Notes under the pieces: generated by a model | Database searches by the model: none | What the model was told of the DNA's origin: nothing | Seen by the model: only the letters and a program-made list of their open reading frames with translations | From: an uncultured Candidatus Competibacteraceae bacterium | GTDB taxonomy: Bacteria > Bacteroidota > Bacteroidia > CAIKAF01 | DNA length: 64,000 bases | Assembly: GCA_964578885.1 (NCBI GenBank) | Contig: CAZOEO010000005.1 | Location: 91,752 to 155,751, forward strand | Direction of reading: 5' to 3' | Translations under genes and position numbers: made by a program | Shown here: positions 1 through 64,000 of the stretch, piece after piece | Layout: each line of letters opens with the position of its first letter | Position numbering within the stretch: position 1 is the stretch's first letter

Positions 1-543
1 GCCAAAGCCATCGACGAAACCTTTGGCGTCTCCGCTTCCGGCATTCCAAAAGGATTGGTGAACCGGATTCCAAACAACGGCTCCATCGTGATCTCCCATA
101 CCAACTGGGGACAATTGGTCAGCAATCTACTGGCCACACCGCCGGACGCCGACCTGCAAATTCAAGCCAATTACACCCCCTCCGACTCATCTGCCTGTGT
201 TTTTGTAAACGCAAGAGGATTAGGCAATCTTCCTCCAAATACCCGATTGGTGGTCTACTTAACGGAAAACAATTTTATCAACTGGCAAAAAGACTATGAA
301 GCCACGGTAGAAGATATTCCGGACTACAACCACAGCTATATTTTACGCGCTCCGGTAAGCAGCATCTGGGGTTCAGCCATTCCGGCGTCCGCTTTGGCTT
401 CCGGCGCAGATACCACACTTGGGTACGGTATCAAAATAGATCCGGGAAAATGGAATCCGGCCCAATGTCAATTGGTCGCTTTTTTATACAATGATGCTAA
501 CCGGCAAGTGATTCAGGCGGAATCCATGCCACTTGTGCCATAA
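1..543 (+). CDS. hypothetical protein (5' partial; reading frame open to window start)
   Basis: Frame 1 is open from nt 1 through the stop at 543 with no in-frame stop upstream of the first Met at 55. No family recognised. Confidence 0.35.
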   Translation, partial: AKAIDETFGVSASGIPKGLVNRIPNNGSIVISHTNWGQLVSNLLATPPDADLQIQANYTPSDSSACVFVNARGLGNLPPNTRLVVYLTENNFINWQKDYEATVEDIPDYNHSYILRAPVSSIWGSAIPASALASGADTTLGYGIKIDPGKWNPAQCQLVAFLYNDANRQVIQAESMPLVP

Positions 544-546
544 CTT

Positions 547-945
547 ATGTTTCACAAAGTCCTGACAGGATTATTATTCGCACTGTTTCTTTTTGCCGGT
601 TGTGAAAAACCAGCGGGCGAAGGAGGCAATGCCAGTATTCGCGGACGCGTTCTGGTGAAAGATTACAACGCATCCTTTACGGTATTCATACGTGAATATT
701 ATGCGCAAGACCAGCGCGTTTATATTATTTATGGGGATGACCAAGTATATTCCGACGATTTCCGCACAGATTTCAACGGCTGGTATGAATTCCGGTTTTT
801 ACGCCCTGGTCAATATCGTCTTTTTACCTACAGCAAAGACTCCACACTTCAATCTCCTACGCAGCAAGTTCCTGTTTTTGCAGAAGTTACAATCCCTTCG
901 GGCGCATCTGTAGTGAATGCCCCGGATTTGGTCATTTTTGAATAA
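547..945 (+). CDS. hypothetical lipoprotein
   Basis: N-terminal signal peptide with lipobox-like LFAGC. No recognisable family. Confidence 0.4.
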   Translation: MFHKVLTGLLFALFLFAGCEKPAGEGGNASIRGRVLVKDYNASFTVFIREYYAQDQRVYIIYGDDQVYSDDFRTDFNGWYEFRFLRPGQYRLFTYSKDSTLQSPTQQVPVFAEVTIPSGASVVNAPDLVIFE

Positions 946-947
946 GC

Positions 948-1475
948 ATGAACTGTCGTATTCCCCTTCTTTTGATATTGGCGAGCCTTTTGCCATTGCT
1001 TTGTTTCGGACAAGGCAGCGGTAAAAAATCCAGAAAACTGCACCAAATTTCCACTTCCACAGAAACCATTCACGAACCCGCTTTGGGAGGCCCGGTAGTG
1101 CATACCAGCGAAAAAATTTCCTACAACGAACGCGGGGATTGGTACGAGCGAATTTCTTTTAACCGGAGTGGCGATATAACGCGCCGTGAAACCCGCACCT
1201 ACGATGGAAAACGATTGATGGAGGAAACCCTTTGGAATCCAACAGGGAAAAAAGAATGGGTGAGAATCGTGTTCACCTACGACGATAGCGGCTTATGTGT
1301 TGCAGAAGCCGTATTTCGAAAGAAAAAACTACAACATACCGACCGGTTTTTCTATGAAAAAGGATTGCTGGTGAGAGAAGTACGAGAAAACGCGCAAGGG
1401 CGAATCATCCGTGAAAAAAAGTTTGCCTACACCTATTTTGGCTCATCCAATGAACCCAGTGAAGAAACGCCATGA
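948..1475 (+). CDS. hypothetical secreted protein
   Basis: Hydrophobic N-terminal signal peptide (LLLILASLLPLLCFGQ). Start ATGA-coupled to the previous stop. Confidence 0.4.
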   Translation: MNCRIPLLLILASLLPLLCFGQGSGKKSRKLHQISTSTETIHEPALGGPVVHTSEKISYNERGDWYERISFNRSGDITRRETRTYDGKRLMEETLWNPTGKKEWVRIVFTYDDSGLCVAEAVFRKKKLQHTDRFFYEKGLLVREVRENAQGRIIREKKFAYTYFGSSNEPSEETP

Positions 1476-2125
1476 AACCATTATTACTTGCTGAAACCTG
1501 GATGAATGGCCCGGCCGTTCAAATGTTATTGCTTGCCTTTTGCTTTAATCTGTTTTTCCTTGGTTTAAATACACTTTGGTTGTACTATTCACGCAGCCAA
1601 AAAAGAGGATTTGCCTTTTCCTTTCTCACCATTGGTTCCGTAGTATTTATTCTAAGTTATCTACTTGGAGACGGACAACTGGAATTAGGAATGGCGCTTG
1701 GATTATTCGCCATTTTCGGAATTATTCGATACCGAACCCAGCAAATCCCTTTGCGAGAAATGACGCATTTGTTTACGGCCATTGGGATGTCGGTGGTGAA
1801 CGCATTGGGCGGAAAACACCTTTCATTTGCGGAAATTATTTTGGCCAACGTGCTTATTACCGCACTCTTAGTTGTCTATGAAAAATTTCAATTGCTCAAA
1901 AATGAATCTGAACGCACCTTGATTTATGGGCAGATAGAAAACCTGCATCCCAGAAACAGGGAACAGTTACTTCAGGAATTGCGTAGCGTCACTGGCCTGA
2001 ATATTACAGGAGTTACGGTGGTGAAGTATCATCTTCAGAAAAACCAGGCCGTCCTCAAAATCAGATTTTTAAGTCAGGAAGAAGACGATAATGGACTGGC
2101 AGGAGTCGATGATGATGAGGACTAA
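1472..2125 (+). CDS. hypothetical integral membrane protein with acidic C-terminal tail
   Basis: Several predicted TM helices and a DDDED C-terminus. 4-nt overlap with the upstream gene. Confidence 0.4.
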   Translation: MKPLLLAETWMNGPAVQMLLLAFCFNLFFLGLNTLWLYYSRSQKRGFAFSFLTIGSVVFILSYLLGDGQLELGMALGLFAIFGIIRYRTQQIPLREMTHLFTAIGMSVVNALGGKHLSFAEIILANVLITALLVVYEKFQLLKNESERTLIYGQIENLHPRNREQLLQELRSVTGLNITGVTVVKYHLQKNQAVLKIRFLSQEEDDNGLAGVDDDED

Positions 2126-2801
2126 AATATTTCTTTTGGGACTTCTCTTCCCTGCTCTGGTCTCTGGCCAAAGCATGATTCATGACGGCATGTTGTGGAC
2201 AGGAATTCGTTTAAAAAGAACCTGGAATCGCCAATGGGAAAGTCATGTGCACCTGGAACATCGCTGGAACGAAAACATAAGCCAATCACAAAAAGGATAC
2301 CTGCAAGTGGGAACATCCTATTCGCCGCTTCAAGGTATTAGCCTAAACCTCGCATATAGAATCGACGAACGCTTCCGGCTCACGCAAGGGCAGCATCATA
2401 CCCGGCATCGCATTCAGGCCGGAATCACGTTATCCCGAAAAATAAAACGGTTTGAATTTAGTTTGCGTTCACATGGCCAAATGCGCTACGATACTCGTCC
2501 GGACCAGAACATTCCATGGCGGTTTCACCTCAGAGAGCGGTTTAAAATCGAATACAAATGGCCCCAACTTCCTCTAAAAACCGAACTGGGTTATGAAGCC
2601 TGGTTTCCTTTGAATGGAAATGCAGAAACACCCATTTCAAGGCATCGGTTCTCCATCGCACAAGACTGGGAATTCCTGAAAGGGCAGACCCTCACGCTGG
2701 GGCTGATTTATCAGATTAACACGGCTTTTGCTGCAAGAAACCGAGACATTGGACTTCTGGTGCGTTATACTTTCGACTGGAAACCGATGAAAAGGAAATA
2801 G
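2091..2801 (+). CDS. hypothetical secreted protein, possibly an outer-membrane beta-barrel
   Basis: Signal peptide ending SGQ. Alternating aromatic/polar beta-strand-like pattern and Y/F/W-rich C-terminus. Confidence 0.35.
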   Translation: MDWQESMMMRTKIFLLGLLFPALVSGQSMIHDGMLWTGIRLKRTWNRQWESHVHLEHRWNENISQSQKGYLQVGTSYSPLQGISLNLAYRIDERFRLTQGQHHTRHRIQAGITLSRKIKRFEFSLRSHGQMRYDTRPDQNIPWRFHLRERFKIEYKWPQLPLKTELGYEAWFPLNGNAETPISRHRFSIAQDWEFLKGQTLTLGLIYQINTAFAARNRDIGLLVRYTFDWKPMKRK

Positions 2802-2861
2802 CACAAGCGCGCGACCACTACATCCGGGAAAAATGAATCAAGATTCCCTATCTTCGTTTTT

Positions 2862-3230
2862 ATGGAAATGCAAACTTGGCCCATTCTGGCGTTAATTGGG
2901 ATTGCCGCCGGATATTTGAGTGGATTTGTAGGTGTTGGCGGAGGAATCATCATGGTTCCGGCGCTGGTTTACTTTTTAGGTTTATCGCAGCATATGGCGC
3001 AAGGAACCAGTTTGGCAGTGCTGATGGTGCCCGTAGGCATACTCGGAGTATGGAATTATTATCAGAAAGGACAAGTTCATTTTTCTTATGCGGCGGTGAT
3101 TGCCTTATTTTTTGTGGCCGGAAGTTTTTTCGGCTCCAAATACGCTTTAAAGCTAGACGCCAGCATGGTACGTCGCATTTTCGGTATCTTTCTGCTGTTG
3201 GTTTCTGTGAAATTTATACTTGGTAAATGA
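2862..3230 (+). CDS. TauE/SafE (DUF81) family membrane protein, half-size (4 TM)
   Basis: Motifs GFVGVGGGIIMVPALVYFLGL and QGTSLAVLMVPVGILG are typical of sulfite-exporter TauE/SafE repeats. Only one repeat is present. Confidence 0.5.
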   Translation: MEMQTWPILALIGIAAGYLSGFVGVGGGIIMVPALVYFLGLSQHMAQGTSLAVLMVPVGILGVWNYYQKGQVHFSYAAVIALFFVAGSFFGSKYALKLDASMVRRIFGIFLLLVSVKFILGK

Positions 3231-4420
3231 CACAAGACCCAGCCGTATTTTTAGCCGAGTTCCAGAAAAATGCGGAAACATGGACCCGGATTAGGGAACA
3301 ATTGCATCGTTATCCTGAGCTTTCCTTTCAAGAAGAAAAAACGGCAGCCTTCCTTTCGGACATGCTTACCAAATGGGGCATTGAACATCAGACAAAGGTG
3401 GGAGGACATGGCATTGTCGCCATTTTAAACGGAACCGCTCCAGGGCCATGCATCGGACTTCGTGCCGATATGGACGCACTCCCCATTCAAACCGCCTTAA
3501 AAACACCTTACGCTTCGCAGCATAACGGATGCATGCACGCCTGTGGACATGATGTACACATGACGTCGTTGTTGGCGGCCATCCATTGGTTACACCAACA
3601 TCGGGATCTATGGAAAGGAAGTGTGAAAGCGATTTTTCAGCCGGGTGAAGAAAAACTTCCCGGCGGAGCCACATATATAATCGAAGCCGGTGTTCTGCAG
3701 GAACATCCAAGACCTGAATGGATGATGGCCTTGCACGTAGCACCAGATTTACCAATCGGTCATTTTGGATTCCGTTCCGGACCGTATATGGCTTCTACAG
3801 ACGAGTTATATTTCACGTTGAAAGGCACTGGAGGGCATGCGGCCTTACCTCATTTACTGACCGATCCCATTATGGCGGCGGCCCGGCTCATCCTTCAGCT
3901 TCAGGACATTCCCGCGAGGTTCGCACCACCGGACGTGCCCACCCGCTTGTCCATTGGACGAATCGACGCACCCGGCGCCACCAACGTGATTCCCGCAGAA
4001 GTGAAGTTGAGCGGAACATTCCGGACCTTTGACGAAACCTGGAGAGCAAAAGCACATCAACATATCAAAGATTTGGCGAAGTCCATTGGTGACCAGCATG
4101 GTCTCACCATAGACGCTGAAATCCTGTCCGGATACCCATCCTTGAAAAATGATCCAAAATGGACAGAGCAAGTGCGAGAAAAAGCGATTCATCTGGTCGG
4201 CCAAAACGCCGTGCATGATTTGCCCATTCGCATGACGGCAGAAGATTTTGCATGGTATGGAACGCATGTGCCCATTGTGTTTTTCCGTTTAGGCACATCC
4301 AATCAAAAGCCGGAAACCCGTTTTTCTGTGCACCATCCTTCTTTCGACGTAGATCCTGCTTCGCCATGTTATGGAGGCGCCATATTAAGCTGGCAGATTT
4401 TACATTTTTTAAAAAAATGA
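3227..4420 (+). CDS. M20D family amidohydrolase (N-acyl-L-amino acid amidohydrolase / hippurate hydrolase-like)
   Basis: Metal-binding motifs MHACGHD and QPGEE plus the overall M20 peptidase architecture. Start overlaps the previous stop. Confidence 0.8.
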   Translation: MTQDPAVFLAEFQKNAETWTRIREQLHRYPELSFQEEKTAAFLSDMLTKWGIEHQTKVGGHGIVAILNGTAPGPCIGLRADMDALPIQTALKTPYASQHNGCMHACGHDVHMTSLLAAIHWLHQHRDLWKGSVKAIFQPGEEKLPGGATYIIEAGVLQEHPRPEWMMALHVAPDLPIGHFGFRSGPYMASTDELYFTLKGTGGHAALPHLLTDPIMAAARLILQLQDIPARFAPPDVPTRLSIGRIDAPGATNVIPAEVKLSGTFRTFDETWRAKAHQHIKDLAKSIGDQHGLTIDAEILSGYPSLKNDPKWTEQVREKAIHLVGQNAVHDLPIRMTAEDFAWYGTHVPIVFFRLGTSNQKPETRFSVHHPSFDVDPASPCYGGAILSWQILHFLKK

Positions 4421-4448
4421 ATATTTTATCCGCCTAATTCACCCCTTT

Positions 4449-6068
4449 ATGACATCCAAAACTTTCATTGCCTTACTTAGCTTGAGCTTATTTTGCTCAA
4501 ATTCAGCTTACTCCCAAAAACACAAGGTATCTTTCGGAGACAAACAAAAAGTGTCGAAAGCAGACGGCCGAACGCCCGGACCCATTTTGGGCGGAACAGA
4601 AAATGGCAGTTATCAACTTCGATATCAGTATAACTACACGTTTCTTCTGTTTTTCACGCTGGTAAAGGTGAATCCCATGCTGGCGTTATTGGACGCAGAA
4701 TCCATGTCGCTCAAATGGTCCAAACCCATTCTCACCAAAGAAGACTTGCCGGAAGACATCCGTGTTCCGGAAAGCTATTCTTCGCTGGAAGTTGTTGGCG
4801 ACAAGATTTTTGCGGCCTTTAATCGGTACGACGCCAAGTCGAAAACATTTGAAGTATACGCCTTTTATTTGAATGCCCAAGGAAAAAAGATGGGGAAAGT
4901 CACCCGAATTCATCGGGAAAAAGTAAATAACTGGACGGGTGTAGGCGATGTCGACATCGTCTTTTCGGAAGATAAAAAGCACTTTTTATTTTTCTACAAG
5001 GAAGAGAGCGGCAGAAAGGAAGAAGAATCTTATACATTCAAAATCTTTACCCAGGATTTGGAGCTTGCGCACACCCGCGAGGTTACTTTCCCTGTTCAGG
5101 ACCGATATTTCCTGTTTAATCAGATTGCTTTAGCCAACGACAAAGAGGTGTATATCAGCTCTTCCGTATATGACGATGAAGAAAACAACAACGACGGCAA
5201 AAGAAAGAAACGGGTAAAATCCAAAACCGGATCATGGGTAATCCACCTGTTCAGCTTCCGGATGGATGAAGAAACCGAGGGAGAAATCAAAGATTTGGAA
5301 TTGAATTTAAAAAGTCGGTATGTCACGAGTGCCCGCTTTAAACTAACCGACGAGCGGGTGATTGCCAGTGGCTTCTACGGGAAAAAGCCGGGAACAGTAA
5401 ACGGTGTTGTATCCTTAATTTATGACCGGGAAAAAGATGAGATCATTCGCGACGATATGGAAGAGTTACCGGCATCTACCCTGGCAGATTTCGGAAAATC
5501 AAGCCAAAAAGCCGGGAAACTCAGTGCCAATAACATGTTCATTAAAGACTTGTCGATTAGCAAGGACGGTTCATATTATATGTTAGGTGAGCAATATTAT
5601 GTGGTGGAAGTGACGCGCACCAGCAGCAATGGATTTATTTATACGGATTATTATTACCATTACAACGACTTGCTGCTTACCAAAGTAGATCCAAACGGTG
5701 ACATCGCATGGTCGCACCGGGTAGGAAAAAAGTCCTATACCAGAATTGAAAACAATCTTGGATATGGATGCTATATGCACCATAACAAAGAGACCGACAT
5801 GGTGTATTTGGTATTCAATGACAATCCGGATAATTTCAAGCTCATCCAGGATGGCAAGTTCAAAACAACCACATATGGATCTAGCCATGTGGTGTCGGTG
5901 AATGTGAGCCCGGATGGCAAAATGACGAAAACGTTACTTTGGAACAATAAGGAGAAAAAGCTCCTTTTCCATCCAGAATTATCCAGCCAGGTTTCGGCCG
6001 CCTCCGCCTTTTTGGCTTGTCAGCGCGGCAGAAATTCCAGCACGGTCACGGTGACGTTCGCTCAATAA
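4449..6068 (+). CDS. hypothetical secreted protein
   Basis: N-terminal signal peptide, 539 aa. No recognised domain. Confidence 0.45.
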   Translation: MTSKTFIALLSLSLFCSNSAYSQKHKVSFGDKQKVSKADGRTPGPILGGTENGSYQLRYQYNYTFLLFFTLVKVNPMLALLDAESMSLKWSKPILTKEDLPEDIRVPESYSSLEVVGDKIFAAFNRYDAKSKTFEVYAFYLNAQGKKMGKVTRIHREKVNNWTGVGDVDIVFSEDKKHFLFFYKEESGRKEEESYTFKIFTQDLELAHTREVTFPVQDRYFLFNQIALANDKEVYISSSVYDDEENNNDGKRKKRVKSKTGSWVIHLFSFRMDEETEGEIKDLELNLKSRYVTSARFKLTDERVIASGFYGKKPGTVNGVVSLIYDREKDEIIRDDMEELPASTLADFGKSSQKAGKLSANNMFIKDLSISKDGSYYMLGEQYYVVEVTRTSSNGFIYTDYYYHYNDLLLTKVDPNGDIAWSHRVGKKSYTRIENNLGYGCYMHHNKETDMVYLVFNDNPDNFKLIQDGKFKTTTYGSSHVVSVNVSPDGKMTKTLLWNNKEKKLLFHPELSSQVSAASAFLACQRGRNSSTVTVTFAQ

Positions 6069-6200
6069 TTTCCCCGGATCATCCGGATCAGGCCCCGTAC
6101 AGGTTTTCTTGTACGGGGCTTGTTGTTTGGCGACAGTGGTAACCGATGAAAGCCTTGTTATTACGAGTATCCCAGATAGAAAAGCTGGAATTTCATGGGG

Positions 6201-6440
6201 CGAACCGATTTTAATCGTTTATAATCGTTTATACACGATTAATAAACGAATCGTGTCGGGCGTTTGTCGTAGCTTGTCCACGGGGAGGGGTGGGTGCAAC
6301 CCGGGGGTCGCACAAGGTCCTTCATCAAAGAGGTTTACCCGATGATTCAGGCGTTTGAAAAAATCCGTTGGAAAACATTCAGGTGAACTATCTCGATCAC
6401 CAGCAGATTCACCAATGGAAGGCCTTTACAGGATTTTTCA
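6201..6440. repeat. copy A of a ~230-bp dispersed repeat family
   Basis: Near-identical stretches shared with 7330-7565, e.g. cgtttataatcgtttatacacg and ttgtccacggggaggggtgggtgcaacccgggggtcgcacaagg. Confidence 0.6.
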
Positions 6441-6504
6441 AAGGCAAAAGTAAAATCATCCTTTTTTTGTTCCTTTGGGCTTCATAAACTAAGCCGCTTT
6501 TTAT

Positions 6505-6849
6505 ATGAGTCAATTGCCCGTCTGTCCCAAATGCCAATGCGAATACACTTACGAAAGCAATAATCAGGTGGTGTGCCCCGAATGTTTTTATGAATGGGAC
6601 CCCACAATACAATCAAACGAAGACGAAGAGGTTTCGGCGGTGGTGTTAGACGCCAACGGGAATGCGCTTCAAAACGGTGATGCTGTAATCATAATCAAAG
6701 ACTTGCCCGTGAAAGGTGCTCCCAAACCGTTAAAAGCAGGAACCAAGGTGAAAAATATCCGCCTGACAGACGGTGACCATAACATCAGCTGTAAAATAGA
6801 TGGTTTCGGGTCCATGGCACTCAAATCAGAATTTGTAAAAAAGGCTTAA
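6505..6849 (+). CDS. phnA: PhnA/YjdC family zinc-ribbon protein
   Basis: N-terminal CPKC...CPEC zinc ribbon. C-terminal segment [36 protein letters not shown] is near-identical to E. coli PhnA (YjdC). Confidence 0.85.
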
Positions 6850-7146
6850 GATCAGCGCTTTATCTTCTCTTCCCTTTATCGCACCGGGGTTTGGGTTTCC
6901 CGTATTTGAGTTTCATCAAATCGGCCCGGCGCATTTTTGGCTTCCCATTTTGTTTTTTCTTTTTTCTCTTGATAAGCCTCGCCCACATGATTGCATTGGG
7001 GAATCCGTAACGAAATGTTTTTCATCCTGTATGGCGGAAGAGCTTCCAGACCCGGCCACTTTAGTACAACAAATGTCGTACTAAAAAAATTACAAGTAAC
7101 TTACAATGAGTAAGTTATCAAAAGGACAAAAAACAAATAAGTCATC

Positions 7147-7250
7147 AAAGAGATTGACCCAATCAGTCAGACGTTTGAAAAAATCCGTCTGGAATCACCC
7201 AAGTGAACCATCTCAATCACCAGCAGAGTTACAAATGGAGGGACTTCGTT
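7147..7250. repeat. partial copy C (3' ~100 bp) of the repeat family
   Basis: Matches the 3' portion of copies A and B: gtttgaaaaaatccgt...caagtgaaccatctcaatcaccagcaga.t.acaaatgga.gg. Confidence 0.5.
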
Positions 7251-7329
7251 AAACATCCTTCCTGTAAAAAGAAATCTCTTGAGGACAGCGGAGTTGGTGC
7301 TCCGTTTCATCTGGAATTTTCTTCGCTCA

Positions 7330-7565
7330 GTCCAGAACCGATTTTAAACGTTTATAATCGTTTATACACGGTTAATCACCGAATCTTATCGGGTGTTTGT
7401 CGTAGATTGTCCACGGGGAGGGGTGGGTGCAACCCGGGGGTCGCACAAGGTTCTTCATCAAAGAGGTTGATCCGATGATTCAGGCGTTTGGAAAAATTCG
7501 TTTGGAAATATACAAGCGAACCATTTGGATAACCAACAGAATCACAAATGAAAGGCCTTTCCCGG
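7330..7565. repeat. copy B of the ~230-bp repeat family
   Basis: High nucleotide identity to 6201-6440. Its 3' end supplies the last codons of the methyltransferase gene on the minus strand. Confidence 0.6.
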
Positions 7566-8165
7566 ATCTTTTCGGGCCAATAGACGCACCACACGTCCTT
7601 CTCCTGCATGTCCCACGCCTTCATTCAAGTGCAGGGTTTGAGTGGCAAGATACATGATTTCTAAACCTTCAAAATCTAAACGCAACATCTCAGGAGTAAA
7701 CAGCATGTCGATGTCTTTCGGGCCGCCACTTGAAAAGGACACTTGATCTACATGAAATCCTTCTAACAACAGCCATCCGCCTGGTTTGAGCCAGGAAATA
7801 TATTGCGTATGTATTTTTTGCCGGATGTCTTTGGGCAGATGAAGATAAATGGATGCAATTAAATCGAACTGTGATTCCGGAAACGCAACAGACTCCATAG
7901 AGGCGAGCATGTATTGAAGGGATTCTCCATAATGCCCCCATTGTTCCAGGGCATGTTTTCTTGCGATTTCGCTTTGATCGGCGGCGGTTACTTTCCAGCC
8001 GTTTTGAAGTAAAAAACCTGCATTTCGGCCTTCACCTTCTCCGGGTAAAAAAGCATTGCCCGGCCTTGTATTACGCTGTTTCACGAAATCTGCCAACCAC
8101 TGGTTGGGTAAAATCCCATATAAATGAGGTACTTGCGTAAAACGTTGGTCCCAAAATGCTTTCAT
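7542..8165 (-). CDS. class I SAM-dependent methyltransferase (TehB/TPMT-like)
   Basis: Rossmann-fold MT motifs (LLPGEGEGRNAGFLLQNGWKVTAADQS, DLIASIYLHL). 207 aa. Confidence 0.7.
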   Translation of the reverse strand: MKAFWDQRFTQVPHLYGILPNQWLADFVKQRNTRPGNAFLPGEGEGRNAGFLLQNGWKVTAADQSEIARKHALEQWGHYGESLQYMLASMESVAFPESQFDLIASIYLHLPKDIRQKIHTQYISWLKPGGWLLLEGFHVDQVSFSSGGPKDIDMLFTPEMLRLDFEGLEIMYLATQTLHLNEGVGHAGEGRVVRLLARKDPGKAFHL

Positions 8166-8493
8166 AAAAAATAGTCTAGAACGATAGGTACGATGGCAGA
8201 AAGAGTGAGCCTCTTGCCCAATCGTGTTTAATTTTTAAATGTACAACATAATAAACCATTTATATGAAGAATGGTTTAAAAACACATGTTGTTTTAATAA
8301 ATCTCCTGATCTTCTGAGAGAGGGTTTCCTCGGGTGGTGCGCCAGGGGGTGAAGCAGAAAGCCCGGAATGCGCTAAAGAATACGCAAAGAAAATCATGCG
8401 TGCTTTGGCGCATGAGGACTTTTCGCGTAAGACCCGATGCCGCCGAAAAAGTACTCGGCAGGAAAAACAATACGGGCGGCAGGCGCCAAAAAA

Positions 8494-9735
8494 TTAAACG
8501 TTTTGAATCGCCGTGCTAAACTGGCTTTTCTCGAGGGCCTGGACCGCAAATTCGCGGGTGAGGGTAAAGGTGTGGTCCGGTTTTTCGGGAGCGTCGAACA
8601 TGACATCGTTCATGATGGCTTCGCAAATGGACCGCAAACCGCGTGCGCCAAGTTTATAGGCCATGGCACGTTCAACGATTTCATTTAGTGCTTCTTCTTC
8701 TACCACCAGCGTAATGCCGTCGATGGCCAAAAGGCGCTGGTACTGACGAATCAGTGCATTTTTGGGTTCGGTAAGTATGCGTCGCAGGGCATCGGCATCC
8801 AGCGGATCCAGAGAGGCCACCACCGGCAAACGACCGACGAGTTCGGGAATAAGTCCGAAGTTCTTGATATCCTGTGGATTCACATACTGCAGCAAACTTT
8901 CACGCTGTAAAACGGCTTGGGTTTTTCCGGAATTAAATCCGATGGATTGCCGGGATAATCGGTCGGAAATACGGCGTTCAATGCCGTCGAATGCTCCGCC
9001 ACAGATAAAGAGAATTTGCCTTGTATCTACGGCTATGAGTTTTTGTTCCGGGTGCTTTCGTCCGCCTTGTGGTGGAACTTGAATAACAGACCCTTCCAGA
9101 AGTTTTAATAATCCTTGCTGTACGCCTTCTCCGGACACGTCCCGGGTAATGGAAGGATTATCTGACTTACGGGCAATCTTGTCTATTTCATCAATAAAAA
9201 CAATGCCTTGCTCTGCCTTTTGGACATTGTAATCGGCGGCTTGCAGGAGGCGAGAAAGGACACTTTCCACATCTTCTCCCACGTAACCGGCTTCAGTAAG
9301 TACGGTGGCGTCGGCGATACAAAAGGGTACATTGAGCATTTTGGCGATGGAACGGGCCAACAGGGTTTTTCCAGTTCCCGTTTCACCGATTAAAATCACG
9401 TTTGATTTTTCGATTTCCACGTCCTCGTCCTTCGTGGGTTGCGCCAAACGTTTGTAATGGTTGTAAACGGCCACGGAAAGTACGCGCTTGGCTCTGTCCT
9501 GACCAATAACGTATTGGTCTAAATGGGCTTTAATGGCAGAAGGCCGTAAGGTATTGAGGGCCGATTCTACCTTTTTGGATTCATTTTCCCTGAGGTTCAT
9601 GGCCACGATATCGCGGGCTTGTTCTACACATTCATTACAGATATTCCCTTCCGGACCGGTGATGAGTAGGTTCACGGCATGTCGGGGGCGCAGACAGAAG
9701 GCGCAATGGTCCTCTTTTCTGGAGTTTTTAGCCAT
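8494..9735 (-). CDS. clpX: ATP-dependent Clp protease ATP-binding subunit ClpX
   Basis: N-terminal C4 zinc finger (CAFC...CNEC), Walker A GETGTGKT, ClpX-specific motifs. Conserved tig-clpP-clpX order. Confidence 0.95.
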
Positions 9736-9810
9736 TGGAGACGTTAAAAACGTGGATAAAAGATTAATCCACCGCCCGAAAAAAGAGCGGTGGATTAAAC
9801 ATGGTAAAAA

Positions 9811-10488
9811 TTAGGAATTATGCTGTTTCAGCAATACTTCGTCGATCATGCCGTATTCTTTGGCTTCCTGGGCAATCATCCAGTAATCGCGATCGGAGTC
9901 TTTCTCGACTTTATCGAAAGGTTGTCCGGAATGGGTGGCAATGATGTCGTACAATTCTTTCTTGAGTTTACGCACTTCGTTCACGGTGATTTCCATGTCG
10001 GAAGCTTGTCCTTGTGCTCCGCCCATGGGTTGGTGAATCATGACGCGTGAGTGTTTTAGACCTGTCCGTTTTCCTGCGGCACCGGCGCAAAGAAGCACAG
10101 CGCCCATAGAAGCGGCCATGCCAACGCAAATGGTGGCCACGTCCGGACCAATCCATTGCATGGTGTCGTAAATACCCAATCCGGCATAAACTGAACCACC
10201 TGGACTATTGATGTAAATCTGGATATCGCGTTTGGCGTCTGCACTTTCTAAAAAGAGCAATTGGGCCTGAATAATATTGGCGATATAATCGTCGATGGGC
10301 GTTCCAAGAAAGATGATGCGATCCATCATCAAACGTGAAAATACATCTACTTCCCTGAAGTTAACGGGCCGTTCTTCGATAACGGTACGCGTCATGCCCT
10401 GAATCTGACTGGTGTAGTTTTCAAGGTGCATGCTGCTGATTCCGCGGTGCTTTACGGCGTACTTTTTAAATTCATCGTGTGGAAACAT
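9811..10488 (-). CDS. clpP: ATP-dependent Clp protease proteolytic subunit ClpP
   Basis: Ser-His-Asp serine protease signature region (AASMGA..., HQP). The longest ORF extends to 10545, but the conserved N-terminus begins at [11 protein letters not shown] (10488). Confidence 0.9.
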
Positions 10489-10592
10489 GGCTGCAAAATT
10501 TGATGTAATGCTAAGAAAAAGTGCCGACCCTGCAAAAGTCGGCACGTGAATAAATCAAAAACAGAAAATCTTGGAAATGGTTTTGAAGGCCA

Positions 10593-11957
10593 TCAGGCTT
10601 CTGCGGTTTCGCGTGATTCCTGGATTTGTTTGAACTCTTCTACCGAAATATCTTGTTCGGTTACACCGATTTGCTGACGCACTTTGTCCACGGTACGGGC
10701 TTCAAGAATCGACATGTACAGGCGATCTGCTTCGGCGCGGTTAGAAAGGAATCGGTCTGTTACGGCATCCAAACGATCGTCTGGCAAAGCGTAACCGACT
10801 TCCATCATGCGACGGCGCATCATTTCGCGTGCTTCTTCTCTCAATGTTTCAGCGGAAACTTCCACTTCCATTTTCTGAGCGAGTTTGCTGCGTAAAATTT
10901 CCCAGGTAAAGCTTTCCTTGTAGCTATCCCAATTGGTTTCCACTTCGTTGGGATTAAAATCTTTGTTGTCGCGATTAGAAATGAGCAACCAACGTTTCAG
11001 GAAGGCTTCAGGAATGTCCAACGGATTGAGTTGACGCAGTCTCTCGCGAAGTTGCGTCATTAGCATCATATTGGATTGGTTTTGGTCGTTGGACACGATA
11101 TAGCGACCAATGGCCTCTCTAAATTGGTTTTCGTCCTGAATATTTCCTTCGCCAAACACTTCGTCGTAAAAAGCCTGGTCGATGGTGGCCGGCATTCTGC
11201 GGCTAATTTTAGAAATAAAGAGTTGGGCAGACTCAGGAAGTTGAGCGATTTCTTCTTCGCTTCCGAGGCTAAGATACACGGAAGTGGCGCGTGCATCGGC
11301 GAATAGATTGGTCAATGGCAGGGTTACGGTATCACCGGAAGCTTTGCCGAGCAATGCCGCTTTCCCTTCTTCACTTTCGATGCGCGCCATGGGAATGTAG
11401 ATTCCGGCGTTTCTTTTCTCTTCGCCTTCTGCATTGGTGTATACCAGTTCTCCGAATACAAAGTCATCGGCTTCCACGGTGTCTACGTCCACTGCATTTC
11501 CATATTCCTTAGCCAGTTTCTCGATTTCCTGTTCGATAAGGTCCGGATTGGGTTGTACACGGTAGTGAATGAACTCGCCGCCTTGTGGCAGAATGGGATC
11601 TACTTCGGGCATGAATCCGATATCGTATGCAAATTCGAAAGAAGTGTCTTTGTCCCAGTCGATAGGAAGTTGGCTGGCGGAAGGCAGAGGTTCACCGAGG
11701 TATTGGATTTTTTGTTCTTCGATATAAGCGAACAACTTATCTACGGTGAGTTTTCCGATTTCGTCGGAGAGAACTTGTTTGCCGTACATTTTTTGAACCA
11801 TGCCGGCGGGAACTTTTCCGGGACGAAAGCCGGGCATCGAAACTCTGTTTCTCAGTGTTTTGAGTGCTTTGTCTACGACATCCCGATAATCTTCCTGTGC
11901 TATTTTAATGCGAATGACGCCGTTAAGGGCGTCAATATTTTCCCGGGTAATTTCCAT
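10593..11957 (-). CDS. tig: trigger factor
   Basis: N-terminal ribosome-binding motif GFRPGKVP. Central PPIase-like domain and C-terminal chaperone domain. Sits upstream of clpP-clpX. Confidence 0.9.
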   Translation of the reverse strand: MEITRENIDALNGVIRIKIAQEDYRDVVDKALKTLRNRVSMPGFRPGKVPAGMVQKMYGKQVLSDEIGKLTVDKLFAYIEEQKIQYLGEPLPSASQLPIDWDKDTSFEFAYDIGFMPEVDPILPQGGEFIHYRVQPNPDLIEQEIEKLAKEYGNAVDVDTVEADDFVFGELVYTNAEGEEKRNAGIYIPMARIESEEGKAALLGKASGDTVTLPLTNLFADARATSVYLSLGSEEEIAQLPESAQLFISKISRRMPATIDQAFYDEVFGEGNIQDENQFREAIGRYIVSNDQNQSNMMLMTQLRERLRQLNPLDIPEAFLKRWLLISNRDNKDFNPNEVETNWDSYKESFTWEILRSKLAQKMEVEVSAETLREEAREMMRRRMMEVGYALPDDRLDAVTDRFLSNRAEADRLYMSILEARTVDKVRQQIGVTEQDISVEEFKQIQESRETAEA

Positions 11958-11987
11958 GGGTGAGTGCTTGGTACAATGTTAAAAGAG

Positions 11988-12069
11988 TGCGGATGAAGGG
12001 ACTCGAACCCCCACGCCTTTCGGCACCAGATCCTAAGTCTGGCACGGCTACCAATTACGCCACATCCGC
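11988..12069 (-). tRNA. tRNA-Leu (anticodon TAG), long variable arm
   Basis: Reverse complement folds as a cloverleaf: GCGGATG acceptor stem, anticodon loop CTTAGGA, long variable arm, GGTTCGAGTCC T-loop. No encoded CCA. Confidence 0.85.
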
Positions 12070-12135
12070 AAAACCGTAAAACAACGGGGGGCAAATATAC
12101 GCTTTTTCGGAATAGAAAAAGAAAATGCAGAATTT

Positions 12136-14415
12136 TTAACGAGCAGTGGCTGGTGTACCTTGTGGAATTCTTTGTTTCAGGCTTCGCCGGGTCATTCTCT
12201 TCACAGCTGGCTTGCCCATCTGACCGCCTATTTCATCCATATAGGTATGTACTTTTCTACCTTTTTCCAAATCGTAGACCTGGTACATCCAAATGTTATA
12301 GGTGGGTCGTTTTAAAGCGTTAATGATAAAAACCGGGGTTAAATAAGGGAGAAAAACGCTGAGCAATACCGCTCGTCCAATGGCTCCTTTCGCAGGATAG
12401 CGCATCCGCAACAATTTCATTTCAGCCAAATGCGAAACGCCCATATTTCCAAAAATCCGCAGGGATTCTTCCTGAAAAAGAGGCCACATCTGGATTTTAT
12501 TGGTTTCATTGAATCGGATTTGCCTAAAATATTGTTGAGCATAAAACGTCCGATTCAGGTTTGTTGCATTAAATTCTGGTGAAAGGGTATTTGAAAGAAC
12601 GGAAACAGTCGCAGGAAACTTCGGACTGCTTAATTCACTCAGGTATTCATGCATCCAATGGGTATTGTTTTCGGACAAGTCATACAACTCCAATGGTTCA
12701 TCCTGCTTTCGCCGCAATTCCAGTTGGGTACTTTGCGGACGAACCACCAGCAGGTGCTCTGGCAAGATGGTGGGCGGACGCTTAAACATAGAGGAACGGG
12801 GCTTTTTATTTTCCTCTGCGGCCGCCAGGCTCGCCTTAAGGTCAGCCATAAAAAACAAAGACAGAAACTCGTTGTCTCGCATTTCCTCTTGAAATCCGTA
12901 ATACAAATACAGTGGTTCCCCGGAAGATGAACCTTTTCTGACATGGGCTTTTCCGGAGGAAAGGGTGTCAGTGCCATGGTCGCGGCTCAATGGCAGATTT
13001 CCCGTTTTAAATCGTTCAAAAGTAAATTTCGTGTGACGCATCAGCTGGAAGGCCAGATCTTCAGCGATACGCTTCAATTCAGCACTTTCCGGAAAATCCT
13101 TTTTTGCCGTCCAGGCATGTTTCAGTGCCAAAAGGAGCAATTCTTCGCGCTGTAAATTGTGAAAAGCAGCCATGAGTTTTTGCTCTTTTCCTTCTGCTCT
13201 TTCAGGCGCCCAATGCACTTTGCCGAATCGGCGCTGGGCATGGGCAGAAGCCAGAAGATATAGAGCACGCACCTGTGTTAAGGTGAGGAAATATCCTTTT
13301 TCGTAGCGGGTTTCGAGGCTTTTCGCGTGATAAAAGGCCAATTCAGGACGGTGATCTTCCAGATACAACATGCCAAGTTCATATTGTGCGATTTTTCTGG
13401 CATGAAAAAATTCAGTTTCATCCGCTACAAAAAGTGATGTACCGAACGTCTGGGTGGAGTCGGTCATTTTTCGGATGGCGGCCAGTCTAAGTCCTACGTC
13501 CGGATGGCTGGCATAGCTCCGCTCGTCGGCGTCGGCTAATTTTGTAGAATCCGGAGTATCGGAATTGGATTTTTTCGTCTGGCGGTCTTTTATTTGAGGA
13601 AGCGCCCAGATTTTTTCCGGGATTTGCAGTTGTCCGAGGCTGAGCCATTCTGGTTTTACTTCCAGCGAATCTACTGGCTTTTCAGCTTGTTTCAGCATGT
13701 AAAAAACCTCATGTACGGCTGAAAGGGCGTAGGGAGATTTGCGAAAAATATTGAAACCGGCCAAATCGGCTTCGGTTTCCAGGGCGCGGGAAAATTTTGA
13801 ACTTTCCAGGCGAAGTAAATCGGCCGCCTGGTCCTTGGGGACTCGTCTCCTGGCCTGTTCGTCTTCCGCATTTCTGCGCACGGATTGAATGGCATGCTGG
13901 TGTTTTACATGGATGTATTCGTGGCAAAGGATAAAAGCGAGTTCGGCTTCGGTTTTGAGTCGAGCCAGAAGACCCAGAGAAACAATTATATACCCTTGTC
14001 GGGTAGCAAAAGCATTCACCACCGGCGATTTCAACACATAGACCTTTATGTGATCCGGCACTGTTTCGCCAGCCAATACTGTTCTTAAAACCAGATTACA
14101 ATATTGGCCAACAGGATCATTGTACACAATGCGTCCGGAAGCCATCAGCCGATCGATTTCATGCGTAGAATGGCGTAAAAACTCCTGTTCGGCCAGGGCC
14201 ACTCTTTGTTTTCGCTTTGACCCCGTGATGGGACTCATTTCGGCTTTCGCTCGTGCGGTGGAGGAAACGTGTAAAAAGTCTGGAAGAGGATCTACCGACT
14301 CCAGGCTTGTATAATAGTTAAAATCAGTGCCCTGAGCTGAAATCCTCCCCGATGGAAAGGCCAAAGTCAAGAGTAAAAAAGCAGAAAAATATTTTTTAAA
14401 TGAGAAGCAATTCAT
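12136..14415 (-). CDS. secreted putative zinc metalloprotease (HEXXH; M48-like)
   Basis: Signal peptide. HEYIH zinc-binding motif in the context ILCHEYIHVKHQH. 759 aa. Confidence 0.45.
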   Translation of the reverse strand: MNCFSFKKYFSAFLLLTLAFPSGRISAQGTDFNYYTSLESVDPLPDFLHVSSTARAKAEMSPITGSKRKQRVALAEQEFLRHSTHEIDRLMASGRIVYNDPVGQYCNLVLRTVLAGETVPDHIKVYVLKSPVVNAFATRQGYIIVSLGLLARLKTEAELAFILCHEYIHVKHQHAIQSVRRNAEDEQARRRVPKDQAADLLRLESSKFSRALETEADLAGFNIFRKSPYALSAVHEVFYMLKQAEKPVDSLEVKPEWLSLGQLQIPEKIWALPQIKDRQTKKSNSDTPDSTKLADADERSYASHPDVGLRLAAIRKMTDSTQTFGTSLFVADETEFFHARKIAQYELGMLYLEDHRPELAFYHAKSLETRYEKGYFLTLTQVRALYLLASAHAQRRFGKVHWAPERAEGKEQKLMAAFHNLQREELLLLALKHAWTAKKDFPESAELKRIAEDLAFQLMRHTKFTFERFKTGNLPLSRDHGTDTLSSGKAHVRKGSSSGEPLYLYYGFQEEMRDNEFLSLFFMADLKASLAAAEENKKPRSSMFKRPPTILPEHLLVVRPQSTQLELRRKQDEPLELYDLSENNTHWMHEYLSELSSPKFPATVSVLSNTLSPEFNATNLNRTFYAQQYFRQIRFNETNKIQMWPLFQEESLRIFGNMGVSHLAEMKLLRMRYPAKGAIGRAVLLSVFLPYLTPVFIINALKRPTYNIWMYQVYDLEKGRKVHTYMDEIGGQMGKPAVKRMTRRSLKQRIPQGTPATAR

Positions 14416-14526
14416 GTCCTGTGATGGATGGATGATAAAGGGTGATGTAAATTAAAAAAAAGTTTAAACACGAACAAACTTAGTTCTAAATGCTTAACTT
14501 TAAACATTGATTCCCCTCCAATCATT

Positions 14527-15009
14527 ATGAAAGTAACGTACTCCTCCTCTGCTACACAGTTGGCTTTGCCATGGGTTCGCTATTTAAGCGAAGTAGATGG
14601 CAAAAGAGCTTTAATCGCTGTAAACAGCCAACTTAAAACAGAAATCCAATCGACCCATCCTTACATGGGCTGGATTCGGTTGTCTCCTGCTCTGGAAAAC
14701 GCCACCGATTCGTTTGAAGCCACCCTCATATTGTTTCAGCGATTTGCACCCGGTGTATTTTCCGTTATGGAAACCATGCCAACGCATTTAGTGGGATATG
14801 TGGCCGAGCAAAATGAAATCACGCTCATTTTTTACAGCCGGGAAAGAATTTCCTTACGGCCGGTACTAAAAGCTTTTGTCCGTGATTGGAAAACGTGGAA
14901 CCTCCGCCCTGGTCAAATCCGTGACGAAGACTGGGAAACGTACCATGATTTATTGTATCCCGCTCATTGGGAACAAAAACAACTGAGGTATTTCTCTACA
15001 CCGTTTTAA
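14527..15009 (+). CDS. hypothetical protein
   Basis: 160-aa ORF with no recognised motif. Confidence 0.3.
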   Translation: MKVTYSSSATQLALPWVRYLSEVDGKRALIAVNSQLKTEIQSTHPYMGWIRLSPALENATDSFEATLILFQRFAPGVFSVMETMPTHLVGYVAEQNEITLIFYSRERISLRPVLKAFVRDWKTWNLRPGQIRDEDWETYHDLLYPAHWEQKQLRYFSTPF

Positions 15010-15035
15010 ATCTTTCGCTGTCGTATCTTGTGCCC

Positions 15036-16214
15036 ATGGATTTTTCAGGCACATTTACATCTAAGCTACCAAGGGTAAAAACGACCATTTTTTCTGTGAT
15101 GTCCGCACTGGCACAAGAAACCGGTGCTGTTAATTTATCTCAGGGATTTCCGGATTTCCCTATGGCCCCGGAACTTGTTGAGGCCTTATATGATGCGGCC
15201 AAAAATGGACATAACCAATACGCCCCGATGTCGGGTTACCTACCTTTGAGAAAGGCGGTAGCAGACATGAAATCAGCTCTTTATAGTTGCACTTATCATC
15301 CTGAAACGGAAATAACCATTACCGCCGGCGGCACGCAAGCCATATTTACCGCCATCACCACATTTATCCGTGAAGGAGACGAAGTCATGATTTTTGAGCC
15401 GGCTTACGATTGTTATGTTCCGGCCATTTCTTTGGTGGGCGGTGTTCCCAAATTCATTCAGCTGGAAGGCCCGGATTATCAGGTTCCGTGGGCGTCCGTG
15501 AAAAAGCTGCTGAATCAACGTACCCGTATGATAATTCTCAATTCTCCGCATAATCCAACAGGGGCACTTCTGTCCGCACAAGATATGGAGCAGTTGAGTA
15601 AAATCCTGAAAGGCAAGGATGTCATTATTCTTTCAGATGAAGTTTACGCCCATCTATTGTACGATGGCTTAGACCATCAAAGTGTCTGCCGTTATCCTGA
15701 ACTCGCACAACGCGCATTGGTGGTAGGCTCTTTTGGGAAAACGTACCATTGTACAGGCTGGAAGGTCGGATATGTTGCGGCACCGGAAGCGCTCACTGAA
15801 GCGTTCCGAAAAGTACACCAATACAATGTGTTTTCTGTAAATACGCCAGCACAAGTGGCCTTTGCTAAAGTGTTGTCGCGCCCGGAAACATACTTGCATC
15901 TTTCTGCATTTTACGGCCAAAAAAGAGATTTATTCTTCTCGTTGATGGAAGGCCTGCCCTTTCAGTTTAAACCAGTTCAGGGCGGATATTTCGCTTTGGC
16001 GAATTATGGCCGGTTTTCTAAAATGCCGGATGTAGAGTTTGCAAAAATGCTGACCAAAGAGGCCGGAGTTGCCACAATTCCATTATCGCCCTTTTACACG
16101 CAGGGGAAAGATGAACAATGGCTGCGTTTCTGTTTTGCCAAAACGGATGAAACCCTTCAAGAGGCGGCCAAACGGCTAAAAAACTGGGCAAAAAATCATC
16201 CATCAACCTCGTGA
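15036..16214 (+). CDS. PLP-dependent aminotransferase, class I/II (YbdL-like methionine aminotransferase family)
   Basis: Colinear similarity to E. coli YbdL (LPRVKTTIFSVMSALA...NLSQGFPDF; SFGKTYHCTGWKVGY with the PLP lysine). Start refined to ATG at 15036. Confidence 0.85.
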   Translation: MDFSGTFTSKLPRVKTTIFSVMSALAQETGAVNLSQGFPDFPMAPELVEALYDAAKNGHNQYAPMSGYLPLRKAVADMKSALYSCTYHPETEITITAGGTQAIFTAITTFIREGDEVMIFEPAYDCYVPAISLVGGVPKFIQLEGPDYQVPWASVKKLLNQRTRMIILNSPHNPTGALLSAQDMEQLSKILKGKDVIILSDEVYAHLLYDGLDHQSVCRYPELAQRALVVGSFGKTYHCTGWKVGYVAAPEALTEAFRKVHQYNVFSVNTPAQVAFAKVLSRPETYLHLSAFYGQKRDLFFSLMEGLPFQFKPVQGGYFALANYGRFSKMPDVEFAKMLTKEAGVATIPLSPFYTQGKDEQWLRFCFAKTDETLQEAAKRLKNWAKNHPSTS

Positions 16215-16246
16215 TTTTCTAATTTTTCAGGCCCTAACCTTTCCTT

Positions 16247-18247
16247 ATGAACCAAATTCCATTGCTGCAAGATGCAGTGCTCATGCTGGGGCTTTCTGTC
16301 CTGGTGATTTATATTTTCCAGCGATTTCGGCTGCCTACGGTGATTGGTTTTTTGGCCACAGGCATTTTATTCGGGCCGCATGGGCTGGCTTTGATCGGTC
16401 ATCCTGAATATGCGCACGAGATTGAAATCATGGCAGAAATTGGGATTATTCTGCTGCTGTTTATCATTGGCCTTGAATTTTCCATTAAGGAGTTGGCAGC
16501 GCTCCGAAAAGTGGTGATTCTGGGAGGTTTTGGCCAAGTTGGACTTACAGTTGGATTCATTGCTCTGCTATCCTTTGGACTGGGACTTCCGTGGCCCAAA
16601 GGGATTTTTATGGGATTTTTATTTTCCTTAAGCTCCACAGCTATTGTGCTGAAGCTTTTACAGGAAAAAGGAACCATTCATGGACCTGCAGGCCGGATTG
16701 CTTTGGGACTTTTAATTTTTCAGGACATCATTGTGGTACCCATGATGTTGGTAACGCCGATGCTGGCCGGTGCAGAAGCAAACATTGGGACGGCATTGGG
16801 AATTTTACTTATGAAGGCCGCAGGTGTAACCATGGCGGTGATTGTACTGTCACGGTATCTGGTACCGAAAGTCCTGAGAGAAATCGCACGTACTAAAAGT
16901 CGGGAGTTGTTTCTGTTGTCTATTCTGGTCATTTGTTTTACCGTAGCCTTTGGCACCAGCGCATTGGGACTTTCTTTGGCTTTGGGAGCCTTCATGGCCG
17001 GCCTCACTATTTCCGGTTCGCCTTACAGCCATCAGGCCACCAGTCTGATCATTCCCTTTCGGGAGGTTTTTGCATCCTTCTTCTTTTTATCCATCGGCAT
17101 GCTCCTTGATATCCGCTTTATCACAGACCATTTTTTAGTCATCTCTGGGTTGGTACTTACAGTGGTGCTGGTAAAATTTTCCGTACTGGCGGGTGTGGTG
17201 CGTTTATTAGGCTTCCCGCTTCGTACCGCACTCCTTTCTGGATTTACTTTGTTTCAGGTCGGCGAATTCGCCTTTATCTTATCTGGCTTCGGACAAAAGT
17301 ATGGGCTCATGGCGGCAGAACAATATCAGTATTTTCTATCGGTCAGTGTGATTACCATGGCCATGACACCCTTTTTCATTTCTGAAGGAGCACGTTGGGT
17401 AAAAGCGCTGGAAAGTAAATTACCAGTCCCAATAGATCAGACGCCATCCTTTCAACCTGCATCAGCACTTTCTTCACAACAGTTGTCTGGACACGTCATC
17501 ATCATTGGTTACGGATTAAATGGACAGCATCTGGCGCAAGCCGCCAGAAGTCATGGCATTCCACATGTAGTCATCGACATGGAAGTGGCACTCGTAGAAC
17601 GTGCATTAAAAGAGGGAAGTCCCGCATTTTTTGGCGATGCCACACAAGGTTTTATCCTGGAAGAATTACATGTGTATAAAGCCAATGTGGTGGTCATCGC
17701 GGTATCAGACATGGTGGCTTCCAGAAACATTATATCCCAAATTCGGCATATTCATCAGAAAGTTCACATTATTGTTCGCTGTCACAATGTACAAGAAGCC
17801 GAAAGTTTATATGGTTTGGGCGCTGGAGAAGTAATCATTGATGCCATGGAGGCTTCGGTTGAAATTTTCACACGCGTCTTGCATCACTATCTGGTGGAAC
17901 CCATTCAAATTGCGGATTTTGCAGATAAAATCCGGACTTCAGAATGGCAAATGAGCCGACCCAGCAACTATACCTCCATGCCCATTTTGGCAGGTTTGCC
18001 CGAACTGAGAACGGTATCTATTCCCTTGGTAACCAACATTCCCGGAATCACGGAGGTTTCCGTACAACAAGCACTGCTTCGGGAAAAACATCATGTTTCC
18101 ATTTTGGCCATTCGGAGAGAAGGCGAATTAATCACCAAAATTGCGCCGGACACCTGTATGCATTTAGGGGACGTGCTGTATTTATTTGGCGAGGCAGATG
18201 ATATTCAAGCTTTTATAAACTTAGTTCGGGTAGATTTGTCCGCCTGA
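16247..18247 (+). CDS. monovalent cation:proton antiporter (CPA2, KefB/KefC-like) with TrkA-N and TrkA-C domains
   Basis: Roughly 12 TM helices followed by Rossmann GxGxxG (IIIGYGLNGQ) and a C-terminal TrkA-C-like region. Confidence 0.8.
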   Translation: MNQIPLLQDAVLMLGLSVLVIYIFQRFRLPTVIGFLATGILFGPHGLALIGHPEYAHEIEIMAEIGIILLLFIIGLEFSIKELAALRKVVILGGFGQVGLTVGFIALLSFGLGLPWPKGIFMGFLFSLSSTAIVLKLLQEKGTIHGPAGRIALGLLIFQDIIVVPMMLVTPMLAGAEANIGTALGILLMKAAGVTMAVIVLSRYLVPKVLREIARTKSRELFLLSILVICFTVAFGTSALGLSLALGAFMAGLTISGSPYSHQATSLIIPFREVFASFFFLSIGMLLDIRFITDHFLVISGLVLTVVLVKFSVLAGVVRLLGFPLRTALLSGFTLFQVGEFAFILSGFGQKYGLMAAEQYQYFLSVSVITMAMTPFFISEGARWVKALESKLPVPIDQTPSFQPASALSSQQLSGHVIIIGYGLNGQHLAQAARSHGIPHVVIDMEVALVERALKEGSPAFFGDATQGFILEELHVYKANVVVIAVSDMVASRNIISQIRHIHQKVHIIVRCHNVQEAESLYGLGAGEVIIDAMEASVEIFTRVLHHYLVEPIQIADFADKIRTSEWQMSRPSNYTSMPILAGLPELRTVSIPLVTNIPGITEVSVQQALLREKHHVSILAIRREGELITKIAPDTCMHLGDVLYLFGEADDIQAFINLVRVDLSA

Positions 18248-20308
18248 GCGCTGAAGGTTTGGTGAAGGGAATAAAAGATAAAACGCCGTTCCTTTCCCTA
18301 CTGCTGATTTAGCCCAAACCCGTCCGCCATGTGCTTCCATGATTTTCTTCACGATATACAGACCAAGGCCTGTGCTGGTTTCACCTAAAGTTCCGCTGGA
18401 TCCGCTGGAAAAAGGACGAAATAAAGTTGCACGTAGTTCTGGTGGAATGCCTTTACCATGATCACGAATCCGGAACAAGGTACTTTGGTCTGGCAATTGC
18501 CTTAACGTACAATGAATCACGCTTCCCGGATTGGAGAACTTGATGGCATTGTCCAGGACATTGGTAATGGCGCGGACGGTTTTATCCTGATCGCAAGCCA
18601 TCAGAAACTGGGCATGATTCTCCACTTTCAAAGAAATCTGTTTTCTTTTCAGTTTAGAGAAAAGGAGTTTTTGTGCTTCTTCAAGGACCTGCTGCGGAAG
18701 CATAATGTGCAGATGGAGCTGCATTTGTGGATCAGGCCGAATGGCATCTGATAAGTCCTGCAGCGTAAAAAGTCCAATTTTGGCGGAATGGCCCAATAGA
18801 TGCATTAAATGCTGGTTTTCTTTGGTAAAAAGCTTTCCTTCAGGACTATCCAAAAGTAAATCGCTCACCTGGGTTACATTGCCCAATACATTTCGCAAGT
18901 CGTGCGCAACGGTACTTAAAATATAACTTTTGTGTTTATCTGTAAGTTCCAGGTGTCGATGCGTGCGATGGAGCTGTTGGTTTTGCTGCTGCAACCCTTT
19001 CGACACCGCTTTAAACTTGGCATATCGCTTTCTCAGTGAAAACCATAGTATAAAAATGACCATAATCACCACAAAGAGGAGCAGTCCAAAAGCAAACCAC
19101 AATCTGCCCTGCAAACTTTTTGCCTGGATATGGTACCTTATGCTTTCCGCATAATTGGAGGCATCCATCATGTCTTGTTGCACATGTTCCAGTTGCAACA
19201 TTTTAGCTTGATAAATCCGGTCAATGGAATCAGCGGCCACCGATTGTTTAAGGCTAAAAGTGTAGGCGGCCTTAAAATCTCCGCGTTTTTGAGCCAGTTT
19301 CGAAAGCATTTGATAGTAATACCATTGATACCGGAATTCACGAATCAAATAGGTTGGTGCCAGTTCTTGTAAAAGTTGCTGTGCCAAATTTGGTTGTTTC
19401 AGGGCATCATAGACCAATGCTCCTATGACAGTGGCTCTACCAACAAAAATCTGACGATCGGCATGATGGGCAAAATGCAACATATTCTGAACCATCACTG
19501 GCTTGAGTCGTTCGGGGAAATAGGCCCACACGGCATGTGTCCAGTTGATATAGGAATAAGCCATGCCACTTTGGTTGCCGGTATGATAGGCAATTTGGAA
19601 AGCCCTTTGGAAACTGGACAAGGCAGGCGTTGGCAGGTCTTGTTTCAAATAACAAAGGCCAATGTTATTCAAAATATTTTGCGTCCAGTGGGCTTCATCC
19701 CAGCCTTCATTGGACTGCAGAATGTTACGAAAAGCCGCATGAAAATGATAAGCGGCCTTGTCATACGCTTGCTCTGAATAATAGAGCATACCCAGGTGAT
19801 TGTGCATGAGCGCAGCGAAATACGGCCAATAGATTTCTCGTGCCATAAGCTCGGCACGAAGTAGATACTTGGCTGTGGCGCGGTAATCACCTCTTTCAGC
19901 TGCTTTTGCACCAAGGAGCGTCAGGGTTTGAAAATACAGACGTTGCTTTGACAATGGAAAAAGCTCGTGGTTTCCGAGCCACTGTAAATGCATGAAGACC
20001 TTGGCCTGAACCTGCAGTGCTGGAGTAGATCTCTTATCTATTCTAATCCCCTCTGCATGAAATGCATACCAACGAAAAGCGCTATCTAACACGCTACATG
20101 CTTCGTCCTGGCCATATAGTGCGCAGACGTTGGTGGTATAAAAAAGTCGGGGAAAAGACGTGGATTTGGCTTTCACGCCAGCGTGCAATGAGCCCTGTGA
20201 CCAGAAACCCATAAGTCCTGCACATACGTATAAAAAACCGATGCTTTTGCGAAAACCTATCACTTCAGAAACAAAGGTAAACCTAAAACCGTTGTTTATA
20301 TTTACCAT
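18221..20308 (-). CDS. TPR repeat-containing sensor histidine kinase
   Basis: N-terminal TPR-like repeats, single TM, HisKA (TVAHDLRNVLGN) and HATPase_c (DNAIKFS, GTGLGLYIVKKIMEAHGG). No receiver domain. Confidence 0.75.
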   Translation of the reverse strand: MVNINNGFRFTFVSEVIGFRKSIGFLYVCAGLMGFWSQGSLHAGVKAKSTSFPRLFYTTNVCALYGQDEACSVLDSAFRWYAFHAEGIRIDKRSTPALQVQAKVFMHLQWLGNHELFPLSKQRLYFQTLTLLGAKAAERGDYRATAKYLLRAELMAREIYWPYFAALMHNHLGMLYYSEQAYDKAAYHFHAAFRNILQSNEGWDEAHWTQNILNNIGLCYLKQDLPTPALSSFQRAFQIAYHTGNQSGMAYSYINWTHAVWAYFPERLKPVMVQNMLHFAHHADRQIFVGRATVIGALVYDALKQPNLAQQLLQELAPTYLIREFRYQWYYYQMLSKLAQKRGDFKAAYTFSLKQSVAADSIDRIYQAKMLQLEHVQQDMMDASNYAESIRYHIQAKSLQGRLWFAFGLLLFVVIMVIFILWFSLRKRYAKFKAVSKGLQQQNQQLHRTHRHLELTDKHKSYILSTVAHDLRNVLGNVTQVSDLLLDSPEGKLFTKENQHLMHLLGHSAKIGLFTLQDLSDAIRPDPQMQLHLHIMLPQQVLEEAQKLLFSKLKRKQISLKVENHAQFLMACDQDKTVRAITNVLDNAIKFSNPGSVIHCTLRQLPDQSTLFRIRDHGKGIPPELRATLFRPFSSGSSGTLGETSTGLGLYIVKKIMEAHGGRVWAKSAVGKGTAFYLLFPSPNLQRSGGQIYPN

Positions 20309-20316
20309 TTGATTTT

Positions 20317-22359
20317 TTATCGGGAAATAGGAAGGCGAATCAAAAACAAAGTCCCGCTGCCTTCTTTGGTTTTAACGCGTATGGTTCCACGATGGGCGGT
20401 GACAATTTTTTTCACAATGTAAAGCCCCAGTCCGGTGGTTGGTTCACCCAATGTGCCTAGTACACCTGCGGTAAAGGGCCTGAATAATTTGGTTTCCATA
20501 CGGCGAGGAATGCCTGTTCCAAAGTCCCGGACACATAACTCCACTTCACTTAGGCCATGCTGTCGGATGAGGACCTTAATGATTCCCCCGGGTTTGGAAT
20601 ATTTTATCGCATTGTCCACAAGATTTATGAGGACACGAGTAATTTTTTCCCGGTCAGCAGCCACCAAAAAAGGCGCTTGATTCTTTGTAATGAGCTCAAT
20701 ACGTTTTTGTCTGCATTTATGATGTAGCAAATCCCGAAGTTCGGCCAAAAGTGCTTCCGGCAACAGAGGAACCACATCTAAATTAACTTGATTTCCAGGT
20801 CGGATGGCGTCATTCAAATCCTGAATGGTATTCAGACCCAGCTTAGCAGATGTTTTCAATAACTTGAGCAAATGGCGCTGCTCTTGTTCGGGAAGCGCAT
20901 CGGATGGTCCCTCGGCTATAATGTCGCTCACCTGTATCACATTGCCCAGAACATTTCTTAGGTCATGGGCCACTGTGCTCAAAATGTAGTTTTTGTGCTT
21001 ATTGGCCATTTCCAAATCCCGGTTGGCTCGTGCAAATTGCCCGGATTTTTGCCGGAGATCCTTGGACAAAATTTGTGTTTGGGTAAAACGACGCCTCAGG
21101 TTCATCCAAAGAAAAAATATGACCACTACAAATACCATCAGTACACCGCCACCAAGGAATATGGCGTTAGACTGAATTTCTCGTAACCTTAGAGAATGAA
21201 CGAGTCCTTCTTTCGAATCGCGCAATCGGTTCAAGCCAATTTGTGCTTCCTCCAATTGAATGAGCTTGTTTCCACGTCTGTTATGAATGAGGTCGGTGAG
21301 CGTTCTGGACGTTTCCTCATAGGCGAAGGCCTTTTCATAATGCCCCTTAGAGGCTTCTAAGCGGGCCATGAGCCTGTAATAAGATTCCCGTGACCGGTCA
21401 TCCCGAACTTGGTCCATGCGCTCATCCAATAAGGCAAGCCAAATTCCAGCTTCTTCGAAATGGTGTTTTTTTTCTAAAAACTCAGCATATGCAAGAATCC
21501 CACGTGCTTCCAATTGCACATTATTGCATCTGGCAGATTTGCAGATTCCAGATTGAAACAAAGAATCTGCCATCGCCATGTTTCCCATCTGGGCATAATT
21601 TCGAGCCATATTGACCAGGGAAACGGCCTCACCCACCAAATTTTTATCCCAAACCGACACTCGGTACGCTTGTGTAAAATAGTGGTTGGCCCTGGCAAAA
21701 TCCCTCATCTGCATATAGCACAAGCCCAAATTATTCAACACATTCTGAATAAGATACTTTCTCTCGGAACGCTGATTCTCCTGCAATAAACTTCGCAAGG
21801 CCATGGAAAAATGAGGAATGGCCTGTTCATACCCGCCTTCTGAATAAAACAAGATTCCCATATAATTATTGAGAATCCCATCATAATACGGCCAAAAAAT
21901 CTCATTTTCAAACTCTTTGGCCATAAGCATCAAGCGAATAGATGGCCCGAAATCGCCTCTTTCATAATACGTGGCGCCTAAAGAAACTAAGGTTCTGAAA
22001 TAATTTAAATCATCTACGCCAGGCCCCAAATCCACAACACGTTGCAAAAAATAAAGCGAGGAATCCAGAACGCCGAGCCGATTATAATAACCACCAAGGG
22101 CCGCATAATAATGCGACCATACCCGTAAAGGCTTCGTGTGATCCATGAAATTGGTCATGCGTTTCGCTATTTCCGGACATGGTAAAAAATCGGAATCATG
22201 CACCTGCGTGCAACTATCCATTTCTAATACCAATCGGTCGAAGGCCAAGTCGCCACTGGAAATTTCCTGCGCTTTAATCACAGAAAACACCAAAAAGCAG
22301 ATCACAAGACATAGCCTACCAATCATAATATCGGTTAGGTAAATTGGTGCGTAAGCCAA
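20317..22359 (-). CDS. TPR repeat-containing sensor histidine kinase (paralogue of the adjacent kinase)
   Basis: Same architecture and near-identical kinase-core motifs (STVAHDLRNVLGNV, GLGLYIVKKI) as 18221-20308. The likely start is a little downstream of the ORF start, at MIGRLCLV (about 22326). Confidence 0.75.
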   Translation of the reverse strand: MAYAPIYLTDIMIGRLCLVICFLVFSVIKAQEISSGDLAFDRLVLEMDSCTQVHDSDFLPCPEIAKRMTNFMDHTKPLRVWSHYYAALGGYYNRLGVLDSSLYFLQRVVDLGPGVDDLNYFRTLVSLGATYYERGDFGPSIRLMLMAKEFENEIFWPYYDGILNNYMGILFYSEGGYEQAIPHFSMALRSLLQENQRSERKYLIQNVLNNLGLCYMQMRDFARANHYFTQAYRVSVWDKNLVGEAVSLVNMARNYAQMGNMAMADSLFQSGICKSARCNNVQLEARGILAYAEFLEKKHHFEEAGIWLALLDERMDQVRDDRSRESYYRLMARLEASKGHYEKAFAYEETSRTLTDLIHNRRGNKLIQLEEAQIGLNRLRDSKEGLVHSLRLREIQSNAIFLGGGVLMVFVVVIFFLWMNLRRRFTQTQILSKDLRQKSGQFARANRDLEMANKHKNYILSTVAHDLRNVLGNVIQVSDIIAEGPSDALPEQEQRHLLKLLKTSAKLGLNTIQDLNDAIRPGNQVNLDVVPLLPEALLAELRDLLHHKCRQKRIELITKNQAPFLVAADREKITRVLINLVDNAIKYSKPGGIIKVLIRQHGLSEVELCVRDFGTGIPRRMETKLFRPFTAGVLGTLGEPTTGLGLYIVKKIVTAHRGTIRVKTKEGSGTLFLIRLPISR

Positions 22360-23929
22360 ACCAGAACCAGCTGGTCATCTGGGTAGATTGGGTATTTTCA
22401 AAATGCCTTAGCCGGGTTCCGGCTTCTATACGAAACCCATAAGCCGGATTCAGAATGTACGCGGCAGAAAGTTCCAGTACCATCAGGGATGTGCGCAGGC
22501 CTTGACCCACCACGTTGCCATATTCCTGAGGATGATTTAAATCCAGATTATAAATATTTTGCCCATAATTCATTCCAGCAGAATCCAAGCCAACTATGGC
22601 ATAGCTTAAACGGGAATTAAACATCCATCGGTCGGTGCGATATTTCAGGAATCCAAGTAATTCCCAAAAATTGGCGCCCAAAGGATGAGCCAGACTTTGG
22701 TTATAATGCGCGTAATTCTGGTTGGTTCGCCAGTGATTATACGTATAAGGACGGACATAATTGAACTCAGTCTGTAAATGTAATCCCTTCAATCCAAATA
22801 CATTGAAATATTTATATCCCAATTGAAACGCCTGCTTATTGGCCCTCCATCCGGATTGGGTTTTGCCTAAAAAGTTTCCAAGGTTCAATTCATCCAACAT
22901 CAATTGACCATACAACTGATGACTGGCGGTAATCTGCCATTTCAAATTAGCACCAAGTAGGGCATTATCATAAGATCCCAAACCATATTCCACAGGACGG
23001 AAAAAGATAATGGGATTCATGTAACTCCATTCCAAACCTCTATTCACACCCGTGCTATCCGTTCCGCTAAACATGACGCCTTCGAACAAACCCAGATTTA
23101 ATCCACGGGCAATGTTGAAATCCAGGTAATGAAATGCACCATACTTCTTTGTATTCAGGTTGTCTCCTGCCAAACTTGGACGAATGTCCTGAAACTCTCC
23201 CCAAAGATTGGTGTACTTAAATCGCCAGAATTGAGTGTTGATTTTCAGGTAAGGATAATTAAAAGCCACATCGGAGAGCAACAAAGAGCGATAACCATCA
23301 CCAATGAAATTTTTACCAATCCCAAACTCAATATCCACCCATTGTGCCGGAGCAAAAACCACATAACCATTGGCCCAGGCATAATCGTACCCCACCGTTT
23401 TAAACGGCTTCGACCGACCTTGTCCGGGAATGATGCCCATGGTATCGGCCACATCAGACAAATAACCCGGCAAAGCGGCCTGGTTTTCATAAAAATCCGA
23501 ATAAAAAGAAAACATTTTTCCCAGATTACCACGCACGGTAACACCACGGGTGTTGGTCCACAAGGTTTTATCTCCGGAGAAATCACGCCCCATGGTAAAA
23601 TCAAACGCAGGATTAACCAAAATTTGACCCTGGGGAAAAGAAATCCGAACCAAATCTTCCGAAAAAAGTTTACGGCCAGTCCAGGTACGGGCGAAACTCC
23701 CACGATACGGCTTTACGCCCAGAACTGAATCCGGATTAATAATTGGCCGAAGGGCCGATAAACGATAGGGCTTTACTGCGGAAAAAAAAGGAGCCCTGGT
23801 CTCATGAGCAGCCGCTTCTAATTGCAATTGATACTCATTAAAAAAAGGCTGATGGAAGTGCTGTGCCTGAAGCAAGGCTATTGTTCCCCAAAAGCCTGCG
23901 AAAACGGGGATCAAAAATTTCATGCCCAA
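22316..23929 (-). CDS. outer-membrane beta-barrel protein (function unknown; possibly Wzi-like)
   Basis: Signal peptide. Abundant alternating aromatic residues and an aromatic C-terminus (YYDW). 537 aa. Confidence 0.35.
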   Translation of the reverse strand: MGMKFLIPVFAGFWGTIALLQAQHFHQPFFNEYQLQLEAAAHETRAPFFSAVKPYRLSALRPIINPDSVLGVKPYRGSFARTWTGRKLFSEDLVRISFPQGQILVNPAFDFTMGRDFSGDKTLWTNTRGVTVRGNLGKMFSFYSDFYENQAALPGYLSDVADTMGIIPGQGRSKPFKTVGYDYAWANGYVVFAPAQWVDIEFGIGKNFIGDGYRSLLLSDVAFNYPYLKINTQFWRFKYTNLWGEFQDIRPSLAGDNLNTKKYGAFHYLDFNIARGLNLGLFEGVMFSGTDSTGVNRGLEWSYMNPIIFFRPVEYGLGSYDNALLGANLKWQITASHQLYGQLMLDELNLGNFLGKTQSGWRANKQAFQLGYKYFNVFGLKGLHLQTEFNYVRPYTYNHWRTNQNYAHYNQSLAHPLGANFWELLGFLKYRTDRWMFNSRLSYAIVGLDSAGMNYGQNIYNLDLNHPQEYGNVVGQGLRTSLMVLELSAAYILNPAYGFRIEAGTRLRHFENTQSTQMTSWFWFGLRTNLPNRYYDW

Positions 23930-23980
23930 ATATATCCCTGAATTTTCAAAAACATTCTATTATATAAATTAAAACCAAAA

Positions 23981-25498
23981 TCAACTATGGGAAGAAAGGG
24001 TTGATTGAAGCGCAATAAGGGCTTCTGCCATGATGCGCTGGTCTGCCAAACGCGGCACTTTATGCTGCCCCCCAAGTTTTCCTTCCGCTTTCATGTAAGC
24101 CTGAAAACTTCCCGGTTGTAATGGTAAAATCCGAAGGGGACGCGTTACTTTACCATCTATCAAATCTTTGTAATACACATTTCTCCGACACATAGCCCGA
24201 TCCAAGGCCAGGGCAAAAGCATCCAAATCAGTGGGCAATCGATCAAATTCTACCAGCCAATCATGGCCGGGCAAGCCCCCTTCCTCTGGCTGAACAAGCG
24301 GCGCCACATGAAATTCGCGGACGGTCGCCTCACTTTCGACCAATACTTCCTGCATGGCGCCTTCCACTTCTTCGGCGATCACGTGTTCTCCAAACGCTGA
24401 AATAAAATGTTTGATTCGTCCCGTCACTACAATTCTGTAGGGATTCAATGAAACAAACTTGACCGTATCGCCGATGAGATAGCCCCATAAACCTGCATTC
24501 GTGTGCAAAACAATCGCATAATTTTCGCCAAGCTGTACGTCTGCTAAAGCATAACGAGTCGGCTGAGGAAGATGTGCTTCTTTTATCGGAATAAATTCAT
24601 AAAAAATACCCACCCAGGTTTGCAGCAAAAGGCCAGGTTTTTCCTGTTCGTCCTGAAAAGCGATAAAACCTTCACTTGCGGGATATGTTTCAATCGTTTT
24701 TACAGATTTACCAAGACTTTCTTCAAATTTTTTTCGGTAAGGCGAATAATTCACACCTCCATATACGTAAAGACTGAGATTCGGAAAGATTTCCCTGACA
24801 TTCTTTTTACCAGTAACGGTTAAAAGCCGATCCAGATACATTTGGGCCCAGGAGGGAATTCCTCCGATTAAACGCATGTCTTGCTTCACCGTTTCGCGAA
24901 CAATGGCATCGAGCTTGGTTTCCCAGTCATCAATACAATTGGTTTCCCAGGAAGGCAACTGATTTTTCCTAATCCAGCCCGGAATATGATGGTTTACAAT
25001 GCCTGAAAGTCTGCCGGTGAGAATGCCTCCTACTTTTTCCAACACAGGACTTCCGGATAAAAAAATCATGCCACCATCAAAAGCACTGGCGTCGCCGGTT
25101 TCCGCCACATAACAGAACACAGCGTTTCGAGCCGATCCCACATGGAAAGGCACGGAATCTTTGGAAATGGGAATCAGTTTGGTTCCACTGGTGGTTCCGC
25201 TGGTTTTGGCAAAATATAAAGGCTTTCCGGGCCAAAGCACATCCGATTCACCCGCTACCACACGAGAAATGTAGGGCCGAAGCTGTTCATAATCGGCCAC
25301 AGGAATCTGCGCTTTAAACGAATCGTAGTCCCGAATATTCTGAAAATGATGGTCCCGGCCGAAGGCTGTGTTTTTTGCCTTTTCAACCAGACGATGGCGA
25401 AGTTGCTGCTGATCTAACAGTGCCCGCCTTGCTTTTCTCCGTATTCCGGCCGCCATTAAGCGCGCCAGAGGCAATATTAATGCTGATTTCCAACCCAT
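23981..25498 (-). CDS. GH3 auxin-responsive promoter family protein (acyl-adenylate forming)
   Basis: N-terminal FGRDHHF and the adenylation motif YFAKTSGTTSG-TKLIP are characteristic of GH3/ANL-superfamily homologues. Confidence 0.75.
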   Translation of the reverse strand: MGWKSALILPLARLMAAGIRRKARRALLDQQQLRHRLVEKAKNTAFGRDHHFQNIRDYDSFKAQIPVADYEQLRPYISRVVAGESDVLWPGKPLYFAKTSGTTSGTKLIPISKDSVPFHVGSARNAVFCYVAETGDASAFDGGMIFLSGSPVLEKVGGILTGRLSGIVNHHIPGWIRKNQLPSWETNCIDDWETKLDAIVRETVKQDMRLIGGIPSWAQMYLDRLLTVTGKKNVREIFPNLSLYVYGGVNYSPYRKKFEESLGKSVKTIETYPASEGFIAFQDEQEKPGLLLQTWVGIFYEFIPIKEAHLPQPTRYALADVQLGENYAIVLHTNAGLWGYLIGDTVKFVSLNPYRIVVTGRIKHFISAFGEHVIAEEVEGAMQEVLVESEATVREFHVAPLVQPEEGGLPGHDWLVEFDRLPTDLDAFALALDRAMCRRNVYYKDLIDGKVTRPLRILPLQPGSFQAYMKAEGKLGGQHKVPRLADQRIMAEALIALQSTLSSHS

Positions 25499-25501
25499 TG
25501 G

Positions 25502-26383
25502 TTAAAATTGAATCATGGATTCCGGATCCAGGGGAGTCCCATTGAACCAAAGCTCAAAATGCAAAAATGGGCCTTTTCCCTGTTCCAGGGATTTTCCGGC
25601 AATACCAATCGGTTCTCCGGCACGAACAAAACTGCCCACTTTTTTCAATAAAGTAGCATTATTCTGATAAATAGACACCAGATTTCCAGGATGTTGAACC
25701 GCCAGGACATAACCTGTTTCGGCGGTCCATCCGGCAAAAACCACCGTACCTTCCAGACAAGCCAACACAGGAGATTCCTCCGAGGTCATCACGTCTACGC
25801 CAAAATCTTTGGTTTCCCGCTGAAAGGGAGAAATGACTTTTCCCCGTAAAGGCGGAAAGAAGAGCATGCCTTCCAAGGCATTGTTTTGCTGAATCCTGGG
25901 CTGAACAGTAAAGCGTTCTTCTTCCTCTACGGCTTCTCTCAACTGCGCTTCTGCACGACTTATCCGATTCACCGGTTGTACCAAACGAAGTGCGGAGTCA
26001 GGTTTTTCCGGCATCGGTTCTTCCCACTTTTTTCCGCTGGCCACTTGCTGAAAAACCATGAGTAAACGCGCCTGATCTAACATCGCTGCTTCTAGAGAAT
26101 CTGCCGTTTTAGAAAGGGAACGTACCAATTTGCGCTGCTCCACGTCGGCGTAACCGGGAATATACTCGCGCAGCCCCGTGAAAGCCACCAAATAAAGGGT
26201 GAGACTCACCATCACCAACACGAGAAAAGAAAGTACCACCACAATGTTCCAACCAGAAAGCCGAAAGGTGTATTTGGCCTCGTAATGGTCGTCGTGCATC
26301 ACCAAAATCCGATACCGATACTTCCATTTCTCGAAAAAGTTGGGTTTGGCGGGACGATGCGCTTTTTTTTGTGCCATAAACAA
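25502..26383 (-). CDS. M23 family metallopeptidase
   Basis: N-terminal TM anchor. C-terminal LytM motifs (HPGNLVSIYQN..., PFLHFELW). Confidence 0.75.
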   Translation of the reverse strand: MFMAQKKAHRPAKPNFFEKWKYRYRILVMHDDHYEAKYTFRLSGWNIVVVLSFLVLVMVSLTLYLVAFTGLREYIPGYADVEQRKLVRSLSKTADSLEAAMLDQARLLMVFQQVASGKKWEEPMPEKPDSALRLVQPVNRISRAEAQLREAVEEEERFTVQPRIQQNNALEGMLFFPPLRGKVISPFQRETKDFGVDVMTSEESPVLACLEGTVVFAGWTAETGYVLAVQHPGNLVSIYQNNATLLKKVGSFVRAGEPIGIAGKSLEQGKGPFLHFELWFNGTPLDPESMIQF

Positions 26384-27409
26384 TCAGTTGGCCCAGACAG
26401 AAGTCCCTTCTGTGCAGTTGGTACAAATATCGATTTCTTTTCTAGACCGCAAAATAGAAGCTCTAAACTGCTGATAACGTTCCCCGTACCAAATCTCCTT
26501 CATGGTTTGGTGCTGAAAGTCGCCCAAAACATGTTGGGCATCTTTATCGAAACAGCAAGGCACCACTTTTCCATCCCAGGTTACCACGCAACCTTGCCAC
26601 ATTCGCCAGCAATGGTTCATTAATTCTCCCCGAATTTCCCAGGTTCCATCGGGCAATTTACGATAACGACTTCGGGCATCATTTTCCAGAATGAGGGGAT
26701 GATCGTCGCCCGGCGCATAGATTTGTGCCGTTTTCATGACCACTTTATCCGCACCAATCTCTTTGGCTTTTCGAGCAATAAGGGGTAATTCCTTTTCATT
26801 GGGCTTCAACACCAAAGCTTGCACAACCAATTCGGGAAACGCGCTATTGGCTGCTTTTTTTGCGTCTACCAGGTTTTGTAATCCTTCCCAGACTTTGTCC
26901 AGCTTGCCTCCTACCCGATATGCTTCGTAGGATGCTTGTGTGGCGCCATCCACCGAAATAATCATCCGATGCAATCCACTTTCCACCACACGTTTGGCGG
27001 TATCCTTAGACAAATAATGTCCATTGGTGCTGGTGGCCGTAAAAATCTTATGATCTGCGGCATACCGAACCATATCCAGGAATTTAGGATGCAGAAAAGG
27101 TTCTCCTTGAAAATAAAAAGTCAGATATTGGAGATGTGGCGCCACATCGGCAATGATTTTCCGATATAATTCCTGGTCCAACATGCCCGTGGGTCGTGAA
27201 AAAGAGCGGAGGCCACTTGGGCATTCCGGACATCTTAGGTTGCAGGCGGTGGTTGGTTCAATGGACATGGCCACGGGCAAGCCGGACATGCGGGGCAAGC
27301 CAAGGCGTTTGGAGCGATGGTAAGAAAAGAAAATGCGGCTTGCGTTCAGCAGGCGTGCCGGACTCAACTGAGCCACCATGGCATGCAGGGAAGCGACGCC
27401 GAAGATCAT
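26384..27409 (-). CDS. radical SAM protein with C-terminal SPASM-like cysteine-rich domain
   Basis: CNLRCPEC (CxxxCxxC) radical SAM cluster motif. C-terminal CWRMWQGC...CCFD...CTNC region. Start ATGA-overlaps the rbfA stop. Confidence 0.75.
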   Translation of the reverse strand: MIFGVASLHAMVAQLSPARLLNASRIFFSYHRSKRLGLPRMSGLPVAMSIEPTTACNLRCPECPSGLRSFSRPTGMLDQELYRKIIADVAPHLQYLTFYFQGEPFLHPKFLDMVRYAADHKIFTATSTNGHYLSKDTAKRVVESGLHRMIISVDGATQASYEAYRVGGKLDKVWEGLQNLVDAKKAANSAFPELVVQALVLKPNEKELPLIARKAKEIGADKVVMKTAQIYAPGDDHPLILENDARSRYRKLPDGTWEIRGELMNHCWRMWQGCVVTWDGKVVPCCFDKDAQHVLGDFQHQTMKEIWYGERYQQFRASILRSRKEIDICTNCTEGTSVWAN

Positions 27410-27768
27410 GATTCAGGCTGGTCCTTCTCGTTGCGGTCCAACAATTGGGAGATGCGGTCGGCGTAGGCGGCAGAATCGTCATGGAAGAAGGCCAGTTCCG
27501 GCACAATGCGAAGTTGATGACGCAGTTTCTGACCGAGGATGTAGCGGATTTTCGATTTGTTGTCTTCGAGTTTTTCCATGACGGCCGGGGCGGGTTCTTT
27601 GCCAAAAATGCTGAAATAGACTTTGGCAAAAGAGAGGTCTGGAGACACGCGCACCACGGTGGCGGTAACCATGCTACCGGGTGAAACCCAAGCGAGGTCA
27701 CGAAGGATAAGTTCACCGATTTCTTTGAGAATCAGTCTGGCTACTTTTTGTTGTCGCGTGGTTTCCAT
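27406..27768 (-). CDS. rbfA: ribosome-binding factor A
   Basis: METTRQQKVARLILKEIGELI... matches the RbfA KH-like fold family. Start refined to the Met at 27768. Confidence 0.85.
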   Translation of the reverse strand: METTRQQKVARLILKEIGELILRDLAWVSPGSMVTATVVRVSPDLSFAKVYFSIFGKEPAPAVMEKLEDNKSKIRYILGQKLRHQLRIVPELAFFHDDSAAYADRISQLLDRNEKDQPES

Positions 27769-27940
27769 GGTGGTTTTATGTCTGCCCGGAGGGGATGAGG
27801 CACAAAGGTACAAAATCCTGAGGAAGGGTTTGGGAGAAAAAGAGTGGGTTGCGGGATGAAAAAAGCGAGATTTTTTTTGGAAAAATGGGATGTGCCTTTA
27901 TCTTTGCAATCCGAATTTAATGGCAATGCCATTTCGTTCT

Positions 27941-28014
27941 TCCTCCTTAGCTCAGTTGGTTAGAGCATCTGACTGTTAATCAGAGGGTCGCTGGTTCAAG
28001 TCCAGCAGGGGGAG
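27941..28014 (+). tRNA. tRNA-Asn (anticodon GTT)
   Basis: TCCTCCT acceptor stem, D-arm GCTCAGTTGGTTAGAGC, anticodon loop CTGTTAA, T-arm GGTTCAAGTCC. Close to E. coli tRNA-Asn. No encoded CCA. Confidence 0.9.
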
Positions 28015-28017
28015 CAG

Positions 28018-28050
28018 AAAGCCTCACAGCAATGTGAGGCTTTTTTTGTT
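28018..28050 (+). terminator. rho-independent terminator after tRNA-Asn
   Basis: 8-bp stem gcctcaca/tgtgaggc with a gcaa loop, followed by TTTTTTT. Confidence 0.6.
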
Positions 28051-28086
28051 TGTTTTGAAAGTGACTATGTATTGCTACTCCAAAGG

Positions 28087-28524
28087 CTAAAACGGCTGGG
28101 GTTCAATCATCGGAAGAAAGGCATTATGCAAAGGCGTACCTTTAAAAGAAGCAAACATTACACCTCTCGTAGTGGAAATGGAGATGCTGTTTACAATATC
28201 TAATAACTGCTGTGGCAAAGCGATTTTCCCCGTAGATTCAGTTTTGATTATCGCATCAAAGTTCTTTAGTTCAAATATGCAATTCACAGAAATTGCTCCT
28301 AGGGCTATAGATTGATTTTCGGTGAGTATTTCAACATGAACGATGGCAAACAGGAGTTTATCTAGAGCATCTACTTTAGTTTCAATATTGATATTGAATT
28401 TAAAATTGCCGGGATTGATCGTTCCTGGAGCGAGCATATATTGATTACTGCTAAGTAATTCTATGCCCTTTAGTTGAATTTCAATATTCCTACTTTTACT
28501 CGTTTCTATTTTCTTTCGTTTCAT
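28087..28524 (-). CDS. hypothetical protein
   Basis: 145-aa ORF in an AT-rich region downstream of the XRE gene. No motif recognised. Confidence 0.3.
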   Translation of the reverse strand: MKRKKIETSKSRNIEIQLKGIELLSSNQYMLAPGTINPGNFKFNINIETKVDALDKLLFAIVHVEILTENQSIALGAISVNCIFELKNFDAIIKTESTGKIALPQQLLDIVNSISISTTRGVMFASFKGTPLHNAFLPMIEPQPF

Positions 28525-28560
28525 TTTATAACAAATTATTGCCTAGCCCGTGTATAGCTT

Positions 28561-28962
28561 TTATATAGGTTTGTCTTTATAAGAAATTGGATCTTCGTTC
28601 ACGGAATAATTTTTCGTTGAATACGTAATGTACTGGTATGAAGCGGCAGAAAATGTATTTGTATAGACATCCTTTACTTGTTTTTGCGCAAAAAGTACAG
28701 CAATCTCCACACCGAGAACCTGCGAAATTTGCACAAGTGTTTCAACCGTAAAATTATGAGCACCACTCAACCACTTTGAAATTTCAGGTTGAGTTTTGTT
28801 TAGCTCCGAGGCAAATCTAGTCTTTGACCAACCTTTAGACCTGATGAGATCTTCAATATTGGCTGCCAATTGCATTTTGACATTTGTTTGCTCCATTTCC
28901 AAAGGAGTTGCCTCATTCTGTAATTCTTGGATTAATGGGCTATTATATTCTCTCGCTTTCAT
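28561..28962 (-). CDS. XRE-family helix-turn-helix protein (putative antitoxin / HigA-like)
   Basis: HTH_XRE signature (WSKTRFASELNKTQPEISKWLSGAHNFTVETLVQISQVLGVEI). Sits immediately downstream of the Gp49-like gene. Confidence 0.6.
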   Translation of the reverse strand: MKAREYNSPLIQELQNEATPLEMEQTNVKMQLAANIEDLIRSKGWSKTRFASELNKTQPEISKWLSGAHNFTVETLVQISQVLGVEIAVLFAQKQVKDVYTNTFSAASYQYITYSTKNYSVNEDPISYKDKPI

Positions 28963-28982
28963 GATGTTGTCTGTTTTGTTTG

Positions 28983-29480
28983 TTATTCTTCGTCTTCAAA
29001 AAAGTAAAAATTACCTTCCAGTTCTGGCTTGTCTCTCGACATGTATATTTCTCCGCTGTCCATTCGCCTTGCTATGTCTTTGGCGTATTCAATCATTCTT
29101 GTCGCTTCCTCAGTCAACTTTGTATCATCTTGCCATGCCATCGTTTCCTTTGTTTTCAACCCGCCACCTCCGAGAATTATAACGTCTGAACCGTATCTGA
29201 TGCAATACAATCTTAGATTTTTTTCGGGCAGATCGTACAATGCACAAACACCATCGCCATACCGACCTTCAAAATGCTTGAAATAAGAATGCCTTGCACC
29301 ATGCTTTGTACCTATTAGCTTCAGCCTGTTATTTATATCTCTTACTTCTTCCCTGAAATCAGCTATGTTTTCGTTTATAAAAACATCATACAGCGTCAAA
29401 CCTCCTCTTTCTGGAATGATGGAATACACTGTACACTGCCTTCCACTCAAAAGACTTAATTTGACAATCTCGTATTCCAC
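28983..29480 (-). CDS. Gp49-like / HigB-type (RelE/ParE superfamily) putative toxin, extended form
   Basis: Core pattern GDGVCALYD...RLYCIRYGSDVIILGGGGLKTKE resembles the Gp49 (PF05973-like) motif G-D-G-hy-x-E-L-R ... Y-R-hy-hy-Y ... hy-hy-hy-L-x-G-x-x-K-K. Located upstream of the XRE partner. Confidence 0.4.
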   Translation of the reverse strand: MEYEIVKLSLLSGRQCTVYSIIPERGGLTLYDVFINENIADFREEVRDINNRLKLIGTKHGARHSYFKHFEGRYGDGVCALYDLPEKNLRLYCIRYGSDVIILGGGGLKTKETMAWQDDTKLTEEATRMIEYAKDIARRMDSGEIYMSRDKPELEGNFYFFEDEE

Positions 29481-29748
29481 TTGGCTTTTAGCCTATAAAT
29501 GATGTATAATTTAACTTTTAACGTATAAAAGGCGGGGGATTTACATCCTTTTTCAAATTTAAGAAGACATTTCCACATTTTCATAACTTATAAGTTAATT
29601 TTATGCTTTAACATCGACCAAACACTAGTTGTCGCCAATATAAATCCACCTAAAATTTTGTTAAGCAAGTAATTAAGTGTTGCATAAGCACGCAACTCAT
29701 CCCAGAATTGGTTCGAGAATAGACCATTGTGGGGAGCAGAAAAATCAA

Positions 29749-29781
29749 GGGGTTACATAAACGTAACCCCTTTTTTATTTC
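29749..29781. terminator. perfect 8-bp stem hairpin + T-run in an AT-rich non-coding region
   Basis: ggggttac-ataaac-gtaacccc followed by ttttttattt. No annotated + strand gene upstream. Confidence 0.35.
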
Positions 29782-30014
29782 CCATTGTAACACAAATCGA
29801 ATTTTTTGGGGTTTCACTTGCTGCAATAACCTTGTGAGTGAATGCGGCTTTTTTTGTCTTTCAGCGAGCATTTTTTCAATGATCTTGTCCAGGGAAAATG
29901 AATATTTTTGAGACAAATCAAACTAATCATGAAAAGAAAGCCAATCGACTTTCCAAGGCGTTGGGGATGATTAACCATACCCTTGTCAAAGATGAAATTT
30001 AAACTGAGATAAAA

Positions 30015-30431
30015 ATGAAAAAGCTATATTTTACTTCAACCATACTAACACTGCTTTTATCTTTTGGATGCGGTGATATTACACCTAAGAAAAAAGACAA
30101 AAATCCTGAAAGCGATAGGGTGTTTTTAGAATTAACTGAGAGGGAAATGAACGGCATTAAAATTAGTTTAGAACAGGGCGTTGAAATCTGTGGGTGCATA
30201 AAAACATCAAGCAAGGATTTTGAAGCAGTATGGGCTGCGGCTTGTACGGTAAAAAATGGACTTACAGATGTGGGCGTTTGGGCGATTACAAAAAATGCAG
30301 GTACATTTAGTTCTGTATCGGCCTATACCACACTCGTCAGTGATTTTGGAGAACATCCTGATGTATCCATGAGGGACGACGGATTTCAAGAGGCTCATGA
30401 CAAGGCAAAAGAAATGTTTCCATGTAAATAA
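30015..30431 (+). CDS. hypothetical lipoprotein
   Basis: Signal peptide with lipobox LLLSFGC. 138 aa. Confidence 0.4.
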   Translation: MKKLYFTSTILTLLLSFGCGDITPKKKDKNPESDRVFLELTEREMNGIKISLEQGVEICGCIKTSSKDFEAVWAAACTVKNGLTDVGVWAITKNAGTFSSVSAYTTLVSDFGEHPDVSMRDDGFQEAHDKAKEMFPCK

Positions 30432-30656
30432 GTTGTTTTAAAGCCCAAAGGTCAAGCATCACTTAGGCTCATCACTAAAAGATTCGGGTTAAGCAAATTA
30501 TTTCACAAGGGGCTTCCCGCCCCTTTTTTATTCCTTCGTGTACTGGGGCTGTGCTTTTCGAACAGGTTCAATGGATACAAAATAGCCGGTTTAAGGAACA
30601 AAAAACACCCTTTTATCAACTTAAAAACACATCTCTAACGTCCAAACAATAAAAAT

Positions 30657-31643
30657 ATGAACAAAACAATTCTACATCTCAGTTCGGTATTCATGGCCAA
30701 ACTGCTGCTAACGCCCATGGTTTTTGCCCAAGGGGTTGGTATTAACACCGCGGGAGCCACCCCGGATCCATCGGCCATTTTGGATGCTTCAAGCACAACG
30801 CAAGGCTTTTTACCGCCACGCATGACCACCGCACAGCGAAATGCCATTAGCGCTCCGGCAGAGGGTTTAATGATATACAACACAGATTTAAAATGCATAC
30901 AGTTCAACAAAGGCACGTCTGCGATCCCCAACTGGTCGTGCACCGATGGAACCAATCAGAGTAATCCTTGTGGAACCAGCACGGTAACTTTTATCTATAA
31001 TGGAGCGCCCGTAACCTATGGCACCGTCGTAGGTGCAAACTACAGGTGCTGGCTCGACCGTAACTTAGGAGCAAGCCAAGTGGCAACCTCCAGCACAGAT
31101 CATCTATCTTATGGCGATTTCTTCCAATGGGGAAGAGGCGACGATGGGCACCAACGTATCAACTGGACCAGTGCCACCTCCGGCACGGCTGTGAACGTTT
31201 CTTCCAGTGCCACAAGCAATTCAATAACGCCTGGCAATGCTGATTTTCTCGGCCAAGGCGTGAATAACTGGTACACCGGAATGTCGCCCCACCCTGACTC
31301 GTTATGGCAAGGGGTTAACGGCATCAACAACCCTTGTCCAGCAGGTTGGAGAATACCTACACTCGCTGAATTAATTGCTGAAAAAGACAGTTGGAGCAGT
31401 GATGACCCGGCCGGAGCTTTTGCCTCACCGCTTAAGTTGCCCATGGCTGGCATGCGCGCGTGGAACCAGCCTAACACTTTATGGAATGTCGGTGACCATG
31501 GCTTCTATTGGAGCAGCACCATTAGTAACAATCCACAAGGCGGCGTTTCACGCTACATCTACTTCGATTGGTGGAATTCAGCAACCCAAATAAGCCAAAC
31601 CCAACGAACCAATGGCGTCAATGTTCGTTGCATTAAGGATTAA
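30657..31643 (+). CDS. secreted protein with Fibrobacter succinogenes major paralogous (FISUMP) domain
   Basis: Signal peptide. FISUMP hallmarks YRCWLDRNLGA, FQWGR, CPAGWRIPTLAEL, GFYWSST. Its N-terminal module is shared with the protein at 61486-62709. Confidence 0.7.
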   Translation: MNKTILHLSSVFMAKLLLTPMVFAQGVGINTAGATPDPSAILDASSTTQGFLPPRMTTAQRNAISAPAEGLMIYNTDLKCIQFNKGTSAIPNWSCTDGTNQSNPCGTSTVTFIYNGAPVTYGTVVGANYRCWLDRNLGASQVATSSTDHLSYGDFFQWGRGDDGHQRINWTSATSGTAVNVSSSATSNSITPGNADFLGQGVNNWYTGMSPHPDSLWQGVNGINNPCPAGWRIPTLAELIAEKDSWSSDDPAGAFASPLKLPMAGMRAWNQPNTLWNVGDHGFYWSSTISNNPQGGVSRYIYFDWWNSATQISQTQRTNGVNVRCIKD

Positions 31644-32077
31644 TCCCATTTTCGAGTATCATCAGGAAAAATTCAGTAGATCCTTGCCTGCTACCGGGCA
31701 AGCGCTTTTTTCGTCATGAAAAAATAATCTCCTACTGCCTGGCGTTCACCTTCCATCTATGCATGGCCGCGAAAAAATCTTGCTTTATCAGCTTCTTTTT
31801 CCGCACATGGAGGGCAACGCCATATCTGCTTCATCGGCAGGATGCACTAAAGCGATTTTCACCAAAACCTATGCTTATGCAAGGCCCATTTCACACCCTT
31901 TCGGGTATCTAAAAATCGATTTTTCCTCTTTGATGTTATCATTCATACCATGCCCCTGCCTCCCTTGGGCCGTCCAAACGTTGACCTCAAAAAATTAAAC
32001 AATAAAAGGCCACACAATGTCTCATTTGCAAAAATTCTCTCGACTTTTGTACCACGATATCAACCCTTAAACACGCC

Positions 32078-32932
32078 ATGAAACGAACCACCATCACCTT
32101 CCTGCTTTGCATACTTTGGCTAATCGCCTGTCAACAACCCAAAGGAAAACCTTTAGCGCAAAAAGTACTACCCGCCGAAATAGGGGAAGTGCCCGAGGAA
32201 ATCACCATCGAAAATGACGGTTATGAAGGTTGGCCCTCAAAACACACCCCGAAAGAAATCGAAAGAATTAAAAGAATCATTCGACTCTTTAAAGAACGTG
32301 AGATCGCTGAACTGGCTACGCTTTTCAGATATCCTATTGAAAGGGAAATCCCTGTACCCTGGATAAAGGACGAAAAGGAATTTGTTCAGCGCTTCGATGA
32401 GCTTTTTGACACCGCCTTTGTCAATGAATTGGCAAAAGGGAACATGGAGGACTGGACGGTAGGAAGCATTACTCGAATAGGCTATAAAGAATACAGAATA
32501 TATCTATTTGATTCTTTGATAGATGGTGTTAACTATCAAAGTCCCAAAGAGAAAATACTGCAACAAGCGCTCATCCAAAAAGAAAAGGAAAACCTACACC
32601 CAACTTTAAGGAGGTTTGAAAAGCCTATTTTTAAAGTAATAACAGATAACTTCTTGATTCGTATCGATCAAATAAAGCCTAGATTATACCGCTATGCCTC
32701 GTGGAAAAGAGGCGCATATGAAGCTTCCCGCCCGGACCTGGTGCTGCAAAATGATAGCATAACGGATATGAGCAGCGGCGGAAACCATGCTTATCCATTT
32801 AACAATGGCCCCTACCGGTACGTGATACATCGGAACATTGTGGGTTGTGAGACCACGCCTCCTTTTACCTTGGATGTGGAAAAAAATGGCCATTCGTTGC
32901 ATCGTGAAGGGGGAGATTTTGCGATTCAGTGA
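32078..32932 (+). CDS. hypothetical lipoprotein
   Basis: Signal peptide with lipobox LWLIAC. 284 aa. Confidence 0.4.
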   Translation: MKRTTITFLLCILWLIACQQPKGKPLAQKVLPAEIGEVPEEITIENDGYEGWPSKHTPKEIERIKRIIRLFKEREIAELATLFRYPIEREIPVPWIKDEKEFVQRFDELFDTAFVNELAKGNMEDWTVGSITRIGYKEYRIYLFDSLIDGVNYQSPKEKILQQALIQKEKENLHPTLRRFEKPIFKVITDNFLIRIDQIKPRLYRYASWKRGAYEASRPDLVLQNDSITDMSSGGNHAYPFNNGPYRYVIHRNIVGCETTPPFTLDVEKNGHSLHREGGDFAIQ

Positions 32933-33647
32933 GAAGGATATACCTCTACCAAAAAGGATAAGCCAGGTCATTTGCTCCAGGGAGTAAAATGCTTCATTCC
33001 AAGAGGCCACCACTGACCACAGCACATGTTTCCACATTTCAGGTTCGGAAGGAAACAAACGGATTAACGGATTTGATCTATCTAAGGCCATTTCGCATAA
33101 TCCATCCACTGCTATTATCGTTGGTATAATATGATTGGTTTATGGTAAAGCGCATAGACCTATTTCAGACGTATTGTCAAAAAATACCGTTTTTAATACC
33201 AATGGTCCACGAACTCTAATAGGCAGGAACCGGAGATCCAGCTGCCGTAAAAGGACAGCTTCCAGAAGCAATAAATGGTAAAATGGTCAGGATAAAAGAT
33301 GTAAATAAGGATTTCGTTTCAGCCAATGTATATGCACCCTGGACATATGGGCAACAGAATGAATACAAATAAATCAAACCAATGTGACGGTATGCAGACA
33401 CGAAAGGTCCCATGTACAAAACCAAAGCATCAACGTTCCCGGTGGAAAGTAGGCTTTTGAATAAAAAGAATTTGATATTTATTTGAAAAAGCGATGGTAC
33501 TTCAAAAAGCGGGACGGATAGGTTCGACCGTTTAATGCGCTAAACCGGCAAAATGTCCGGCCAGCAAAGGAAAATGGGTTTGACCCATAGATTACATGCT
33601 TGTTGTAAAAACAAGGCAAGGGCATCGCACCAAGAAAAGTAATGCAT

Positions 33648-33682
33648 AAAAAAAAGCCGGAACTTTCGTCCCGGCTTTTTAC
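33648..33682. terminator. bidirectional rho-independent terminator
   Basis: A-run, hairpin agccgg...ccggct, T-run. Lies just downstream of the minus-strand T9SS gene stop. Confidence 0.5.
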
Positions 33683-33697
33683 AGTATAAATGGTTAT

Positions 33698-35758
33698 TTA
33701 GTGCATCACTACAAACTTCTGAGTTACTTCTTTTCCACCAGCGGTGAACGTGAAGAAGTAAGTTCCTGAAGCATATTGAGTAGTGTTTACATTCACCTCA
33801 TGGCTTCCGGACTGTTGCATGCCTGGAGCGATGGTTTCCATGATACGACCTTGGATATCACGCACTTCAATGGTTACATTAGAAGCATCATGCAAAGTGT
33901 ATTCAATTTTGGTGAAAGCATCCGCAGGGTTAGGATAATTCTGGCTGAGGAAGAACTGACCATAGTCACCAATCTCAGTAGCTACACCTAAAGGCAGATC
34001 TTTGAATCCAAGACGGATACCAGCCACAGAGTTTCCGGAAATAATGAACCAGTCTCCGGTGTCATCATCATTACCATTAGGAAGGTAGTACAGAGAAATC
34101 TGTCCTTGGTGACGGTCGCCGGAGGTAGCACCTACTACGATTTTAGACGTAGGATCGTTTGGCGCAGTTGGAGGTGAATCCAATTTGATACCACCATAGA
34201 AGAAACCGTTGGTTAAGGTAGTAGGAGCAGTCAACTTCATGCGAAGGAATTTTCCTTGCTCACCTTGGTTCCATGCAGGAATGGTGAATGGGTTACCAAC
34301 AGCAATCGGAGTGAAAGCACCGGTTTGGTTAGAACGGGTAGCGATGAAAGGCTCCAATACAGTACCTGGGGTAGTTACACGTCCATTTCCAGCATCAGCG
34401 CGGAAATATACTTCGATGAAATATACGTCAGCAGGTTCAAACACTTCGAAGCGAGAAACCACTTGGAAAGGCTCAAGATTGATGGAAGAGAAAGCGGAAG
34501 GGCTATTGTTGTGGAACAAGAAATCAATGTTTCCACCAGTAGCCGTGATGCGATCCATGGCATAGATGGTGTCATTGATGGTCCAGTTGTGGGTAAACGA
34601 GTTATCGTTGGGGTTCATGGCATCTGGACCACCTAAACCGAAAGAAATAATTTCAGTGGTGTAGTTGGCTACAGTTGTCATGGGAGTGATAGGGAAATCA
34701 CGACGGATAAAAGTGGTAGCACCTGGGTTTAGGTTGTAGGTAACAGAGTCACCGGCAACCATGGTAGTACCATTCATAATCCGGAATACGGTACGTACTT
34801 GTTGTGCAGAAGAACCGTTGTTGGTTACTTGGGCACCCCAGAAGATAGAGTCACGTGCAGAAATAACATCTACAGGAACCTGATACCATTTTCCGAAAAG
34901 GGTGTCACCGGAGGTGAAAGCCGCTACGTTCATGAATTCGAAGGTGTAGAGAGGATCAGCCTGAGCAATCTCATAAGCCTGTGGCGTTCCAATCACGATG
35001 TCATCAATCATCCAACCATAGTAGCCTCCATCCCAGTTGAAACGGATTTGTACGCTATCAGCACCACCGGCAGCAGCCATAGGAATGAATACGGTTCCGG
35101 TATCTTGGGCATTTACATCTGTGGTCGCCGTCCAAGCATTGATCCATTGACCAGCAGAGCCAATGCGATAATCTACTTTTGGAGATGAGATGAAAGCGCG
35201 AAGCTTATGTTCGAACTTCAAAGTAGGCGCAGCCGAAGAAGACATGTCGATCCAGGGAGACTCCAGGTGAGACACTTGAGGAGAAGGAGCGGGTCCTGTT
35301 CCAAGTGCACCTGCACAGGTAGAACCTTGGTCATCTAGCCAGTTAGAGTCAAAAATCATAAAACCATTGTTGGCTGTTGTACTCACAATGGGTGACCAGT
35401 TTGGAGCTGAGTAGCAAGCACCACGTGATCCAATGGTGTTGTTTGGGTTGGTGCTAGGACCACGATATTCCCAAGCCGCATCAACGTCGTTGGCCAAAGC
35501 ACCTTGCGCGCCAGACGAAGACTGACGGAAAGTATTAGTCCATGCGCCGTTTTCACCAGCCAATCCATTGCCCCATGTTTCGATATAAACTGTGTCAATG
35601 AACGGGGAAGCAGTACCTCCTAAAAGAGGAATTTGATTTTGCTCGGTGCGAACTGCATCATTTGCAACTGCCGAGCGGAGTGCCCGGAATTGTACAGATT
35701 GTGCAGACACCATGCCAACTGTGGCTATGGATAAGCCAAGAGTAACGATGTGTTTCAT
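33698..35758 (-). CDS. T9SS type A sorting (Por_Secre_tail) domain-containing secreted protein
   Basis: N-terminal signal peptide. C-terminal ~80 aa beta-sandwich-like tail (…SGTYFFTFTAGGKEVTQKFVVMH) is typical of T9SS C-terminal domains. Confidence 0.65.
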   Translation of the reverse strand: MKHIVTLGLSIATVGMVSAQSVQFRALRSAVANDAVRTEQNQIPLLGGTASPFIDTVYIETWGNGLAGENGAWTNTFRQSSSGAQGALANDVDAAWEYRGPSTNPNNTIGSRGACYSAPNWSPIVSTTANNGFMIFDSNWLDDQGSTCAGALGTGPAPSPQVSHLESPWIDMSSSAAPTLKFEHKLRAFISSPKVDYRIGSAGQWINAWTATTDVNAQDTGTVFIPMAAAGGADSVQIRFNWDGGYYGWMIDDIVIGTPQAYEIAQADPLYTFEFMNVAAFTSGDTLFGKWYQVPVDVISARDSIFWGAQVTNNGSSAQQVRTVFRIMNGTTMVAGDSVTYNLNPGATTFIRRDFPITPMTTVANYTTEIISFGLGGPDAMNPNDNSFTHNWTINDTIYAMDRITATGGNIDFLFHNNSPSAFSSINLEPFQVVSRFEVFEPADVYFIEVYFRADAGNGRVTTPGTVLEPFIATRSNQTGAFTPIAVGNPFTIPAWNQGEQGKFLRMKLTAPTTLTNGFFYGGIKLDSPPTAPNDPTSKIVVGATSGDRHQGQISLYYLPNGNDDDTGDWFIISGNSVAGIRLGFKDLPLGVATEIGDYGQFFLSQNYPNPADAFTKIEYTLHDASNVTIEVRDIQGRIMETIAPGMQQSGSHEVNVNTTQYASGTYFFTFTAGGKEVTQKFVVMH

Positions 35759-35836
35759 TTTTTTGCGTTAAATAACCTGACCACTAAGTTAAATTTAAAT
35801 TATGAATAAATTCAAAATTTGCGCAAACTAATTTAA

Positions 35837-36259
35837 CTATATATCCGATTTTTTGGGCTTTGCATCTTCCTTTAATCCAATGATTCCAAGAAGAATAAGC
35901 CCCATTCCTATCAGCGCGTTGAGGTGTGGTGCTTCTCCTTTTCCCAATGATTCTACCAGTGCTGTAAAACCAAGGGCGAGGCCTGTCCAAACTCCAAACG
36001 CCACGCTGGAAGGAATGTGCTTTAATGCTTTATAGAAGAAATAGGCATTTCCAACGCCGAGCAAGACATATGCCAGCAACGAAATAAGAAGCAGTCGGCC
36101 TTCCGCATCCCACAATGCGCCTGTATACAAAAGATCCATATGAAATCCACTCAATCCCTGTATGGCATATAGCCATCCTGTTTCCATTAATGACGCTACC
36201 ACCAGCCAGAGCCAAGCGCTTAAAGATGTTTTTTGAGGGGATTTCATTTGCTGCTCCAT
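35837..36259 (-). CDS. SMR/DMT-superfamily 4-TM small membrane protein (ArnE/ArnF- or EmrE-like), subunit 2
   Basis: Four predicted TM helices with a TM1 Glu (LMETGWLY). Overlaps the upstream SMR-like gene by 16 nt. Confidence 0.55.
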   Translation of the reverse strand: MEQQMKSPQKTSLSAWLWLVVASLMETGWLYAIQGLSGFHMDLLYTGALWDAEGRLLLISLLAYVLLGVGNAYFFYKALKHIPSSVAFGVWTGLALGFTALVESLGKGEAPHLNALIGMGLILLGIIGLKEDAKPKKSDI

Positions 36260-36615
36260 TGTAAAAGCATGGTTCCGACAAGAATAAAACCCAGAAAGAG
36301 CAAGGTACGTAATGCTGGTTTTTTTCGCATACGCAAATGATCGACCACTGCGGCCAATACCATTACCACTCCTGTCCAGCTAGCATATACCAATGCAGCA
36401 GACATGGTTTGCATGGCTTTTCCTAACATGGCCACATTCCCAATACCAAACGCAAGGTAACCCACGGCAGGCCACAAACCCTGCCAACGCATCATCCAGG
36501 ATGCGCGCTTTGAAAAAACCATTTTTAAACGTGGAAAGGAAAAATGCTCTGTCGCACTTAACCAACCCACCTGAAGCACTGCTCCAATAAGTACAAACCA
36601 AATCCAAGCCTGCAT
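36244..36615 (-). CDS. SMR/DMT-superfamily 4-TM small membrane protein, subunit 1
   Basis: 123 aa, four TM helices. Its start codon overlaps the stop of the fatty-acid hydroxylase gene. Confidence 0.5.
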   Translation of the reverse strand: MQAWIWFVLIGAVLQVGWLSATEHFSFPRLKMVFSKRASWMMRWQGLWPAVGYLAFGIGNVAMLGKAMQTMSAALVYASWTGVVMVLAAVVDHLRMRKKPALRTLLFLGFILVGTMLLQWSSK

Positions 36616-37622
36616 TAAGTCCGATCCGCAAGTTCTGGCTTAGGACCAAATTCTTCAGTCACCTGCAGCGGTCCTTTAGGAAAGAAAAAATGCTGCCAGG
36701 AGATTGGCATCCATCGATAGGTCAGATTCAAAAGTTGCACACGTAACAACCATAATTTTCCCAATGGCTGTTCCGGAGATTCAGCGCGGCCTACGTGAAA
36801 ACGAAAGACCGAAAACACATGTTGTGCGAACCATCCTCGGGGAAAACGATACCAAACGCCATAACGTCTCGGAGGTATACCGGGCCTGTAAGCCGTTCCA
36901 AACAAATAATCCCAGATGGAAAACTTGGTGCCAAAATTGGCGTGATAGACTTCGGCATGATCTGCGTGGTGCCATAAATGCAATTCCGGGCCATTGATGA
37001 TATAACCTAATTTTCCCAGATTTACCCGCAGATTTGCGTGAATAAATTGTCCCCACATGGCGTCCAGAAGTGCTTTAATGGGCACCACCACCGCGGCCGT
37101 TTCCAAATCCAGTAAAAAGAAAATGGGGGCAAACTCAATGGTTTGATTAATTACAATTTCCAGCATGTGTGACCTCGACCCGGCCAGCCAATCAACTTGT
37201 TCTACGGAATGATGCGCTTCATGCGTGCGCCACAGCCACTTATTTGCATGCTGCAACCGGTGAAACCAGTAAATATAAAAATCGTGGGTCACCAAAAAGA
37301 ATAAGATAATAGCCCAAACAGGCCAGTGGCTGATATATCCGGATTCAGCCAATCCTAACCCGGTTTTAGCCGGCGCAATCACATAATCGAAAATCAAAAT
37401 TTTTAGAAAAAAACTTTGGATAAAAGTGTACCAAATAAGGTCAATCCAGAATCCTTTCCGAAAAAAGGAAAGCCCTTTCCGGTAAGGGAAAAGGCGTTCC
37501 AAAGTTATCAGAACCACCATGTAACCAAGAAGAATCATGGTACAAAGGGTTTCTACCGACCAGCTTAAAAAAATGCCGAACGGTTCTAGTGCAGGAATAA
37601 GCGATGTTCCGGGTAGGTTCAT
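36615..37622 (-). CDS. fatty acid hydroxylase / sterol desaturase family membrane di-iron enzyme
   Basis: Three His boxes (HRLQH, HEAHHS, HLWHHADH) on a multi-TM scaffold. Start overlaps the NeuB-like stop. Confidence 0.75.
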   Translation of the reverse strand: MNLPGTSLIPALEPFGIFLSWSVETLCTMILLGYMVVLITLERLFPYRKGLSFFRKGFWIDLIWYTFIQSFFLKILIFDYVIAPAKTGLGLAESGYISHWPVWAIILFFLVTHDFYIYWFHRLQHANKWLWRTHEAHHSVEQVDWLAGSRSHMLEIVINQTIEFAPIFFLLDLETAAVVVPIKALLDAMWGQFIHANLRVNLGKLGYIINGPELHLWHHADHAEVYHANFGTKFSIWDYLFGTAYRPGIPPRRYGVWYRFPRGWFAQHVFSVFRFHVGRAESPEQPLGKLWLLRVQLLNLTYRWMPISWQHFFFPKGPLQVTEEFGPKPELADRT

Positions 37623-38506
37623 TCGTCTAAATGTACACGGCGCAGACGTTTACGGGGCTCAACTTCGCTGTCGTACACCCTTTTCACGCCATCGCCCATG
37701 GCTTTTTCAATGTCTCTTATGTTTCTTACAAGGCGGGCCATTCCTTCGGGCTCTACCGAAGCAGCATGGTCTGTTCCCCACATGGCACGGTCCAGCGTAA
37801 AGTGTCTTTCTACGAAAGTAGCGCCCATGGCCACAGCGGCAAGGGTTGTGGCTAAACCGGTTTCATGACCGCTATAACCGATTGGCACACCGGGGAATTG
37901 CTCTTTAAGGGTATGAATCATGCGCAGATTCAGCTCCGCGGGATCACAAGGGTATGCGGAAGTAGAATGAGCAATCATGAGATTTTCCGTACCGACTGCT
38001 TTTACAGCGATTTGAATTTCGTCCTGGGTGCTCATTCCGGTGCTCAGCATAAGCGGACGTCCTGTGGCGCGTACTTTTTTGAGCAGCGGCAAATCGGTCA
38101 AGGAAGCAGACGCCATTTTATACATTACAGGCTTGAATTGCTCCATGAAATCCACACTGGGCTCATCCCAGCAAGATGCGAACCAGTCGATACCTTGCTC
38201 TTTGCAATAAGCATCAATGATGGCGAACTCAGGTGCTTCGAATTCTATGCGTTTTTTGTAGTCGATATAAGTCATTCGGCCCCATGGCGTATCACGTTCT
38301 TTGTCCCATTGGTCTCTGGGAACGCAGATTTCCGGGGTGCGTTTTTGAAATTTCACGGCATCACAACCCGCTTTCACGGCAGCGTCGATGAGTTGTTTTG
38401 CAATGTCCATCTCGCCATTATGGTTGATTCCAATTTCAGCGATAATATAGGTAGGATGACCATCACCGACAAAGCGACCGCCACCGATATCTACTGTTCT
38501 GTTCAT
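37619..38506 (-). CDS. NeuB-family nonulosonic acid (Neu5Ac/KDN-9-P type) synthase, TIM-barrel only (no SAF domain)
   Basis: YIIAEIGINHNG, AVKFQ, MYKMASASLTD, GYSGHETG, ERHFTLDR, GTDHAAS motifs align along the NeuB catalytic domain. The ORF ends before an antifreeze-like SAF domain. Confidence 0.8.
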   Translation of the reverse strand: MNRTVDIGGGRFVGDGHPTYIIAEIGINHNGEMDIAKQLIDAAVKAGCDAVKFQKRTPEICVPRDQWDKERDTPWGRMTYIDYKKRIEFEAPEFAIIDAYCKEQGIDWFASCWDEPSVDFMEQFKPVMYKMASASLTDLPLLKKVRATGRPLMLSTGMSTQDEIQIAVKAVGTENLMIAHSTSAYPCDPAELNLRMIHTLKEQFPGVPIGYSGHETGLATTLAAVAMGATFVERHFTLDRAMWGTDHAASVEPEGMARLVRNIRDIEKAMGDGVKRVYDSEVEPRKRLRRVHLDE

Positions 38507-39045
38507 TTGTTTTCGGAGTTGTTAAGTAAATATTTTGCGTAAATAATCAATTCTGCAAATTCGCGAAACGCGCCATATCCGCCTCGGGCTTCACAAATAT
38601 AATCGGCTTCTGCTTTTGCAAAAGGCATGCCATCTGCTGGAGTAGCAGAGCATCCGACCCATGCCAAAGCTTCCACATCATTGGTATCGTCTCCTATAAA
38701 GGCTATTTCCTCTGGTGAAAAGCCATCTTTTTCAGCGATTTCTTTGAGCCATGTTCTTTTATCTGAGGCTCCCGGATAAAGTCGGGTAATTTTCAGTTTT
38801 TCTGCTCGTTTGGCAACAGATGAAGAATGTTCACCTGTCATGATGGAAGTTTCCACTCCAGCTAAATTACGGAGTCGTTCTACCCCCATCCCATCTCGAA
38901 TAGAAAATCGCTTCATGACTTCACCATCTGGGCCGTAATAAACGCCATTGTCCGTGAGTACACCGTCACAATCTGTCACCAGAAGTCGAATTTTACTCGC
39001 TTTGGCTAGTAATGCGGCAGAAACAGGAAACGTCATGGTTTTCAT
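38503..39045 (-). CDS. KdsC-family HAD phosphatase (sugar-acid phosphate phosphatase)
   Basis: HAD motif I DCDGVLTD and motif IV GDDTNDVEA. Size matches the KdsC/KDN-9-P phosphatase family. ATGA overlap with the NeuB-like start. Confidence 0.75.
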   Translation of the reverse strand: MKTMTFPVSAALLAKASKIRLLVTDCDGVLTDNGVYYGPDGEVMKRFSIRDGMGVERLRNLAGVETSIMTGEHSSSVAKRAEKLKITRLYPGASDKRTWLKEIAEKDGFSPEEIAFIGDDTNDVEALAWVGCSATPADGMPFAKAEADYICEARGGYGAFREFAELIIYAKYLLNNSENK

Positions 39046-39084
39046 TGGAACAAATTTACACTTTAGTTCTATTCATTGGAGATT

Positions 39085-41157
39085 TTACCACAACTTGCAT
39101 TGCTCCATTTCTTTCACAAACAACTGGTGCCCTTCTTTTACCCCAAATACCTTATAGAAGGGAGGAAAATTGCTGAGCACACCAACCACGCGGTATTTCC
39201 TTGGAGCGTGCACATCGGTATAAAGGCGTTGAATGAGACTTTCAGTTCGGTCATGGCCCCGCCATATTTGAGCAAAATTGATAAAAAAGCGTTCATCCGG
39301 ATGTAAACCCTGGATGGGAGAGGAACGTTGTTTTTCTGGCAAGGACTGATAAGCATCCCAAGCGATCCAGAGGCCGCCCAAATCCGCAATATTTTCTCCC
39401 AAAGTGAGTTGTCCGTTAATGCTTAATGTATCTACTGGACAGTACGCATTATAAAAGGAGACAAACCGCCTGGCCAATGACTGAAATTTTTGGGCATCTT
39501 CTTCGGCCCACCAATCTTTCAGGTTGCCCAATGCATCGAACTGGCGTCCTTGATCATCAAAACCATGCGTTAATTCGTGACCAATGACCATTCCTATACC
39601 GCCATAATTTACAGCGGGGTCAGCTTCAGGGTGGAAAAAAGGGGGTTGCAGAATAGCGGCCGGGAAAACGATCTCATTAAAAGCCGGATTGTAATATGCA
39701 TTCACCGTTTGTGGTCCCATGTACCATTCCATTCGATCTACGGGTTGGTTCAGTTTGTCCCACATTCTGCGATTTTCAAATGCCGTAGCTTCTGCAATGT
39801 TGAGTAGATACAAGGCATGTCGAAGTTTTAATCCGTCGTAACTGCGCCATTTTTCAGGATATCCCATTTTTACCTGAATCTTGGCAAGCTTTTCACGGGC
39901 TGCCGTTTTGGTAGAATCGGACATCCATGTGAGTTTGTCGATACGTCGGTCAAAGGCCATTCTGAGATTTTCCACCAAATCCAACACCTTTACTTTGGCA
40001 GTTTCATCAAATACTTTTTTCACATAAGCCTGCCCGACGGCATCTCTGAGCCAAATATCGGCCTGTTCACATACCAATTGCCAACGAGGCTCGGGAGACT
40101 TTTTCCCCATAAGCGTTTGGCCATAGAATTTAAAATGCAAATTGGCCATGTCGCGATGCATGAAAGGCGCACCATAACGCATTTCATGAAACTGAAAATA
40201 TGCGGTCCAATGAGCCTGATCAAACTTGGTCAATGCCTGATCCAAAGCTTTAAAATAATCAGGTTGCCCTACAATAATTTCTGTGGCATCTATCTGCAAT
40301 TGCTCAAAGAAAAGGTGCCAATCGAAACTCGGCATCCAATGCATGAGGTCTTCCAATTGAGTTGGATGATAAGTAGCGTAGGGATCCCGCATGGCTTCCA
40401 GCGTCATGCTGTGACGGGCCAAATGGGTCTCTACGGCCATCACCCGGGCTGCGTTCTTTCTGGCTTCTGTGGAAACCTGACCGCTCAGTTCAAAAAACCG
40501 AGAAATCATTTCCTCATACTTTTGGCGCAGGTTGGTGGAACGCGCATCAGAACGGAAATAATAGTCCCGCTCCGGCAATCCAAGACCATCTTGTCCCAGG
40601 TAAAGGACATTACGGGTATGGTCTTTTAAATCCTGGTCTACATAAATGGCAAAAGGCAAAGGAACGCCGCTCGGAAGGGCTTTGGAAAAATGCAAGGCAC
40701 GTGCCGCCGGATCCTGACCATATGTCCAGCCGGAAGTCAGGCGTTTCAAGGAAGAAAATCCAGCCTTTTCAAGTGCGACCGTGTCCATGGCCACAGACCA
40801 GAAACGACCCATCAGAAGTGTATTGGCATCGCTCTGGTTGCTGGCATTTGAAGCGTCTTCTAATAATTGACGCACCTCGGTCCGGCTTTTTTCCTGCAAT
40901 TCATGAAAGGCGCCCCATGAACTTTTGCTATCGGGAATGGGATGGCCATTGATCCATCGTTGGTTTACGAACTCAAAAAAAGCATCCGCAGGGGCATAGC
41001 TACTATCTAAGTCTTGAACTGAAATCAGATCTACAAAAGGAGTCTTTTCGGACGAACCCATATGTCCGCACCCCCAAGTACCCACACCTAAACTAAACCA
41101 AAGGGCCAAACGCATAATAAAGTTCTTTAGGCAAAGGTAAAGTGAAGCATGCGCCAC
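39085..41157 (-). CDS. M13 family metalloendopeptidase (neprilysin/PepO-like)
   Basis: HEXXH in VIGHELTHGFDDQG, ENIADLGG motif, NAYY motif. The true start may be an internal Met at MRLALWFSL. Confidence 0.85.
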   Translation of the reverse strand: MAHASLYLCLKNFIMRLALWFSLGVGTWGCGHMGSSEKTPFVDLISVQDLDSSYAPADAFFEFVNQRWINGHPIPDSKSSWGAFHELQEKSRTEVRQLLEDASNASNQSDANTLLMGRFWSVAMDTVALEKAGFSSLKRLTSGWTYGQDPAARALHFSKALPSGVPLPFAIYVDQDLKDHTRNVLYLGQDGLGLPERDYYFRSDARSTNLRQKYEEMISRFFELSGQVSTEARKNAARVMAVETHLARHSMTLEAMRDPYATYHPTQLEDLMHWMPSFDWHLFFEQLQIDATEIIVGQPDYFKALDQALTKFDQAHWTAYFQFHEMRYGAPFMHRDMANLHFKFYGQTLMGKKSPEPRWQLVCEQADIWLRDAVGQAYVKKVFDETAKVKVLDLVENLRMAFDRRIDKLTWMSDSTKTAAREKLAKIQVKMGYPEKWRSYDGLKLRHALYLLNIAEATAFENRRMWDKLNQPVDRMEWYMGPQTVNAYYNPAFNEIVFPAAILQPPFFHPEADPAVNYGGIGMVIGHELTHGFDDQGRQFDALGNLKDWWAEEDAQKFQSLARRFVSFYNAYCPVDTLSINGQLTLGENIADLGGLWIAWDAYQSLPEKQRSSPIQGLHPDERFFINFAQIWRGHDRTESLIQRLYTDVHAPRKYRVVGVLSNFPPFYKVFGVKEGHQLFVKEMEQCKLW

Positions 41158-41482
41158 ACCTATCCTTTACGCGTTACTATTTGTTAATAGCCCAAAAGAG
41201 TACATCAGGAATTTTGCTTCACACGGACAAGCGCATTACGAAAATTTCCAAAACCCAGCACTAAATGGTTCTTCTAACGGAAGGGGATTTTAACGGAAGG
41301 GACACAGAGGGAGGCGCTAAGGACGCGGAGGATTAGTACCCATTTATACAAAGGATTTTAGACACTTTGCGCTCTCTGCGAAGACCCTTCTAACTCTGCG
41401 TTATTAAAAGAAAGTCCAATTCTACACAATTGGAACTTTGACCCTTATTGGCGGATAATACCCTCTTTCCTACCTTTGAGCC

Positions 41483-42529
41483 ATGAGTTTACGGATTTCG
41501 GAATTGGCCAGGATCTGCGAAATACCCGGCGCACCAGGACACGAACAAGCTGTTACGGCTTTTCTCAAAACACAGCTTTCTCCATATATATCTCACATCC
41601 ACATAGATGGGATGGGAAATCTCACCTGCACCATCCCTGGCAAGTCAGATCAATCTATCATGGTTGCCGCCCATATGGATGAAATTGGCTTTATGGTCAC
41701 ACATATTGAACCGCAAGGAGCATTAAGGATCACGCCCTTAGGTGGTTTCGACCCAAAAACCCTCACAGCTCAGCGTGTTTGGGTGCATGGGCACCAAGAT
41801 GTTCTTGGCGTCATGGGTTCCAAGCCCATCCACCTTATGGATACTGAAGACAGAAATAAAGCACCTAAAATATCCGATTTCTTCATTGATTTAGGTCTTC
41901 CGTATGAAGAAGTCATCCAAATCGTTTCCATAGGCGATGTGGTGACCCGGGAACGCAGCCTGGTACAGATGGGCCAATGCGTCAACGCCAAATCTCTGGA
42001 CAATCGCGTTTCGGTTTTCATTCTCATGGAAACACTTATTGCGCTTTCAAGCCAAAATTTACCATTTACTTTTCACGGCGTATTTACCGTACAGGAAGAA
42101 GTGGGGATTCGTGGGGCACAAGCCGCAGCATTGCGTTTAAATCCTCATTTCGGCCTTGGCTTGGATACCACCATCGCTTATGATGTACCCGGTGCCGCGG
42201 CGTACGAACAAATTACATCACTCGGGAAAGGCGTGGCCATCAAATGGATGGACGCTTCCGCTATTGCACACCCATCCATGGTAAAGTTCCTGAAAAACCG
42301 CGCTATCCAAAACAACATTCCATGGCAACCTGAAATTCTGACTGCTGGTGGAACAGATACGGCGGCCATCCAGCGTTTTAATCCAGGAGGCGCTATTACA
42401 GGTGCATTATCCATTCCCACCAGACACATTCATCAGGTCATAGAAATGTGTCATGTAACGGATATACAAGCGGCTATTGACCTGCTGTCCGATAGCATCT
42501 TACATCTGGATGCTTTCCCTCAAGGCTGA
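41483..42529 (+). CDS. M42 family peptidase (FrvX/glutamyl aminopeptidase-like)
   Basis: AAHMDEIGFMV metal-binding motif and overall M42 layout. Confidence 0.8.
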   Translation: MSLRISELARICEIPGAPGHEQAVTAFLKTQLSPYISHIHIDGMGNLTCTIPGKSDQSIMVAAHMDEIGFMVTHIEPQGALRITPLGGFDPKTLTAQRVWVHGHQDVLGVMGSKPIHLMDTEDRNKAPKISDFFIDLGLPYEEVIQIVSIGDVVTRERSLVQMGQCVNAKSLDNRVSVFILMETLIALSSQNLPFTFHGVFTVQEEVGIRGAQAAALRLNPHFGLGLDTTIAYDVPGAAAYEQITSLGKGVAIKWMDASAIAHPSMVKFLKNRAIQNNIPWQPEILTAGGTDTAAIQRFNPGGAITGALSIPTRHIHQVIEMCHVTDIQAAIDLLSDSILHLDAFPQG

Positions 42530-43937
42530 AGAATGGAAAACCGCAAAGCCCTTTTGGTGTATTGCGGCGGGTTGGACCATACTTTCGTGGATGCGTTGGC
42601 TTCTGACCGGATCAATCAAAGTAGACGAACATTATCCACAAGGCTGGGCTTCTGCCATCCTTCTCAGTTTGGCCGTTTTCCTGCTTATCTACAGCATTTT
42701 CAGGTTGTACGAAAACTTGAGAAAACCGGCGAAAATGTCGCCCCGAGCTTGGAAAATCACAATTCTCGGATCCATCTGGCTTCTTTGGCCCATGCTACCA
42801 GCGTTTTCCAATGATTTGTTCAGTTTGTTGTATCACGCAGAAATCAAAGCACATGGAATGCCTGTGTATGTACAACCCCTTCCTGAATTTACGGGTACCT
42901 GGCTAAATTTTGTAGGCGAACGATGGCGGTCTACTCCGCTGGTTTACGGTCCCGTAGCTTTGCTTCCCGGGCTACCTCTCTCCTTCTTTTCATTGCATCC
43001 CCTGGGTGCCATTTTGCTCACCAAGGCCCTATTCCTGCTTCCATGTACTTTGCTGGTGCTGAAGCTTCCAAATCGTTTCTGGGAAATACAAGCGGTTCCT
43101 TTGCTTTGGCTTTCACCCCTGGTTTCATTATCCGGATTTGGACAGGTACACACAGATCTTTGGATGGTCATGGCGGGCATCGGTGCGTTTGTATGGGCAA
43201 GAACGCATCCCGTTTGGGCAGGCTTGCTGATGGGAACAGCCCTGTCCGTGAAACTTTCTTCTATTTTATTGGGTGCGGGACTCTTGGTCCTTTGGCGCAC
43301 CATGACCCTGAAGCAAATCATTTTCAATATTCTGGCCACACTGGTCAGTCTTTTCGGTTGGTACGCCCTTCTGGGCGAGGACATTTCTGTGTTGCTGACT
43401 CCACTGAAAACCTTATCGAATATGGCGCCAACCGGAAGTTTTGTAGACACGTTGAGTGAGATTTTCCGATTTTTCACTGCAGGTGGGAACATTCGACCGC
43501 CGGAGCCCGATCCCATCCGCGCGAGGGCTTTAGATTTCGCAGAAAAAGGCCCCATTTGGTTGTGGATGGTACCCCTGTTTGGAGCAGCCGGAATATCATT
43601 GGGCGTATTTTCCATTTGGCGGTTATGGAAAGAAGATAAAGCCGCTACCACTAGCTGGAATTGGGCGCTGGGAGCCACCGTGGCCATTCTTTGCCTTGCT
43701 ACGCCCAAGTTTCATCCGTGGTACTTGCTGTTGCTGTTGCCTTTTCTCCATTTTTCCCCGTCACGAACCTGGCAATACTGGTTTATCCTCGCCGGCAGCG
43801 TCGCAAGTCTGCAAGATTTCAGTCAACTGTTGCCGCATCATCATTTCGCCTTTTCCATTTGGGTGGCCAGCACCGCCATCTTCACCTTACTGGCTTTTTT
43901 GTGGAAAGGCAAGATCCGATATGGGGAGGGAAGGTAG
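42477..43937 (+). CDS. polytopic membrane protein (possible GT-C-like glycosyltransferase / DUF2029-like)
   Basis: At least 10 TM helices. No confident family assignment. The true start is probably downstream of the overlap with the M42 gene. Confidence 0.35.
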   Translation: MTCCPIASYIWMLSLKAEEWKTAKPFWCIAAGWTILSWMRWLLTGSIKVDEHYPQGWASAILLSLAVFLLIYSIFRLYENLRKPAKMSPRAWKITILGSIWLLWPMLPAFSNDLFSLLYHAEIKAHGMPVYVQPLPEFTGTWLNFVGERWRSTPLVYGPVALLPGLPLSFFSLHPLGAILLTKALFLLPCTLLVLKLPNRFWEIQAVPLLWLSPLVSLSGFGQVHTDLWMVMAGIGAFVWARTHPVWAGLLMGTALSVKLSSILLGAGLLVLWRTMTLKQIIFNILATLVSLFGWYALLGEDISVLLTPLKTLSNMAPTGSFVDTLSEIFRFFTAGGNIRPPEPDPIRARALDFAEKGPIWLWMVPLFGAAGISLGVFSIWRLWKEDKAATTSWNWALGATVAILCLATPKFHPWYLLLLLPFLHFSPSRTWQYWFILAGSVASLQDFSQLLPHHHFAFSIWVASTAIFTLLAFLWKGKIRYGEGR

Positions 43938-44383
43938 CAATCGCGGCTCCCACAACCATTATAAAATCGCACATCAACGAGACTTTTCAATGGAAGTCGC
44001 AAACTTTTTCCAACTTACCCGGAACAATAACGACGGAAGTCAAAAACTCGTTGGCCAAGAACTCCCTTCAGGCTGCGAGCTTTACATCCGGGAAAATGAC
44101 TTTCTCAGAACACAAAATCAACAGCTACTTGATAAAATTGGCTCATCCAAGCAAGGCCATTGAACCAACCATTTTTAATCGTAAAACAGTCCGCCTTTCT
44201 TAAAAAAACGCAAATAAATTCGCCTTCCTCACCCCTCTCCTGCGCACCCATCTGCGCCTCCGCGGTCTCCACGCGTTCTGCGATATTTACCCCACCCTTC
44301 CCCGAATCCTAGGGATTTCCTTAATTTAGCGCTTTGTTTTTATCCATCAAGCCGAATACAACAACGGCAGAAACTATTCTAAT

Positions 44384-45745
44384 ATGCAACTATTGGTTCA
44401 GGTCGGTCAGTTTTTACTCAGCCTTTCTTTGTTGATTGTGCTTCACGAAGGAGGACACTATCTGGCCGCCCGCCTGTTCAAAACCAGGGTCGAAAAATTT
44501 TATCTCTTCTTTGATTTCCTTTTCCCACTGCCCACCGTCCTGAACTTTGCTCTACTCAAATTCAAAAGGGGTGATACCGAATACGGACTCGGATGGTTTC
44601 CACTGGGTGGTTACGTAAAAATTGCCGGTATGGCCGATGAATCAAATGATAAAGAAGCCCTGAAACAGCCCCCGCAACCTTGGGAATACCGCTCGAAAAA
44701 AGCATGGCAGCGACTGATTATCATTCTCGGCGGCATCATCGTAAACCTCGTTTTGGGATTTGTCGTGTACACGGGAATCATCTGGAAATATGGTGAAACC
44801 ATTGTACCCGCATCTAAACTCACTCAAGGCGTCCATTTTACCGATTCTCTTTCTTACCAGCAAGGCTTTATGGATGGGGATGTGATTGTACGTGTCGGCG
44901 ACGAAACCGTGAATCATGTAGAATCTGCCTTCGGACTTGTTATACTCAAAGAAGCAACTTCGGTAACGGTGAAGAGAAACGGACAAGAAATAGATTTACC
45001 ACTTTCCGCAGAATACCGCAACTACCTCATTTCTCAGGCGGATGTAAAACCCATGTTCGTAGTGCAGGCTCCCACCCTGGTGGCTGAAATTATCGGGGAT
45101 TCTCCGGCGGAAAAAGCGGGCCTCCAAGCTGGAGACCAAATCCTAATGGTGGATTCCACCCGTTTGCGTTCGGCCTATGATTTCAGGGAATTTGCACAAG
45201 CGCATCCCGGTGCCACCGTAAACCTGACCAATCTTCGCGGCCACGACACATTGCATCTCCCTGTCACCATTTCGCAGGAAGGAACCATTGGTATTCAGTT
45301 GGAAATGGGCTTCGACAAACTCGGAATCCCGGTTGAAATCACACATTTTTCACTCCTGGCCGCCATACCCGCAGGATTTTCAAGAGGCATTCAAACGCTG
45401 TCCGGATACGTTCGACAGTTCAAACTTATCTTTCAACCCAGCACCGGGGCTTATAAAAAAGTAGGTGGATTTGCCCGAATGGCCCAAATGTTCCCCAAAA
45501 CATGGAGCTGGCAAGCATTCTGGAGTCTTACCGCCACGCTTTCGCTCATCCTGGCCTTTATGAACTTTTTACCGATTCCCGGACTGGATGGCGGATACAT
45601 GCTTTTTATCCTTTGGGAAATGATTACCGGGAAAGAACCCGGCGAAAAATTCCTCGAACGTGCTAATACCGTAGGATTCATCCTCATCATTGGTCTTTTG
45701 CTGTACGCAAACCTTAACGACGTTTTTCAAATTTTCATTAAATAA
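44384..45745 (+). CDS. rseP: RIP metalloprotease RseP (site-2 protease)
   Basis: HEGGHY zinc motif in TM1, PDZ domain, C-terminal LNFLPIPGLDGG motif. Confidence 0.85.
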   Translation: MQLLVQVGQFLLSLSLLIVLHEGGHYLAARLFKTRVEKFYLFFDFLFPLPTVLNFALLKFKRGDTEYGLGWFPLGGYVKIAGMADESNDKEALKQPPQPWEYRSKKAWQRLIIILGGIIVNLVLGFVVYTGIIWKYGETIVPASKLTQGVHFTDSLSYQQGFMDGDVIVRVGDETVNHVESAFGLVILKEATSVTVKRNGQEIDLPLSAEYRNYLISQADVKPMFVVQAPTLVAEIIGDSPAEKAGLQAGDQILMVDSTRLRSAYDFREFAQAHPGATVNLTNLRGHDTLHLPVTISQEGTIGIQLEMGFDKLGIPVEITHFSLLAAIPAGFSRGIQTLSGYVRQFKLIFQPSTGAYKKVGGFARMAQMFPKTWSWQAFWSLTATLSLILAFMNFLPIPGLDGGYMLFILWEMITGKEPGEKFLERANTVGFILIIGLLLYANLNDVFQIFIK

Positions 45746-45756
45746 ACTCCACCCTC

Positions 45757-47289
45757 ATGCACGCTTTTCTCCAACAATTAGGCATTCAAGACCAAGGTGT
45801 AAATCCTGGTTATTCCACAGGTAAACAAGAAAAACAAGGCGCCGGAACCGTACTTTCTTCCTTTAGCCCTGTAGATGGCAGCCGCATTGCGCAAATTGGC
45901 TCTTGTACCGAGGAAGATTATCACGCTGCCATTCAAAAAGCACAGGAGGCTTTTGCGATTTGGCGGACTTGGCCTGCACCCAAAAGAGGTGAAATTGTAC
46001 GCCAGTTCGGTGAGGCTTTACGCGCTAAAAAAGAAGATTTAGGCCGTCTGGTATCCTACGAAATGGGAAAAAGTCTACAGGAAGGACTGGGGGAAGTACA
46101 GGAAATGATCGACATCTGTGATTTTGCAGTAGGTCTATCTCGCCAACTTTATGGACTGACCATGCATTCTGAGCGGGCCAACCATCGTATGTATGAGCAA
46201 TGGCATCCGCTAGGCATCACGGGCATTATTACCGCGTTTAACTTCCCGGTAGCCGTTTGGGCTTGGAACACCGCATTAGCATGGGTTTGCGGAAACGTAA
46301 CGGTATGGAAACCTTCGGAAAAAACGCCTTTATGCGGAATTGCTTGTCAGCGAATTATCGCCGAAGTTTTTGAAGCCAACGGCGTACCCGAAGGCGTTTC
46401 TTGCCTGGTTACCGGCGACCGAATGATTGGCGAAGCCATGTCCAACGATCCACGCATTCCTTTGGTCTCTGCTACGGGTTCTACGCGTATGGGAAAATCA
46501 GTCGCCGCCGCAGTAGGCAGCCGATTGGGCAAAAGCTTACTGGAATTAGGTGGAAATAACGCCATTATTGTAACGCCTGAGGCCGACCTGGGATTAGCGA
46601 TTCGTGGTGTACTTTTCGGCGCAGTAGGAACTGCCGGACAGCGCTGCACTTCGACCAGACGTGTTATCATTCATGCCTCGGTTTACGACGCTTTCTGCAG
46701 CCAACTGAAAGCTGCTTACGGACAATTGGTGATTGGAGATCCGCTCAATCCCGCAAACCACGTAGGGCCACTTATCGACTTACAAGCCGTAGAAATGTAT
46801 AACAAAGCCCGCGCTTCTGTGGAAGCAGAAGGCGCAAAAATTTTAGTACAAGGCGGCGTATTGCAAGGTGCTGGATTCGAAAGCGGTTGTTTCGTGAAAC
46901 CCTGCGTGTATGAAGTGACACCTAACATGCACATGGTGAAAGAAGAAACCTTCGCTCCGATTTTGTATGTCATGAAATATGAGCACCTGGAGGAAGCCAT
47001 TGCCATTCAAAACAATGTTCCTCAGGGCCTTTCAAGTGCCATTTTCACCCGCAACCTGCTTGAGGCGGAAACTTTCCTAAGCCAGGCGGGATCCGATTGT
47101 GGCATCGCCAACGTAAATATCGGTACGTCTGGTGCAGAAATTGGTGGCGCATTTGGTGGCGAAAAAGAAACCGGCGGTGGACGGGAATCCGGATCCGATG
47201 CGTGGAAAGCCTACATGCGCAGACAAACCAACACCATCAATTACGGCACTACATTGCCATTGGCGCAAGGCATTCAATTCAATATTTAA
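45757..47289 (+). CDS. aldehyde dehydrogenase, ALDH7 (piperideine-6-carboxylate / aminoadipate-semialdehyde dehydrogenase-like)
   Basis: PAPKRGEIVRQ, VSYEMGK, ELGGNN and catalytic Cys region GQRCTS. N-terminal LQQLGI resembles antiquitin. Confidence 0.85.
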   Translation: MHAFLQQLGIQDQGVNPGYSTGKQEKQGAGTVLSSFSPVDGSRIAQIGSCTEEDYHAAIQKAQEAFAIWRTWPAPKRGEIVRQFGEALRAKKEDLGRLVSYEMGKSLQEGLGEVQEMIDICDFAVGLSRQLYGLTMHSERANHRMYEQWHPLGITGIITAFNFPVAVWAWNTALAWVCGNVTVWKPSEKTPLCGIACQRIIAEVFEANGVPEGVSCLVTGDRMIGEAMSNDPRIPLVSATGSTRMGKSVAAAVGSRLGKSLLELGGNNAIIVTPEADLGLAIRGVLFGAVGTAGQRCTSTRRVIIHASVYDAFCSQLKAAYGQLVIGDPLNPANHVGPLIDLQAVEMYNKARASVEAEGAKILVQGGVLQGAGFESGCFVKPCVYEVTPNMHMVKEETFAPILYVMKYEHLEEAIAIQNNVPQGLSSAIFTRNLLEAETFLSQAGSDCGIANVNIGTSGAEIGGAFGGEKETGGGRESGSDAWKAYMRRQTNTINYGTTLPLAQGIQFNI

Positions 47290-47292
47290 GCC

Positions 47293-47832
47293 ATGCGAAG
47301 CGTGCTTTGGGTAGGATGTATTGGTTTTGTGGCCTGCACAGGTCCCGGCAACACCAAACAGGTGTCATCCTACCCATCTGCCGCTGCCATGCTGGACTCT
47401 CTGGTTCCTGTCCTGGAAAATTCACGCGATACTTTTTACCAAAACCTACATTATCACGAAGAAAAGCCAGTCACACAACCCATTAAAACGCCTGTGAACT
47501 GGAAAGAAGTGCTGGAAGTCTTTTATACGCTGGACATCAGTAAACCAGCTTTGCAAGGACAGTACCAGCAGGTAAAATCCACCGAAGGAGAAACCCTGTG
47601 GAATACTTTTACCACGAATAAAGAAAACCTTCCCGTCAAAGTATTTGCTATACAACAAGATAGTCTCGGTTATTGCCAATTTACAGGACAGATTAGAAAA
47701 GAAAATCTGATTTCCGGACATGAAGTAAGCTTACGCGCCGACCTCAGAAACCAGGATTTCTCCTACGAAGGTCGCCGTTGGACCTTGTGGTCTAAAGATA
47801 CCGTTCCCTTTGGTGTACGCGTTTTCAAATGA
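47293..47832 (+). CDS. hypothetical lipoprotein
   Basis: Signal peptide with Cys (GFVAC). 179 aa. Confidence 0.35.
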   Translation: MRSVLWVGCIGFVACTGPGNTKQVSSYPSAAAMLDSLVPVLENSRDTFYQNLHYHEEKPVTQPIKTPVNWKEVLEVFYTLDISKPALQGQYQQVKSTEGETLWNTFTTNKENLPVKVFAIQQDSLGYCQFTGQIRKENLISGHEVSLRADLRNQDFSYEGRRWTLWSKDTVPFGVRVFK

Positions 47833-48965
47833 CCGAATCAGGCATTTATATTCATGTTCCATTTTGCAGAAAGGCTTGCCATTACTGCGATTTTCATTTT
47901 TCAACCGGACTGGCTGGAATTCCGGACATGGTGGACGCGCTGGAAAAGGAAATTCACTGGTGGGCACAAAAACAAAGTGGCCCCATTCGCTCCATCTACT
48001 TTGGTGGCGGAACGCCTTCTCTGCTTTCCACGAGCCAACTCCAAAAACTTCTTCATGCGGTTTTTCAAGGCTTTTCCATTCTTCCCCATGCGGAAATCAC
48101 CCTGGAAGTTAATCCGGACGACGTACATGAGGCACAAGCTGAAGATTGGCGAAAGGCCGGTATTAACCGTTTAAGCATGGGCATCCAGAGTTTACAGGAT
48201 GAAGGACTGGCTTATATGAACCGCATTCATACATCGGAAATAGCGAGAAAAGCCATTCACCTCATTCAAAAAACCGGATTTTCATCGTATTCTCTGGATT
48301 TAATCTATGGTGTTCCGGCCAGAAGTACACAGGCCTGGGAAGAAGAATTACAAGAAATTTTTGAATGGCGCCCACCCCATGTTTCCGCCTATGCCCTTAC
48401 GGTAGAACCGGATACGCCTCTTGCCCATTTTATTCGAAGAAAGAAAGCGGTGGCACCAGACGAAGAACAGGCGGCCACTGAATTTGAACGACTCATGTTC
48501 CACGCGGAACATTCCGGATACCTGCATTACGAGACCTCCAATTTTGCTCTTCCCGGTCAAAAAGCCGTCCATAATTCAGGATATTGGGACATGCGTCCCT
48601 GTATTGCTATCGGACCATCCGCACATGGTTGGGACGGCGAAAAACGATATAGACAACCCGCAAATAATCAAAGATATATACAGTCCTGGAAAAATGGAGA
48701 ACCTGCATTTTCGGTAGAAACATTAAACGACCGGGAACATTACCACGAGTTTATTCTTACGCAGGTAAGGACCTTTCGGATTCCTTCTCCGGATCAAATT
48801 GCATCAAAATGGGGATCACTCATCGGGGAAAAATACAAGCGCAAATATCTGCGTTTAATGAAAACGGGATGGATTACAGCGCAGGAAGTGCTGCCTGCCG
48901 CAAGATTGTTCGGAGACCGCATCACACTGGAACTTATGTTCAACGAAGACGAATGGACATCATAA
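47829..48965 (+). CDS. hemW: radical SAM heme chaperone HemW (HemN-like, oxygen-independent coproporphyrinogen oxidase family)
   Basis: YIHVPFCRKACHYCDF radical SAM motif and HemN-like C-terminal region. Confidence 0.85.
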   Translation: MTESGIYIHVPFCRKACHYCDFHFSTGLAGIPDMVDALEKEIHWWAQKQSGPIRSIYFGGGTPSLLSTSQLQKLLHAVFQGFSILPHAEITLEVNPDDVHEAQAEDWRKAGINRLSMGIQSLQDEGLAYMNRIHTSEIARKAIHLIQKTGFSSYSLDLIYGVPARSTQAWEEELQEIFEWRPPHVSAYALTVEPDTPLAHFIRRKKAVAPDEEQAATEFERLMFHAEHSGYLHYETSNFALPGQKAVHNSGYWDMRPCIAIGPSAHGWDGEKRYRQPANNQRYIQSWKNGEPAFSVETLNDREHYHEFILTQVRTFRIPSPDQIASKWGSLIGEKYKRKYLRLMKTGWITAQEVLPAARLFGDRITLELMFNEDEWTS

Positions 48966-49200
48966 ACCCTTGATTTCCATAAAATAATAAAGTAGAAAAA
49001 TATTCGCTTCCGGGAAAAAGACCCATGAACATCGGCAGGAAAAAGACAAAACATTGCGCCAAAACATTGAGGATGTACAAGAACCAAACGCAACATAAGC
49101 AAGCTGCAAAACCTGAAACATTCATAGGAGTTTTGCGTACATTAGCTTTGGTGAGTACTGCGGGCATTACATTCGAAGGATAAGCCTGATTTACTGAACT

Positions 49201-52200
49201 TTGTATAAATATTTGATGGTAACTTTACGTCTGGTTGATAAAATTGAGGTCTTTATCCGGAAATATTACCGGAATCAGCTTTTGCGTGGCGGTATCCTGG
49301 CTCTCGGCGGATCATTGGCCGTGTTTCTTTCTGCTGCATTGCTGGAATACGTAGGGCAATTTGGACAAACGTCCAGGGCAATTTTATTTTTTGGCGGACT
49401 GGCGGGAATCCTTGGTTTGGCTTCCTGGCTTGTGGCGGGTCCCATTCTTGGCCTCTTGCGCATTGGACGAACTTTGAGCCATGAAGAAGCGGCAAACATC
49501 ATTGGCAAACACTTTCCCGACATCCAAGATGCCTTGCTGAATACCTTGCAGCTGGAAAAAATGAACCAACAGGCGGCACAAAAAAATGAGCTAATCGAAG
49601 CCGCCATCGCTCAAAGGACGGAAAAACTCAACCCCATTCCGTTTCAGCAAGCCGTAGATTTTAGCGTCAATAAAAAATATCTAAAATACGCGCTCATCCC
49701 ATTGGGGATATTGGGCTTTATCCTCATTGGAAAACCAGAAGCCATTACCGGCAGTACGAAGCGATTGGTCGGATTCAATAAGACCTTTAAGCCGGACGTG
49801 GGTTTTGAATTAAATATTTTGAATCCGGACATGGAAGTTCTTGAAAACGAGGATTTCACATTATCCGTAGCAGCAGTGGGCCGTGTGGCTCCGGAAGTGG
49901 TTTATTTGCGTAATGGGGAAAACACTTATCGGATGGAACCCGACGGAAAAGGAAAATTTAAATACACTTTTCGCAGTCCGAAAGAAGACCAGGTCTTTCA
50001 ATTACAGGCCGATGTGTACACCACAGATCCCGTGTATTTACGAGTAGTTCCACGCCCGGCCGTTCTTCACCTGGAAATGTTGCTGGACTTTCCAGATTAT
50101 CTCGGATTACAAAATCAAACATTCGCAAACCGGGGCGATGTAACTGTGCCGGAAGGAACAAAAATCAACTGGCGTATTAAAGCCAGAAAAACGGAAGAAA
50201 TTCACTTTTTATTTCAGGATACATCCCATGTTTTAAAGGGAGAAAAAGATCTTTTTTCGTTTGAACGAAAAATTAGAGTGGAAACGCCATATAAATTGGC
50301 ACCAAGCAATCGATTTGCCGGGAGTCCGGATAGCCAGTCTTACGTGATACGTGTGATACAGGATCAGTTCCCTACAATTCAGGTTCAGGAATGGCGGGAT
50401 AGTCTTTTACCTGGCAGGATTTATTTTCAGGGAAAAGCAGAAGACGATTATGGTTTAAAGCGACTGGTTTTTCGCTTTGCCAAAGGTCAGCAGGAAACAG
50501 CGCCATCTATGAAATCATTTCAATCGGTGGCACTCGCACTTCCCATGGGCATGTCACCGGCACAGAGATTTAACCACATGCTCGATGCCGATGTGCTTTC
50601 CTTATCGGCAGGAGAAACCGTTTGGTACTATTTTGAAGTATGGGACAATGATGGTGTTCGTGGCAGTAAATCTTCCCAGACGCAAATGCAAGCCTTCCGT
50701 TTGCCAACTCAGGAGGAGATTCGTGCGATTCGTCAGGAAGGACAAGCGTCTGTGCAGGCGGGTCTTCAACAAAGTTTGAAAGAAGCGCAAGAAATTCAGG
50801 CGGCGCTGGAAGCCCTTCGTCGGGAAATGTTGCAAAGTCAGGACGTCAATTGGAACCAAAAAGAGAAGCTTCAAGACCTTTTATCCCGCCAAAAAGAGAT
50901 GGAGCAGCGCTTAGATCAAACAAGGCTTCAGCAGCAACAAAACAACGTAAGAGATGAACGTTTAAGCAAGGAAGAGCAGGAAATATTAGATAAACAGAAA
51001 AAATTAGAGGAATTACTTGAAAATATAAGAAGTCAGGACCTCGAAAAGATGCTCAGGGAAATGGAAAAGGCCATGGATCGCATGGACAGGCAGAAGATGC
51101 AAGAACTCATGGATCAGATGCAAATGTCCAATGAAGATTTAAGCAAAGAATTGGACCGATCGCTGGAACTCTACAAACAATTGGCATTGGAACAACAACT
51201 TCGGGATTTAAAGGAAGCGCTGGAAAACCTCGCCAATGAACAGGAAAGGCTGGAGAAAGACACACGCATGAGTCCGGAAGAAAAGGCAAGGCAACAAGCG
51301 GCCTTAGAAAAGCAATTTGAGGCGTTGAAAGAAGAAATGCGCAAGGCTGAAGAACAAAATAAAGGACTCTCTCAACCACGCGACTTACCCAACCAGGAAG
51401 AAAAAGCAAAAGAAACACAGGAGCAAATGCAGCAAGCCAGAGAACAGCTGCAACAGCAAAAAGAGCAAAAGGCACGTTCTTCTCAACAAAAGGCGGCTCA
51501 AAACATGAGGGAAATGGCCCAACAAATGGAGGCCGCTTTAGAACAGGAAGGGCAACAGGAAGAGGATATGGAGGCCTTGCGTCAGTTATTAGAGAATCTG
51601 GTTCGTCTTTCTCTCAATCAGGAGCAGATTATGGAGTCCCTGAAGTCTTACCAAAGAACGGATCCCCGTGTTAGAGATGTGGCAAGAAGTCAACGTAAAC
51701 TGGTGGAAGACGCCAAAGTGGTGGAAGATAGTCTGGAAGCGCTGGCTAAAAGAGTGCTGGAAATAGAAAGCATCATTACCAAAGAAATGCGTGATTTACG
51801 TCGCGACATGCAAAGTAGCATTGCCTTTTTAGGAGAAAGACAAATTCCGCCGGCAGTTCAGCGTCAACAAGGTGCTATGACAGCCGCCAATAACTTAGCA
51901 TTGATGTTAAGTGAAGTGCTGGATCAGATGCGGGAACAACAAAAACAACAGCAGCAAGGGCAAGGAAGTCCGTCCGGGTCTTGTAAAAAGCCCGGCAAAG
52001 CGAGTGGTTCATCCATGCAATCGCTTTTACAAAGGCAGATGGGTGTAGAGAAGCGGATGCAGGAAATCATGGAAAAAATGCGCCAGCAGCAAGCAGAAAG
52101 GCAGCAAGGACGTGAGCAGGGGAAGAAACCCGGTGAGAAGCCCGGCGAACAGAACGGACAAGGCAAACCGGGCGGTCAGGGCGAAGGAAATTCCGGGCAA

Positions 52201-52629
52201 CAGGGAAATCAAGGCAATATGTCCCAGGATTTGGCCAAATTGGCGGCGGAGCAAGAACAAATTCGCCGTGAGTTACAGGGAATGATGCAGCAATTAAACG
52301 AATCCGGACGAAAAATGGCGGGTGAAATCATGCAGAAAATGGAGGAAAATGAGACCGATATTTTGAATCGCCGCATTACAGCTGAAACGTTGAGAAGACA
52401 ACAGGACATTACGCGCCGCATGATGGAATCGGACAAAGCGCAGCGTGAGCAGGAACAAGACGAAAAGCGTCAGGCCAATGAAAATCGCAGGGTTTTTGAT
52501 ATTCAGCAAGAGAAATTAGATGCCTATTTCCGGGCAAAAGCCAGGGAGCAAGAATGGCTACGCACCGTTTCTCCTGCTTTGAAGCCTTTTTACAAAACCA
52601 AAGTTTCCCAATATTTCAACACCTATTAA
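49201..52629 (+). CDS. large membrane-anchored Q/E-rich coiled-coil protein (DUF4175-like)
   Basis: Two or three N-terminal TM helices. A ~500-aa C-terminal region of heptad-like E/Q/K/R-rich repeats and a G/Q/P/K low-complexity stretch. Conserved position upstream of the anti-sigma-factor-like ATPase/ybeY/mnmG block. Confidence 0.5.
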   Translation: MYKYLMVTLRLVDKIEVFIRKYYRNQLLRGGILALGGSLAVFLSAALLEYVGQFGQTSRAILFFGGLAGILGLASWLVAGPILGLLRIGRTLSHEEAANIIGKHFPDIQDALLNTLQLEKMNQQAAQKNELIEAAIAQRTEKLNPIPFQQAVDFSVNKKYLKYALIPLGILGFILIGKPEAITGSTKRLVGFNKTFKPDVGFELNILNPDMEVLENEDFTLSVAAVGRVAPEVVYLRNGENTYRMEPDGKGKFKYTFRSPKEDQVFQLQADVYTTDPVYLRVVPRPAVLHLEMLLDFPDYLGLQNQTFANRGDVTVPEGTKINWRIKARKTEEIHFLFQDTSHVLKGEKDLFSFERKIRVETPYKLAPSNRFAGSPDSQSYVIRVIQDQFPTIQVQEWRDSLLPGRIYFQGKAEDDYGLKRLVFRFAKGQQETAPSMKSFQSVALALPMGMSPAQRFNHMLDADVLSLSAGETVWYYFEVWDNDGVRGSKSSQTQMQAFRLPTQEEIRAIRQEGQASVQAGLQQSLKEAQEIQAALEALRREMLQSQDVNWNQKEKLQDLLSRQKEMEQRLDQTRLQQQQNNVRDERLSKEEQEILDKQKKLEELLENIRSQDLEKMLREMEKAMDRMDRQKMQELMDQMQMSNEDLSKELDRSLELYKQLALEQQLRDLKEALENLANEQERLEKDTRMSPEEKARQQAALEKQFEALKEEMRKAEEQNKGLSQPRDLPNQEEKAKETQEQMQQAREQLQQQKEQKARSSQQKAAQNMREMAQQMEAALEQEGQQEEDMEALRQLLENLVRLSLNQEQIMESLKSYQRTDPRVRDVARSQRKLVEDAKVVEDSLEALAKRVLEIESIITKEMRDLRRDMQSSIAFLGERQIPPAVQRQQGAMTAANNLALMLSEVLDQMREQQKQQQQGQGSPSGSCKKPGKASGSSMQSLLQRQMGVEKRMQEIMEKMRQQQAERQQGREQGKKPGEKPGEQNGQGKPGGQGEGNSGQQGNQGNMSQDLAKLAAEQEQIRRELQGMMQQLNESGRKMAGEIMQKMEENETDILNRRITAETLRRQQDITRRMMESDKAQREQEQDEKRQANENRRVFDIQQEKLDAYFRAKAREQEWLRTVSPALKPFYKTKVSQYFNTY

Positions 52630-52633
52630 CGCA

Positions 52634-53065
52634 ATGAGCGCATTAGATTTCACGCCGGTCGGCTCACCACTGGCTGCTTTGCCTTCCAGCATTGAACAAA
52701 TGGCTGGATTGGAGGAATTGGTTTGGTCGATATTCCATAAATTCGCTCTGCCCGAAGATGCCTTTAGCGTGGTATTTATGGCAGTCACGGAAGCCACCAG
52801 CAATGCTATACGCCATGGAAATGCCACCAATCCGGAGAAACAGGTCAAGTTGTTTGCTGATTGGGATGGAAACATGCTTTATGTGTGTGTAAAAGACGAA
52901 GGCATGGGATTTAATCCAAACACACTCGAAGACCCTACTGACCCCAAAAACATACTGAAAGAAGGCGGTCGTGGCGTATTTCTCATGCGCAAATTTGCAG
53001 ATCATGTGGCTTTCGACGACAACGGGAGCCGCGTAACCATGGCCTTTCGAATGAGTGCAGTATGA
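52634..53065 (+). CDS. HATPase_c-type anti-sigma regulatory factor-like protein (RsbW/SpoIIAB-like Ser/Thr kinase)
   Basis: ATEATSNAIRHG (N-box), DEGMGF (G1), GGRGVFLMRKF (G2). 143 aa. Confidence 0.65.
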   Translation: MSALDFTPVGSPLAALPSSIEQMAGLEELVWSIFHKFALPEDAFSVVFMAVTEATSNAIRHGNATNPEKQVKLFADWDGNMLYVCVKDEGMGFNPNTLEDPTDPKNILKEGGRGVFLMRKFADHVAFDDNGSRVTMAFRMSAV

Positions 53066-53484
53066 TTACATGGATTCAGGGGGAAGGCATGGCTTTCCGC
53101 GTACGAGAGGCTGGAAAAGTGAAATCGTGGCTATTGAATGAGATTTCGATTCGCGGTCATCAGTCAGACCGCATTCAAATGGTTTGGATGAACGATTCCG
53201 GCATTCATGAAATGAACAAGCAGTTTCTTCAGCACGATTATCCGACGGACATCATTACTTTCGACTATTCGGAAGGGGAAGGACCATTACGTGGTGAGCT
53301 CTATATTTCCATTGATAGGGTAAAAGACCAATCCAAAACCTGGGAAACCACCTTTCGGGATGAATTGCATCGCGTCATGGTGCATGGCATTCTTCATTTA
53401 ATGGGCTACGACGATAAAGATCCAGAATCGCAAGCTGAAATGCGAAAGGAAGAAGACATTGCTTTATCACGAAGAGGATTTTGA
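53062..53484 (+). CDS. ybeY: rRNA maturation endoribonuclease YbeY
   Basis: HxxxHxxxxxH metal motif HRVMVHGILHLMGYDD. 140 aa. Confidence 0.85.
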   Translation: MITWIQGEGMAFRVREAGKVKSWLLNEISIRGHQSDRIQMVWMNDSGIHEMNKQFLQHDYPTDIITFDYSEGEGPLRGELYISIDRVKDQSKTWETTFRDELHRVMVHGILHLMGYDDKDPESQAEMRKEEDIALSRRGF

Positions 53485-53993
53485 TGGAAACGGAAGTCAT
53501 CTGGATTTGGCAACTCCTGGCTTTATGCATTTGGGTACTTGGTGTGGCGGGATCATTCCTCCCGGTACTTCCTGGCTCAATACTTGCCTACGCATCGCTT
53601 TGGATTTATTTTTTTCTTCCTGAGCCATTCAGCATTTCCTGGCCATGGCTTGTTTTTTGGGGAATCCTCACGGCACTGGTCATGTTATTAGATTTCATTT
53701 TACCCGGCATGCTGGTCAAACGATTCAAAGGAAGTAAAGCCGCCATTTCGGGAGCGAACTGGGGTGCCATTGTCGGCTTATTCATGGGTCCGCCCGGAAT
53801 CATCCTCGGACCATTGGCTGGCGCCATTCTTGGAGAACTTTCTCAAAAGAAAACATTACACCAGGCCATTTCCTCCGGACTTGCTGCGTTTTTTGCATTT
53901 TTCCTCGGAACCGGCATCAAACTAATTGTAGCAGCAGGCATCGGCATTCATGTGTTTATGAATCTCGGACAACTCGTGTTTTCCATGACCTAA
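53481..53993 (+). CDS. DUF456-like small membrane protein
   Basis: Four TM helices. Conserved synteny between ybeY and mnmG in Bacteroidota. Confidence 0.5.
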   Translation: MMETEVIWIWQLLALCIWVLGVAGSFLPVLPGSILAYASLWIYFFLPEPFSISWPWLVFWGILTALVMLLDFILPGMLVKRFKGSKAAISGANWGAIVGLFMGPPGIILGPLAGAILGELSQKKTLHQAISSGLAAFFAFFLGTGIKLIVAAGIGIHVFMNLGQLVFSMT

Positions 53994-54050
53994 TTTTTAT
54001 TTTTGCTCTCTGTTGACATAAATGTTCCACGTGGAACAATCTAAAAAATC

Positions 54051-55922
54051 ATGTTACCAACATACGACGTAATTGTAGTAGGCGCCGGACATGCCGGATG
54101 CGAAGCAGCACATGCCGCAGGGAAACTTGGATCAAAGACCCTTTTAATTACCATGGATATGGGACGAATGGGGCAAATGTCCTGCAATCCGGCCATGGGT
54201 GGAATTGCCAAAGGACAAATCATTCGGGAAATTGATGCGCTCGGCGGAATGTCCGGGATCGTTTCGGATGAATCCCTCATTCAGTTCAGAATGTTGAATC
54301 GGTCTAAAGGACCAGCCATGTGGAGTCCCCGAACACAAAATGACCGGGAACTCTTTAACACAACCTGGAGAAAATATCTGGAACTAAATCCCAACGTAGA
54401 TTTTTGGCAAGATATGGTCGTAGCCATCCAGATAGAAAATGGACAAGCCAAAGGTGTGATTACCCAGATGGGAATCCATATCCAGGCCAAAACCGTTATC
54501 CTGACTTCAGGTACATTTTTGAACGGTGTTATCCACATCGGAGAAAAAAGATTCGGAGGAGGAAGAGCAGGAGAAAAAGCAGCTACAGGCATTACGGAAC
54601 AATTGGTGGAACTTGGATTTCGCGCCGGACGAATGAAAACAGGAACACCACCACGTGTAGATGGAAGAAGCCTTGATTATGCACAAATGGAAATCCAGGA
54701 AGGCGACCCGGATATCCAGGGATTCTCTTTCTTAGACACCAGCAAACCTCTAACCCAAAGACCATGTCATATCACCTATACCAACAGCAAGGTTCATGAC
54801 ATTTTACGAACCGGATTCGACAAATCTCCCATGTTCAATGGACGCATTCAAGGACTCGGTCCCAGATACTGCCCATCCATAGAAGATAAAATTGACCGAT
54901 TCGCAGATAAAGACCGACACCAACTCTTTGTGGAACCAGAAGGATGGAATACCGTGGAAATCTATGTAAATGGTTTTTCCTCATCCCTGCCAGAAGATGT
55001 TCAACTAAAAGCAATGCAGCAAGTACCCGGATTCCAGCATGCACGCATGTTTAGACCAGGTTATGCCATCGAATACGATTATTTCCCACCTGAACAATTG
55101 CTCCATACCCTGCAAACCAAACTGGTCAGTCATTTATTCTTTGCAGGACAAATCAACGGAACCACCGGCTACGAAGAAGCGGCATGTCAGGGACTCATGG
55201 CCGGCATAAACGCTCACCAAAAAGCACAGGGATTAGATGAAGTGGTATTATCCAGAAGCGATGCCTATATCGGTGTACTCATCGACGACCTCATCACCAA
55301 AGGCACCGATGAACCTTACCGCATGTTCACATCCAGGGCGGAATACCGCATTTTACTGCGACAAGATAACGCGGATGAAAGATTAACACCCCTCGGTTAC
55401 GCCATCGGATTGGCAGGAGAAGAGCGCTGGAATCGACTCCAGACCAAAAGAGAAATGACCCGGGAAACAGAAAAAATCCTGAAACAAACCAGCCTTTCCC
55501 CCGAAGACATAAATCCTATTCTAGAAGCTGCAGAAGCCAAACCCATCGACCAAAAAGTAAAAGCCATCTCATTGGTTGGTCGGCCACAAATAGGCATCGG
55601 AGCGCTTTTACCTTGCTTACCTGAACTCCAAAATATGCTGAATTCGCATGGCCGACTTGCCTACGAAAGCATGGACCAATGCGAAATAAATGTGAAATAC
55701 CAAGGTTATCTGAATCGGGAAAAAGAACAAGCAGAGAAAATGGCCAGACTGGATTATGTGAAACTTCCCAAGGATTTCGAATACCATAAACTCACCTCCC
55801 TCTCTATGGAGGCCAGACAAAAACTCGCCCACCACCAACCTGAAAATCTCGGACAAGCATCGCGAATTTCCGGAATATCACCGGCAGACATTTCTGTCCT
55901 TATGATTTATATGGGAAGGTAA
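54051..55922 (+). CDS. mnmG: tRNA uridine 5-carboxymethylaminomethyl modification enzyme MnmG (GidA)
   Basis: N-terminal FAD-binding YDVIVVGAGHAGCEAA. Full-length colinear MnmG motifs. Confidence 0.95.
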   Translation: MLPTYDVIVVGAGHAGCEAAHAAGKLGSKTLLITMDMGRMGQMSCNPAMGGIAKGQIIREIDALGGMSGIVSDESLIQFRMLNRSKGPAMWSPRTQNDRELFNTTWRKYLELNPNVDFWQDMVVAIQIENGQAKGVITQMGIHIQAKTVILTSGTFLNGVIHIGEKRFGGGRAGEKAATGITEQLVELGFRAGRMKTGTPPRVDGRSLDYAQMEIQEGDPDIQGFSFLDTSKPLTQRPCHITYTNSKVHDILRTGFDKSPMFNGRIQGLGPRYCPSIEDKIDRFADKDRHQLFVEPEGWNTVEIYVNGFSSSLPEDVQLKAMQQVPGFQHARMFRPGYAIEYDYFPPEQLLHTLQTKLVSHLFFAGQINGTTGYEEAACQGLMAGINAHQKAQGLDEVVLSRSDAYIGVLIDDLITKGTDEPYRMFTSRAEYRILLRQDNADERLTPLGYAIGLAGEERWNRLQTKREMTRETEKILKQTSLSPEDINPILEAAEAKPIDQKVKAISLVGRPQIGIGALLPCLPELQNMLNSHGRLAYESMDQCEINVKYQGYLNREKEQAEKMARLDYVKLPKDFEYHKLTSLSMEARQKLAHHQPENLGQASRISGISPADISVLMIYMGR

Positions 55923-55925
55923 AAA

Positions 55926-55971
55926 GACCCAATTGGAAAAAGACCTATGGTTTTCATGGGTCTTTTTTTTT
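55926..55971 (+). terminator. rho-independent terminator after mnmG
   Basis: agaccca...tgggtct stem followed by T9. Confidence 0.6.
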
Positions 55972-56010
55972 GACATCAACTGAAAAAAGGAAAAAGAATG
56001 GGCTTTGAGA

Positions 56011-56049
56011 AAATAAAAAAAAGGCCCTCCGTCTTAAACGAAGAAGCCT
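56011..56049 (-). terminator. putative rho-independent terminator after pheS
   Basis: On the minus strand: GGCUUCUUCGUUUAAGACGGAGGGCC hairpin (with G-U pairs) followed by a U-run. Confidence 0.35.
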
Positions 56050-56164
56050 TTTTCACTAAAAATGCGTTATGGTGTCATTAAGCCTGCAATCATTTCTTTT
56101 TAAGCACTTTAAAAAATAAGCTCATTTTCAAAAATCGCTAAAAAAGAACAAGCCTTCACCAAAA

Positions 56165-57142
56165 TCAGAATTGCTTGAGGAATCGAAGGTCATTTTCATA
56201 AAAAAGACGGATATCCTTAATGCCGTAACGCAACATGGCCATTCTTTCGATTCCCATTCCAAAAGCGTATCCGGTGTAAACCGAAGCATCGATGCCACAA
56301 TTTTCCAACACGTTTGGATCTACCATGCCACAACCTAAAATCTCCATCCATTTAAAATCCGTTCCTTTTCCCCAGCCAATATCCATTTCTGCACTAGGTT
56401 CGGTAAATGGAAAATAACTTGGACGAAAACGAACTTGCGTTTTTCCAGGAAAAAAGCGGGATACAAAATAAAAGAGTACCTCTTTTAAGTCGGCAAAAGA
56501 AACGTTCTTATCTACATACAGACCTTCAATCTGATGAAAGACAGGAGAGTGTGTAGCATCTGAATCACAACGATACACCCGGCCAGGCGCAATAACACGA
56601 ATGGGTGGTTGTGAATTTAACATGGAACGTACCTGAACACCACTCGTATGCGTACGTAAAACCGCATCAGAATCGTTTTCTACGAAAAAAGTGTCCTGCA
56701 TATCGCGCGCAGGATGATCTTCCGGGAAATTGAGCGCAGTGAAGTTGTACCACTCCGATTCAATCTCCGGACCATCTGCTACAGAGAAACCCAAATCCCT
56801 AAAAATACCGGAAACCTCGTCCCTGATTTGAGTCAACGGATGAAGATGACCAGTAAAAGTTTGATTACCAGGTAAAGTAGGATCGAAATCGAAACCCTTT
56901 CCTTGTTGATCAAGCGCATCGATGGCCTCCTGCAAACGCTGTTGGGCCAATTGTTTCAACGCATTCAGGGGCGCGCCAATTTCCTTTTTCTCAGGACCGC
57001 CCAACGTTCTAAACTGCTCGAACATGGCCGTAATGACCCCATTTTTTCCGGAATAAAGACGTCTGAACTCATCCAGTGCATCTTTACCTTTAAAGGTAAA
57101 ACTCCGGACTTCCGCTTCTACGCGCAAAATATCTGCAATCAT
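56165..57142 (-). CDS. pheS: phenylalanine--tRNA ligase alpha subunit
   Basis: Class II aaRS motifs (FPFTEPSAEMDI, GCGMVDPNVL, GMGIERMAML). Confidence 0.9.
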   Translation of the reverse strand: MIADILRVEAEVRSFTFKGKDALDEFRRLYSGKNGVITAMFEQFRTLGGPEKKEIGAPLNALKQLAQQRLQEAIDALDQQGKGFDFDPTLPGNQTFTGHLHPLTQIRDEVSGIFRDLGFSVADGPEIESEWYNFTALNFPEDHPARDMQDTFFVENDSDAVLRTHTSGVQVRSMLNSQPPIRVIAPGRVYRCDSDATHSPVFHQIEGLYVDKNVSFADLKEVLFYFVSRFFPGKTQVRFRPSYFPFTEPSAEMDIGWGKGTDFKWMEILGCGMVDPNVLENCGIDASVYTGYAFGMGIERMAMLRYGIKDIRLFYENDLRFLKQF

Positions 57143-57319
57143 GAGGTAAAATTAAAACAAAAATCGCAGGTTCATTTCACCGAACCATCCAGAGAACATG
57201 AATACTTGAAAAAGCATGAAAAAACACGTTCAGAATGGAATACAAAAAACCAACTTCATACAGTAATTTTTTCAATTCAAAAAAAAAAGCTAATTTTGAT
57301 AGATAGTGCTCCTATATCT

Positions 57320-57736
57320 ATGTTGAAAAGATTCACCTCCCTTGCTTTATTTGGCTTAAGCCTTACCCTTGCTGGTTGTTACAGCAGCCCTGAACCCGGG
57401 GTGGCGGTGATTACCGTATTGGATGCAAACGATTTCCGCGTACCGGAAGCAGAAGTACGTTTTTATCAATCGGGCGCAAGTGTTGGCACACAGATAGGCA
57501 TTATTGACCAAATGCGTTTCACAAACCTTCAAGGTGTATGTACTTTCATCCATGGCAAAAGTTCATACCAAGTGATTGATGAGGATTCTGGACGCAGCTT
57601 AGTCGCTTTATGCGGAGATGACGCTTATTGTGAAGTTATTTTAAACGTAACAGCCACGGCGCAGAATAAATTCGGAACCACCATTGTACGGATTAAACCC
57701 GGAGAAACCATTCAGGAAACGGTTCGGATTTATTAA
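57320..57736 (+). CDS. hypothetical lipoprotein
   Basis: MLKRFTSLALFGLSLTLAGC signal peptide with lipobox. The longer ORF from 56903 runs antisense to pheS and is rejected. Confidence 0.4.
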   Translation: MLKRFTSLALFGLSLTLAGCYSSPEPGVAVITVLDANDFRVPEAEVRFYQSGASVGTQIGIIDQMRFTNLQGVCTFIHGKSSYQVIDEDSGRSLVALCGDDAYCEVILNVTATAQNKFGTTIVRIKPGETIQETVRIY

Positions 57737-57784
57737 AAAGAAACTTCTTTCACATAAAAAAGCCCCTTGATTGGGGCTTTTCTT

Positions 57785-59191
57785 TTACCAGTCGGTTCGA
57801 TGGCGATTCGCAAAAAACCACGCGGATTGTAGAATAATATGCGTATTGTCTTTTAACCTTTTAGCCTGAATTTTATCCCATGTATCGTTTGGGGTATGAT
57901 AATCTGCATGCAAACCGGAAAAATAAAAAATGGCCGGAATGCCTTTTTGACAAAAGGAATAATGATCTGATCTTTCATACAAACGCATGGGATGCTCCGG
58001 ATCGTTGTAATGGTAATCGGCAGTAAAACCAACTTCCTGCAACAAAGAATCAGATAAACGGTGCACACCTTGGGAAATGCGATCTGACCCAATCAAATAA
58101 AGATAACTTTCCTGCACATGATGCGCTTCGTCGTTTCGGCCAATCATATCGATATTCAGGTTCAAAACGATTTGGGAAAGTGGGATGGTGGGATGTTTCA
58201 CAAAATACTCAGAACCCAGGAGACCCATTTCCTCGCCACTAAAAGCAATAAACAGCAAAGATCTGCGGGGTCCCAGACCTTCTTTGGCCAATTGAGAAAA
58301 AACCCGACTTATCGTCAATAAAGCGGCCGTGCCGGAACCATTGTCATCTGCGCCATAATACGTCTTTCCATTTCGCACACCCAAATGATCATAATGGGCA
58401 GACATCACCACAAACTCATGCGCCAGATCTGTGCCTGGCAACAAGGCCCAAACATTCTCACCTTCCGGAAGATCTTGTTTTACATGTAGATAAAAACCCT
58501 TTTTATGCTTTTTCACCCAATCTAATACCTCCGGCTGAATGAGCGCATAGGGAATGGAATTGGCATTAAAATCATCCCGAAATCTAAGTTTGGCCTTTCG
58601 GTCCAACCCACTGAGCACACTTTGAAAGGCAGGTGGGACACCAAGAAAAAATGCTGCCACGGCTCCATGCTTTTTGGCGGCGCGCAAACGCAATTCCGGA
58701 TAAGCCATCCATTCCTTTTCAACGTTTGAAATGGCTTCGAACACACCATCGAACAAGACCAGTTTTCCTTTGACGCGTTTGGAAAAATCCCGAAGATTCA
58801 GGGTATCCAATCCACGACCTACGTGCACGATTTCAGGAATAAAATAAGAGCCGGTGGGAAAACCGCCCAAAGAGGTGATGCCCGTAAAAAGTGTATCAGA
58901 ACCTGCCACCAGAAAAATCGAAGCTTTAGGCGGAAGACGATCGGCCAGGGAAAAAGGTTGAAAACCCGTTTTTAAGCCTTGGCTTGCCCATACTTTTTGA
59001 ATATATCGGGCCGCTACACGCGCACCATCGGCATGGGAAGCCCGGCCTGCGCAGGAATCACTCGCTAAAAATCTGAGATGATGCATGATTTCACCCGTAT
59101 CTGGGGCATGATGCAGCAACAGTCCCTCAGGAAAGTTTTGAGCCCAGATAGATTGAAATAAAAGCCCTAAAATGAGACATAAACGTTTCAT
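57785..59191 (-). CDS. M28 family zinc peptidase
   Basis: Signal peptide. HYDHLG, GADDNGSGTAALL, FSGEEMGLLGS metal-ligand motifs. Confidence 0.8.
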   Translation of the reverse strand: MKRLCLILGLLFQSIWAQNFPEGLLLHHAPDTGEIMHHLRFLASDSCAGRASHADGARVAARYIQKVWASQGLKTGFQPFSLADRLPPKASIFLVAGSDTLFTGITSLGGFPTGSYFIPEIVHVGRGLDTLNLRDFSKRVKGKLVLFDGVFEAISNVEKEWMAYPELRLRAAKKHGAVAAFFLGVPPAFQSVLSGLDRKAKLRFRDDFNANSIPYALIQPEVLDWVKKHKKGFYLHVKQDLPEGENVWALLPGTDLAHEFVVMSAHYDHLGVRNGKTYYGADDNGSGTAALLTISRVFSQLAKEGLGPRRSLLFIAFSGEEMGLLGSEYFVKHPTIPLSQIVLNLNIDMIGRNDEAHHVQESYLYLIGSDRISQGVHRLSDSLLQEVGFTADYHYNDPEHPMRLYERSDHYSFCQKGIPAIFYFSGLHADYHTPNDTWDKIQAKRLKDNTHIILQSAWFFANRHRTDW

Positions 59192-59640
59192 GAACAGCTT
59201 ATTTTTTCTACACGATCACCATGACGACCCCCTTCGAAAGGAGTTTGAAGAAAGGCCAGAATGCAGGCCCTGGCTTTTTCTTCATCCATGAAACGAGCAG
59301 GCAAAGCCAGCACATTTGCATTATTATGAGAACGTGCCAGTTCAGCAATTTCCGGATCCCAAACCAAAGCGGAACGTACGCCTTGATGCTTATTGGCGGT
59401 GATGTTCACACCCTGTCCGCTTCCACAAATAAGAATACCCAGCGGAAAATCACCGTTTTCCACAGCTTGGGCTAATGGATGCGCCACGTCCGGGTAATCC
59501 ATTCTTTCTTCAGAGTATGTACCAAAATCATTGATTTCAAATCCTAAATCCTTTAAAAAAGGGAGCAAGGTCTGTTTAAGCGAGAAACCGGCGTGGTCTG
59601 CACCAATGGCCAGTTTTTTTGGAAAAGCAAATGCCGTCAT
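59188..59640 (-). CDS. rpiB: ribose-5-phosphate isomerase B
   Basis: KLAIGADHAG and ICGSGQGVNITANK motifs. Start refined to Met at 59640. 4-nt overlap with the M28 gene. Confidence 0.85.
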   Translation of the reverse strand: MTAFAFPKKLAIGADHAGFSLKQTLLPFLKDLGFEINDFGTYSEERMDYPDVAHPLAQAVENGDFPLGILICGSGQGVNITANKHQGVRSALVWDPEIAELARSHNNANVLALPARFMDEEKARACILAFLQTPFEGGRHGDRVEKISCS

Positions 59641-59781
59641 GACGTGAAAAAACCTGTTTATATCTTCTACAAACTTCCGCAAAATCTTATTTGGAAGATT
59701 GAAAAAAAATCGCAGGGAGGAAAAAAATCAGAAAACCATGCGTGAACCAAAGAAAAAGATGAAGAAGATATACAGCAGTTC

Positions 59782-59975
59782 ATTCACAATTCACATCGGT
59801 TGTTCACAAGAAAGATATCCACATGAACAAAGAGAAAGGAACAATGTGAATAACCATGCAAATGCAATATTATCAAACAAATAAAAGCTAATAACCTGTG
59901 AACAACGGCTCATAATTCACATTACCAAAAGAACAGGAAACAGGTTTTACACAAATGAACAGTGCATATGAATAC
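59782..59975. promoter_or_regulatory. array of TGTGAAC / TTCACA half-site motifs in the divergent rpiB–oxidoreductase intergenic region
   Basis: At least 9 occurrences of ttcaca / tgttcac / tgaaca / gtgaata / tgtgaacaa within ~200 bp. Confidence 0.3.
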
Positions 59976-60071
59976 AGAAAGAATTATTTAAATTTTCTTT
60001 TTTATTTCATTGTATAAAGGTTGTGCAAAACCTTTTTTCCGGTGGGCTTCTTTGATGTTTACCTTTGAATC

Positions 60072-61091
60072 ATGAAATCCTGGACGCTGATACAACATGG
60101 CCACAAAGCAAGTGAATGCTTTCAGATGAGAGAGCAAGATGGTCCTGCGCTTTCTGCAGGTCAGGTGCGGATTCAAGTGAGTCATTCCGGGATAAACTTT
60201 GCAGACATTTTGTCGATGTATGGCAAATATGGTGGGGCGCCAAAATTGCCTTATACGCCTGGTTATGAAGTGGTCGGAAGGATTGTGGAAATAGGTTCCG
60301 CCGTTCATGATATCGCCATTGGGACACGTGTTTTGGCATTTACCCGTTTTGGTGGTTATGCCAGTGAAGTGGTGGTGAATACGCAACAATGCGTTCCTAT
60401 TCCTGAGGAATGGGATGGCGCGATGGCTACGGCATTGGCCACGCAATATGCGACAGCCTGGTATATGATTCAGGATATGGCTTTTATACGTCCAGGAGAT
60501 CGTGTTTTGGTTCCGGCGGCAGCGGGCGGTGTGGGCCAGGCACTTATGGATATGGTGACATTCCGCGGTGGAGACGCCGTGGGTATTGTTTCACGTGAAA
60601 CATCCCGATTATTTCTTCAGGAAAGAGGCCATAGCCAGGTAATACAAGTATCCCACGGAGCCTGGTGGCGTTTAAAGGATTTGGGTTCGTTTAAAGTCAT
60701 ATTTGACGCCTCAGGCGGGATATCTATTCGCGAAGCATGGAAACATTTGGTTCCCGGAGGAAAACTCATTGCTTACGGAGCTTCTTCGCGTGTAGGCTCC
60801 TGGGGAATACTGCGCGATTTGAAATTGGTTTTTGGATTTGGGATTGTTTTTCCTTTACAAAAGTTGATTGATTCACAAAGTTTTATGGGCGTGAATATGT
60901 TGGTGGTGGCAGATGAACGTCCGGATGTATTGCAATCGTTGTTGCGCGAAGTAACGATGTTGATAAAGGACGGATTACTGCCCTTTCCATCGGCCAGGTC
61001 GTTTCCGGTGAATCGATTGGAAGAGGCTTATAAATCTATTTTAGACAGGCAGCATCAGGGGAAACTGGCGTTGGTTTGGGATGAAGATTGA
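60072..61091 (+). CDS. zinc-independent MDR-family NADPH:quinone oxidoreductase-like dehydrogenase
   Basis: GINFADILSMYGKY, PGYEVVGRIVEIG, NAD(P) motif AAAGGVGQA. Confidence 0.75.
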   Translation: MKSWTLIQHGHKASECFQMREQDGPALSAGQVRIQVSHSGINFADILSMYGKYGGAPKLPYTPGYEVVGRIVEIGSAVHDIAIGTRVLAFTRFGGYASEVVVNTQQCVPIPEEWDGAMATALATQYATAWYMIQDMAFIRPGDRVLVPAAAGGVGQALMDMVTFRGGDAVGIVSRETSRLFLQERGHSQVIQVSHGAWWRLKDLGSFKVIFDASGGISIREAWKHLVPGGKLIAYGASSRVGSWGILRDLKLVFGFGIVFPLQKLIDSQSFMGVNMLVVADERPDVLQSLLREVTMLIKDGLLPFPSARSFPVNRLEEAYKSILDRQHQGKLALVWDED

Positions 61092-61485
61092 TTTTTACAT
61101 CAACCACACTTCAATCTTTTTTACGCCCTGTGATGGAGTCCTTTTATCCTGAATGATGAGAAGAACACGTTTTTAAGCCACCTTTCGTTTTAAATGGACT
61201 ATGACGTTGATGATTTGTTTCAAGAAAATAGCAATGAATCAACCGATTGACTGAAATATTCTTTTCTTATCTGATACCCTTTTTACAATTTTTTGACCAG
61301 GTGTACAGAGTATAAACAGAATGGGATTTACATAGATTCGGGTAAATAATGGGTTGAAAATTGTGATTTTTTCGCGTGCCCTGGGCTTAAATAGACATCG
61401 TTTAAAAATATTCTTTCCAACTTTCTAATTGGAAGTAGTTACTCTTTTCATTTTTGCTTGATTATATCGTTTTTTTATACAGAAT

Positions 61486-62709
61486 ATGATTCTTAATATT
61501 GATCAATTATTGACCAATTTTATGAGTAATAATCTCCTGAAGTTTCATTTGTCTTTGGTTATTTGTCTGGTGGTTTTAGGAAAAGCGAGCAGTCAATCCG
61601 GAGTGACCATTGGGGCAAATTCTCCAAATCATCCGTCTGCGGTTTTAGATTTGCAGGGTACATCCGGAGGTTTGTTGTATCCGAGACTAACCACTACAGA
61701 GCGTAATGCGATATCGAATCCTGCCGTTGGATTGATGATTTTTAATACGACTTCTAAGTGTTTTGAAGGATATTTTGCCACCGGATGGAAGCAAACCAGT
61801 TGTGAGTGTATTTCATATCCCAGTCCGGCTTTTATCATTCCGTCGAATCCATCCATTACTACGCCAGTTGTTTTTAACGCATCGGCCACCGGAGTGGCAT
61901 ACAGCTGGAGTTTTTCCAATGCTACGCCGGCCACTTCTGCGGTTCAATCGCCCAGTGTAACGTATAGTGTAGCTGGTACCTATGCCGTAAAGTTGGTGGT
62001 AACCGACGCGAATGGTTGCAAAGACAGTTTGACGCAGAACATCACCGTATCCAATTGTCCGCCACCTGGAACACAGACTTTTACCTATAACGGAACAACG
62101 CAATCTTTTACCGTACCAGCTTGTGTAACAAGTATTCAGGTAGATGTGCGCGGGGCGCAGGGTGGAAATGGAGGAAATGGGCAATATTGTTCCAATACTG
62201 TTTTGGGTGGATTAGGAGGTCGTGTTCAAGCGACACTGGCAGTAACGCCCGGTCAGGTGATTACCGTGGTGGCAGGCCAACAGGGAAATGCAGGAAACAG
62301 CAATTGTTCAAGTGCTTGCAGTGGAGGAACGGGCGGCTATGGAGGTTTGTTTAACGGTGTAAATGGGAATAATACAAGTACGGGCACCACGGCCAGTGGC
62401 GGCGGCGGTGGTGGTGCATCTTATGTTCAGATAAGTGGCACTGCGGTAGCCATTGGCGGCGGCGGCGGTGGTGGCGGCGCCAATAACCACGGAAATGCAA
62501 GTTCAGCCGGAGGAAAAGGAGGTCATCCAACGTATGGCGGTAATGGTGGATGCGCGGCAGGTGCTTATGCCAATTGCAATTCATGTACCATTGGTAATGG
62601 TGGCGGTGGCGGTCAAGGAATTGGCGGACAAGGGTTTTCTTCCGGAACCTCGGTGACTACGCAGACCGGATTTCAAACTGGCCATGGCCAGGTAATCATT
62701 ACTTGGTAA
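61486..62709 (+). CDS. secreted protein: conserved N-terminal module + PKD domain + glycine-rich (TNF-like/GRD-like) C-terminal domain
   Basis: Signal peptide. N-terminal module homologous to that of 30657-31643 (LYPRLTTTERNAISNPAVGLMIFNTTSK). PKD-like VKLVVTDANGC. C-terminal FTYNGTTQSFTVPACVTSIQVDVRGAQGG... with runs of G. Confidence 0.6.
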   Translation: MILNIDQLLTNFMSNNLLKFHLSLVICLVVLGKASSQSGVTIGANSPNHPSAVLDLQGTSGGLLYPRLTTTERNAISNPAVGLMIFNTTSKCFEGYFATGWKQTSCECISYPSPAFIIPSNPSITTPVVFNASATGVAYSWSFSNATPATSAVQSPSVTYSVAGTYAVKLVVTDANGCKDSLTQNITVSNCPPPGTQTFTYNGTTQSFTVPACVTSIQVDVRGAQGGNGGNGQYCSNTVLGGLGGRVQATLAVTPGQVITVVAGQQGNAGNSNCSSACSGGTGGYGGLFNGVNGNNTSTGTTASGGGGGGASYVQISGTAVAIGGGGGGGGANNHGNASSAGGKGGHPTYGGNGGCAAGAYANCNSCTIGNGGGGGQGIGGQGFSSGTSVTTQTGFQTGHGQVIITW

Positions 62710-62721
62710 AAGCAATAAAAA

Positions 62722-62750
62722 AGGCCTTTCTATAACGGAAAGGCCTTTTT
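62722..62750. terminator. bidirectional rho-independent terminator between convergent genes
   Basis: aaggcctttc-tataacg-gaaaggcctt followed by ttttt. Confidence 0.6.
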
Positions 62751-62769
62751 CAATTTGGACAGGTTGATG

Positions 62770-63300
62770 TTAGATCCAGGTCCAGTGAAGGGTAACACTT
62801 ACTCCACCGGAGATGACTGTGGTCGAGTTTTTGGTAATGGAAATGTCGGTAAATGACCATCCACCAGCATATCCCATATATTCATCGCTAGAAGAATCAT
62901 CATAGTCGAAAAGATCCACATAGATGGTTTTGGACAAATCATTATGGTAGTAATCAATGTTCCACACATAGCTTCCGTTAGGACTTGCATTTTCCTTTCT
63001 ATTAGAAGTTCCTGTATGGTATAATGGCGTACCACTTACATCAGAAATAACTACATATACGTCTGGCAAATAATTTCCTGTGATTGGGTTGTTGTCCCAG
63101 GATTGTCCGGATGCATTTGTGCCGTTAAAGGAGTTAAGGGTGATTTTTGTAATTCTAACGGCCGTTTGCATAATTGGCGGGATATCGTCATTTCCGCCAT
63201 TGTCTTCCTCTTTAGCACAACTAAAAAGCATGGTTGCCGCCAAAAAAAGGCTCAAAAAATGGATGGTGTTTTTCATATTTATTATGTTTAATGAATTCAT
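62770..63300 (-). CDS. hypothetical lipoprotein
   Basis: Signal peptide with lipobox (MLFSC). 176 aa. Confidence 0.4.
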   Translation of the reverse strand: MNSLNIINMKNTIHFLSLFLAATMLFSCAKEEDNGGNDDIPPIMQTAVRITKITLNSFNGTNASGQSWDNNPITGNYLPDVYVVISDVSGTPLYHTGTSNRKENASPNGSYVWNIDYYHNDLSKTIYVDLFDYDDSSSDEYMGYAGGWSFTDISITKNSTTVISGGVSVTLHWTWI

Positions 63301-63381
63301 TCACAAAAGTCTACATAGTTTTTCTTGATTATATCATAAAAAAGTTCTAATATTGTACTAAACTGATTCTAATTTAGAACC

Positions 63382-63876
63382 ATGGAAACGTCAAAAGAGG
63401 ATAATAAGACCACGCCACCCAAACGTAAGTCGTTCGTTTTTGACAAAGACGCCTTACCGGGAGGAAGCAAATTCAAGGAAGAGCACGCGCATATTCCCTC
63501 CCGCATCAAGATGATTCGTATGGCCAAAAGCTTATCTCAGGATTATGTGGCCGGCAAGCTTGGAATCAGTCAGAAAGCCTATTCAAAAATAGAGAACAGC
63601 GAAACCCGCCTGAATGTAGATAAGTTGCTTCGGATTTCAGATATTCTGGAGGAGCCATTAAATTCATTGATTGGCGATGGTCAAAGCCCTGTTTTGGCGG
63701 ATTTTTCCAATAGGACAGGTGGAGATAATGTGATTTTTCAACAGCGGGAAAACGAAAAGCTGGAAGCCCTTTATAAAGAATTGCTCAAAGCCAAGGACGA
63801 GGTGATTCGTTCTAAAGACCATGAGCTGAAAATGAAGGATGAGATGATTGCGATATTGAAGAAGGCCTTGTCGTAG
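63382..63876 (+). CDS. XRE-family HTH transcriptional regulator with C-terminal coiled-coil
   Basis: HTH_XRE motif IRMAKSLSQDYVAGKLGISQKAYSKIENSETRLNVDKLLRISDIL. Confidence 0.6.
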   Translation: METSKEDNKTTPPKRKSFVFDKDALPGGSKFKEEHAHIPSRIKMIRMAKSLSQDYVAGKLGISQKAYSKIENSETRLNVDKLLRISDILEEPLNSLIGDGQSPVLADFSNRTGGDNVIFQQRENEKLEALYKELLKAKDEVIRSKDHELKMKDEMIAILKKALS

Positions 63877-64000
63877 ACGCATTTGTTGTCAGCCGTTTTG
63901 GTTGAAACCCTATTGGGTATCTGCGTTCCTTTATTTTTTCCTTTCCTTTGAACATGTCCAATACCCTGATATGTATTCCGGCCAGATATGGTTCTACCCG

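Follow-up and report, generated by a model that had tools for sequence, protein, structure and literature searches.

Several small-RNA genes are duplicated in tandem in bacterial genomes, among them LhrC1-4 of Listeria, the NsiR1 repeats of Nostoc and PrrF1/2 of Pseudomonas. We analyzed a 64-kb stretch of DNA from an uncultured Bacteroidota bacterium (the window), in which repeat units flank a phnA-like gene next to a methyltransferase (MT) gene, and found that the complete units contain a conserved block, element E. Like the tandem small-RNA genes, E is a block of ~100 nt that lies head to tail with less conserved spacers (period 271 nt in a close relative, L011, and ~313 nt in the window), presents a C-rich tract within a small loop when read on one strand but a hairpin with a U run when read on the other, and varies in copy number between close species. 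Unlike those genes, E has no recognised promoter, no Rfam match and little conserved structure. REP elements, by comparison, are strong palindromes of 20-40 nt that occur in hundreds of copies and are associated with RAYT transposases. E resembles REP/BIME sequences in lying between convergent genes downstream of stop codons, in being clustered in tandem and in being genus-specific, but it lacks their symmetry, has only weak structure and occurs in few copies, which in the 64 kb are confined to this locus. The arrangement also recalls integron attC arrays and CALINs, since variable spacers separate the conserved repeats and a foreign gene that lacks a promoter lies in one of these spacers. E, on the other hand, shows neither an imperfect palindrome nor R''/R' boxes (RYYYAAC/GTTRRRY), there is no IntI, and the would-be cassette ends in a gene fragment. 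The locus further resembles a segmental duplication with templated or illegitimate insertion in that direct repeats flank a piece copied from another locus that ends in a truncated helicase gene, no recombinase is found and the duplicated unit starts inside the neighbouring gene.

Repeat finding and blastn across the 64-kb window identified two complete units, A and B, and one partial unit, C (Table 1). A and B were described as near-identical in the initial annotation, and we found 87% identity over 237 nt without gaps (6202-6438 against 7335-7571), with a weaker likeness continuing to ~6185-6452 and 7311-7578. The 44-nt core quoted in that annotation occurred exactly twice (6274-6317 and 7407-7450) and never in 100 shuffles, and the uninterrupted run of identity between A and B was 45 nt. 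By segment, the AT box and the core were 97% and 98% identical, respectively, and the remainder 73-82%; the MT-tail segment was 73% identical, and the identical core lay ~105 nt away from the MT stop codon. Taken as a whole, the homology of A and B extended over ~260 nt at a uniform ~80% and was not limited to the core. The third partial copy noticed earlier was recovered as C (7142-7246), with 81% identity to A and 77-83% to B; it covers only the module proximal to the MT stop (module 1) and lacks the E part. On the minus strand the order is B, C, A, head to tail, with internal order and orientation common to all three and 313 nt from B to C. Each unit opens with MT-tail sequence followed by module 1, and the unit boundary falls within the coding sequence of the MT. 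The initial annotation had taken the small ORFs of the repeats for mere translations of the repeat, and this was borne out: they matched no Pfam family, had no homologues and had broken frames in other species. A search of the six-frame translated repeat against 5.8 billion proteins gave no match, a result that is uninformative since only ~10 codons are conserved. The minus strand of the filler beside unit C shows an AT-rich hairpin followed by T7 (7081-7119), which is terminator-like and was not called by the terminator scan.

Table 1. Features of the repeat array and its surroundings, in window coordinates
Feature	Position	Strand	Description and evidence
Intrinsic terminator of the upstream 539-aa gene	6089..6122	+	Stem of 15 bp with a T run behind it; marks where the array ends on its outer side
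Repeat unit A (complete)	6185..6452	-	MT-tail relic LPLKNPVKAFHW-stop (6409-6447), module 1 (6322-6408), E (6202-6318)
Element E, copy A	6202..6318	-	nhmmer match 6313-6219, E=3e-24; core identical to copy B
Transplanted fragment	6461..7046	+	81% identity over 592 nt to the epimerase-phnA-helicase loci L061-L064 (blastn)
phnA/yjdM, 114 aa, intact	6505..6849	+	PF08274 (E=4e-10) and PF03831 (E=4e-33); 87% amino-acid identity to P0122
DEAD-box helicase relic, last ~65 codons	6850..7046	-	One frameshift; abrupt end at 7046; alignment, translations, tblastn
Filler, 95 nt, between unit C and helicase relic	7047..7141	.	No match in any fetched locus
Repeat unit C (partial)	7142..7262	-	MT-tail relic ...TKSLHL-stop, module 1 only
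Repeat unit B (complete)	7311..7578	-	MT 3' end, module 1 (7455-7541), element E, short shared CTGGAATTT (7311-7319)
Element E, copy B	7335..7451	-	nhmmer profile match 7446-7352, E=1e-25
Class I SAM-dependent methyltransferase (MT), 207 aa	7542..8165	-	ORF; Pfam Methyltransf_25/11; ends ...LARKDPGKAFHL-stop

Copy B was said to encode the C-terminus of the minus-strand MT, and indeed it overlapped the last 7-12 codons of the gene (7542-7578), which form the first part of unit B. The MT-like end seen in a pseudo-ORF of copy A was likewise found, in the same register as the MT, and C could be read in that register as well. The tail DPGKAFHL-stop was common to the window MT and its orthologues in L011 (86% identity) and in a further lineage, L030 (78%), and MT homologues further off terminated ~6 residues sooner. 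Since DPGKAFHL is conserved across related species, the tail is native to the MT; A and C therefore carry decayed relics of it, with the MT as their source. The proposal that an inserted element had supplied the tail must be given up, as the L011 and L030 orthologues keep it and the tandem repeats of L011 exclude the MT end.

The repeated segment is noteworthy because it contains E, which is older and conserved. E is a noncoding element of ~95 nt that consists of box 1 (CCCACCCCTCCCCGTGRMCAAKCTA), ~35 variable nucleotides and a near-palindromic AT box (TATAAWCGATTAAAA). Read on the MT-sense strand, a GGGY-TRC-RCCC hairpin precedes box 1, the variable stretch includes a small CGGW/WCCG hairpin, and the AT box reads GTATAAWCGATTAAAA. 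In copy B the first hairpin (GTGCGACC/GGTTGCAC) is specific to the window, box 1 reads CCCACCCCTCCCCGTGGACAATCTA, the variable ~35 nt include a CGGT/ACCG hairpin, and the AT box is partly duplicated. By inspection E is asymmetric, with a C-rich box that has no G-rich partner; its AT box is palindromic at 12 of 14 positions in L011 and perfectly so in L029 (CCGTTTAAAACGG). The nhmmer profile detected two copies in the 64-kb window, both within this locus. The identical core of A and B belongs to E.

We found E in other lineages as well. L011, a congener (ClpP 98% and ClpX 95% identical), carries three copies in tandem downstream of the MT orthologue, with a 271-nt period and nothing between them. 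L030 has one copy 95 nt past the MT stop, and the contigs of L030 and L031 both end inside E. In the fourth lineage, L029, a single E lies at an unrelated locus, after an unrelated gene and its terminator. The known set comprises seven distinct copies from four lineages. Comparison between lineages gave identities of 82-97% for box 1, 44-66% for the middle and 62-88% for the AT box; the flanks of E were unalignable between species, and the MT coding DNA was ~77% identical. Beyond the 95 nt of E, the rest of the repeat unit was specific to the window species. E was amplified independently in the L011 and window lineages. Searches with 20-23-mers of the window core gave no match in genome, metagenome or viral contigs, but that pattern spans the lineage-variable hairpin and cannot match even L011. 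E can be described by the pattern CCCACCCCTCCCCGTGNNCAANCTA. With the degenerate box-1 pattern there was one match in the metagenome contigs and none in the viral ones. Scanning viral contigs with a 15-mer returned 27 matches, all of which were chance matches by the nhmmer profile. We found no match by blastn in phage and plasmid collections, and a literature search on the motif found no paper. Strain polymorphism among 11 contigs of the window species offered too few sites to gauge constraint; one polymorphism in the AT box resembles a conversion tract.

The gene bracketed by the repeats, as the initial annotation had it, is an intact YjdM/PhnA gene; it contains both the N-terminal zinc ribbon and the C-terminal YjdM domain, and the correct name is yjdM rather than the yjdC first given. 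The insert between the repeats is ~890 bp long and contains only phnA, the helicase relic and the filler. The transplanted part comprises phnA with 44 nt of its upstream sequence and the 3' end of a convergent helicase gene; in the congener L011, phnA is missing from this locus. M28 and RpiB, the neighbours in the lineage with the epimerase-phnA-helicase locus, showed only 32% and 57% protein identity; set against the 81% nucleotide identity of the fragment, these values suggest that its source was probably another lineage. phnA lies inside the array because a foreign fragment of ~590 bp went into it. This piece of an epimerase-phnA-helicase locus replaced the E part of the middle unit. Since a truncated helicase 3' end was carried along with phnA, an illegitimate or template-switch insertion is indicated rather than a repeat-driven transposition, and we infer entry by illegitimate, homology-facilitated or template-switch recombination. 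The idea that phnA had been mobilised was thus right insofar as the gene did move in; it did so as a 590-bp fragment with a truncated helicase end and not by means of the repeats.

Taken together, the repeats are very likely old local copies of the last ~35 nt of the MT gene and ~230 nt downstream of it, among which phnA arrived by fragment insertion. The units have the same order and orientation and each starts with a copy of the MT 3' end, in agreement with the segmental duplication put forward at the outset. We infer the order of duplication and insertion, because the repeats are old (13-20% diverged). A purely local duplication comes close to what was observed, in that relatives show tandem duplication at the same locus, but the core also occurs at the unrelated L029 locus. 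The account as a whole, in which the MT tail and the downstream E were duplicated, the phnA fragment was inserted and E may work as an RNA, is on balance probable.

With respect to function, the leading but tentative reading is that E may act as RNA, either as a small RNA or as a 3'-UTR element. In one form, E would be a 3'-UTR-borne or small RNA that displays the C-rich CCCUCCCC tract on the MT-sense strand; in the other, an ~80-nt small RNA on the opposite strand would end in a hairpin and U run. In either form, tandem copies could raise the dosage of the RNA. The earlier proposal that the GC-rich core may be a functional, possibly RNA-encoding element is made more plausible by the conservation across species. 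Two 4-bp hairpins in E each had one compensatory pair, and 93% of the cells were paired, compared with 23-50% in slid controls. The observed covariation values were reached in 7 to 21 of 500 shuffles, with each pair resting on 1-2 events among the seven copies of four lineages. The window hairpin has a G-U pair on the MT-sense strand, and the fold z-scores were -2.3 and -3.7; outside the window E folded no better than shuffled sequence on either strand (z -1.0 to +0.4). At each of the three L011 copies the terminator scan called a hairpin and T run on the G-rich strand, opposite to the MT sense, and a similar feature was seen by eye in L029 and L030 and was weak or absent at the window copies. 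The strand signals therefore clash: the G-U pair points to the MT-sense strand, while the T runs, together with two copies that have a U-G wobble, point to the opposite one. The canonical Bacteroidota promoter TTTG-N19-TAnnTTTG, which both tRNA genes of the window have, was not conserved beside E on either strand; promoters of alternative sigma factors could escape a search with this motif. In Rfam 15 only the two tRNAs passed in the window, and nothing relevant was found at E<=10 over the repeats of the window, L011 and L029. By inspection E has no conserved reading frame, as the sole shared frame contains a stop codon in L030 and in L011 copy 3.

Several other candidates were considered and rejected. 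The ORFs behind an SD-like GGAGG (30 aa in A, 76 aa in B) and a 28-aa ORF on the MT-sense strand, which could have encoded small peptides, were not conserved in L011, L029 or L030. A G-quadruplex or i-motif would draw on four G/C tracts that are present in the window copies only. The spacing of GG to GC was 9 nt instead of the 10 nt of a sigma-54 promoter, and the GC was missing in the window, and no conserved -35 element was found for ECF-type or sigma-70 promoters.

A protein-binding DNA site is somewhat less probable than an RNA, though it comes close. E would then serve as an operator, as a recombination or architectural site, or as a roadblock between the convergent genes; a protein dimer would bind the near-palindromic AT box (TAATCGATTA / TAAACGTTTA), another factor would bind the asymmetric box 1 at a constant distance of 35-36 bp, and the tandem copies would provide extra binding sites. 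Two invariant blocks at conserved spacing around a variable middle fit such a site equally well as an RNA, and the palindromy of the AT box in L011 and L029, the little thermodynamic structure of E outside the window and the lack of a promoter beside E all agree with it. The array also coincides with a synteny breakpoint between the congeners and with the insertion of foreign DNA, but the other breakpoint (window ~23.95 kb) has no E and the GC skew does not switch at the array as it would at a terminus. Moreover, the genes within 10 kb include no recombinase, transposase or obvious regulator, and the covariation of two small hairpins is unneeded in a double-stranded binding site. The convergence of genes and the break in synteny at the array had also suggested a replication terminus (Ter or dif), which we rejected as there was no GC-skew switch and the motif was unlike dif; an inversion between inverted E copies was rejected since the second breakpoint has no E. 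We consider quite unlikely a bolder proposal, in which E would be either a new family of small RNAs, with an invariant CCCACCCCUCCCC / GGGGAGGGG tract that imitates or sequesters a Shine-Dalgarno-like or anti-Shine-Dalgarno-like sequence, or a recombinogenic site whose recurrently amplifying arrays lie where synteny breaks and capture pieces of foreign genes with no integrase of their own. To our knowledge, the phylum Bacteroidota otherwise avoids Shine-Dalgarno sequences.

As to the origin of the repeats, B and A could be attL- and attR-like scars of an integration into the MT 3' end, where a now decayed island brought an MT tail and E and left phnA behind as cargo. Integration into the 3' end of a gene classically leaves direct repeats that hold this end and an identical core, with a relic of the gene tail in the distant repeat. 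The locus resembles this pattern, which is known from attL/attR sites at the 3' ends of genes or tRNAs: the direct repeats include the end of the target gene, an orphan tail relic lies in the distant repeat, and the DNA in between is foreign. The 45-nt identical core lies ~105 nt from the MT stop, and the MT-tail part is only 73% identical. We nevertheless regard this origin as improbable. Neither an integrase nor an excisionase is present between or beside the repeats, no recombinase Pfam domain occurs within 10 kb, the insert is only ~0.9 kb and its cargo breaks off at a random point of a helicase gene. The homology runs evenly along the whole unit instead of being confined to the core, the partial third unit C better suits tandem duplication, the relative L011 has three tandem E copies with neither insert nor MT tail, and viral, phage and plasmid collections gave no match. 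There is a similarly small chance that the repeats are neutral tandem duplicates whose cores are alike through gene conversion and recent common ancestry. Adjacent units make conversion plausible, the AT-box polymorphism mentioned above has the look of a conversion tract, and a 46-nt identical run has a ~4% chance at a uniform divergence of 13%, which is not overwhelming. Conversion within a genome, however, cannot give a box 1 that is 82-97% identical over four lineages in which the flanks are unalignable and MT DNA is ~77% identical, and it leaves the E at the unrelated L029 locus unexplained. Finally, a MITE-like nonautonomous element of ~230 bp that inserted into the MT end and elsewhere, as the initial annotation had allowed, has a suitable size (~230-260 bp), several close copies and no coding capacity, but it is very improbable: no terminal inverted repeats join the ends of A or B (there is only a local AT palindrome), no target-site duplications were seen, no transposase or integrase lies nearby, no copy was found outside 6185-7578 in the 64-kb window and only the orthologous site and L029 in ~600 kb of loci from the same species and from relatives, the unit includes the conserved tail of the MT itself, only the 95-nt E is common to other species while the rest of the unit is species-specific, and the searches with the window-core 20-23-mers (no match) and with the degenerate box-1 pattern (one metagenome match, none viral) gave little else.

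Local duplication followed by fragment insertion has direct consequences for annotation. The small ORFs called within the repeats are not genes, the stretch 6850-7046 is a pseudogene fragment of a helicase, and phnA is a transplanted and probably horizontally acquired gene that lies outside any phosphonate operon or mobile element. The locus provides a dated example of a gene-adjacent tandem array that absorbed a foreign fragment. As only seven copies of E are known, we regard it as a lead rather than a discovery. E combines two nearly invariant boxes, occurs in at least four lineages, two of which amplified it independently, and has no counterpart in Rfam; should it turn out to work as an RNA or as a binding site, a poorly studied group of uncultured Bacteroidota would have gained a new regulatory element.

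The initial annotation had described repeats around a phnA-like gene; repeat search and blastn confirmed that they are present, and its interpretation of them held in part only. Units A and B are 87% identical over 237 nt without gaps, and similarity of a lower grade widens them to ~6185-6452 and ~7311-7578. Their GC-rich core occurs exactly twice in the window and had no match in 100 shuffles, and no further repeat copy was found elsewhere in the 64-kb window. The small ORFs inside the repeats had neither a family match nor a homologue. The protein of the adjoining class I SAM-dependent methyltransferase (MT) gene also occurs in the same species on 20 metagenome contigs, with an identical layout in all of them.

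Features of the repeat array in minus-strand order, and parts of E, a conserved noncoding element within the repeat unit (module 1, unit part adjoining the MT stop)
Feature	Place in array	Window coordinates	Strand	Description
MT + unit B	1	7335-7571 (unit B)		Unit complete; repeat search and blastn
Unit C	2	7142-7246		Partial: MT relic and module 1 only; 81% identity to A, 77-83% to B
95-nt filler	3			AT-rich hairpin, then T7
Helicase relic	4	6850-7046	minus	Final ~65 codons of a DEAD-box helicase gene; frameshift, abrupt end
phnA	5			Reverse orientation
Unit A	6	6202-6438		Complete; repeat search and blastn
Terminator of 539-aa gene	7
E, 4-bp hairpin			MT-sense	GGGY-TRC-RCCC
E, box 1			MT-sense	CCCACCCCTCCCCGTGRMCAAKCTA
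E, variable middle			MT-sense	~35 nt, containing a CGGW-N5-WCCG hairpin
E, AT box			MT-sense	GTATAAWCGATTAAAA, near-palindromic, partly duplicated in the window

The MT gene (minus strand; CDS 7542-8165), whose product ends in ...LARKDPGKAFHL-stop, has its 3' end inside unit B. In the MT register, unit A reads LPLKNPVKAFHW-stop and unit C ...TKSLHL-stop. A scan of a genome collection identified a close relative, L011, with MT, ClpX and ClpP 86%, 95% and 98% identical to those of the window, and a protein search identified a third species, L030, with an MT 78% identical. All three MTs (3/3) have ARKDPGKAFHL as their C-terminus while more distant homologues end about six residues sooner, indicating that the tail is native to MT and lineage-specific. 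Since every window unit opens with this tail, decayed in A and C, the units are duplicates of a segment starting ~35 nt inside MT. The idea that a repeat copy supplied the MT 3' end thus had the direction reversed, as the units derive from MT. The repeat search found no terminal inverted repeats on the units and there were no recombinase genes within 10 kb, so the proposed MITE-like element and an integrative element both lack their defining features; a MITE or an att remnant falls well behind as an account of the repeats. E itself did not pass as a MITE, attC, REP or att site.

The gene between unit A and units C and B is an intact YjdM/PhnA. Its nearest homologues (87% amino-acid identity) are on contigs L061-L064, with an epimerase gene on one side and a convergent DEAD-box helicase gene on the other. 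Window 6461-7046 aligned to this locus with 81% identity over 592 nt, beginning 5 nt past the epimerase stop, spanning phnA and entering the helicase 3' end by 200 nt. The helicase piece in the window is a pseudogene fragment that came in together with phnA. Spurious small ORFs (6860-6988, 6876-7025) are likely to be annotated over the relic, or the relic overlooked. The only other genes common to the L061-L064 lineage and the window, M28 peptidase (32% identical) and RpiB (57%), are far more diverged than the fragment, suggesting that the fragment has a distinct and probably horizontal history. phnA is absent from the orthologous locus of the congener L011 and lies in still another context in a third lineage. 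The phnA-helicase fragment took the place of the middle unit's E part. Because the gene is randomly truncated at one end and no recombinase is present, entry was probably by illegitimate, homology-facilitated or template-switch insertion; transposition of phnA by the repeats, as in the mobilisation first suggested, is not indicated. The repeats have an ordinary evolutionary history, in which tandem duplication came first and a foreign fragment was inserted afterwards.

The repeat array is also the exact point at which the window loses synteny with L011. L011 3-6620 matches window 14163-7546, and L011 8033-12621 matches window 24021-28612, the L011 continuation past the array, with GH3, M23 peptidase and radical SAM genes. 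The break implies an inversion or translocation of ~16.5 kb, and no copy of E was found at the second breakpoint (window ~24021). The 539-aa protein adjoining the array (window 4449-6068, plus strand) starts with what looks like a signal peptide and matches no Pfam family, and no homologue was found in the fetched portion of the L011 contig. That contig (CAZRHR010000031.1) is titled 'Candidatus Competibacteraceae' (Gammaproteobacteria), yet its ClpX and ClpP are 95-98% identical to those of the window, where promoters are of the Bacteroidota type; the bin label or the contig binning may be wrong.

Downstream of MT, L011 was unalignable with the window apart from three short matches, which make up a tandem array (period 271 nt, 2.3 periods) with three copies of E. 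L030 carries one copy 95 nt past the MT stop, and the contig ends within it. Using the conserved motif, a metagenome scan detected one further copy at an unrelated locus (L029). This copy follows the gene of a large protein that looks exported and has no Pfam family, and then a strong terminator, with a convergent histidine-phosphatase gene on the far side; no L029 gene has a homologue in the window. The collection scanned is incomplete, since L030, a JGI contig with the motif, was not returned. Alignment of only seven distinct copies, from four lineages, gave a length of ~95 nt for E. Two independent short contigs of related species stop inside E (L030 at 1041, L031 at 1273). As an assembler is expected to stop at a tandem repeat, these species probably have tandem E arrays also. 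In L030 a direct repeat of 16 nt, gaaatgcggtcattga, occurs twice in the stretch that separates E from the MT stop (866-915). GC-rich short repeats, CTCGGCTACGCTCGGG / GAGCGTAGC(C/T)GAG, adjoin E in two unrelated loci (L011 7680-8000; L029 ~900-1010) and may represent an intergenic repeat family in its own right in these organisms.

Identity between lineages was 82-97% in box 1, 44-66% in the middle and 62-88% in the AT box. The window paralogues A and B showed the same pattern (AT box 97%, core 98%, remainder 73-82%). Taken together, these figures speak for selection acting on box 1 and the AT box in each of the two copies. A neutral satellite falls well behind, since gene conversion alone is insufficient to yield conservation across species whose flanks have diverged past alignment. 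Module 1 and the MT relic are confined to the window species and the L011 array does not include the MT tail; the tandem amplifications were therefore independent, around the same element. The AT box of unit B varies among window-species strains (L001-L003, L006, L008) by a clustered change at 7341-7344, TTTAAAATCGG versus TTTATACACGG, which looks like a short conversion tract from the neighbouring AT-box half-repeat.

We ranked an RNA element first among the possible identities of E, tentatively and at less than even odds. It might be a small RNA, or an element carried in a 3' UTR, that exposes a C-rich tract; alternatively, the other strand might encode an sRNA of ~80 nt. Tandemly duplicated sRNA genes are known in bacteria, and E appears to resemble them in architecture. 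In favour of an RNA, two small hairpins in E each show one compensatory change among the seven copies (C-G to U-A; U-A to A-U). Hairpin cells were paired in 93%, compared to 23-50% in slid controls, and 7-21 of 500 shuffles reached the observed values. Also in favour, the extended hairpin of the window includes a G-U pair when read on the MT-sense strand, and this strand of the window copies folds better than shuffles (z = -2.3 and -3.7). For the opposite strand, the terminator scan called a hairpin with a T run behind it at 3/3 L011 copies, and the same arrangement was visible by eye in L029 and L030. Against an RNA, these indicators of the strand contradict one another, and outside the window E had no folding advantage over shuffled sequence. 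Nor does E have a conserved TTTG-N19-TAnnTTTG, the Bacteroidota promoter consensus (PMC6847099, PMC9723704), beside it on either strand. Both tRNA genes in the window carry a textbook copy upstream (27870-27906, plus; 12099-12092, minus), indicating that this is the organism's promoter type. An exact TAnnTTTG (TACTTTTG, 6452-6445, minus), one of 37 in the window, lies where unit A meets the phnA fragment, directed into unit A, and could be a chance occurrence. Neither strand of E matched Rfam 15 in the window, L011 or L029, and stop codons in L030 and L011 copy 3 leave no reading frame conserved across E. The G-rich strand has a perfect SD-like GGAGG with a GTG 5 nt on, opening ORFs of 76 aa (7427-7657, plus) and 30 aa (6294-6386, plus), neither of which other species conserve. 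An SD-like sequence of this strength is unusual for Bacteroidota, whose mRNAs mostly lack SD sequences (PMC6847099).

A putative protein-binding DNA site was ranked a close second, at somewhat lower odds. Two invariant blocks at fixed spacing, one of them palindromic, fit such a site about as well. The most fitting category for E is a conserved intergenic element that is new and so far sparsely sampled. The interest of the locus lies in the conserved E and in a clean example of fragment capture.

Follow-up and report, generated by a model that had tools for sequence, protein, structure and literature searches.

OlsH of Singulisphaera acidiphila, a lyso-ornithine-lipid synthetase, is a characterised GH3-like N-acyl-ornithine synthetase that makes the precursor of a membrane aminolipid (PMC12493201). 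The same paper argues that homologues of OlsH in Bacteroidota, where N-acyl-ornithine is made by OlsF/OlsB, probably have a different product and may use other amino acids (PMC12493201). The founding Twitch radical SAM enzyme is BtrN, a 2-deoxy-scyllo-inosamine dehydrogenase encoded in an antibiotic cluster. EnvC and NlpD, which activate murein hydrolases, are degenerate LytM factors devoid of Zn-binding and catalytic histidines. The gene for 30S ribosome-binding factor A is found in the Proteobacteria in a nusA-infB-rbfA-truB operon.

We examined a block in which relatives of these genes stand side by side. The window, i.e., the whole 64,000-nucleotide stretch of DNA analysed, carries four minus-strand open reading frames at 23981-27768, and the family assignments proposed for them in an earlier note hold by Pfam and NCBIfam. 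The features of the block, in the order in which they would be transcribed, are as follows.

27769-27940, minus strand: non-coding region upstream of the block, read from the sequence and bounded by a divergent tRNA-Asn; presumed promoter region
27768-27406, minus strand: rbfA (30S ribosome-binding factor A), 120 aa, ATG at 27768; first gene of the block
27409-26384, minus strand: radical SAM (rSAM) enzyme, 341 aa
26377 (ATG) to 25502, minus strand: M23/LytM-domain protein with a membrane anchor, 291 aa when started at this ATG
25498-23981, minus strand: GH3-family acyl-acid amido synthetase, 505 aa

The tight coupling of the four genes was confirmed. The rbfA stop and the rSAM start share the ATGA at 27409-27406 (a 4-nt overlap), and M23 and GH3 are 3 nt apart. 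The rSAM stop abuts the M23 gene (0 nt), as was first proposed, if M23 starts at TTG 26383; the likelier start is ATG 26377, whose product (MAQKK...) agrees with the N-termini of homologues, and this leaves a gap of 6 nt. Tight junctions are frequent among bacteria and are not remarkable alone. We found no convincing minus-strand terminator inside the block, where terminator-like sites were no commoner than in shuffled sequences, and a consensus scan for internal promoters, based on a sigma-70 model ill-suited to Bacteroidota, did not exceed the shuffled background. An Rfam scan of 21-31 kb for riboswitches and leader RNAs (E≤0.1) returned the upstream tRNA-Asn as the sole element. Within the upstream region, TACCTTTG resembles TAnnTTTG, the -7 promoter motif of Bacteroidota.

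The same block was found in four distinct relatives (L081/82, L083-86, L087-89, and L172). The flanks differ from group to group, but the length of the block was kept throughout (3769-3788 nt). The rSAM enzymes of three of these relatives are 94, 72, and 62% identical to that of the window, and the GH3 protein of the fourth is 65% identical. The overlap between rbfA and rSAM is retained in three of the four (L081, L083, and L087), while in L172 the called genes lie ~140 nt apart. In neighbor-joining trees of rSAM and of GH3 alike, the block-bearing sequences are monophyletic with 100/100 bootstrap support, which indicates a single origin of the block in one evolutionary event.

We sampled 80 loci from GTDB representatives around orthologs of rSAM (52-60% identity; Cytophagales, Flavobacteriales, Chitinophagales, Saprospiraceae, Hymenobacter, and others) and 80 metagenome loci around GH3 (55-62% identity), each a non-exhaustive sample drawn from the first 600 pattern matches. 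Using tblastn and HMM searches, we detected neither rbfA nor GH3 near the rSAM gene in the first sample (0/80 each), in which M23 appeared once, as a weak and distant match (1/80). Similarly, neither rbfA nor rSAM was detected near GH3 in the second sample (0/80 each). The linkage, whose conservation the earlier note had proposed to check, is conserved in four relatives, but within one clade only. Among the loci sampled, the block is confined to one uncultured Bacteroidota lineage, whose named homologues (Cyclobacteriaceae, Saprospiraceae, and Flavobacteriales) are only ~60% identical, and the combination rbfA-rSAM-M23-GH3 is not known to have been described before.

The sole pair from the block that recurs more widely is M23-GH3. 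M23 lies immediately upstream of GH3 in 15 of the 80 GH3-centred metagenome loci, and the two are adjacent in 23 of 77 assessable loci, which the GH3 tree divides into three groups; at a sister locus (L173), M23 is found 2 kb upstream of GH3. No paper in the literature we searched connects the two.

Outside the block, the usual neighbours of rSAM, M23, and GH3 include envelope-biogenesis genes. Depending on the lineage, rSAM is accompanied by lnb, sucA/B-lpd, a MacB-type permease, IMPase, or rsmI, with a head-to-head arrangement with lnb in ~37 of 74 loci; the paper describing Lnb says nothing of a radical SAM gene beside it. GH3, again depending on the lineage, is usually found with dxr, rseP, a gene for a 242-aa membrane protein, GT2, or a LolA-like gene. 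Searching the window for these neighbours recovered rseP alone, 19 kb away; lnb, dxr, and sucB were not found there. Searches with rSAM and GH3 yielded at least 8000 candidates each, with top matches 56-66% identical across orders. Such abundance and cross-order identity fit core genes, unlike sporadic biosynthetic clusters.

The assignment of the first gene is supported by both PF02033 (93.8 bits, cut-off 34.7, E=9e-27) and TIGR00082 (71.3 bits, cut-off 51.15). The second product matches Radical_SAM (PF04055, 54.6 bits, cut-off 29.5) and carries the CX3CX2C motif as C56/C60/C63, invariant among 18 homologues, behind a conserved helical N-terminal extension of ~45 aa. The SPASM label it had been given stood at the level of Pfam (SPASM, 65.9 bits), but not at the level of cluster content: CX2CX5CX3C, the motif of the second auxiliary cluster in the seven-Cys SPASM pattern of anSME, PqqE, and peptide maturases, in which one more Cys follows downstream, is absent. 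The C-terminal cysteines are limited to C267, C274, C285, C286, C329, and C332, and the chain ends nine residues after the last of them. Four of these (C267, C285, C329, and C332) form the one predicted auxiliary [4Fe-4S] site of a Twitch-like (truncated SPASM) domain, a domain type recognised by two Cys residues that flank a beta-hairpin and by a C-terminal CxxC; C274 and C286 are likewise invariant in the homologue alignment.

None of the NCBIfam models reached its cut-off for rSAM. The top match, TIGR04317, scored 130 bits against 380, and we rejected membership in this family and in TIGR04311, both uncharacterised "maturases", on scores far under the cut-offs. MiaB/RimO (UPF0004, TRAM) and RlmN/Cfr models were missing from the 25 best of 47 NCBIfam matches and from the Pfam results, and in a PDB sequence search anSME matched at no better than E=7e-4. 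As the earlier note's view required, the enzyme therefore lies outside any characterised housekeeping family. An AlphaFold model of moderate confidence (pLDDT 72, pTM 0.77) supports the SPASM/Twitch class: Foldseek returned BlsE, MoaA, anSME, BtrN, DesII, SuiB, PqqE, and SkfB at similar scores, as well as EpeE. With matches so mixed, we did not assign a substrate class from the fold, which does not separate sugar from peptide.

The third protein consists of an N-terminal membrane anchor, a linker region, and a LytM domain (PF01551 Peptidase_M23, 77.2 bits). The domain call in the earlier note was correct, but its description as an endopeptidase did not survive inspection of the active site, where three of five catalytic residues are gone. 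The window has FGVD for HxxxD, YQNN for YxHN, and FLHFE for HLHFE, that is, F-x3-D, Q, and FxH in place of the H-x3-D, H (in YxHN), and HxH of active M23 metallopeptidases; the roles of these residues as Zn ligands and catalytic groups are those described for LytM and lysostaphin. An ortholog alignment placed the same three losses in L081 and a partial loss in L083, with H-x3-D, H, and HxH intact in L087 and in M23 orthologs outside the clade. The orthologs of other lineages are therefore predicted to be active peptidases, and the degeneracy is recent, being limited to the window and the relative of 94% identity, with L083 partially affected.

The fourth protein scores above the cut-offs of all three GH3 domain models (GH3 PF03321, 134.7 bits; GH3_M PF23571, 54.8 bits; GH3_C PF23572, 56.9 bits) and matches plant GH3/JAR1 structures in the PDB. 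Its nucleotide-binding motifs, TSGTTSG (99-105), YPASEG (272-277), and YxIGD (340-344), are invariant in the homologue alignment. With its three domains and ATP/AMP motifs, it has the features of a GH3 acyl-acid amido synthetase. Bacterial GH3 proteins had been described to us as having unknown roles, a statement outdated by the characterisation of OlsH (PMC12493201).

Taken together, these observations suggest that the block is probably a lineage-specific, co-directional, and likely co-transcribed operon that joins rbfA to three Bacteroidota-conserved genes usually located elsewhere. The M23-GH3 pair would be the older unit. A single event in the ancestor of one uncultured Bacteroidota clade would have brought rbfA-rSAM upstream of it, and the four genes would then have been passed down vertically together. 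A common promoter and translational coupling would link the expression of its genes. In the window, the M23 protein would be a former membrane-anchored peptidoglycan endopeptidase whose LytM domain has become catalytically dead; it may have turned into a regulator or be non-functional. GH3 is expected, by comparison with OlsH, to couple an amine with a carboxylic (fatty) acid via an acyl-adenylate. We found no evidence that the block genes have a common substrate or form a RiPP or ribosomal-protein modification pathway, and we infer that they share no pathway. The single origin of the block and its absence from the 160 other Bacteroidota loci argue for an ordinary mixed housekeeping operon rather than a hidden modification system. 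As a counterpoint, the flanks were rearranged independently at least four times while the block kept its length, which could reflect selection for co-expression, and M23-GH3 adjacency recurs in three separate parts of the GH3 tree. The envelope-related genes among the usual neighbours (lnb and the MacB-type permease for rSAM; dxr, rseP, and the LolA-like protein for GH3) also make a loose functional theme possible.

This theme leads to a second explanation, which we consider unlikely although several observations favor it: rSAM, M23, and GH3 would cooperate in one cell-envelope pathway that is scattered in most Bacteroidota and consolidated here. An example would be the synthesis and tailoring of N-acyl amino-acid or amine lipids, with local peptidoglycan remodelling or lipoprotein maturation, and rbfA would be a passenger providing growth-rate-linked transcription. 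The recurring M23-GH3 pair, with M23 2 kb upstream of GH3 at the sister locus L173, the envelope genes common around GH3 and rSAM, the persistence of the block through changing flanks, and the aminolipid chemistry of a bacterial GH3 enzyme (OlsH; PMC12493201) all point in this direction. However, in the sampled loci, an rSAM gene was never found within 6-7 kb of GH3 or of an orthologous M23 outside one monophyletic clade, and the lnb-rSAM and dxr-rseP-GH3 arrangements, too, are restricted to certain lineages. Moreover, the block was kept in this genome although its M23 lost catalytic residues, and we found no direct link between any two of the products. We hold as more doubtful still the bolder claim that the Twitch rSAM, M23, and GH3 constitute one undescribed Bacteroidota envelope pathway, dispersed elsewhere by lnb, lolA-like, dxr, and rseP genes, whose association the coupled operon exposes. 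Such a pathway could, for instance, build an N-acyl amino-acid or amine lipid, or a lipoprotein-linked acyl group, and tailor it by radical chemistry.

The earlier note had instead envisaged an unrecognised modification system, either RiPP-like or directed at a ribosomal protein or peptide. Spelled out, and with rRNA added as a possible target, this view would have rSAM modify a peptide, M23 cleave it, and GH3 form an amide bond. SPASM/Twitch enzymes do include peptide maturases, with SuiB, SkfB, PqqE, and EpeE among the fold matches, and both the overlap of the rbfA stop with the rSAM start and the position of rSAM outside characterised families are in line with this proposal. However, the spacing at the junctions (-4, 0-6, and 3 nt) is too tight for a precursor gene within the block. 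The suggested search for small open reading frames, carried out by tblastx and blastn on the 600-nt flanks of the block at five loci that carry it, found nothing conserved except the upstream tRNA-Asn. Pfam and NCBIfam reported no RRE/PqqD-type domain on the four proteins, although a highly divergent RRE could escape these models. RiPP clusters are sporadic, whereas rSAM and GH3 are phylum-wide, with 55-66% identity and housekeeping surroundings that change from lineage to lineage. With a single-origin block in which rbfA adjoins rSAM in one clade only, no precursor, an rSAM that lacks the second-cluster motif and is closest in sequence to a sugar-acting Twitch enzyme, and an M23 with a degenerate active site in this genome, we regard such a system as very improbable.

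As a mixed housekeeping operon, the block is of minor importance, being a lineage-restricted arrangement of conserved genes for which a shared pathway is not indicated. Its residual value lies in two Bacteroidota-wide enzymes, a BtrN-like Twitch rSAM that falls under all curated cut-offs and an OlsH-related GH3 ligase. The M23-GH3 pair, the head-to-head lnb-rSAM arrangement, and the block of this clade are cheap leads for the study of how Bacteroidota make their envelope lipids and lipoproteins.

Among known systems, the GH3 protein is closest to OlsH, with which it shares conserved GH3 nucleotide-binding motifs, a predicted ATP-dependent acid-amine ligation, and full-length similarity (residues 22-495 against 34-508 of the 524 positions of NF052613; E=7e-128). 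It differs in scoring below the equivalog cut-off (427 against 620 bits) and in its surroundings: its neighbours are M23 and a protein without a family match, and the OlsI-type alpha/beta-hydrolase gene of the OlsHI pathway is absent from the block in the window and in every relative. For rSAM, BtrN (PDB 4M7T) is the top solved match (E=5e-15), and both the radical SAM core and the C-terminal domain align, the latter over rSAM residues 274-334. C285 corresponds to the Cys that follows the beta-hairpin in BtrN, C329/C332 to the CxxC of BtrN, and C267 is matched by spacing. BtrN is shorter (~250 aa against 341 aa), lacks the N-terminal extension and the additional C274 and C286, shares <20% identity in the fold alignment, and belongs to an antibiotic cluster, whereas the window rSAM is a Bacteroidota core gene.

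The M23 protein of the window resembles degenerate LytM factors in its missing histidines and in having a membrane anchor at its N-terminus and a linker before the LytM domain, and EnvC LytM domains are its best PDB matches (1e-13). It differs in scoring far under the NCBIfam cut-offs for EnvC (48 bits against 270) and NlpD (35 bits against 311), and neither an FtsEX nor an amidase gene adjoins the block in the window or at the loci of its relatives. The block as a whole most resembles the mixed-function housekeeping operons, in which unrelated core genes are placed under one promoter with tight or overlapping junctions, kept within a lineage, and shuffled between lineages.

The stretch from 23981 to 27768 is packed, nearly without spacers, with four minus-strand open reading frames, and all four identities exceed curated Pfam and NCBIfam cut-offs:

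27768-27406, minus strand: rbfA
27409-26384, minus strand: radical SAM (rSAM) gene, whose ATG overlaps the rbfA TGA as ATGA
26383 (TTG, directly after the rSAM stop) or 26377 (ATG), stop at 25502, minus strand: M23-domain gene
25498-23981, minus strand: GH3 gene, beginning 3 nt past the M23 stop

For the M23 gene, the ATG at 26377 is more probably the start than the TTG at 26383, because the resulting MAQKK... agrees with the N-terminus of homologues. No convincing minus-strand terminator was found within the block, and an Rfam search returned a divergent tRNA-Asn(GTT) gene as the sole element at the block. We infer co-transcription, and the four genes are most likely co-expressed. The open reading frame coordinates and family matches confirm the four tightly coupled genes named in the earlier note; the tight junctions it described are real, and such junctions are commonplace in themselves.

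The linkage also extends beyond the source genome. The same gene order and orientation, over 3769-3788 nt, was found in four relatives: three came up as the closest database matches of the rSAM protein, at 94, 72 and 62% identity, and a fourth was reached through GH3 (65%). The flanks are wholly dissimilar among the four:

L081, the 94% rSAM relative: methyltransferase, then ClpX-ClpP-trigger factor
L083, an rSAM relative: M49 peptidase-fumarase
L087, an rSAM relative: upstream amidohydrolase and CN-hydrolase; downstream a 178-aa open reading frame, then fumarase
L172, the GH3 relative: upstream DnaB/thioesterase/ACPS; downstream Kazal/ECF-sigma

Even between the window and the 94% relative the region past GH3 is rearranged, with the ClpX, ClpP, trigger factor and M48 peptidase genes (8494-14415 in the window) in reverse orientation and shifted some 10-14 kb, which suggests that the block neighbourhood was recently rearranged or that DNA was inserted beside the block. 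In L081 these genes lie at 5793-9609, shortly past GH3, with a single methyltransferase gene in between; in the window, GH3 and the Clp genes are separated by an aminotransferase, a TrkA-domain Na+/H+ exchanger, two histidine kinases and a 537-aa protein. The surroundings in the window are as follows:

18221-22359, minus strand: tandem pair of paralogous sensor histidine kinases with TPRs (695 and 680 aa)
22316-23929, minus strand, as GH3: 537-aa protein, starting 51-57 nt past the GH3 stop
27941-28015, plus strand: tRNA-Asn(GTT), with a strong hairpin terminator behind it (28016-28045)
28561-28962, minus strand: HTH_3 (XRE-type) protein
30657-31643: open reading frame with a weak, sub-threshold Fib_succ_major (Fibrobacter paralogous) domain match
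33698-35758: 686-aa protein with a T9SS C-terminal sorting domain

Among NCBIfam models, the histidine kinases score best with Porphyromonas FimS, far under its cut-off; they are downstream of the block, and the relatives' loci lack them. The 537-aa protein had no Pfam or NCBIfam match and was found downstream of the block in none of the relatives; at the 3' end its reading frame runs 44 nt into that of the next histidine kinase as called. With its signal-peptide-like N-terminus and aromatic C-terminal residue, the protein may be an outer-membrane beta-barrel. On the other side of the block, the sequence past the terminator (to 30450) is low in GC (0.37 vs about 0.46) and contains the HTH_3 gene and several small open reading frames without a family match. 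The interval 27941-30450 may be an element integrated at tRNA-Asn; no integrase was seen within it. The Fib_succ_major match and the T9SS sorting domain are consistent with a Bacteroidota origin of the window.

We surveyed two wider sets of 80 loci, both of them non-exhaustive samples from among the matches listed (the first 600 pattern matches). The first comprised rSAM orthologs of 52-60% identity from GTDB representative genomes (±7 kb), with taxa including Cyclobacteriaceae, Chryseolinea/Ohtaekwangia, Roseivirga, Ekhidna, Hymenobacter, Dyadobacter, Flavobacteriales, Chitinophagales and Saprospiraceae. Neither rbfA nor GH3 was detected within ±7 kb of any of these by tblastn and clade-derived HMMs (0/80 each), and M23 appeared at a single locus (1/80), as a weak and distant match. 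The second took GH3 genes of 55-62% identity in metagenomes as its centres; here rbfA and rSAM were both missing within ±6 kb (0/80 each) and an orthologous M23 gene lay immediately upstream of GH3 at 15 of the 80. Another two rSAM relatives (61 and 59% identical) are flanked by lnb and sucAB-lpd, not by block genes, and among the surveyed loci the rbfA-rSAM adjacency is restricted to the block-bearing clade. In neighbour-joining trees of rSAM and GH3 alike, whose alignments relied on HMMs built from the block clade itself, the block-bearing sequences form one clade (100/100 bootstraps), so the arrangement originated once and was then inherited within one lineage. One evolutionary event is weak evidence of shared function, and this, with the lack of the full linkage at the surveyed loci outside the clade, argues against the linkage marking a functional system.

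The block is thus probably a lineage-specific mixed operon, whose genes are co-expressed and give no sign of a common substrate. In such a history, rbfA would have been joined onto an older M23-GH3 pair and a core Twitch rSAM gene. The M23-GH3 pair predates the block; it occurs at 23 of 77 assessable loci, in three groups on the GH3 tree, and at L173, a locus adjoining the block clade on that tree, M23 lies 2 kb upstream of GH3 with one opposite-strand gene between. The rSAM gene bears the signature of a core gene, unlike a sporadic RiPP maturase, because its family is very large (at least 8000 matches; 598 of 600 confirmed in GTDB genomes among the matches listed) and remains 55-60% identical between orders.

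Of 74 assessable loci, about 37, every one of Cytophagales type, have lnb head-to-head with the rSAM ortholog at a distance of 20-150 nt (for example L053, with lnb at 5763-6953 and rSAM at 7001-7990; also the rSAM loci L170 and L171). This gene encodes the Bacteroidota lipoprotein N-acyltransferase (Pfam Lnb_N and 5TMH_Lnb), and the divergent pair is not mentioned in the Lnb paper (PMC11573676). Further rSAM neighbours include sucA/sucB/lpd, a MacB-type FtsX permease, inositol monophosphatase and rsmI. Downstream of GH3, dxr (38/87) and rseP (31/87) are most frequent, GH3-dxr-rseP being the commonest Bacteroidota GH3 context (for example L125, 1105-3847). Upstream of GH3 are a 242-aa multi-pass membrane protein (26), M23 (22), GT2 (18) and a LolA-like gene (8), and upstream of M23, yicC, gmk and a nadD-like gene. 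The window contains no dxr; rseP, alone of the orthologs' usual neighbours, is present at 44384-45745, 19 kb off on the other strand. The ortholog contexts are housekeeping or envelope-related, each confined to particular lineages. A looser reading of the block as an envelope module draws on three observations: M23 and GH3 recur as a pair, the orthologs' neighbours include envelope-related genes, and the block has outlasted four flank rearrangements; set beside the single origin of the arrangement, we consider it unlikely.

In the M23 protein an N-terminal membrane anchor is followed, after a linker, by a C-terminal LytM domain, whose nearest solved counterparts are the LytM domains of EnvC. 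We take the roles of its key residues from the LytM and lysostaphin literature. In our alignment, HxGxD, YKHN and PHLHFE are retained in L087 and all orthologs outside the clade, so the family is predicted to be an active metallopeptidase. In the window (25502-26377) and the 94% relative (L081, 1616-2491) they read FGVD, YQNN and PFLHFE, with three of five key residues gone (H to F, H to Q, H to F), and L083 (1914-2792) has lost one. The catalytic residues were lost recently, in the window sub-lineage. The window protein is probably inactive as a peptidase, which weakens it as a pathway's processing protease, and could be a regulator like EnvC/NlpD or decaying.

Nor was a place for a RiPP precursor found: the junctions leave no coding space inside the block, five block-bearing loci, compared over 600 nt of flank, have no sequence in common but the tRNA-Asn gene, and no RRE/PqqD-like domain was reported by Pfam or NCBIfam for the block proteins. 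The tRNA-Asn upstream of rbfA is kept in L081 and L083. The RiPP-like or ribosome-modification system proposed in the earlier note is, given the single origin, the missing precursor space and the degenerate M23, very improbable.

As a mixed operon, the block has little import as a system; its modest value lies in two uncharacterised enzymes conserved across the phylum, GH3 and rSAM. The GH3 protein carries three of three GH3 Pfam domains, its nucleotide-binding motifs are invariant across homologues, and plant GH3 structures match it. Its sole NCBIfam match is the lyso-ornithine-lipid synthetase OlsH, full-length (E=7e-128) at 427 bits, where the equivalog cut-off is 620. Work published in 2025 characterised OlsH, from a planctomycete, as an N-acyl-ornithine synthetase that depends on ATP. 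It has more than 7500 bacterial homologues, about 90% of them in Bacteroidota; these probably take other amino acids, because OlsF/OlsB already supply Bacteroidota ornithine lipids (PMC12493201, PMC12971839). The OlsH system includes an OlsI-type hydrolase gene, whereas none adjoins the window GH3.

Besides the canonical motif C56-x3-C60-x2-C63, the rSAM protein has six C-terminal cysteines that are invariant (C267, C274, C285, C286, C329 and C332). It lacks CX2CX5CX3C, the two-cluster SPASM motif, and ends nine residues past C332, so a second auxiliary cluster would have no space. HMM classification reached no curated family, as no NCBIfam model came near its cut-off (best TIGR04317, 130 vs 380 bits). 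The AlphaFold model (pLDDT 72, pTM 0.77) matches BlsE, MoaA, anSME, BtrN, DesII, SuiB, PqqE and SkfB about equally; this predicted fold confirms the SPASM/Twitch class and gives class, not substrate. The SPASM-type label thus holds for the class, but not for the two-cluster cysteine motif. Among solved structures, BlsE, PqqE, anSME and DesII are weaker sequence matches, and the best relative is BtrN, the founding Twitch enzyme (E=5e-15), whose C-terminal domain aligns on residues 274-334, with C285, C329 and C332 falling on BtrN cysteines.

Follow-up and report, generated by a model that had tools for sequence, protein, structure and literature searches.

Described TAC Systems and Related Gene Pairs

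Toxin-antitoxin-chaperone (TAC) modules are known growth-arrest and anti-phage switches of bacteria. In Escherichia coli HigBAC, which is said (Mets et al. 2024) to be a phage-sensing TAC, a phage protein titrates the chaperone. Its toxin is of the HigB type, its HTH antitoxin bears an aromatic chaperone-addiction (ChAD) element, and its chaperone, HigC, is SecB-like; the locus described here appears to share these features, along with the aromatic enrichment of the antitoxin tail. MqsRAC, HicAB-chaperone, and CmdTAC likewise possess a SecB-like third gene controlling a ChAD-bearing antitoxin but employ other toxin families (MqsR, HicA, and the ADP-ribosyltransferase CmdT, respectively). [quoted passage not shown] They also occur in two-gene form: phage N15 Gp49/Gp48 and HigBA2-type pairs (PF05973 plus XRE) have the same toxin-first order and fold as the present locus but lack its chaperone gene and antitoxin tail.

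The TAC operon of Mycobacterium tuberculosis (Mtb) is arranged as higB-higA-Rv1957, that is, toxin, HTH antitoxin, and chaperone (PMC9098466, PMC3581621). The E. coli HigBAC system is that of strain NT1F31, which appears under the name C496 in PMC11980606. A 2013 survey of TAC systems does not mention Bacteroidota, and housekeeping SecB is found mainly in alpha-, beta-, and gamma-proteobacteria (PMC3581621). The assignment proposed below would extend TAC systems to Bacteroidota.

Organization of the Locus

The locus was found in a 64,000-nucleotide stretch of DNA (the window) downstream of a tRNA-Asn gene (Table 1). As the original prediction had noted, the base composition becomes AT-richer immediately 3′ of the tRNA (GC 0.37 versus 0.45 for the window), and the low-GC segment contains three co-directional minus-strand genes encoding proteins of 165 (A), 133 (B), and 145 (C) residues, separated by gaps of only 20 and 36 nt. 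We consider it likely that they are transcribed as a single operon and make up a three-part TAC module of the HigBAC type. This assignment draws on the modelled folds of A and C, on the HTH domain in B, on a gene order that is conserved, and on the way the B tail co-varies with C. The gene order is the same as in Mtb HigB1 (Rv1955)-HigA1 (Rv1956)-Rv1957, but the host phylum differs and sequence similarity to that system is undetectable: the toxins are 7% identical, the chaperones 8-13%, and HMM and hhalign comparisons were negative.

Table 1. Features of the cassette and its borders, in window coordinates
Feature	Position	Strand	Basis or remark
tRNA-Asn (GTT), genomic anchor of the cassette	27941..28015	+	ARAGORN; Rfam tRNA 70.8 bits
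Direct repeat GGGGAGCAGAAA, copy 1	28009..28020	+	Covers the end of the tRNA acceptor stem and the next 5-6 nt
Intrinsic terminator hairpin after the tRNA	28016..28045	+	Terminator scan: 13-bp stem, then T-run
Gene C, predicted SecB-like TAC chaperone, 145 aa	28087..28524	-	
Gene B, putative XRE/HTH antitoxin, 133 aa	28561..28962	-	Pfam HTH_3 E 6e-10; PADLOC PDC-M64C/B E 3e-20; tail analysis
Gene A, putative HigB-like toxin, RelE/ParE fold, 165 aa, GTG start	28983..29480	-	
Upstream leader and predicted promoter region of the operon	29481..29697	-	Read from sequence; palindrome
Degenerate tRNA 3′ half, ending in repeat copy 2 (29731-29742)	29698..29742	+	Alignment with relatives
Variable low-GC spacer, cassette to conserved flank	29743..30600	.	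blastn breakpoints 29741/29939 and 30600; gene tables
Terminator hairpin past the pseudo-tRNA end	29747..29772	+	Differs in each relative at the same position

The adjacent proteins A, B, and C match, over nearly their full lengths, the HMMs of the PADLOC candidate PDC-M64 (PDLC04756, E 9e-39; PDLC04760, E 3e-20; and PDLC04763, E 3e-13, respectively), and the gene trio is therefore already catalogued. PADLOC lists PDC-M64 as a candidate that has not been validated and gives it no function. No publication on PDC-M64 turned up in a literature search, and a search for SecB-like TA systems in Bacteroidetes returned nothing specific; as far as could be checked, the TAC reading is new relative to the PADLOC entry. 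It offers a concrete, testable mechanism for a trio whose members are mostly labelled "hypothetical protein" in the source databases.

A Bacteroidetes-type -7 box (TAAATTTG, 29561-29554) is located 74 nt before the GTG of gene A and is overlapped by a short palindrome (29550-29565), within a leader that is 96-98% conserved in three relatives (L086, L089, and L090). We infer from these sequence features that the region around the box acts as the operon promoter. Sites retrieved by a sigma-70 promoter scan were no commoner than in shuffled sequence; the sigma-70 model is also unsuited to Bacteroidota. Rfam searches detected no RNA family besides tRNA. The hairpin directly following the tRNA could be a bidirectional terminator that also serves the converging cassette operon.

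Gene A, a Putative Toxin with a RelE/ParE Fold

By structural comparison, protein A has a RelE/ParE fold and, near its C-terminus, a long helix α3 of the kind typical of Gp49-like toxins (PMC9098466). Residues ~1-142 comprise the core and helix α3, followed by a β-hairpin and an acidic tail (residues ~143-165). Relative to the Mtb TAC toxin, A is 40 residues longer, and these extra residues are scattered and mostly C-terminal, in the hairpin and tail; the ~50-residue N-terminal extension originally proposed for this protein is not seen.

At the sequence level, every profile comparison was negative. Pfam and NCBIfam yielded nothing at E≤1 for the window toxin or for 47 divergent relatives, and the proposed match to PF05973/RelE-ParE profiles was not obtained. 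PHROGs gave no meaningful match for A or for C, and a PDB-sequence profile search with A retrieved only chance matches to antibody light chains (YYC...FGGG versus LYCIRYG..GGGG). Alignment of the toxin A family by hhalign with HigB1 alone, or with a profile of 13 HigB-TAC sequences, each of them carrying PF05973, was not significant (Prob ≤1%). Because these tests were negative, the earlier statement that the core of A fits the Gp49/HigB motif is true of the fold only. By modelled fold, not by sequence, A appears most like the Gp49-type HigB toxins.

The one hhalign register found (Prob ≤1%, one gap) places the invariant R90, R95, and K109 of A opposite R77, R82, and K95 of HigB1. In HigB1, R77 and K95 are required for toxicity, and R82 contacts 23S rRNA (PMC9098466); R77 and K95 belong to the conserved catalytic pocket, along with K58, E66, R68, N73, and K99. 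In the same nonsignificant register, HigB1 K58, E66, R68, and N73 fall opposite E71, C79, L81, and E86 and so are without counterparts in the window toxin, which means that RNase chemistry is not assured for A. Residues E71, D76, C79, D83, C93, and Q117 are instead invariant in this family; if they have replaced most of the catalytic pocket, A may act by chemistry other than canonical A-site mRNA cleavage. A TAC-like module with a toxin that does something other than cut mRNA on the ribosome, either a ParE-like action on gyrase or different chemistry built on these residues, is an alternative, one that we regard as unlikely though worth keeping in view. The preferred reading remains that of a HigB-type toxin: given that its closest counterparts are the A-site mRNA-cutting Gp49-type HigB proteins, A would most likely arrest translation, with both its toxicity and its RNase chemistry predicted by analogy.

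Gene B, a Putative Antitoxin with an Aromatic Tail

Protein B contains an HTH domain at residues 38-89 (nt 28851-28696) that exceeds the Pfam cutoffs for both HTH_3 (PF01381, 39.4 bits versus 23) and HTH_37 (31.6 versus 27). Scores for the NCBIfam equivalogs HigA (14.6 bits versus 47.7) and HipB (19.2 versus 79) were far under their cutoffs. Following the HTH is a poorly charged tail of 39 residues (residues 95-133, nt 28680-28564), seven of which are aromatic. Across the family, where B is accompanied by C, its tail has a median length of 50 residues (range 34-64) and an F/W/Y content of 11.1%, versus 5.9% in the B core. The ChAD of E. coli HigBAC is longer, with 96 residues and four spaced aromatic motifs. 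Mtb HigA1 displays a Val-Ala ClpXP degron, whereas the window tail ends in ...DKPI; Ala-ending tails make up one third of the family. On the strength of its composition and its co-occurrence with C, the tail appears to be a ChAD-like element, which chaperone C would be expected to bind.

Gene C, a Predicted SecB-like Chaperone

The model of C displays a SecB fold (TM-scores to SecB of 0.4-0.55), and among structures it matches best the Mtb TAC chaperone Rv1957. The model is moderately confident, with a pLDDT of 78.9 and two of the five models at ~50. Although the window protein itself matches no SecB HMM and has no above-threshold match in Pfam or NCBIfam, traces of SecB are detectable among its relatives. 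NCBIfam SecB, the sole family matched by more than one member, was retrieved below threshold by four of 35 (best E 0.002), and Pfam SecB (PF02556) by one of 35 (E 0.02), also below threshold and the best Pfam E-value among the members. Alignment of C with E. coli SecB by hhalign brought the β-sheet into register over 80 columns, with nonsignificant scores (E 0.005, Prob 7%), and a PDB-sequence profile search with C retrieved nothing. Fold, together with weak sequence support, points to C being a SecB-like chaperone. Both the toxin and the chaperone thus escape the models now in Pfam and NCBIfam, and only their structures give them away.

The suggestion that the 145-residue protein might be a third component of the system is borne out by this fold and by the retention of the gene after B. 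A three-component system could also be built differently, with C acting as a second antitoxin, as an adaptor delivering B to a protease, or as a sensor or effector with a repurposed SecB-like β-sheet; we judge such arrangements improbable and favor the chaperone assignment.

Family Survey and Co-variation of Tail and Chaperone

The family comprises ~1,100 clusters at 50% identity, with 246 hits in GTDB species representatives, almost all Bacteroidota, and the trio is common throughout that phylum, with gut, soil, and freshwater lineages among its carriers. Among 80 Bacteroidota loci surveyed, 69 have the order A-B-C, three have B and C fused, three have A-B only, and five are uninformative. 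All three genes are thus present in order in 72 of the 75 informative loci, distributed over many Bacteroidota orders. In 84% of loci gene A overlaps gene B, and in 93% no more than 15 nt separates B from C. The family is also carried on 48 viral contigs (IMG/VR), where all 47 informative copies encode A and a 98-residue B with a ~13-residue tail and are without C, which is exactly the Gp49/Gp48-type architecture. Being essentially one clade, these 47 copies count as few independent events.

Such two-gene forms, represented by three chromosomal loci and 47 viral contigs, indicate that A and B can make a complete unit. Together with the failure of C to reach a Pfam or NCBIfam threshold, they favor an ordinary two-gene HigBA-type pair in which the 145-residue gene is an unrelated neighbor or passenger. 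The survey argues strongly against this explanation, and we hold it to be very improbable. The near-constant position of C directly after B is difficult to reconcile with a passenger, as is the fusion of the two genes into one ORF in three loci from two separate lineages and the identification of the Mtb TAC chaperone as the top structural match of C. Furthermore, the aromatic B tail is missing wherever C is missing: the three chromosomal A-B loci encode tails of 7 residues, 10 residues, or 34 non-aromatic residues, and the 47 viral copies retain only the short tail described above. The original comparison to HigBA therefore holds for the toxin-first, XRE/HTH-second order but not for the number of genes, a three-gene TAC being the better description.

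Close relatives provide a further argument. Between the window and L086, L089, and L090, whose flanks are 96-99% identical, A is ~100% identical and the N-terminus and HTH of B are 85-87% identical, versus 50% for the B tail and 72% for C. The tail and C thus recombine as one block, exchanged between near-identical strains while the toxin was retained, again contrary to a passenger role for C. This pattern agrees with the modularity of the tail-plus-chaperone "sensor" of E. coli HigBAC. The family thus offers natural experiments on chaperone addiction: phages carry two genes without tail or chaperone, chromosomes carry three, some loci have B fused to C, and tail and chaperone are swapped as a block between strains.

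A more far-reaching interpretation, which we advance tentatively and consider doubtful as a whole, is that the family represents the largest unrecognized TAC lineage, with tail and chaperone serving as an exchangeable sensor, a toxin whose pocket has been replaced, and B-C fusions that would be the first single-chain antitoxin-chaperones. Under that interpretation, swaps of tail and chaperone with the toxin kept would point to phage triggers as the source of diversifying selection.

Proposed Mechanism

In the mechanism that we propose, the HTH and N-terminal segment of B would bind toxin A and probably the promoter of its own operon. The 39-residue tail would render B unstable or aggregation-prone when alone, and C, by holding the tail, would keep B functional. 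Titration of C or loss of B would then free A and lead to growth arrest. An anti-phage role is suggested by analogy with the E. coli TACs and by the candidate status of the trio in PADLOC.

Cassette Boundaries and Mobility

The island-like, tRNA-adjacent placement originally suggested for the locus is supported by variable flanks among close relatives and by an att-like repeat at its far end. The 12-nt direct repeat GGGGAGCAGAAA has two exact copies in the 64 kb (28009-28020 and 29731-29742); with ≤1 mismatch allowed, the expected number of matches is 0.38, and two were reached in three of 100 shuffles. Homology to the window resumes at 29741 in L082, L085, and L001, where each has the start of a block, coinciding with copy 2. 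This copy terminates a degenerate tRNA 3′ half of ~45 nt, consisting of a T-arm with a 5-nt insertion, the acceptor strand, and GGGAGCA, which can be aligned to the 3′ half of tRNA-Asn in the window, L082, and L003 and is conserved in the latter two. Local alignment of the tRNA 3′ half with the region upstream of A supports the 12-mer only (score 24, equalled in seven of 1826 windows), the basis for the longer pseudo-tRNA similarity being the multiple alignment with relatives. The degenerate half appears to be an att-like boundary on the far side of the cassette.

The same cassette is flanked by tRNA-Asn and RbfA in the window and the near-identical strains L081, L088, and L002, and by hydrolase, NmrA, and SDR genes in L082-L084. 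The initial ~35 nt of the latter junction are also seen in L085, whose contig then ends. Comparison of the tRNA-Asn locus among relatives, as had been proposed, thus revealed variation in the flanks and in the spacer (29743-30600), but an empty site was not recovered among the relatives compared. We take the 1.66-kb cassette (28087-29741) to be a module that moves horizontally, lodged in variable low-GC DNA where tRNA-Asn ends.

A conserved core regulatory operon unrelated to toxin systems, its AT-richness incidental, is the competing explanation for this placement. Housekeeping genes do surround the cassette in several genomes, and the 1.7-kb segment holds the three genes only, with no integrase-like protein among the ORFs searched (28016-31643). 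However, the homology boundaries at 28087-29741 are sharp, the flanks differ between near-identical strains, and the GC content of the cassette departs from that of the window. In about 11 of the 80 loci the cassette is no more than ~500 bp away from a tRNA or tmRNA gene, and carriage on the 48 viral contigs, the match to a PADLOC defence candidate, and the toxin and chaperone folds likewise speak against a core operon, which we find scarcely credible. A defence-island context was considered separately and rejected, as the neighborhoods of three divergent homologues consist of ordinary chromosomal or orphan genes. Beyond the mobile module, the spacer in the window carries a lipoprotein-like ORF of 138 aa (30015-30431, plus strand), and other genes occupy this position in L082 and L083.

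Cassette Layout and Assignment

Both the AT-rich patch beside tRNA-Asn and the three minus-strand ORFs (145, 133, and 165 aa) beyond its terminator were found as first described, with GC falling to 0.368 over 28087-29741 and to 0.373 over 28016-30600 from ~0.46 in both flanks. The genes encode a 165-aa toxin-like protein (A), an XRE-type antitoxin (B), and a SecB-like protein (C). Two fold searches, independent of each other, lead from A to the toxin and from C to the chaperone of one known operon, the toxin-antitoxin-chaperone (TAC) operon of Mycobacterium tuberculosis (HigB1-HigA1-Rv1957). Its gene order of toxin, HTH antitoxin, and chaperone (PMC9098466, PMC3581621) is identical to that of the trio. 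Upstream of A lies a putative -7 promoter element of the Bacteroidetes type; the short AT palindrome that it overlaps could, judged by its sequence, be an operator for the antitoxin. The 88-aa ORF farther upstream is probably not a gene.

Features of the locus and of related cassettes on other contigs
Feature	Position	Strand	Remarks
tRNA-Asn(GTT)	27941-28015	+	ARAGORN, Rfam
12-mer GGGGAGCAGAAA, first copy	28009-28020		tRNA 3' end
Terminator hairpin 3' of tRNA-Asn	28016-28045		terminator scan
Gene C	28087-28524	-	145 aa
Gene B	28561-28962	-	133 aa; Pfam HTH_3, E 6e-10
Gene A	28983-29480	-	165 aa; GTG start
AT palindrome TTTTCAAATTTAAGAA	29550-29565		
-7 element TAAATTTG	29554-29561	-	74 nt upstream of A's GTG start
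88-aa ORF	29650-29916	-	overlaps pseudo-tRNA remnant and two terminator hairpins
12-mer, second copy	29731-29742		cassette boundary
138-aa ORF	30015-30431	+	lipoprotein-type signal (…LLLSFGCGD)
328-aa protein	30657-31643	+	C-terminal Fib_succ_major/FISUMP domain, sub-threshold
B-C fusion, L012	6485-7375		294-297 aa in all three; HTH, tail, chaperone domain in order
B-C fusion, L013	5289-6182		
B-C fusion, L040	6482-7366		
Second A-B-C cassette, L050	10481-11855		

Toxin-like Protein A

Protein A has no family match in Pfam, NCBIfam, or PHROG and is matched end to end by the PADLOC model PDC-M64B (E 9e-39). Its large family varies little in length. It counts 425 relatives at 90% clustering; at 50% identity there are 1,101 clusters, with lengths that almost all fall at 155-175 aa, and the 246 confirmed matches among GTDB species representatives are almost all from Bacteroidota. 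The profile test originally proposed for A failed at the sequence level: at E<=1, neither PF05973 nor any other RelE/ParE model matches any of 47 divergent relatives, and hhalign of the family gives a probability <=1% both with HigB1 and with a profile built from HigB1's PF05973-bearing relatives. The sole register obtained, at this low probability, lays A residues 75-103 on HigB1 residues 62-90, placing the invariant R90 and R95 on R77 and R82 and, with one gap, the invariant K109 on K95. HigB1 toxicity requires R77 and K95 (PMC9098466). In the same low-probability register, K58, E66, R68, and N73 of HigB1 are without counterpart in A. Several invariant acidic residues of the A family lack a counterpart in HigB1.

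The fold of A also removes the supposed ~50-aa N-terminal extension, as residues 1-60 form the normal N-terminal strands and helices α1 and α2. Helix 120-142 corresponds to the long α3 that is a hallmark of Gp49-type toxins (PMC9098466). Compared with HigB1, A has ~40 additional residues dispersed along the chain, ~20 of them C-terminal, where the model suggests a hairpin at 145-156 followed by an acidic tail. The family alignment displays a conserved acidic C-terminal tail (…FFEDEE) after the β-hairpin, two invariant cysteines (C79 and C93) on neighboring strands, and the invariant residues E71, D76, D83, and Q117.

SecB-like Protein C

The PADLOC model PDC-M64C (E 3e-13) is the only sequence-level match to C itself. 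The modeled structure comprises four long antiparallel strands and a long helix (pLDDT 78.9), and the top 20 Foldseek matches are all Rv1957 or SecB chains (best E 3e-4, TM 0.53). Sequence comparison points weakly in the same direction: NCBIfam SecB is the sole family matched by more than one of 35 C relatives (4 members, best E 0.002), Pfam SecB gives their lowest Pfam E-value (0.02), and hhalign places the β-sheet of C in register with that of E. coli SecB across 80 columns (E 0.005).

Antitoxin Tail and Its Linkage to the Chaperone

Protein B consists of a 34-residue N-terminal segment, an XRE HTH at residues 38-89, and a 39-residue tail (QVKDVYTNTFSAASYQYITYSTKNYSVNEDPISYKDKPI) with seven aromatic residues. 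The tails of 67 relatives are poorly conserved (median 50 aa), richer in F/W/Y than the rest of B (11.1% vs 5.9%), and poorer in charged residues, often with a β-strand-like alternation at the start. Chaperone-addiction (ChAD) elements display spaced aromatics that pockets of the SecB-like chaperone recognize and that render the antitoxin aggregation-prone (bioRxiv 10.1101/2024.02.24.581848; PMC5105189; PMC6377645), a description that the B tails match. The last tail residue is Ala in 22, Cys in 10, and Asn in 10 of the 67 (L002-L080), the Ala recalling the Val-Ala and Ala-Ala ClpXP degrons of M. tuberculosis HigA1 and CmdA; unlike these, the window tail ends in …KPI.

The linkage of the three genes is conserved. 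Among 80 genomic loci, 69 are A-B-C, three carry fused B-C, three carry A-B only, and five are uninformative; the reading frames of A and B overlap in 84%, and the B-C gap is <=15 nt in 93%. The fusions (~295 aa) occur in two Candidatus Opimibacter contigs (L012 and L013) and one from Marinifilaceae (L040), two unrelated lineages, and no report of single-chain antitoxin-chaperones was found in the literature examined. In the three A-B-only loci, unrelated genes lie 3' of B, whose tail measures 7 or 10 aa or consists of 34 non-aromatic residues. Among IMG/VR sequences, 48 viral contigs (L097-L144) carry an A relative at 37-44% identity; in all 47 that are informative, it is accompanied by a B of 98 aa whose tail has ~13 residues, and C is missing. 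Since the tail is short or non-aromatic in C-less chromosomal and viral loci alike, tail and chaperone are present or absent together. These viral contigs represent a phage or prophage clade, and many of them span 30-57 kb.

A swap of the same two elements is visible at strain level. Three contigs that appear to derive from the same population as the window (L086, L089, and L090) have flanks 96-99% identical to it and a mosaic cassette allele: identity is 96-98% in the upstream region, ~100% in A, and 85-87% in the N-terminus and HTH of B, vs 50% in the B tail and 72% in C. At 50%, the tail sequences are effectively unrelated. The recombination breakpoint lies inside B, at the HTH/tail junction, so that tail and chaperone move as one block. 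Such a block swap is a prediction of the TAC model and agrees, from sequence comparison, with the modularity of TACs demonstrated by experiment (bioRxiv 10.1101/2024.02.24.581848).

In a Chitinophagales contig (L050), the cassette is followed 4 kb downstream by a second, very divergent one, which phmmer matches to the window proteins at E values of about 1e-7 to 1e-8, so paralogous TACs coexist in one genome. All matches are from Bacteroidota except a 96%-identical cassette binned as 'Candidatus Competibacteraceae' (Gammaproteobacteria; L001, CAZRHR010000115.1) and a 47%-identical one binned as 'Bacillota' (L049, JAKPZU010000110.1), both of which probably reflect short contigs assigned to the wrong bin rather than cross-phylum transfer.

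Proposed Mechanism and Novelty

TAC systems are known in M. tuberculosis and E. coli, including MqsRAC, HicAB-chaperone, and CmdTAC variants. The analysis shows the folds of A and C, the HTH domain of B, and the conserved linkage of the genes, together with the co-variation of tail and chaperone, the B-C fusions, and the module swap. By the TAC model, A would most likely arrest translation as HigB does, B would neutralize A and probably repress its own operon, and the tail would make B dependent on C, whose loss or titration would release A. We infer that A is toxic and that the tail physically binds the chaperone; as the HigB1 pocket is conserved only in part, RNase chemistry of A is put forward on the same footing. 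An anti-phage role may be proposed by analogy with E. coli HigBAC and CmdTAC and from the unvalidated candidate status of the PADLOC entry (for the meaning of 'PDC', see PMC11514479). The gene trio is already catalogued as PDC-M64. In the searchable literature, no paper was found that identifies it as a TAC, describes how widely it occurs in Bacteroidota, notes that its toxin and chaperone are sequence orphans, or reports the natural series of two-gene, three-gene, and fused forms.

Boundaries and Possible Integration Site of the Putative Island

The anticipated tRNA-adjacent island is supported by sharp boundaries, varying flanks, and a 12-mer repeat, and is not proven, as no empty tRNA-Asn site was found among the relatives compared. 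The cassette segment contains no integrase, so that the cassette would be mobilized in trans or is a remnant. By blastn against near-identical contigs, the cassette runs from 28087 (stop codon of C) to 29741. The C-side flank is tRNA-Asn in the window, L081, L088, and L002; hydrolase, NmrA-like, and SDR genes in L082-L084, with L085 sharing that junction over its initial ~35 nt, up to the end of the contig; and a further, different one in L086, L089, and L090. The 12-mer occurs exactly twice in the window, and a ~45-nt segment around the second copy aligns with the 3' half of tRNA-Asn in the window, L082, and L003 (T-arm with a 5-nt insertion, acceptor strand, and GGGAGCA), followed by a terminator that differs in each. 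From its sequence, this pseudo-tRNA boundary resembles an att-type scar, as left when an element integrates into a tRNA gene. In about 11 of the 80 loci, the cassette has a tRNA or tmRNA gene within ~500 bp, the rough expectation being ~2% for ~45 tRNA genes per 5-Mb genome; elsewhere, the cassette is a stand-alone insert amid ordinary genes.

The same comparison gives a second common breakpoint at 30600, just upstream of the next gene. The low-GC spacer at 29743-30600, between cassette and conserved flank, looks like an insertion hotspot: it holds the 138-aa lipoprotein-like ORF, without family match, in the window, L086, L087, and L089; a 175-aa ORF in L082; and a 3.7-kb multi-gene block in L083, which includes a GYF_2/transglutaminase-core protein. 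Beyond the gene for the 328-aa protein, the relatives encode a Por_Secre_tail (T9SS) protein further along, in support of a Bacteroidota origin for the window. The gene for the 328-aa protein itself, for whose relatives PTL_trimer is also listed, is kept beside the variable patch in all close relatives.

Follow-up and report, generated by a model that had tools for sequence, protein, structure and literature searches.

A widely conserved Bacteroidota operon couples a SAF-less NeuB-like synthase to a membrane hydroxylase and SMR proteins

The window analyzed here, a single stretch of DNA of 64 kb, carries five minus-strand genes that form a real, widely conserved and uncharacterized operon of Bacteroidota (Table 1). 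We count its gene content, conservation and coupling, together with the subtype and topology of its SMR proteins, as established. On this basis we infer, including the chemical steps, the substrate and the acceptor, a variant ulosonic-acid pathway. Its final steps, at the inner membrane, would be a hydroxylation that uses O2 and an SMR translocation coupled to H+. We assign this reading a probability of roughly 40%.

A first-pass annotation had described five genes chained by start/stop overlaps. All five ORFs are present within 35837-39045, and profile scores uphold the domain that had been named for each product (PF03102, TIGR01670, PF04116, and PF00893 twice). The stop codon of the KdsC-like gene overlaps the NeuB start as ATGA (38503-38506), NeuB and the hydroxylase gene overlap in the same manner (37619-37622), and the hydroxylase gene shares base 36615 with the first SMR gene in the sequence TAATG. 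The 16-nt overlap proposed for the two SMR genes (36244-36259) is the one link that needs revision. A second in-frame ATG at 36247 creates a further ATGA overlap with the preceding stop codon, and public gene calls start the last gene there, which gives the 136-aa product. Thus, this overlap is probably 4 nt rather than 16 nt. The -7 promoter consensus of Bacteroidota is TAnnTTTG, and a candidate element of this type precedes the KdsC ATG by 5 nt, within the 39-nt gap that follows an M13 peptidase gene.

Table 1. Features of the operon in the window, in order of transcription
Feature	Coordinates	Strand	Remarks
Candidate -7 promoter element TAAATTTG	39051..39058	-	Weak match to TAnnTTTG, read from sequence
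KdsC/YrbI-family HAD phosphatase	38503..39045	-	180 aa; leads the operon; TIGR01670 and HAD motifs
SAF-less NeuB-family PEP-condensing ulosonate synthase	37619..38506	-	295 aa; PF03102
Integral-membrane di-iron enzyme, FA_hydroxylase/sterol desaturase family	36615..37622	-	335 aa; PF04116
SMR subunit 1	36244..36615	-	123 aa; PF00893, 22.4 bits; Gln at the central-Glu position
SMR subunit 2	35837..36247	-	136 aa from ATG 36247; 140 aa from ATG 36259; PF00893, 27.8 bits

Synteny was assessed in 82 loci from related Bacteroidota, with denominators that vary by gene. The hydroxylase gene is immediately preceded by NeuB in 76 of 78 loci and immediately followed by an SMR gene in 76 of 80. From the hydroxylase stop to the SMR start the median distance is -4 nt, with values of ≤0 in 52 of 77 loci; the NeuB-hydroxylase gap is wider (median 68 nt). 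The KdsC-like gene is found in 45 of 75 loci. Synteny spans Hymenobacter, Spirosoma, Fibrisoma, Mucilaginibacter, Saprospiraceae, Lewinellaceae, Chitinophagales, and Flavobacteriales metagenome-assembled genomes, and matches occur in at least 577 species-level genomes. The synthase is 74-85% identical to its Hymenobacter and Spirosoma orthologues, a level of identity across orders that indicates strong selection. Gene linkage is far beyond chance and recurs over families and orders of Bacteroidota. The co-conservation on which the earlier proposal depended is therefore borne out, and a full-text literature search, which also turned up no activity assay of any member, produced no description of the combination, in agreement with its presentation as a novel unit.

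The operon might nonetheless unite two independent modules, a soluble sugar-acid pathway and a membrane-lipid hydroxylase with a cation exporter, which would be adjacent for co-regulation and would have no common substrate. The hydroxylase-SMR pair occurs without a nearby NeuB in two loci (L022 and L023), two others (L014 and L060) tolerate mobile insertions that separate the hydroxylase gene from the SMR gene, and the wider gap in front of the hydroxylase gene is likewise consistent with separate modules. However, adjacency persists in 76 of 78 loci over orders with gene order kept, ATGA couples NeuB to the hydroxylase gene in the window, and the NeuB proteins encoded beside the hydroxylase form a dedicated clade distinct from the canonical NeuB of the same genomes. 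We regard this explanation as improbable.

The phosphatase scores 135.6 bits against the KdsC/YrbI subfamily model TIGR01670 (cut-off 106.95), and HAD motifs I and IV are intact (DCDGVLTD and GDDTND). It falls below the equivalog cut-offs, which would assign a substrate, both for KdsC, the KDO-8-P phosphatase (149 versus 208 bits), and for KDN-9-P phosphatase (136.9 versus 180 bits). Its sequence matches in the PDB are E. coli KdsC (124 bits) and two B. thetaiotaomicron enzymes, KDN9P phosphatase 3e81 (108 bits) and KDO8P phosphatase 4hgn (80 bits).

The synthase matches PF03102 at 270.8 bits (gathering score 22.1) as its sole Pfam domain, and no SAF domain was found in a Pfam search at E≤0.1. 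The motifs EIGINHNG, KFQ, GYSGHE, ERHFT and DH, which serve as the criterion for metal and PEP binding, are present. Scores remain under the NeuB/NnaB equivalog TIGR03569 (267.7 versus 399.65 bits) and the PseI equivalog TIGR03586 (207.1 versus 340.25 bits), and the best solved relatives are SpsE (1vli) and a 290-aa SAF-less protein (6ncs). Members of the synthase clade score at least 430 bits, whereas the canonical, SAF-containing NeuB from the NulO locus of one relative (L010) scores 154 bits; that organism holds a separate canonical locus with DegT, CTP_transf_3, NeuB with SAF, and Wzx. Judged by these scores, the synthase belongs to a separate SAF-less paralogue clade that is dedicated to the hydroxylase locus and is not a standard NeuB. 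The grouping with bona fide NeuB enzymes that would have counted against the original proposal was not observed.

A NeuB-family synthase and a KdsC-type HAD phosphatase are likewise used in phosphate-route sialic acid or KDN synthesis, as in animal NANS/NANP, B. thetaiotaomicron BT1714/BT1713, and Leptospira, where the two are known as a fusion (PMC3438082). In the window the two genes are translationally coupled. The window's enzymes differ in that the phosphatase scores under both the KDN-9-P phosphatase and the KdsC equivalogs, the SAF-less synthase reaches no curated equivalog, and the pair is joined to membrane hydroxylase and SMR genes outside a capsule or O-antigen locus.

The hydroxylase scores 97.4 bits against the FA_hydroxylase family PF04116, which together with its His boxes, membrane helices and Scs7p-like fold places it in this superfamily, and the His boxes (H113/H121/H125, H134/H137/H138, H195, and H215/H218/H219) are invariant in 28 homologues. 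Fold and His-box di-iron site are shared with Scs7p/FA2H and with the ornithine-lipid hydroxylase OlsE, which hydroxylates a lipid head group. OlsE is the sole curated family match, but the score of 92.2 bits against an equivalog cut-off of 475 indicates that the enzyme is no OlsE orthologue. It belongs instead to a discrete clade with an SMR-gene neighbor and, nearly always, a NeuB neighbor. Fusions to FA_desaturase occur in more distant members of the family, which fits lipid substrates.

In 46 of the 59 loci with full upstream sequence, the five-gene set closes a 10-gene cluster, and cultured Hymenobacter sedentarius and Mucilaginibacter paludis carry this cluster. The additional genes encode a NeuC-like 2-epimerase, a cytidylyltransferase of the CTP_transf_3 family, an SDR, an aminotransferase of class III, and a transketolase that is split. 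Equivalents of NeuC, NeuB and NeuA occur together in 46 of 59 related loci; the window has the synthase alone. A tblastn search of the 64-kb window detected no cytidylyltransferase, second NeuB, transketolase, class-III aminotransferase, or cluster-type SDR, and six accessory genes, the cytidylyltransferase among them, are missing locally from this lineage. The first-pass annotation was thus correct that the window has no cytidylyltransferase, but this is not a trait of the system, because CTP_transf_3 and NeuC-like genes are found in most relatives' clusters. The missing cytidylyltransferase is a local arrangement of the window's lineage.

The presence of the accessory genes in most relatives suggests that the usual product is probably an amino-modified, CMP-activated ulosonic acid. 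NeuC-, NeuB- and NeuA-like genes accompanied by an aminotransferase and a dehydrogenase also characterize the canonical NeuC-NeuB-NeuA, Leg and Pse pathways. However, the relatives' aminotransferase is class III (GSA-aminomutase-like) rather than DegT, their dehydrogenase is a classical SDR rather than a 4,6-dehydratase, and their cluster has a split transketolase and no acetyltransferase. In the Shewanella Kdo8N pathway, KdsC is followed by the oxidase KdnB, the aminotransferase KdnA, and KdsB. Compared by pathway logic only, the 10-gene relatives may proceed similarly: the phosphatase would free a hydroxyl, the dehydrogenase would oxidize it, the aminotransferase would aminate, and the cytidylyltransferase would activate. 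Unlike Shewanella, these relatives use SDR and class-III aminotransferase families, and the window is without the accessory genes.

SMR proteins were recognized by a length of ~100-140 aa, four TM helices, a TM3 Trp motif, and antiparallel dimer topology, the last judged from a K/R bias that is near 0 in singletons and of opposite signs in pairs. Subunit 2 exceeds the PF00893 cut-off of 23.7 bits and subunit 1 is slightly under it. The SMR profile matches E. coli Gdx by hhalign at 99.0% (E 4e-18, 31% identity over 104 columns) and EmrE at 97.4%, and the profile of the first-of-pair group alone matches Gdx at 98.2%. Together with the K/R bias, these matches agree with the earlier assignment of both small membrane proteins to the SMR fold.

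A published K/R pattern distinguishes SMR heterodimers from dual-topology homodimers (PMC9574504). The biases found here agree with it: -6.5 for first-of-pair proteins, +3.5 for second-of-pair proteins, and -0.6 for singletons. In the window, the K+R counts of subunit 1 are 2 for the N-terminal side and 10 for the opposite side, which predicts an N-out topology, and subunit 2 has the opposite bias (8 and 2). The column of the central Glu (E13/E14) is Gln in 12/12 first-of-pair proteins and Glu in all 12 second-of-pair proteins and all 66 singletons. The window pair, one Glu and one Gln subunit, is thus biased in the manner of an antiparallel heterodimer.

The proposed likeness to ArnE and ArnF, by contrast, does not survive comparison. 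ArnE reaches 74% and ArnF 18% by hhalign, and no ArnE/F family is among the NCBIfam matches of the SMR proteins. Lipid-flippase SMRs often have Asn in place of the central Glu (PMC9574504), whereas the centers here are Glu or Gln. Among related loci, the cluster conserves neither a glycosyltransferase nor a polyprenyl-phosphate transferase or GT-C enzyme. We therefore rejected the lipid-flippase subtype for these proteins. The corresponding pathway would load the ulosonic acid on undecaprenyl phosphate, use the SMR pair as a passive glycolipid flippase, and pass the sugar on to LPS or a different acceptor in the periplasm, with the hydroxylase modifying the lipid. As with the undecaprenyl-phosphate-Ara4N flippase, whose small 4-TM SMR-superfamily subunits are sometimes paired, an SMR gene closes a sugar-modification operon, and the relatives' aminotransferase could make the sugar cationic like Ara4N. 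A GT87/MptA-like GT-C gene does lie in the window 3.4 kb off (42477-43937), but related loci have no equivalent of it close to the operon, and no ArnC-like GT2 or ArnT-like GT-C partner is conserved in or beside the cluster. Such a pathway is distinctly unlikely.

Gdx (SugE) guanidinium exporters, the best profile match, are defined by E13, W16, S42, Y59 and W62, a GXG fulcrum, and frequent control by guanidine riboswitches. Equivalents of W16 and W62 are invariant in the SMR family described here, the central Glu is shared, the Y59 position is Y or F, and dual-topology singletons and oppositely biased pairs both occur. However, Asn takes the place of Ser42 in 90/90 proteins, a degraded sequence stands at the GXG fulcrum, 16 residues are inserted in loop 1, and each pair has one Gln subunit. 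The genes also reside within a biosynthetic operon, and no guanidine riboswitch was found in the 64-kb window. Because of the invariant Asn and the degraded GXG, the SMR substrate cannot be read from Gdx.

Conservation of E13, W16 and W62 is nevertheless compatible with a cleavage reaction in which the hydroxylase oxidizes a carbon beside nitrogen in an amphipathic substrate, the Gdx-like SMR exports the resulting small cation (guanidinium, amidinium, or a small amine), and an aldehyde is left for NeuB-type condensation. NeuB-type enzymes require an aldehyde acceptor, which such a product would suit, and the hydroxylase and SMR genes form the tightest unit, one that can stand alone. The few sources of free guanidine known so far include O2-dependent hydroxylases, and most of its sources have yet to be identified (PMC12623156). 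Against this scheme, the cluster has no amidinotransferase or other guanidino-forming gene, and the KdsC-like, NeuC-like and CTP_transf_3 genes indicate an ordinary sugar route. We know of no FA_hydroxylase-family enzyme that releases a small cation by such an oxidation. The Asn at the Ser42 position and the lack of a guanidine riboswitch in the window also speak against the scheme, which we consider very unlikely.

A soluble route resembling the animal sialic acid pathway would have the hydroxylase modify the sugar in free or CMP-activated form, in the way of CMP-Neu5Ac hydroxylase, and the SMR dimer, a distant SLC35/DMT relative, export the sugar for use beyond the cytoplasm. The structural relationship of SMR proteins to SLC35 has been described (PMC9574504). 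Functional counterparts of GNE-epimerase, NANS, NANP and CMAS are collected in the relatives' single cluster, which is without a glycosyltransferase, and the neighbors most often found downstream are type IX secretion cargo genes (10/67). To our knowledge, all characterized FA_hydroxylase-family enzymes act on lipids, and the FA_desaturase fusions of distant relatives also speak against a sugar substrate. CMP-sugars, moreover, are anionic and bulky and match poorly the cation-type site that the SMR proteins retain, and the window's lineage has no local cytidylyltransferase. We regard a soluble route as highly improbable.

In the favored ulosonic-acid pathway, family membership suggests that the SAF-less NeuB-like enzyme would condense PEP with a sugar that is probably phosphorylated, and that the KdsC-family phosphatase would then strip phosphate from the product. 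In most relatives the cluster would also supply an NDP-sugar 2-epimerase/hydrolase resembling NeuC, a cytidylyltransferase resembling NeuA, a split ThDP enzyme resembling transketolase, an SDR, and a class-III aminotransferase. The di-iron hydroxylase and the coupled SMR dimer may function as a single unit whose substrate is a positively charged intermediate associated with the membrane, most likely a lipid-anchored or amphipathic molecule bearing the sugar. The hydroxylase would oxidize an unactivated C-H of the lipid or head group, and H+ antiport by the SMR would bring the molecule to the other side of the membrane, any hydrophobic tail being accommodated in the SMR's lateral portal.

Several observations fit this pathway poorly. 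No sugar-to-lipid transferase is conserved in the cluster, which leaves the route of the sugar onto a lipid unexplained, and the six accessory genes are absent from the locus and 64-kb window of the window's lineage. If the NeuC-like enzyme frees the sugar, a phosphatase would be needless, and the KdsC-like gene is present in just 45 of 75 loci. Gdx-type SMRs are described as excluding guanidinyl substrates with polar substituents (PMC9574504), so that a large sugar head group would be a poor fit; the Asn at the Ser42 position and the degraded GXG further prevent reasoning from Gdx to the substrate.

A bolder proposal is that the hydroxylase-SMR pair constitutes a new membrane machine, in which a Gdx-derived, proton-coupled SMR would handle an amphipathic or cationic sialic-acid-like conjugate tailored by the di-iron oxygenase. 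We consider this doubtful. If true, it would mean a previously unseen envelope glycoconjugate in aerobic Bacteroidota and a fifth functional SMR subtype. Such a conjugate could be, for instance, an amino-ulosonate carrier or a bacterial lipid resembling gangliosides.

The five minus-strand genes form a tightly packed operon (table). The first-pass annotation had described five chained reading frames, and all of them are found where it placed them. Start and stop codons overlap as ATGA at both 38503-38506 and 37619-37622, and the next two genes meet in a TAATG in which base 36615 is common to both. An overlap also exists at the last junction, proposed at 36244-36259. However, a second ATG at 36247, which public gene calls use as the start of a 136-aa protein, gives an ATGA overlap with the preceding stop codon, so that the true overlap is probably one of 4 nt. 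Each proposed domain assignment is backed by Pfam and NCBIfam profile searches. No operon protein reaches the cut-off of a curated equivalog model: scores are 149 bits for KdsC (cut-off 208), 136.9 for KDN-9-P phosphatase (180), 267.7 for NeuB/NnaB (399.65), 207.1 for PseI (340.25) and 92 for OlsE (475). The catalytic motifs of the phosphatase and synthase are intact in sequence, and 10 hydroxylase histidines do not vary across 28 homologues.

Features of the window and of related Bacteroidota loci (L-numbers; locus coordinates)
Feature	Source	Coordinates	Strand	Remarks
KdsC/YrbI-type HAD phosphatase	window	38503-39045	-	KdsC/YrbI subfamily model, 135.6 bits (cut-off 106.95)
NeuB-like synthase	window	37619-38506	-	NeuB domain alone, 270.8 bits; SAF absent
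FA_hydroxylase-family membrane enzyme	window	36615-37622	-	FA_hydroxylase, 97.4 bits
SMR subunit 1	window	36244-36615	-	SMR, 22.4 bits (cut-off 23.7; weak match)
SMR subunit 2	window	35837-36259	-	SMR, 27.8 bits (cut-off 23.7; weak match)
686-aa protein gene	window	33698-35758	-	type IX secretion C-terminal sorting domain; 78-nt gap 3' of operon
Terminator-like site	window	33588-33574		first such site, past 686-aa gene
M13 metallopeptidase gene	window	39085-41157	-	ends 39 nt short of operon
GT87/MptA-like GT-C membrane glycosyltransferase	window	42477-43937	+	3.4 kb from operon, past M13 and M42 peptidase genes
tRNA gene	window	27941-28014	+
tRNA gene	window	11988-12069	-
Canonical nonulosonic acid locus	L010	29-4133		~4 kb upstream of operon
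Three-gene insertion	L060	8964-12233		Fibrisoma montanum
Defence-like insertion	L014	1359-4559		Saprospiraceae MAG
PF04199 'cyclase' arrangement	L002/L038	8295-9047		some Flavobacteriales MAGs
Second copy of NeuC-like gene 1	L090	10001-11050		Mucilaginibacter paludis

Homology suggests that the first two genes encode a KdsC-type phosphatase and a paralogue of ulosonate synthases, a pair that resembles the animal phosphate route, KDN synthesis in Bacteroides and the Leptospira fusion. A close two-SMR relative, L010, carries a canonical nonulosonic acid locus near its operon, comprising DegT aminotransferase, CTP_transf_3, SAF-containing NeuB and Wzx-like flippase genes, with an M13 peptidase gene in between. 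Compared with the window synthase, this canonical NeuB reaches just 154 bits, whereas orthologues of the operon type reach 430 bits or more and share 74-85% identity across orders. Thus, the SAF-less synthase is a dedicated paralogue, separate from standard NeuB as had been supposed, and it is under strong purifying selection.

Hydroxylase homologues are plentiful in Bacteroidota at 53-78% identity, and at least 577 loci encoding them turned up when one genome per species was scanned. The best 80 of these were analysed by calling ORFs in all fetched loci and searching them with the window proteins. They hold the nearest relatives of the window hydroxylase rather than an unbiased sample, and come from Hymenobacter, Spirosoma, Fibrisoma, Mucilaginibacter, Saprospiraceae, Lewinellaceae, Chitinophagales, Flammeovirgaceae and uncultured Flavobacteriales. 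Synteny bears out the expected co-conservation: a NeuB-like gene lies immediately 5' of the hydroxylase gene in 76 of 78 loci and an SMR gene immediately 3' in 76 of 80, and a KdsC-like gene was found in 45 of 75. The hydroxylase-to-SMR gap has a median of -4 nt (zero or less in 52/77 loci) and the NeuB-to-hydroxylase gap a median of 68 nt, both lower bounds because the longest possible ORFs were called. Two loci (L022 and L023) carry the hydroxylase and SMR genes alone. The short gap and this stand-alone occurrence identify the membrane pair as the tightest unit, conserved and translationally coupled, with the synthase as a near-constant companion. The stand-alone pairs could also be accommodated if the operon held independent modules kept together for regulation; given how regularly the synthase gene adjoins the pair, we consider this unlikely.

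A few loci depart from this order. In F. montanum, three same-strand genes lie between the hydroxylase and SMR genes, one for a glutamine-synthetase-like protein that resembles gamma-glutamylputrescine synthetase, one for a 347-aa protein lacking annotation and one for a HAD-IIA hydrolase. This insertion, seen at no other fetched locus, may hint at an amine intermediate. At L014, an AAA_21/RloB-type defence-like gene set occupies the same position, so the pair tolerates mobile insertions. At L002 and L038 the order is NeuB, hydroxylase, SMR and an arylformamidase-like PF04199 gene that overlaps the SMR stop codon; the phosphatase is absent.

Upstream sequence is complete for 59 loci; in 46 of them, the operon genes are the tail of a ten-gene, one-strand cluster. 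Its order is a 350-aa protein, a CTP_transf_3 cytidylyltransferase, the transketolase N- and C-halves, a class-III aminotransferase, an SDR, the KdsC-like phosphatase (not always there), NeuB, the hydroxylase and SMR. Most relatives add NeuC-like, NeuA-like, aminotransferase, SDR and ThDP enzymes. This form parallels canonical NeuC/NeuB/NeuA logic, but its tailoring enzymes are non-orthologous. The aminotransferase is similar to enzymes of the GSA-aminomutase type and to C-6' aminotransferases, and the cytidylyltransferase is nearest to PDB entry 6oew, with KdsB only a distant relative. In two complete genomes the cluster is isolated rather than part of a polysaccharide locus: those of Hymenobacter sedentarius DG5B (CP013909.1, about 4.183-4.194 Mb) and M. 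paludis DSM 18603 (CM001403.1, about 7.5636-7.5724 Mb). The compact lineage (L004, L006-L013, L019, L021), to which the window belongs, has the phosphatase, synthase, hydroxylase and two SMR genes with no accessory genes nearby, and tblastn with the six accessory proteins gave zero matches in the 64-kb window. Examples of MAGs with this two-SMR, five-gene form are JAGYKD010000001.1 and JGI Ga0196970_1000001. The earlier statement that a cytidylyltransferase is missing thus holds for the window and fails for the system, because most relatives encode one.

Gene 1 gave weak signals of a TagF-like or sialyl-type transferase (Glyphos_transf in 10/18 members; 8qoy, E 7e-5) and, given their weakness, was dropped as a candidate for the missing transferase. 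With gene 1 not read in this way, the ten-gene cluster holds no evident glycosyltransferase. A second copy of the NeuC-like gene 1 stands by itself in M. paludis, well away from the cluster and surrounded by glycoside hydrolase and alginate lyase genes.

Among 90 aligned cluster SMR proteins, the position of EmrE E14 and Gdx E13 is Glu in all 66 singletons (lone SMR genes) and all 12 second subunits of pairs, and Gln in all 12 first subunits. Lys+Arg bias is -6.5 (-8 to -4) in first subunits, +3.5 (2 to 6) in second subunits and -0.6 in singletons; the window counts are 2/10 for subunit 1 and 8/2 for subunit 2. Opposite biases denote antiparallel heterodimers and near-zero values dual-topology homodimers (PMC9574504), a published signature that the cluster proteins match.

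The SMR family profile was compared by hhalign with E. coli MG1655 references, giving 99.0% for Gdx (E 4e-18), 97.4% for EmrE, 96.5% for MdtJ, 95.4% for MdtI, 74% for ArnE and 18% for ArnF. Membership of the SMR family is thereby upheld, whereas the proposed likeness to ArnE/ArnF is not: lipid-flippase SMRs, the sole subtype moving non-cationic substrates, often replace the central Glu with Asn (PMC9574504), and here the position is Glu or Gln. An ArnE/F-style polyprenyl carrier route is accordingly improbable. The Gdx hallmark W16 and binding-site W62 are invariant, the Gdx Ser42 position is Asn in 90/90 proteins, the GXG fulcrum is degraded and loop 1 is longer by a 16-residue insertion. These features suggest a distinct subfamily derived from Gdx, whose members probably still couple to protons and bind a cationic group. 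No guanidine riboswitch or other Rfam element was found near the operon; the only Rfam matches in the window are two tRNA genes.

The hydroxylase has a confident AF2 model (pLDDT 87), for which Foldseek found no significant match in the PDB; a profile search of PDB sequences also found none. Exhaustive HMMER searching delimits a discrete orthologous group, with a handful of 50%-identity representatives above 250 bits, and below it a large family at 30-40% identity whose more distant representatives have uninformative names. Fusions to FA_desaturase, GH3, rhodanese or TPM domains occur in some distant relatives; at only ~30% identity, these proteins are weak guides to its role. The enzyme is an orphan clade of the FA_hydroxylase family, and family and fusions favour a lipid or amphipathic substrate. 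A CrtZ-like carotenoid role was rejected, as crt genes and a curated match are both absent.

From homology and synteny we propose, with a probability of about 0.4, that the product of the soluble enzymes is a sialic-acid-like sugar acid, amino-modified and CMP-activated where accessory genes are present. The hydroxylase-SMR pair would hydroxylate a cationic, probably amphipathic intermediate that carries or receives this sugar, and would move it across the membrane. The main weaknesses of this proposal are the missing transferase and a Gdx-type pocket that fits a large polar head group poorly. We regard as quite improbable an oxidative cleavage that would supply NeuB with an aldehyde and release a small cation to be exported. 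Equally doubtful is a soluble-sugar route analogous to animal CMAH and the CMP-sialic acid transporter, for which the cytidylyltransferase of the ten-gene form might speak and the FA_hydroxylase affiliation would not.

The gene combination (NeuB-like, hydroxylase, SMR and cluster partners) was not found described in full-text literature searches, in agreement with the first-pass annotation. We rate it as a ulosonic-acid pathway whose membrane module is unprecedented. In this module a membrane di-iron oxygenase is tightly joined to an antiparallel SMR dimer that is Gdx-like and bears Glu, and the chance that it is categorically new is modest. The cluster occurs in hundreds of Bacteroidota species, including the cultivable soil and freshwater genera Hymenobacter, Spirosoma and Mucilaginibacter; its product is probably a sialic-acid-like sugar or envelope glycoconjugate that has so far gone unrecognised. 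For an SMR subfamily that falls outside the four functional subtypes known, the cluster supplies a natural substrate context defined by an operon, and an O2-dependent membrane hydroxylase tied to a Gdx-like exporter bears on the role of non-riboswitch Gdx relatives.

No terminator-like site separates the operon from the same-strand 686-aa gene. Por_Secre_tail proteins are the commonest downstream neighbours in related loci (10/67); TonB-dependent receptors rank second (7-8/67). Related loci do not keep the window GT-C gene near the operon. The first operon ATG is preceded, at a distance of 5 nt, by a TAAATTTG motif. The M13 gene, syntenic with the operon in the closest relatives (L006-L010) only, may be co-transcribed with it.
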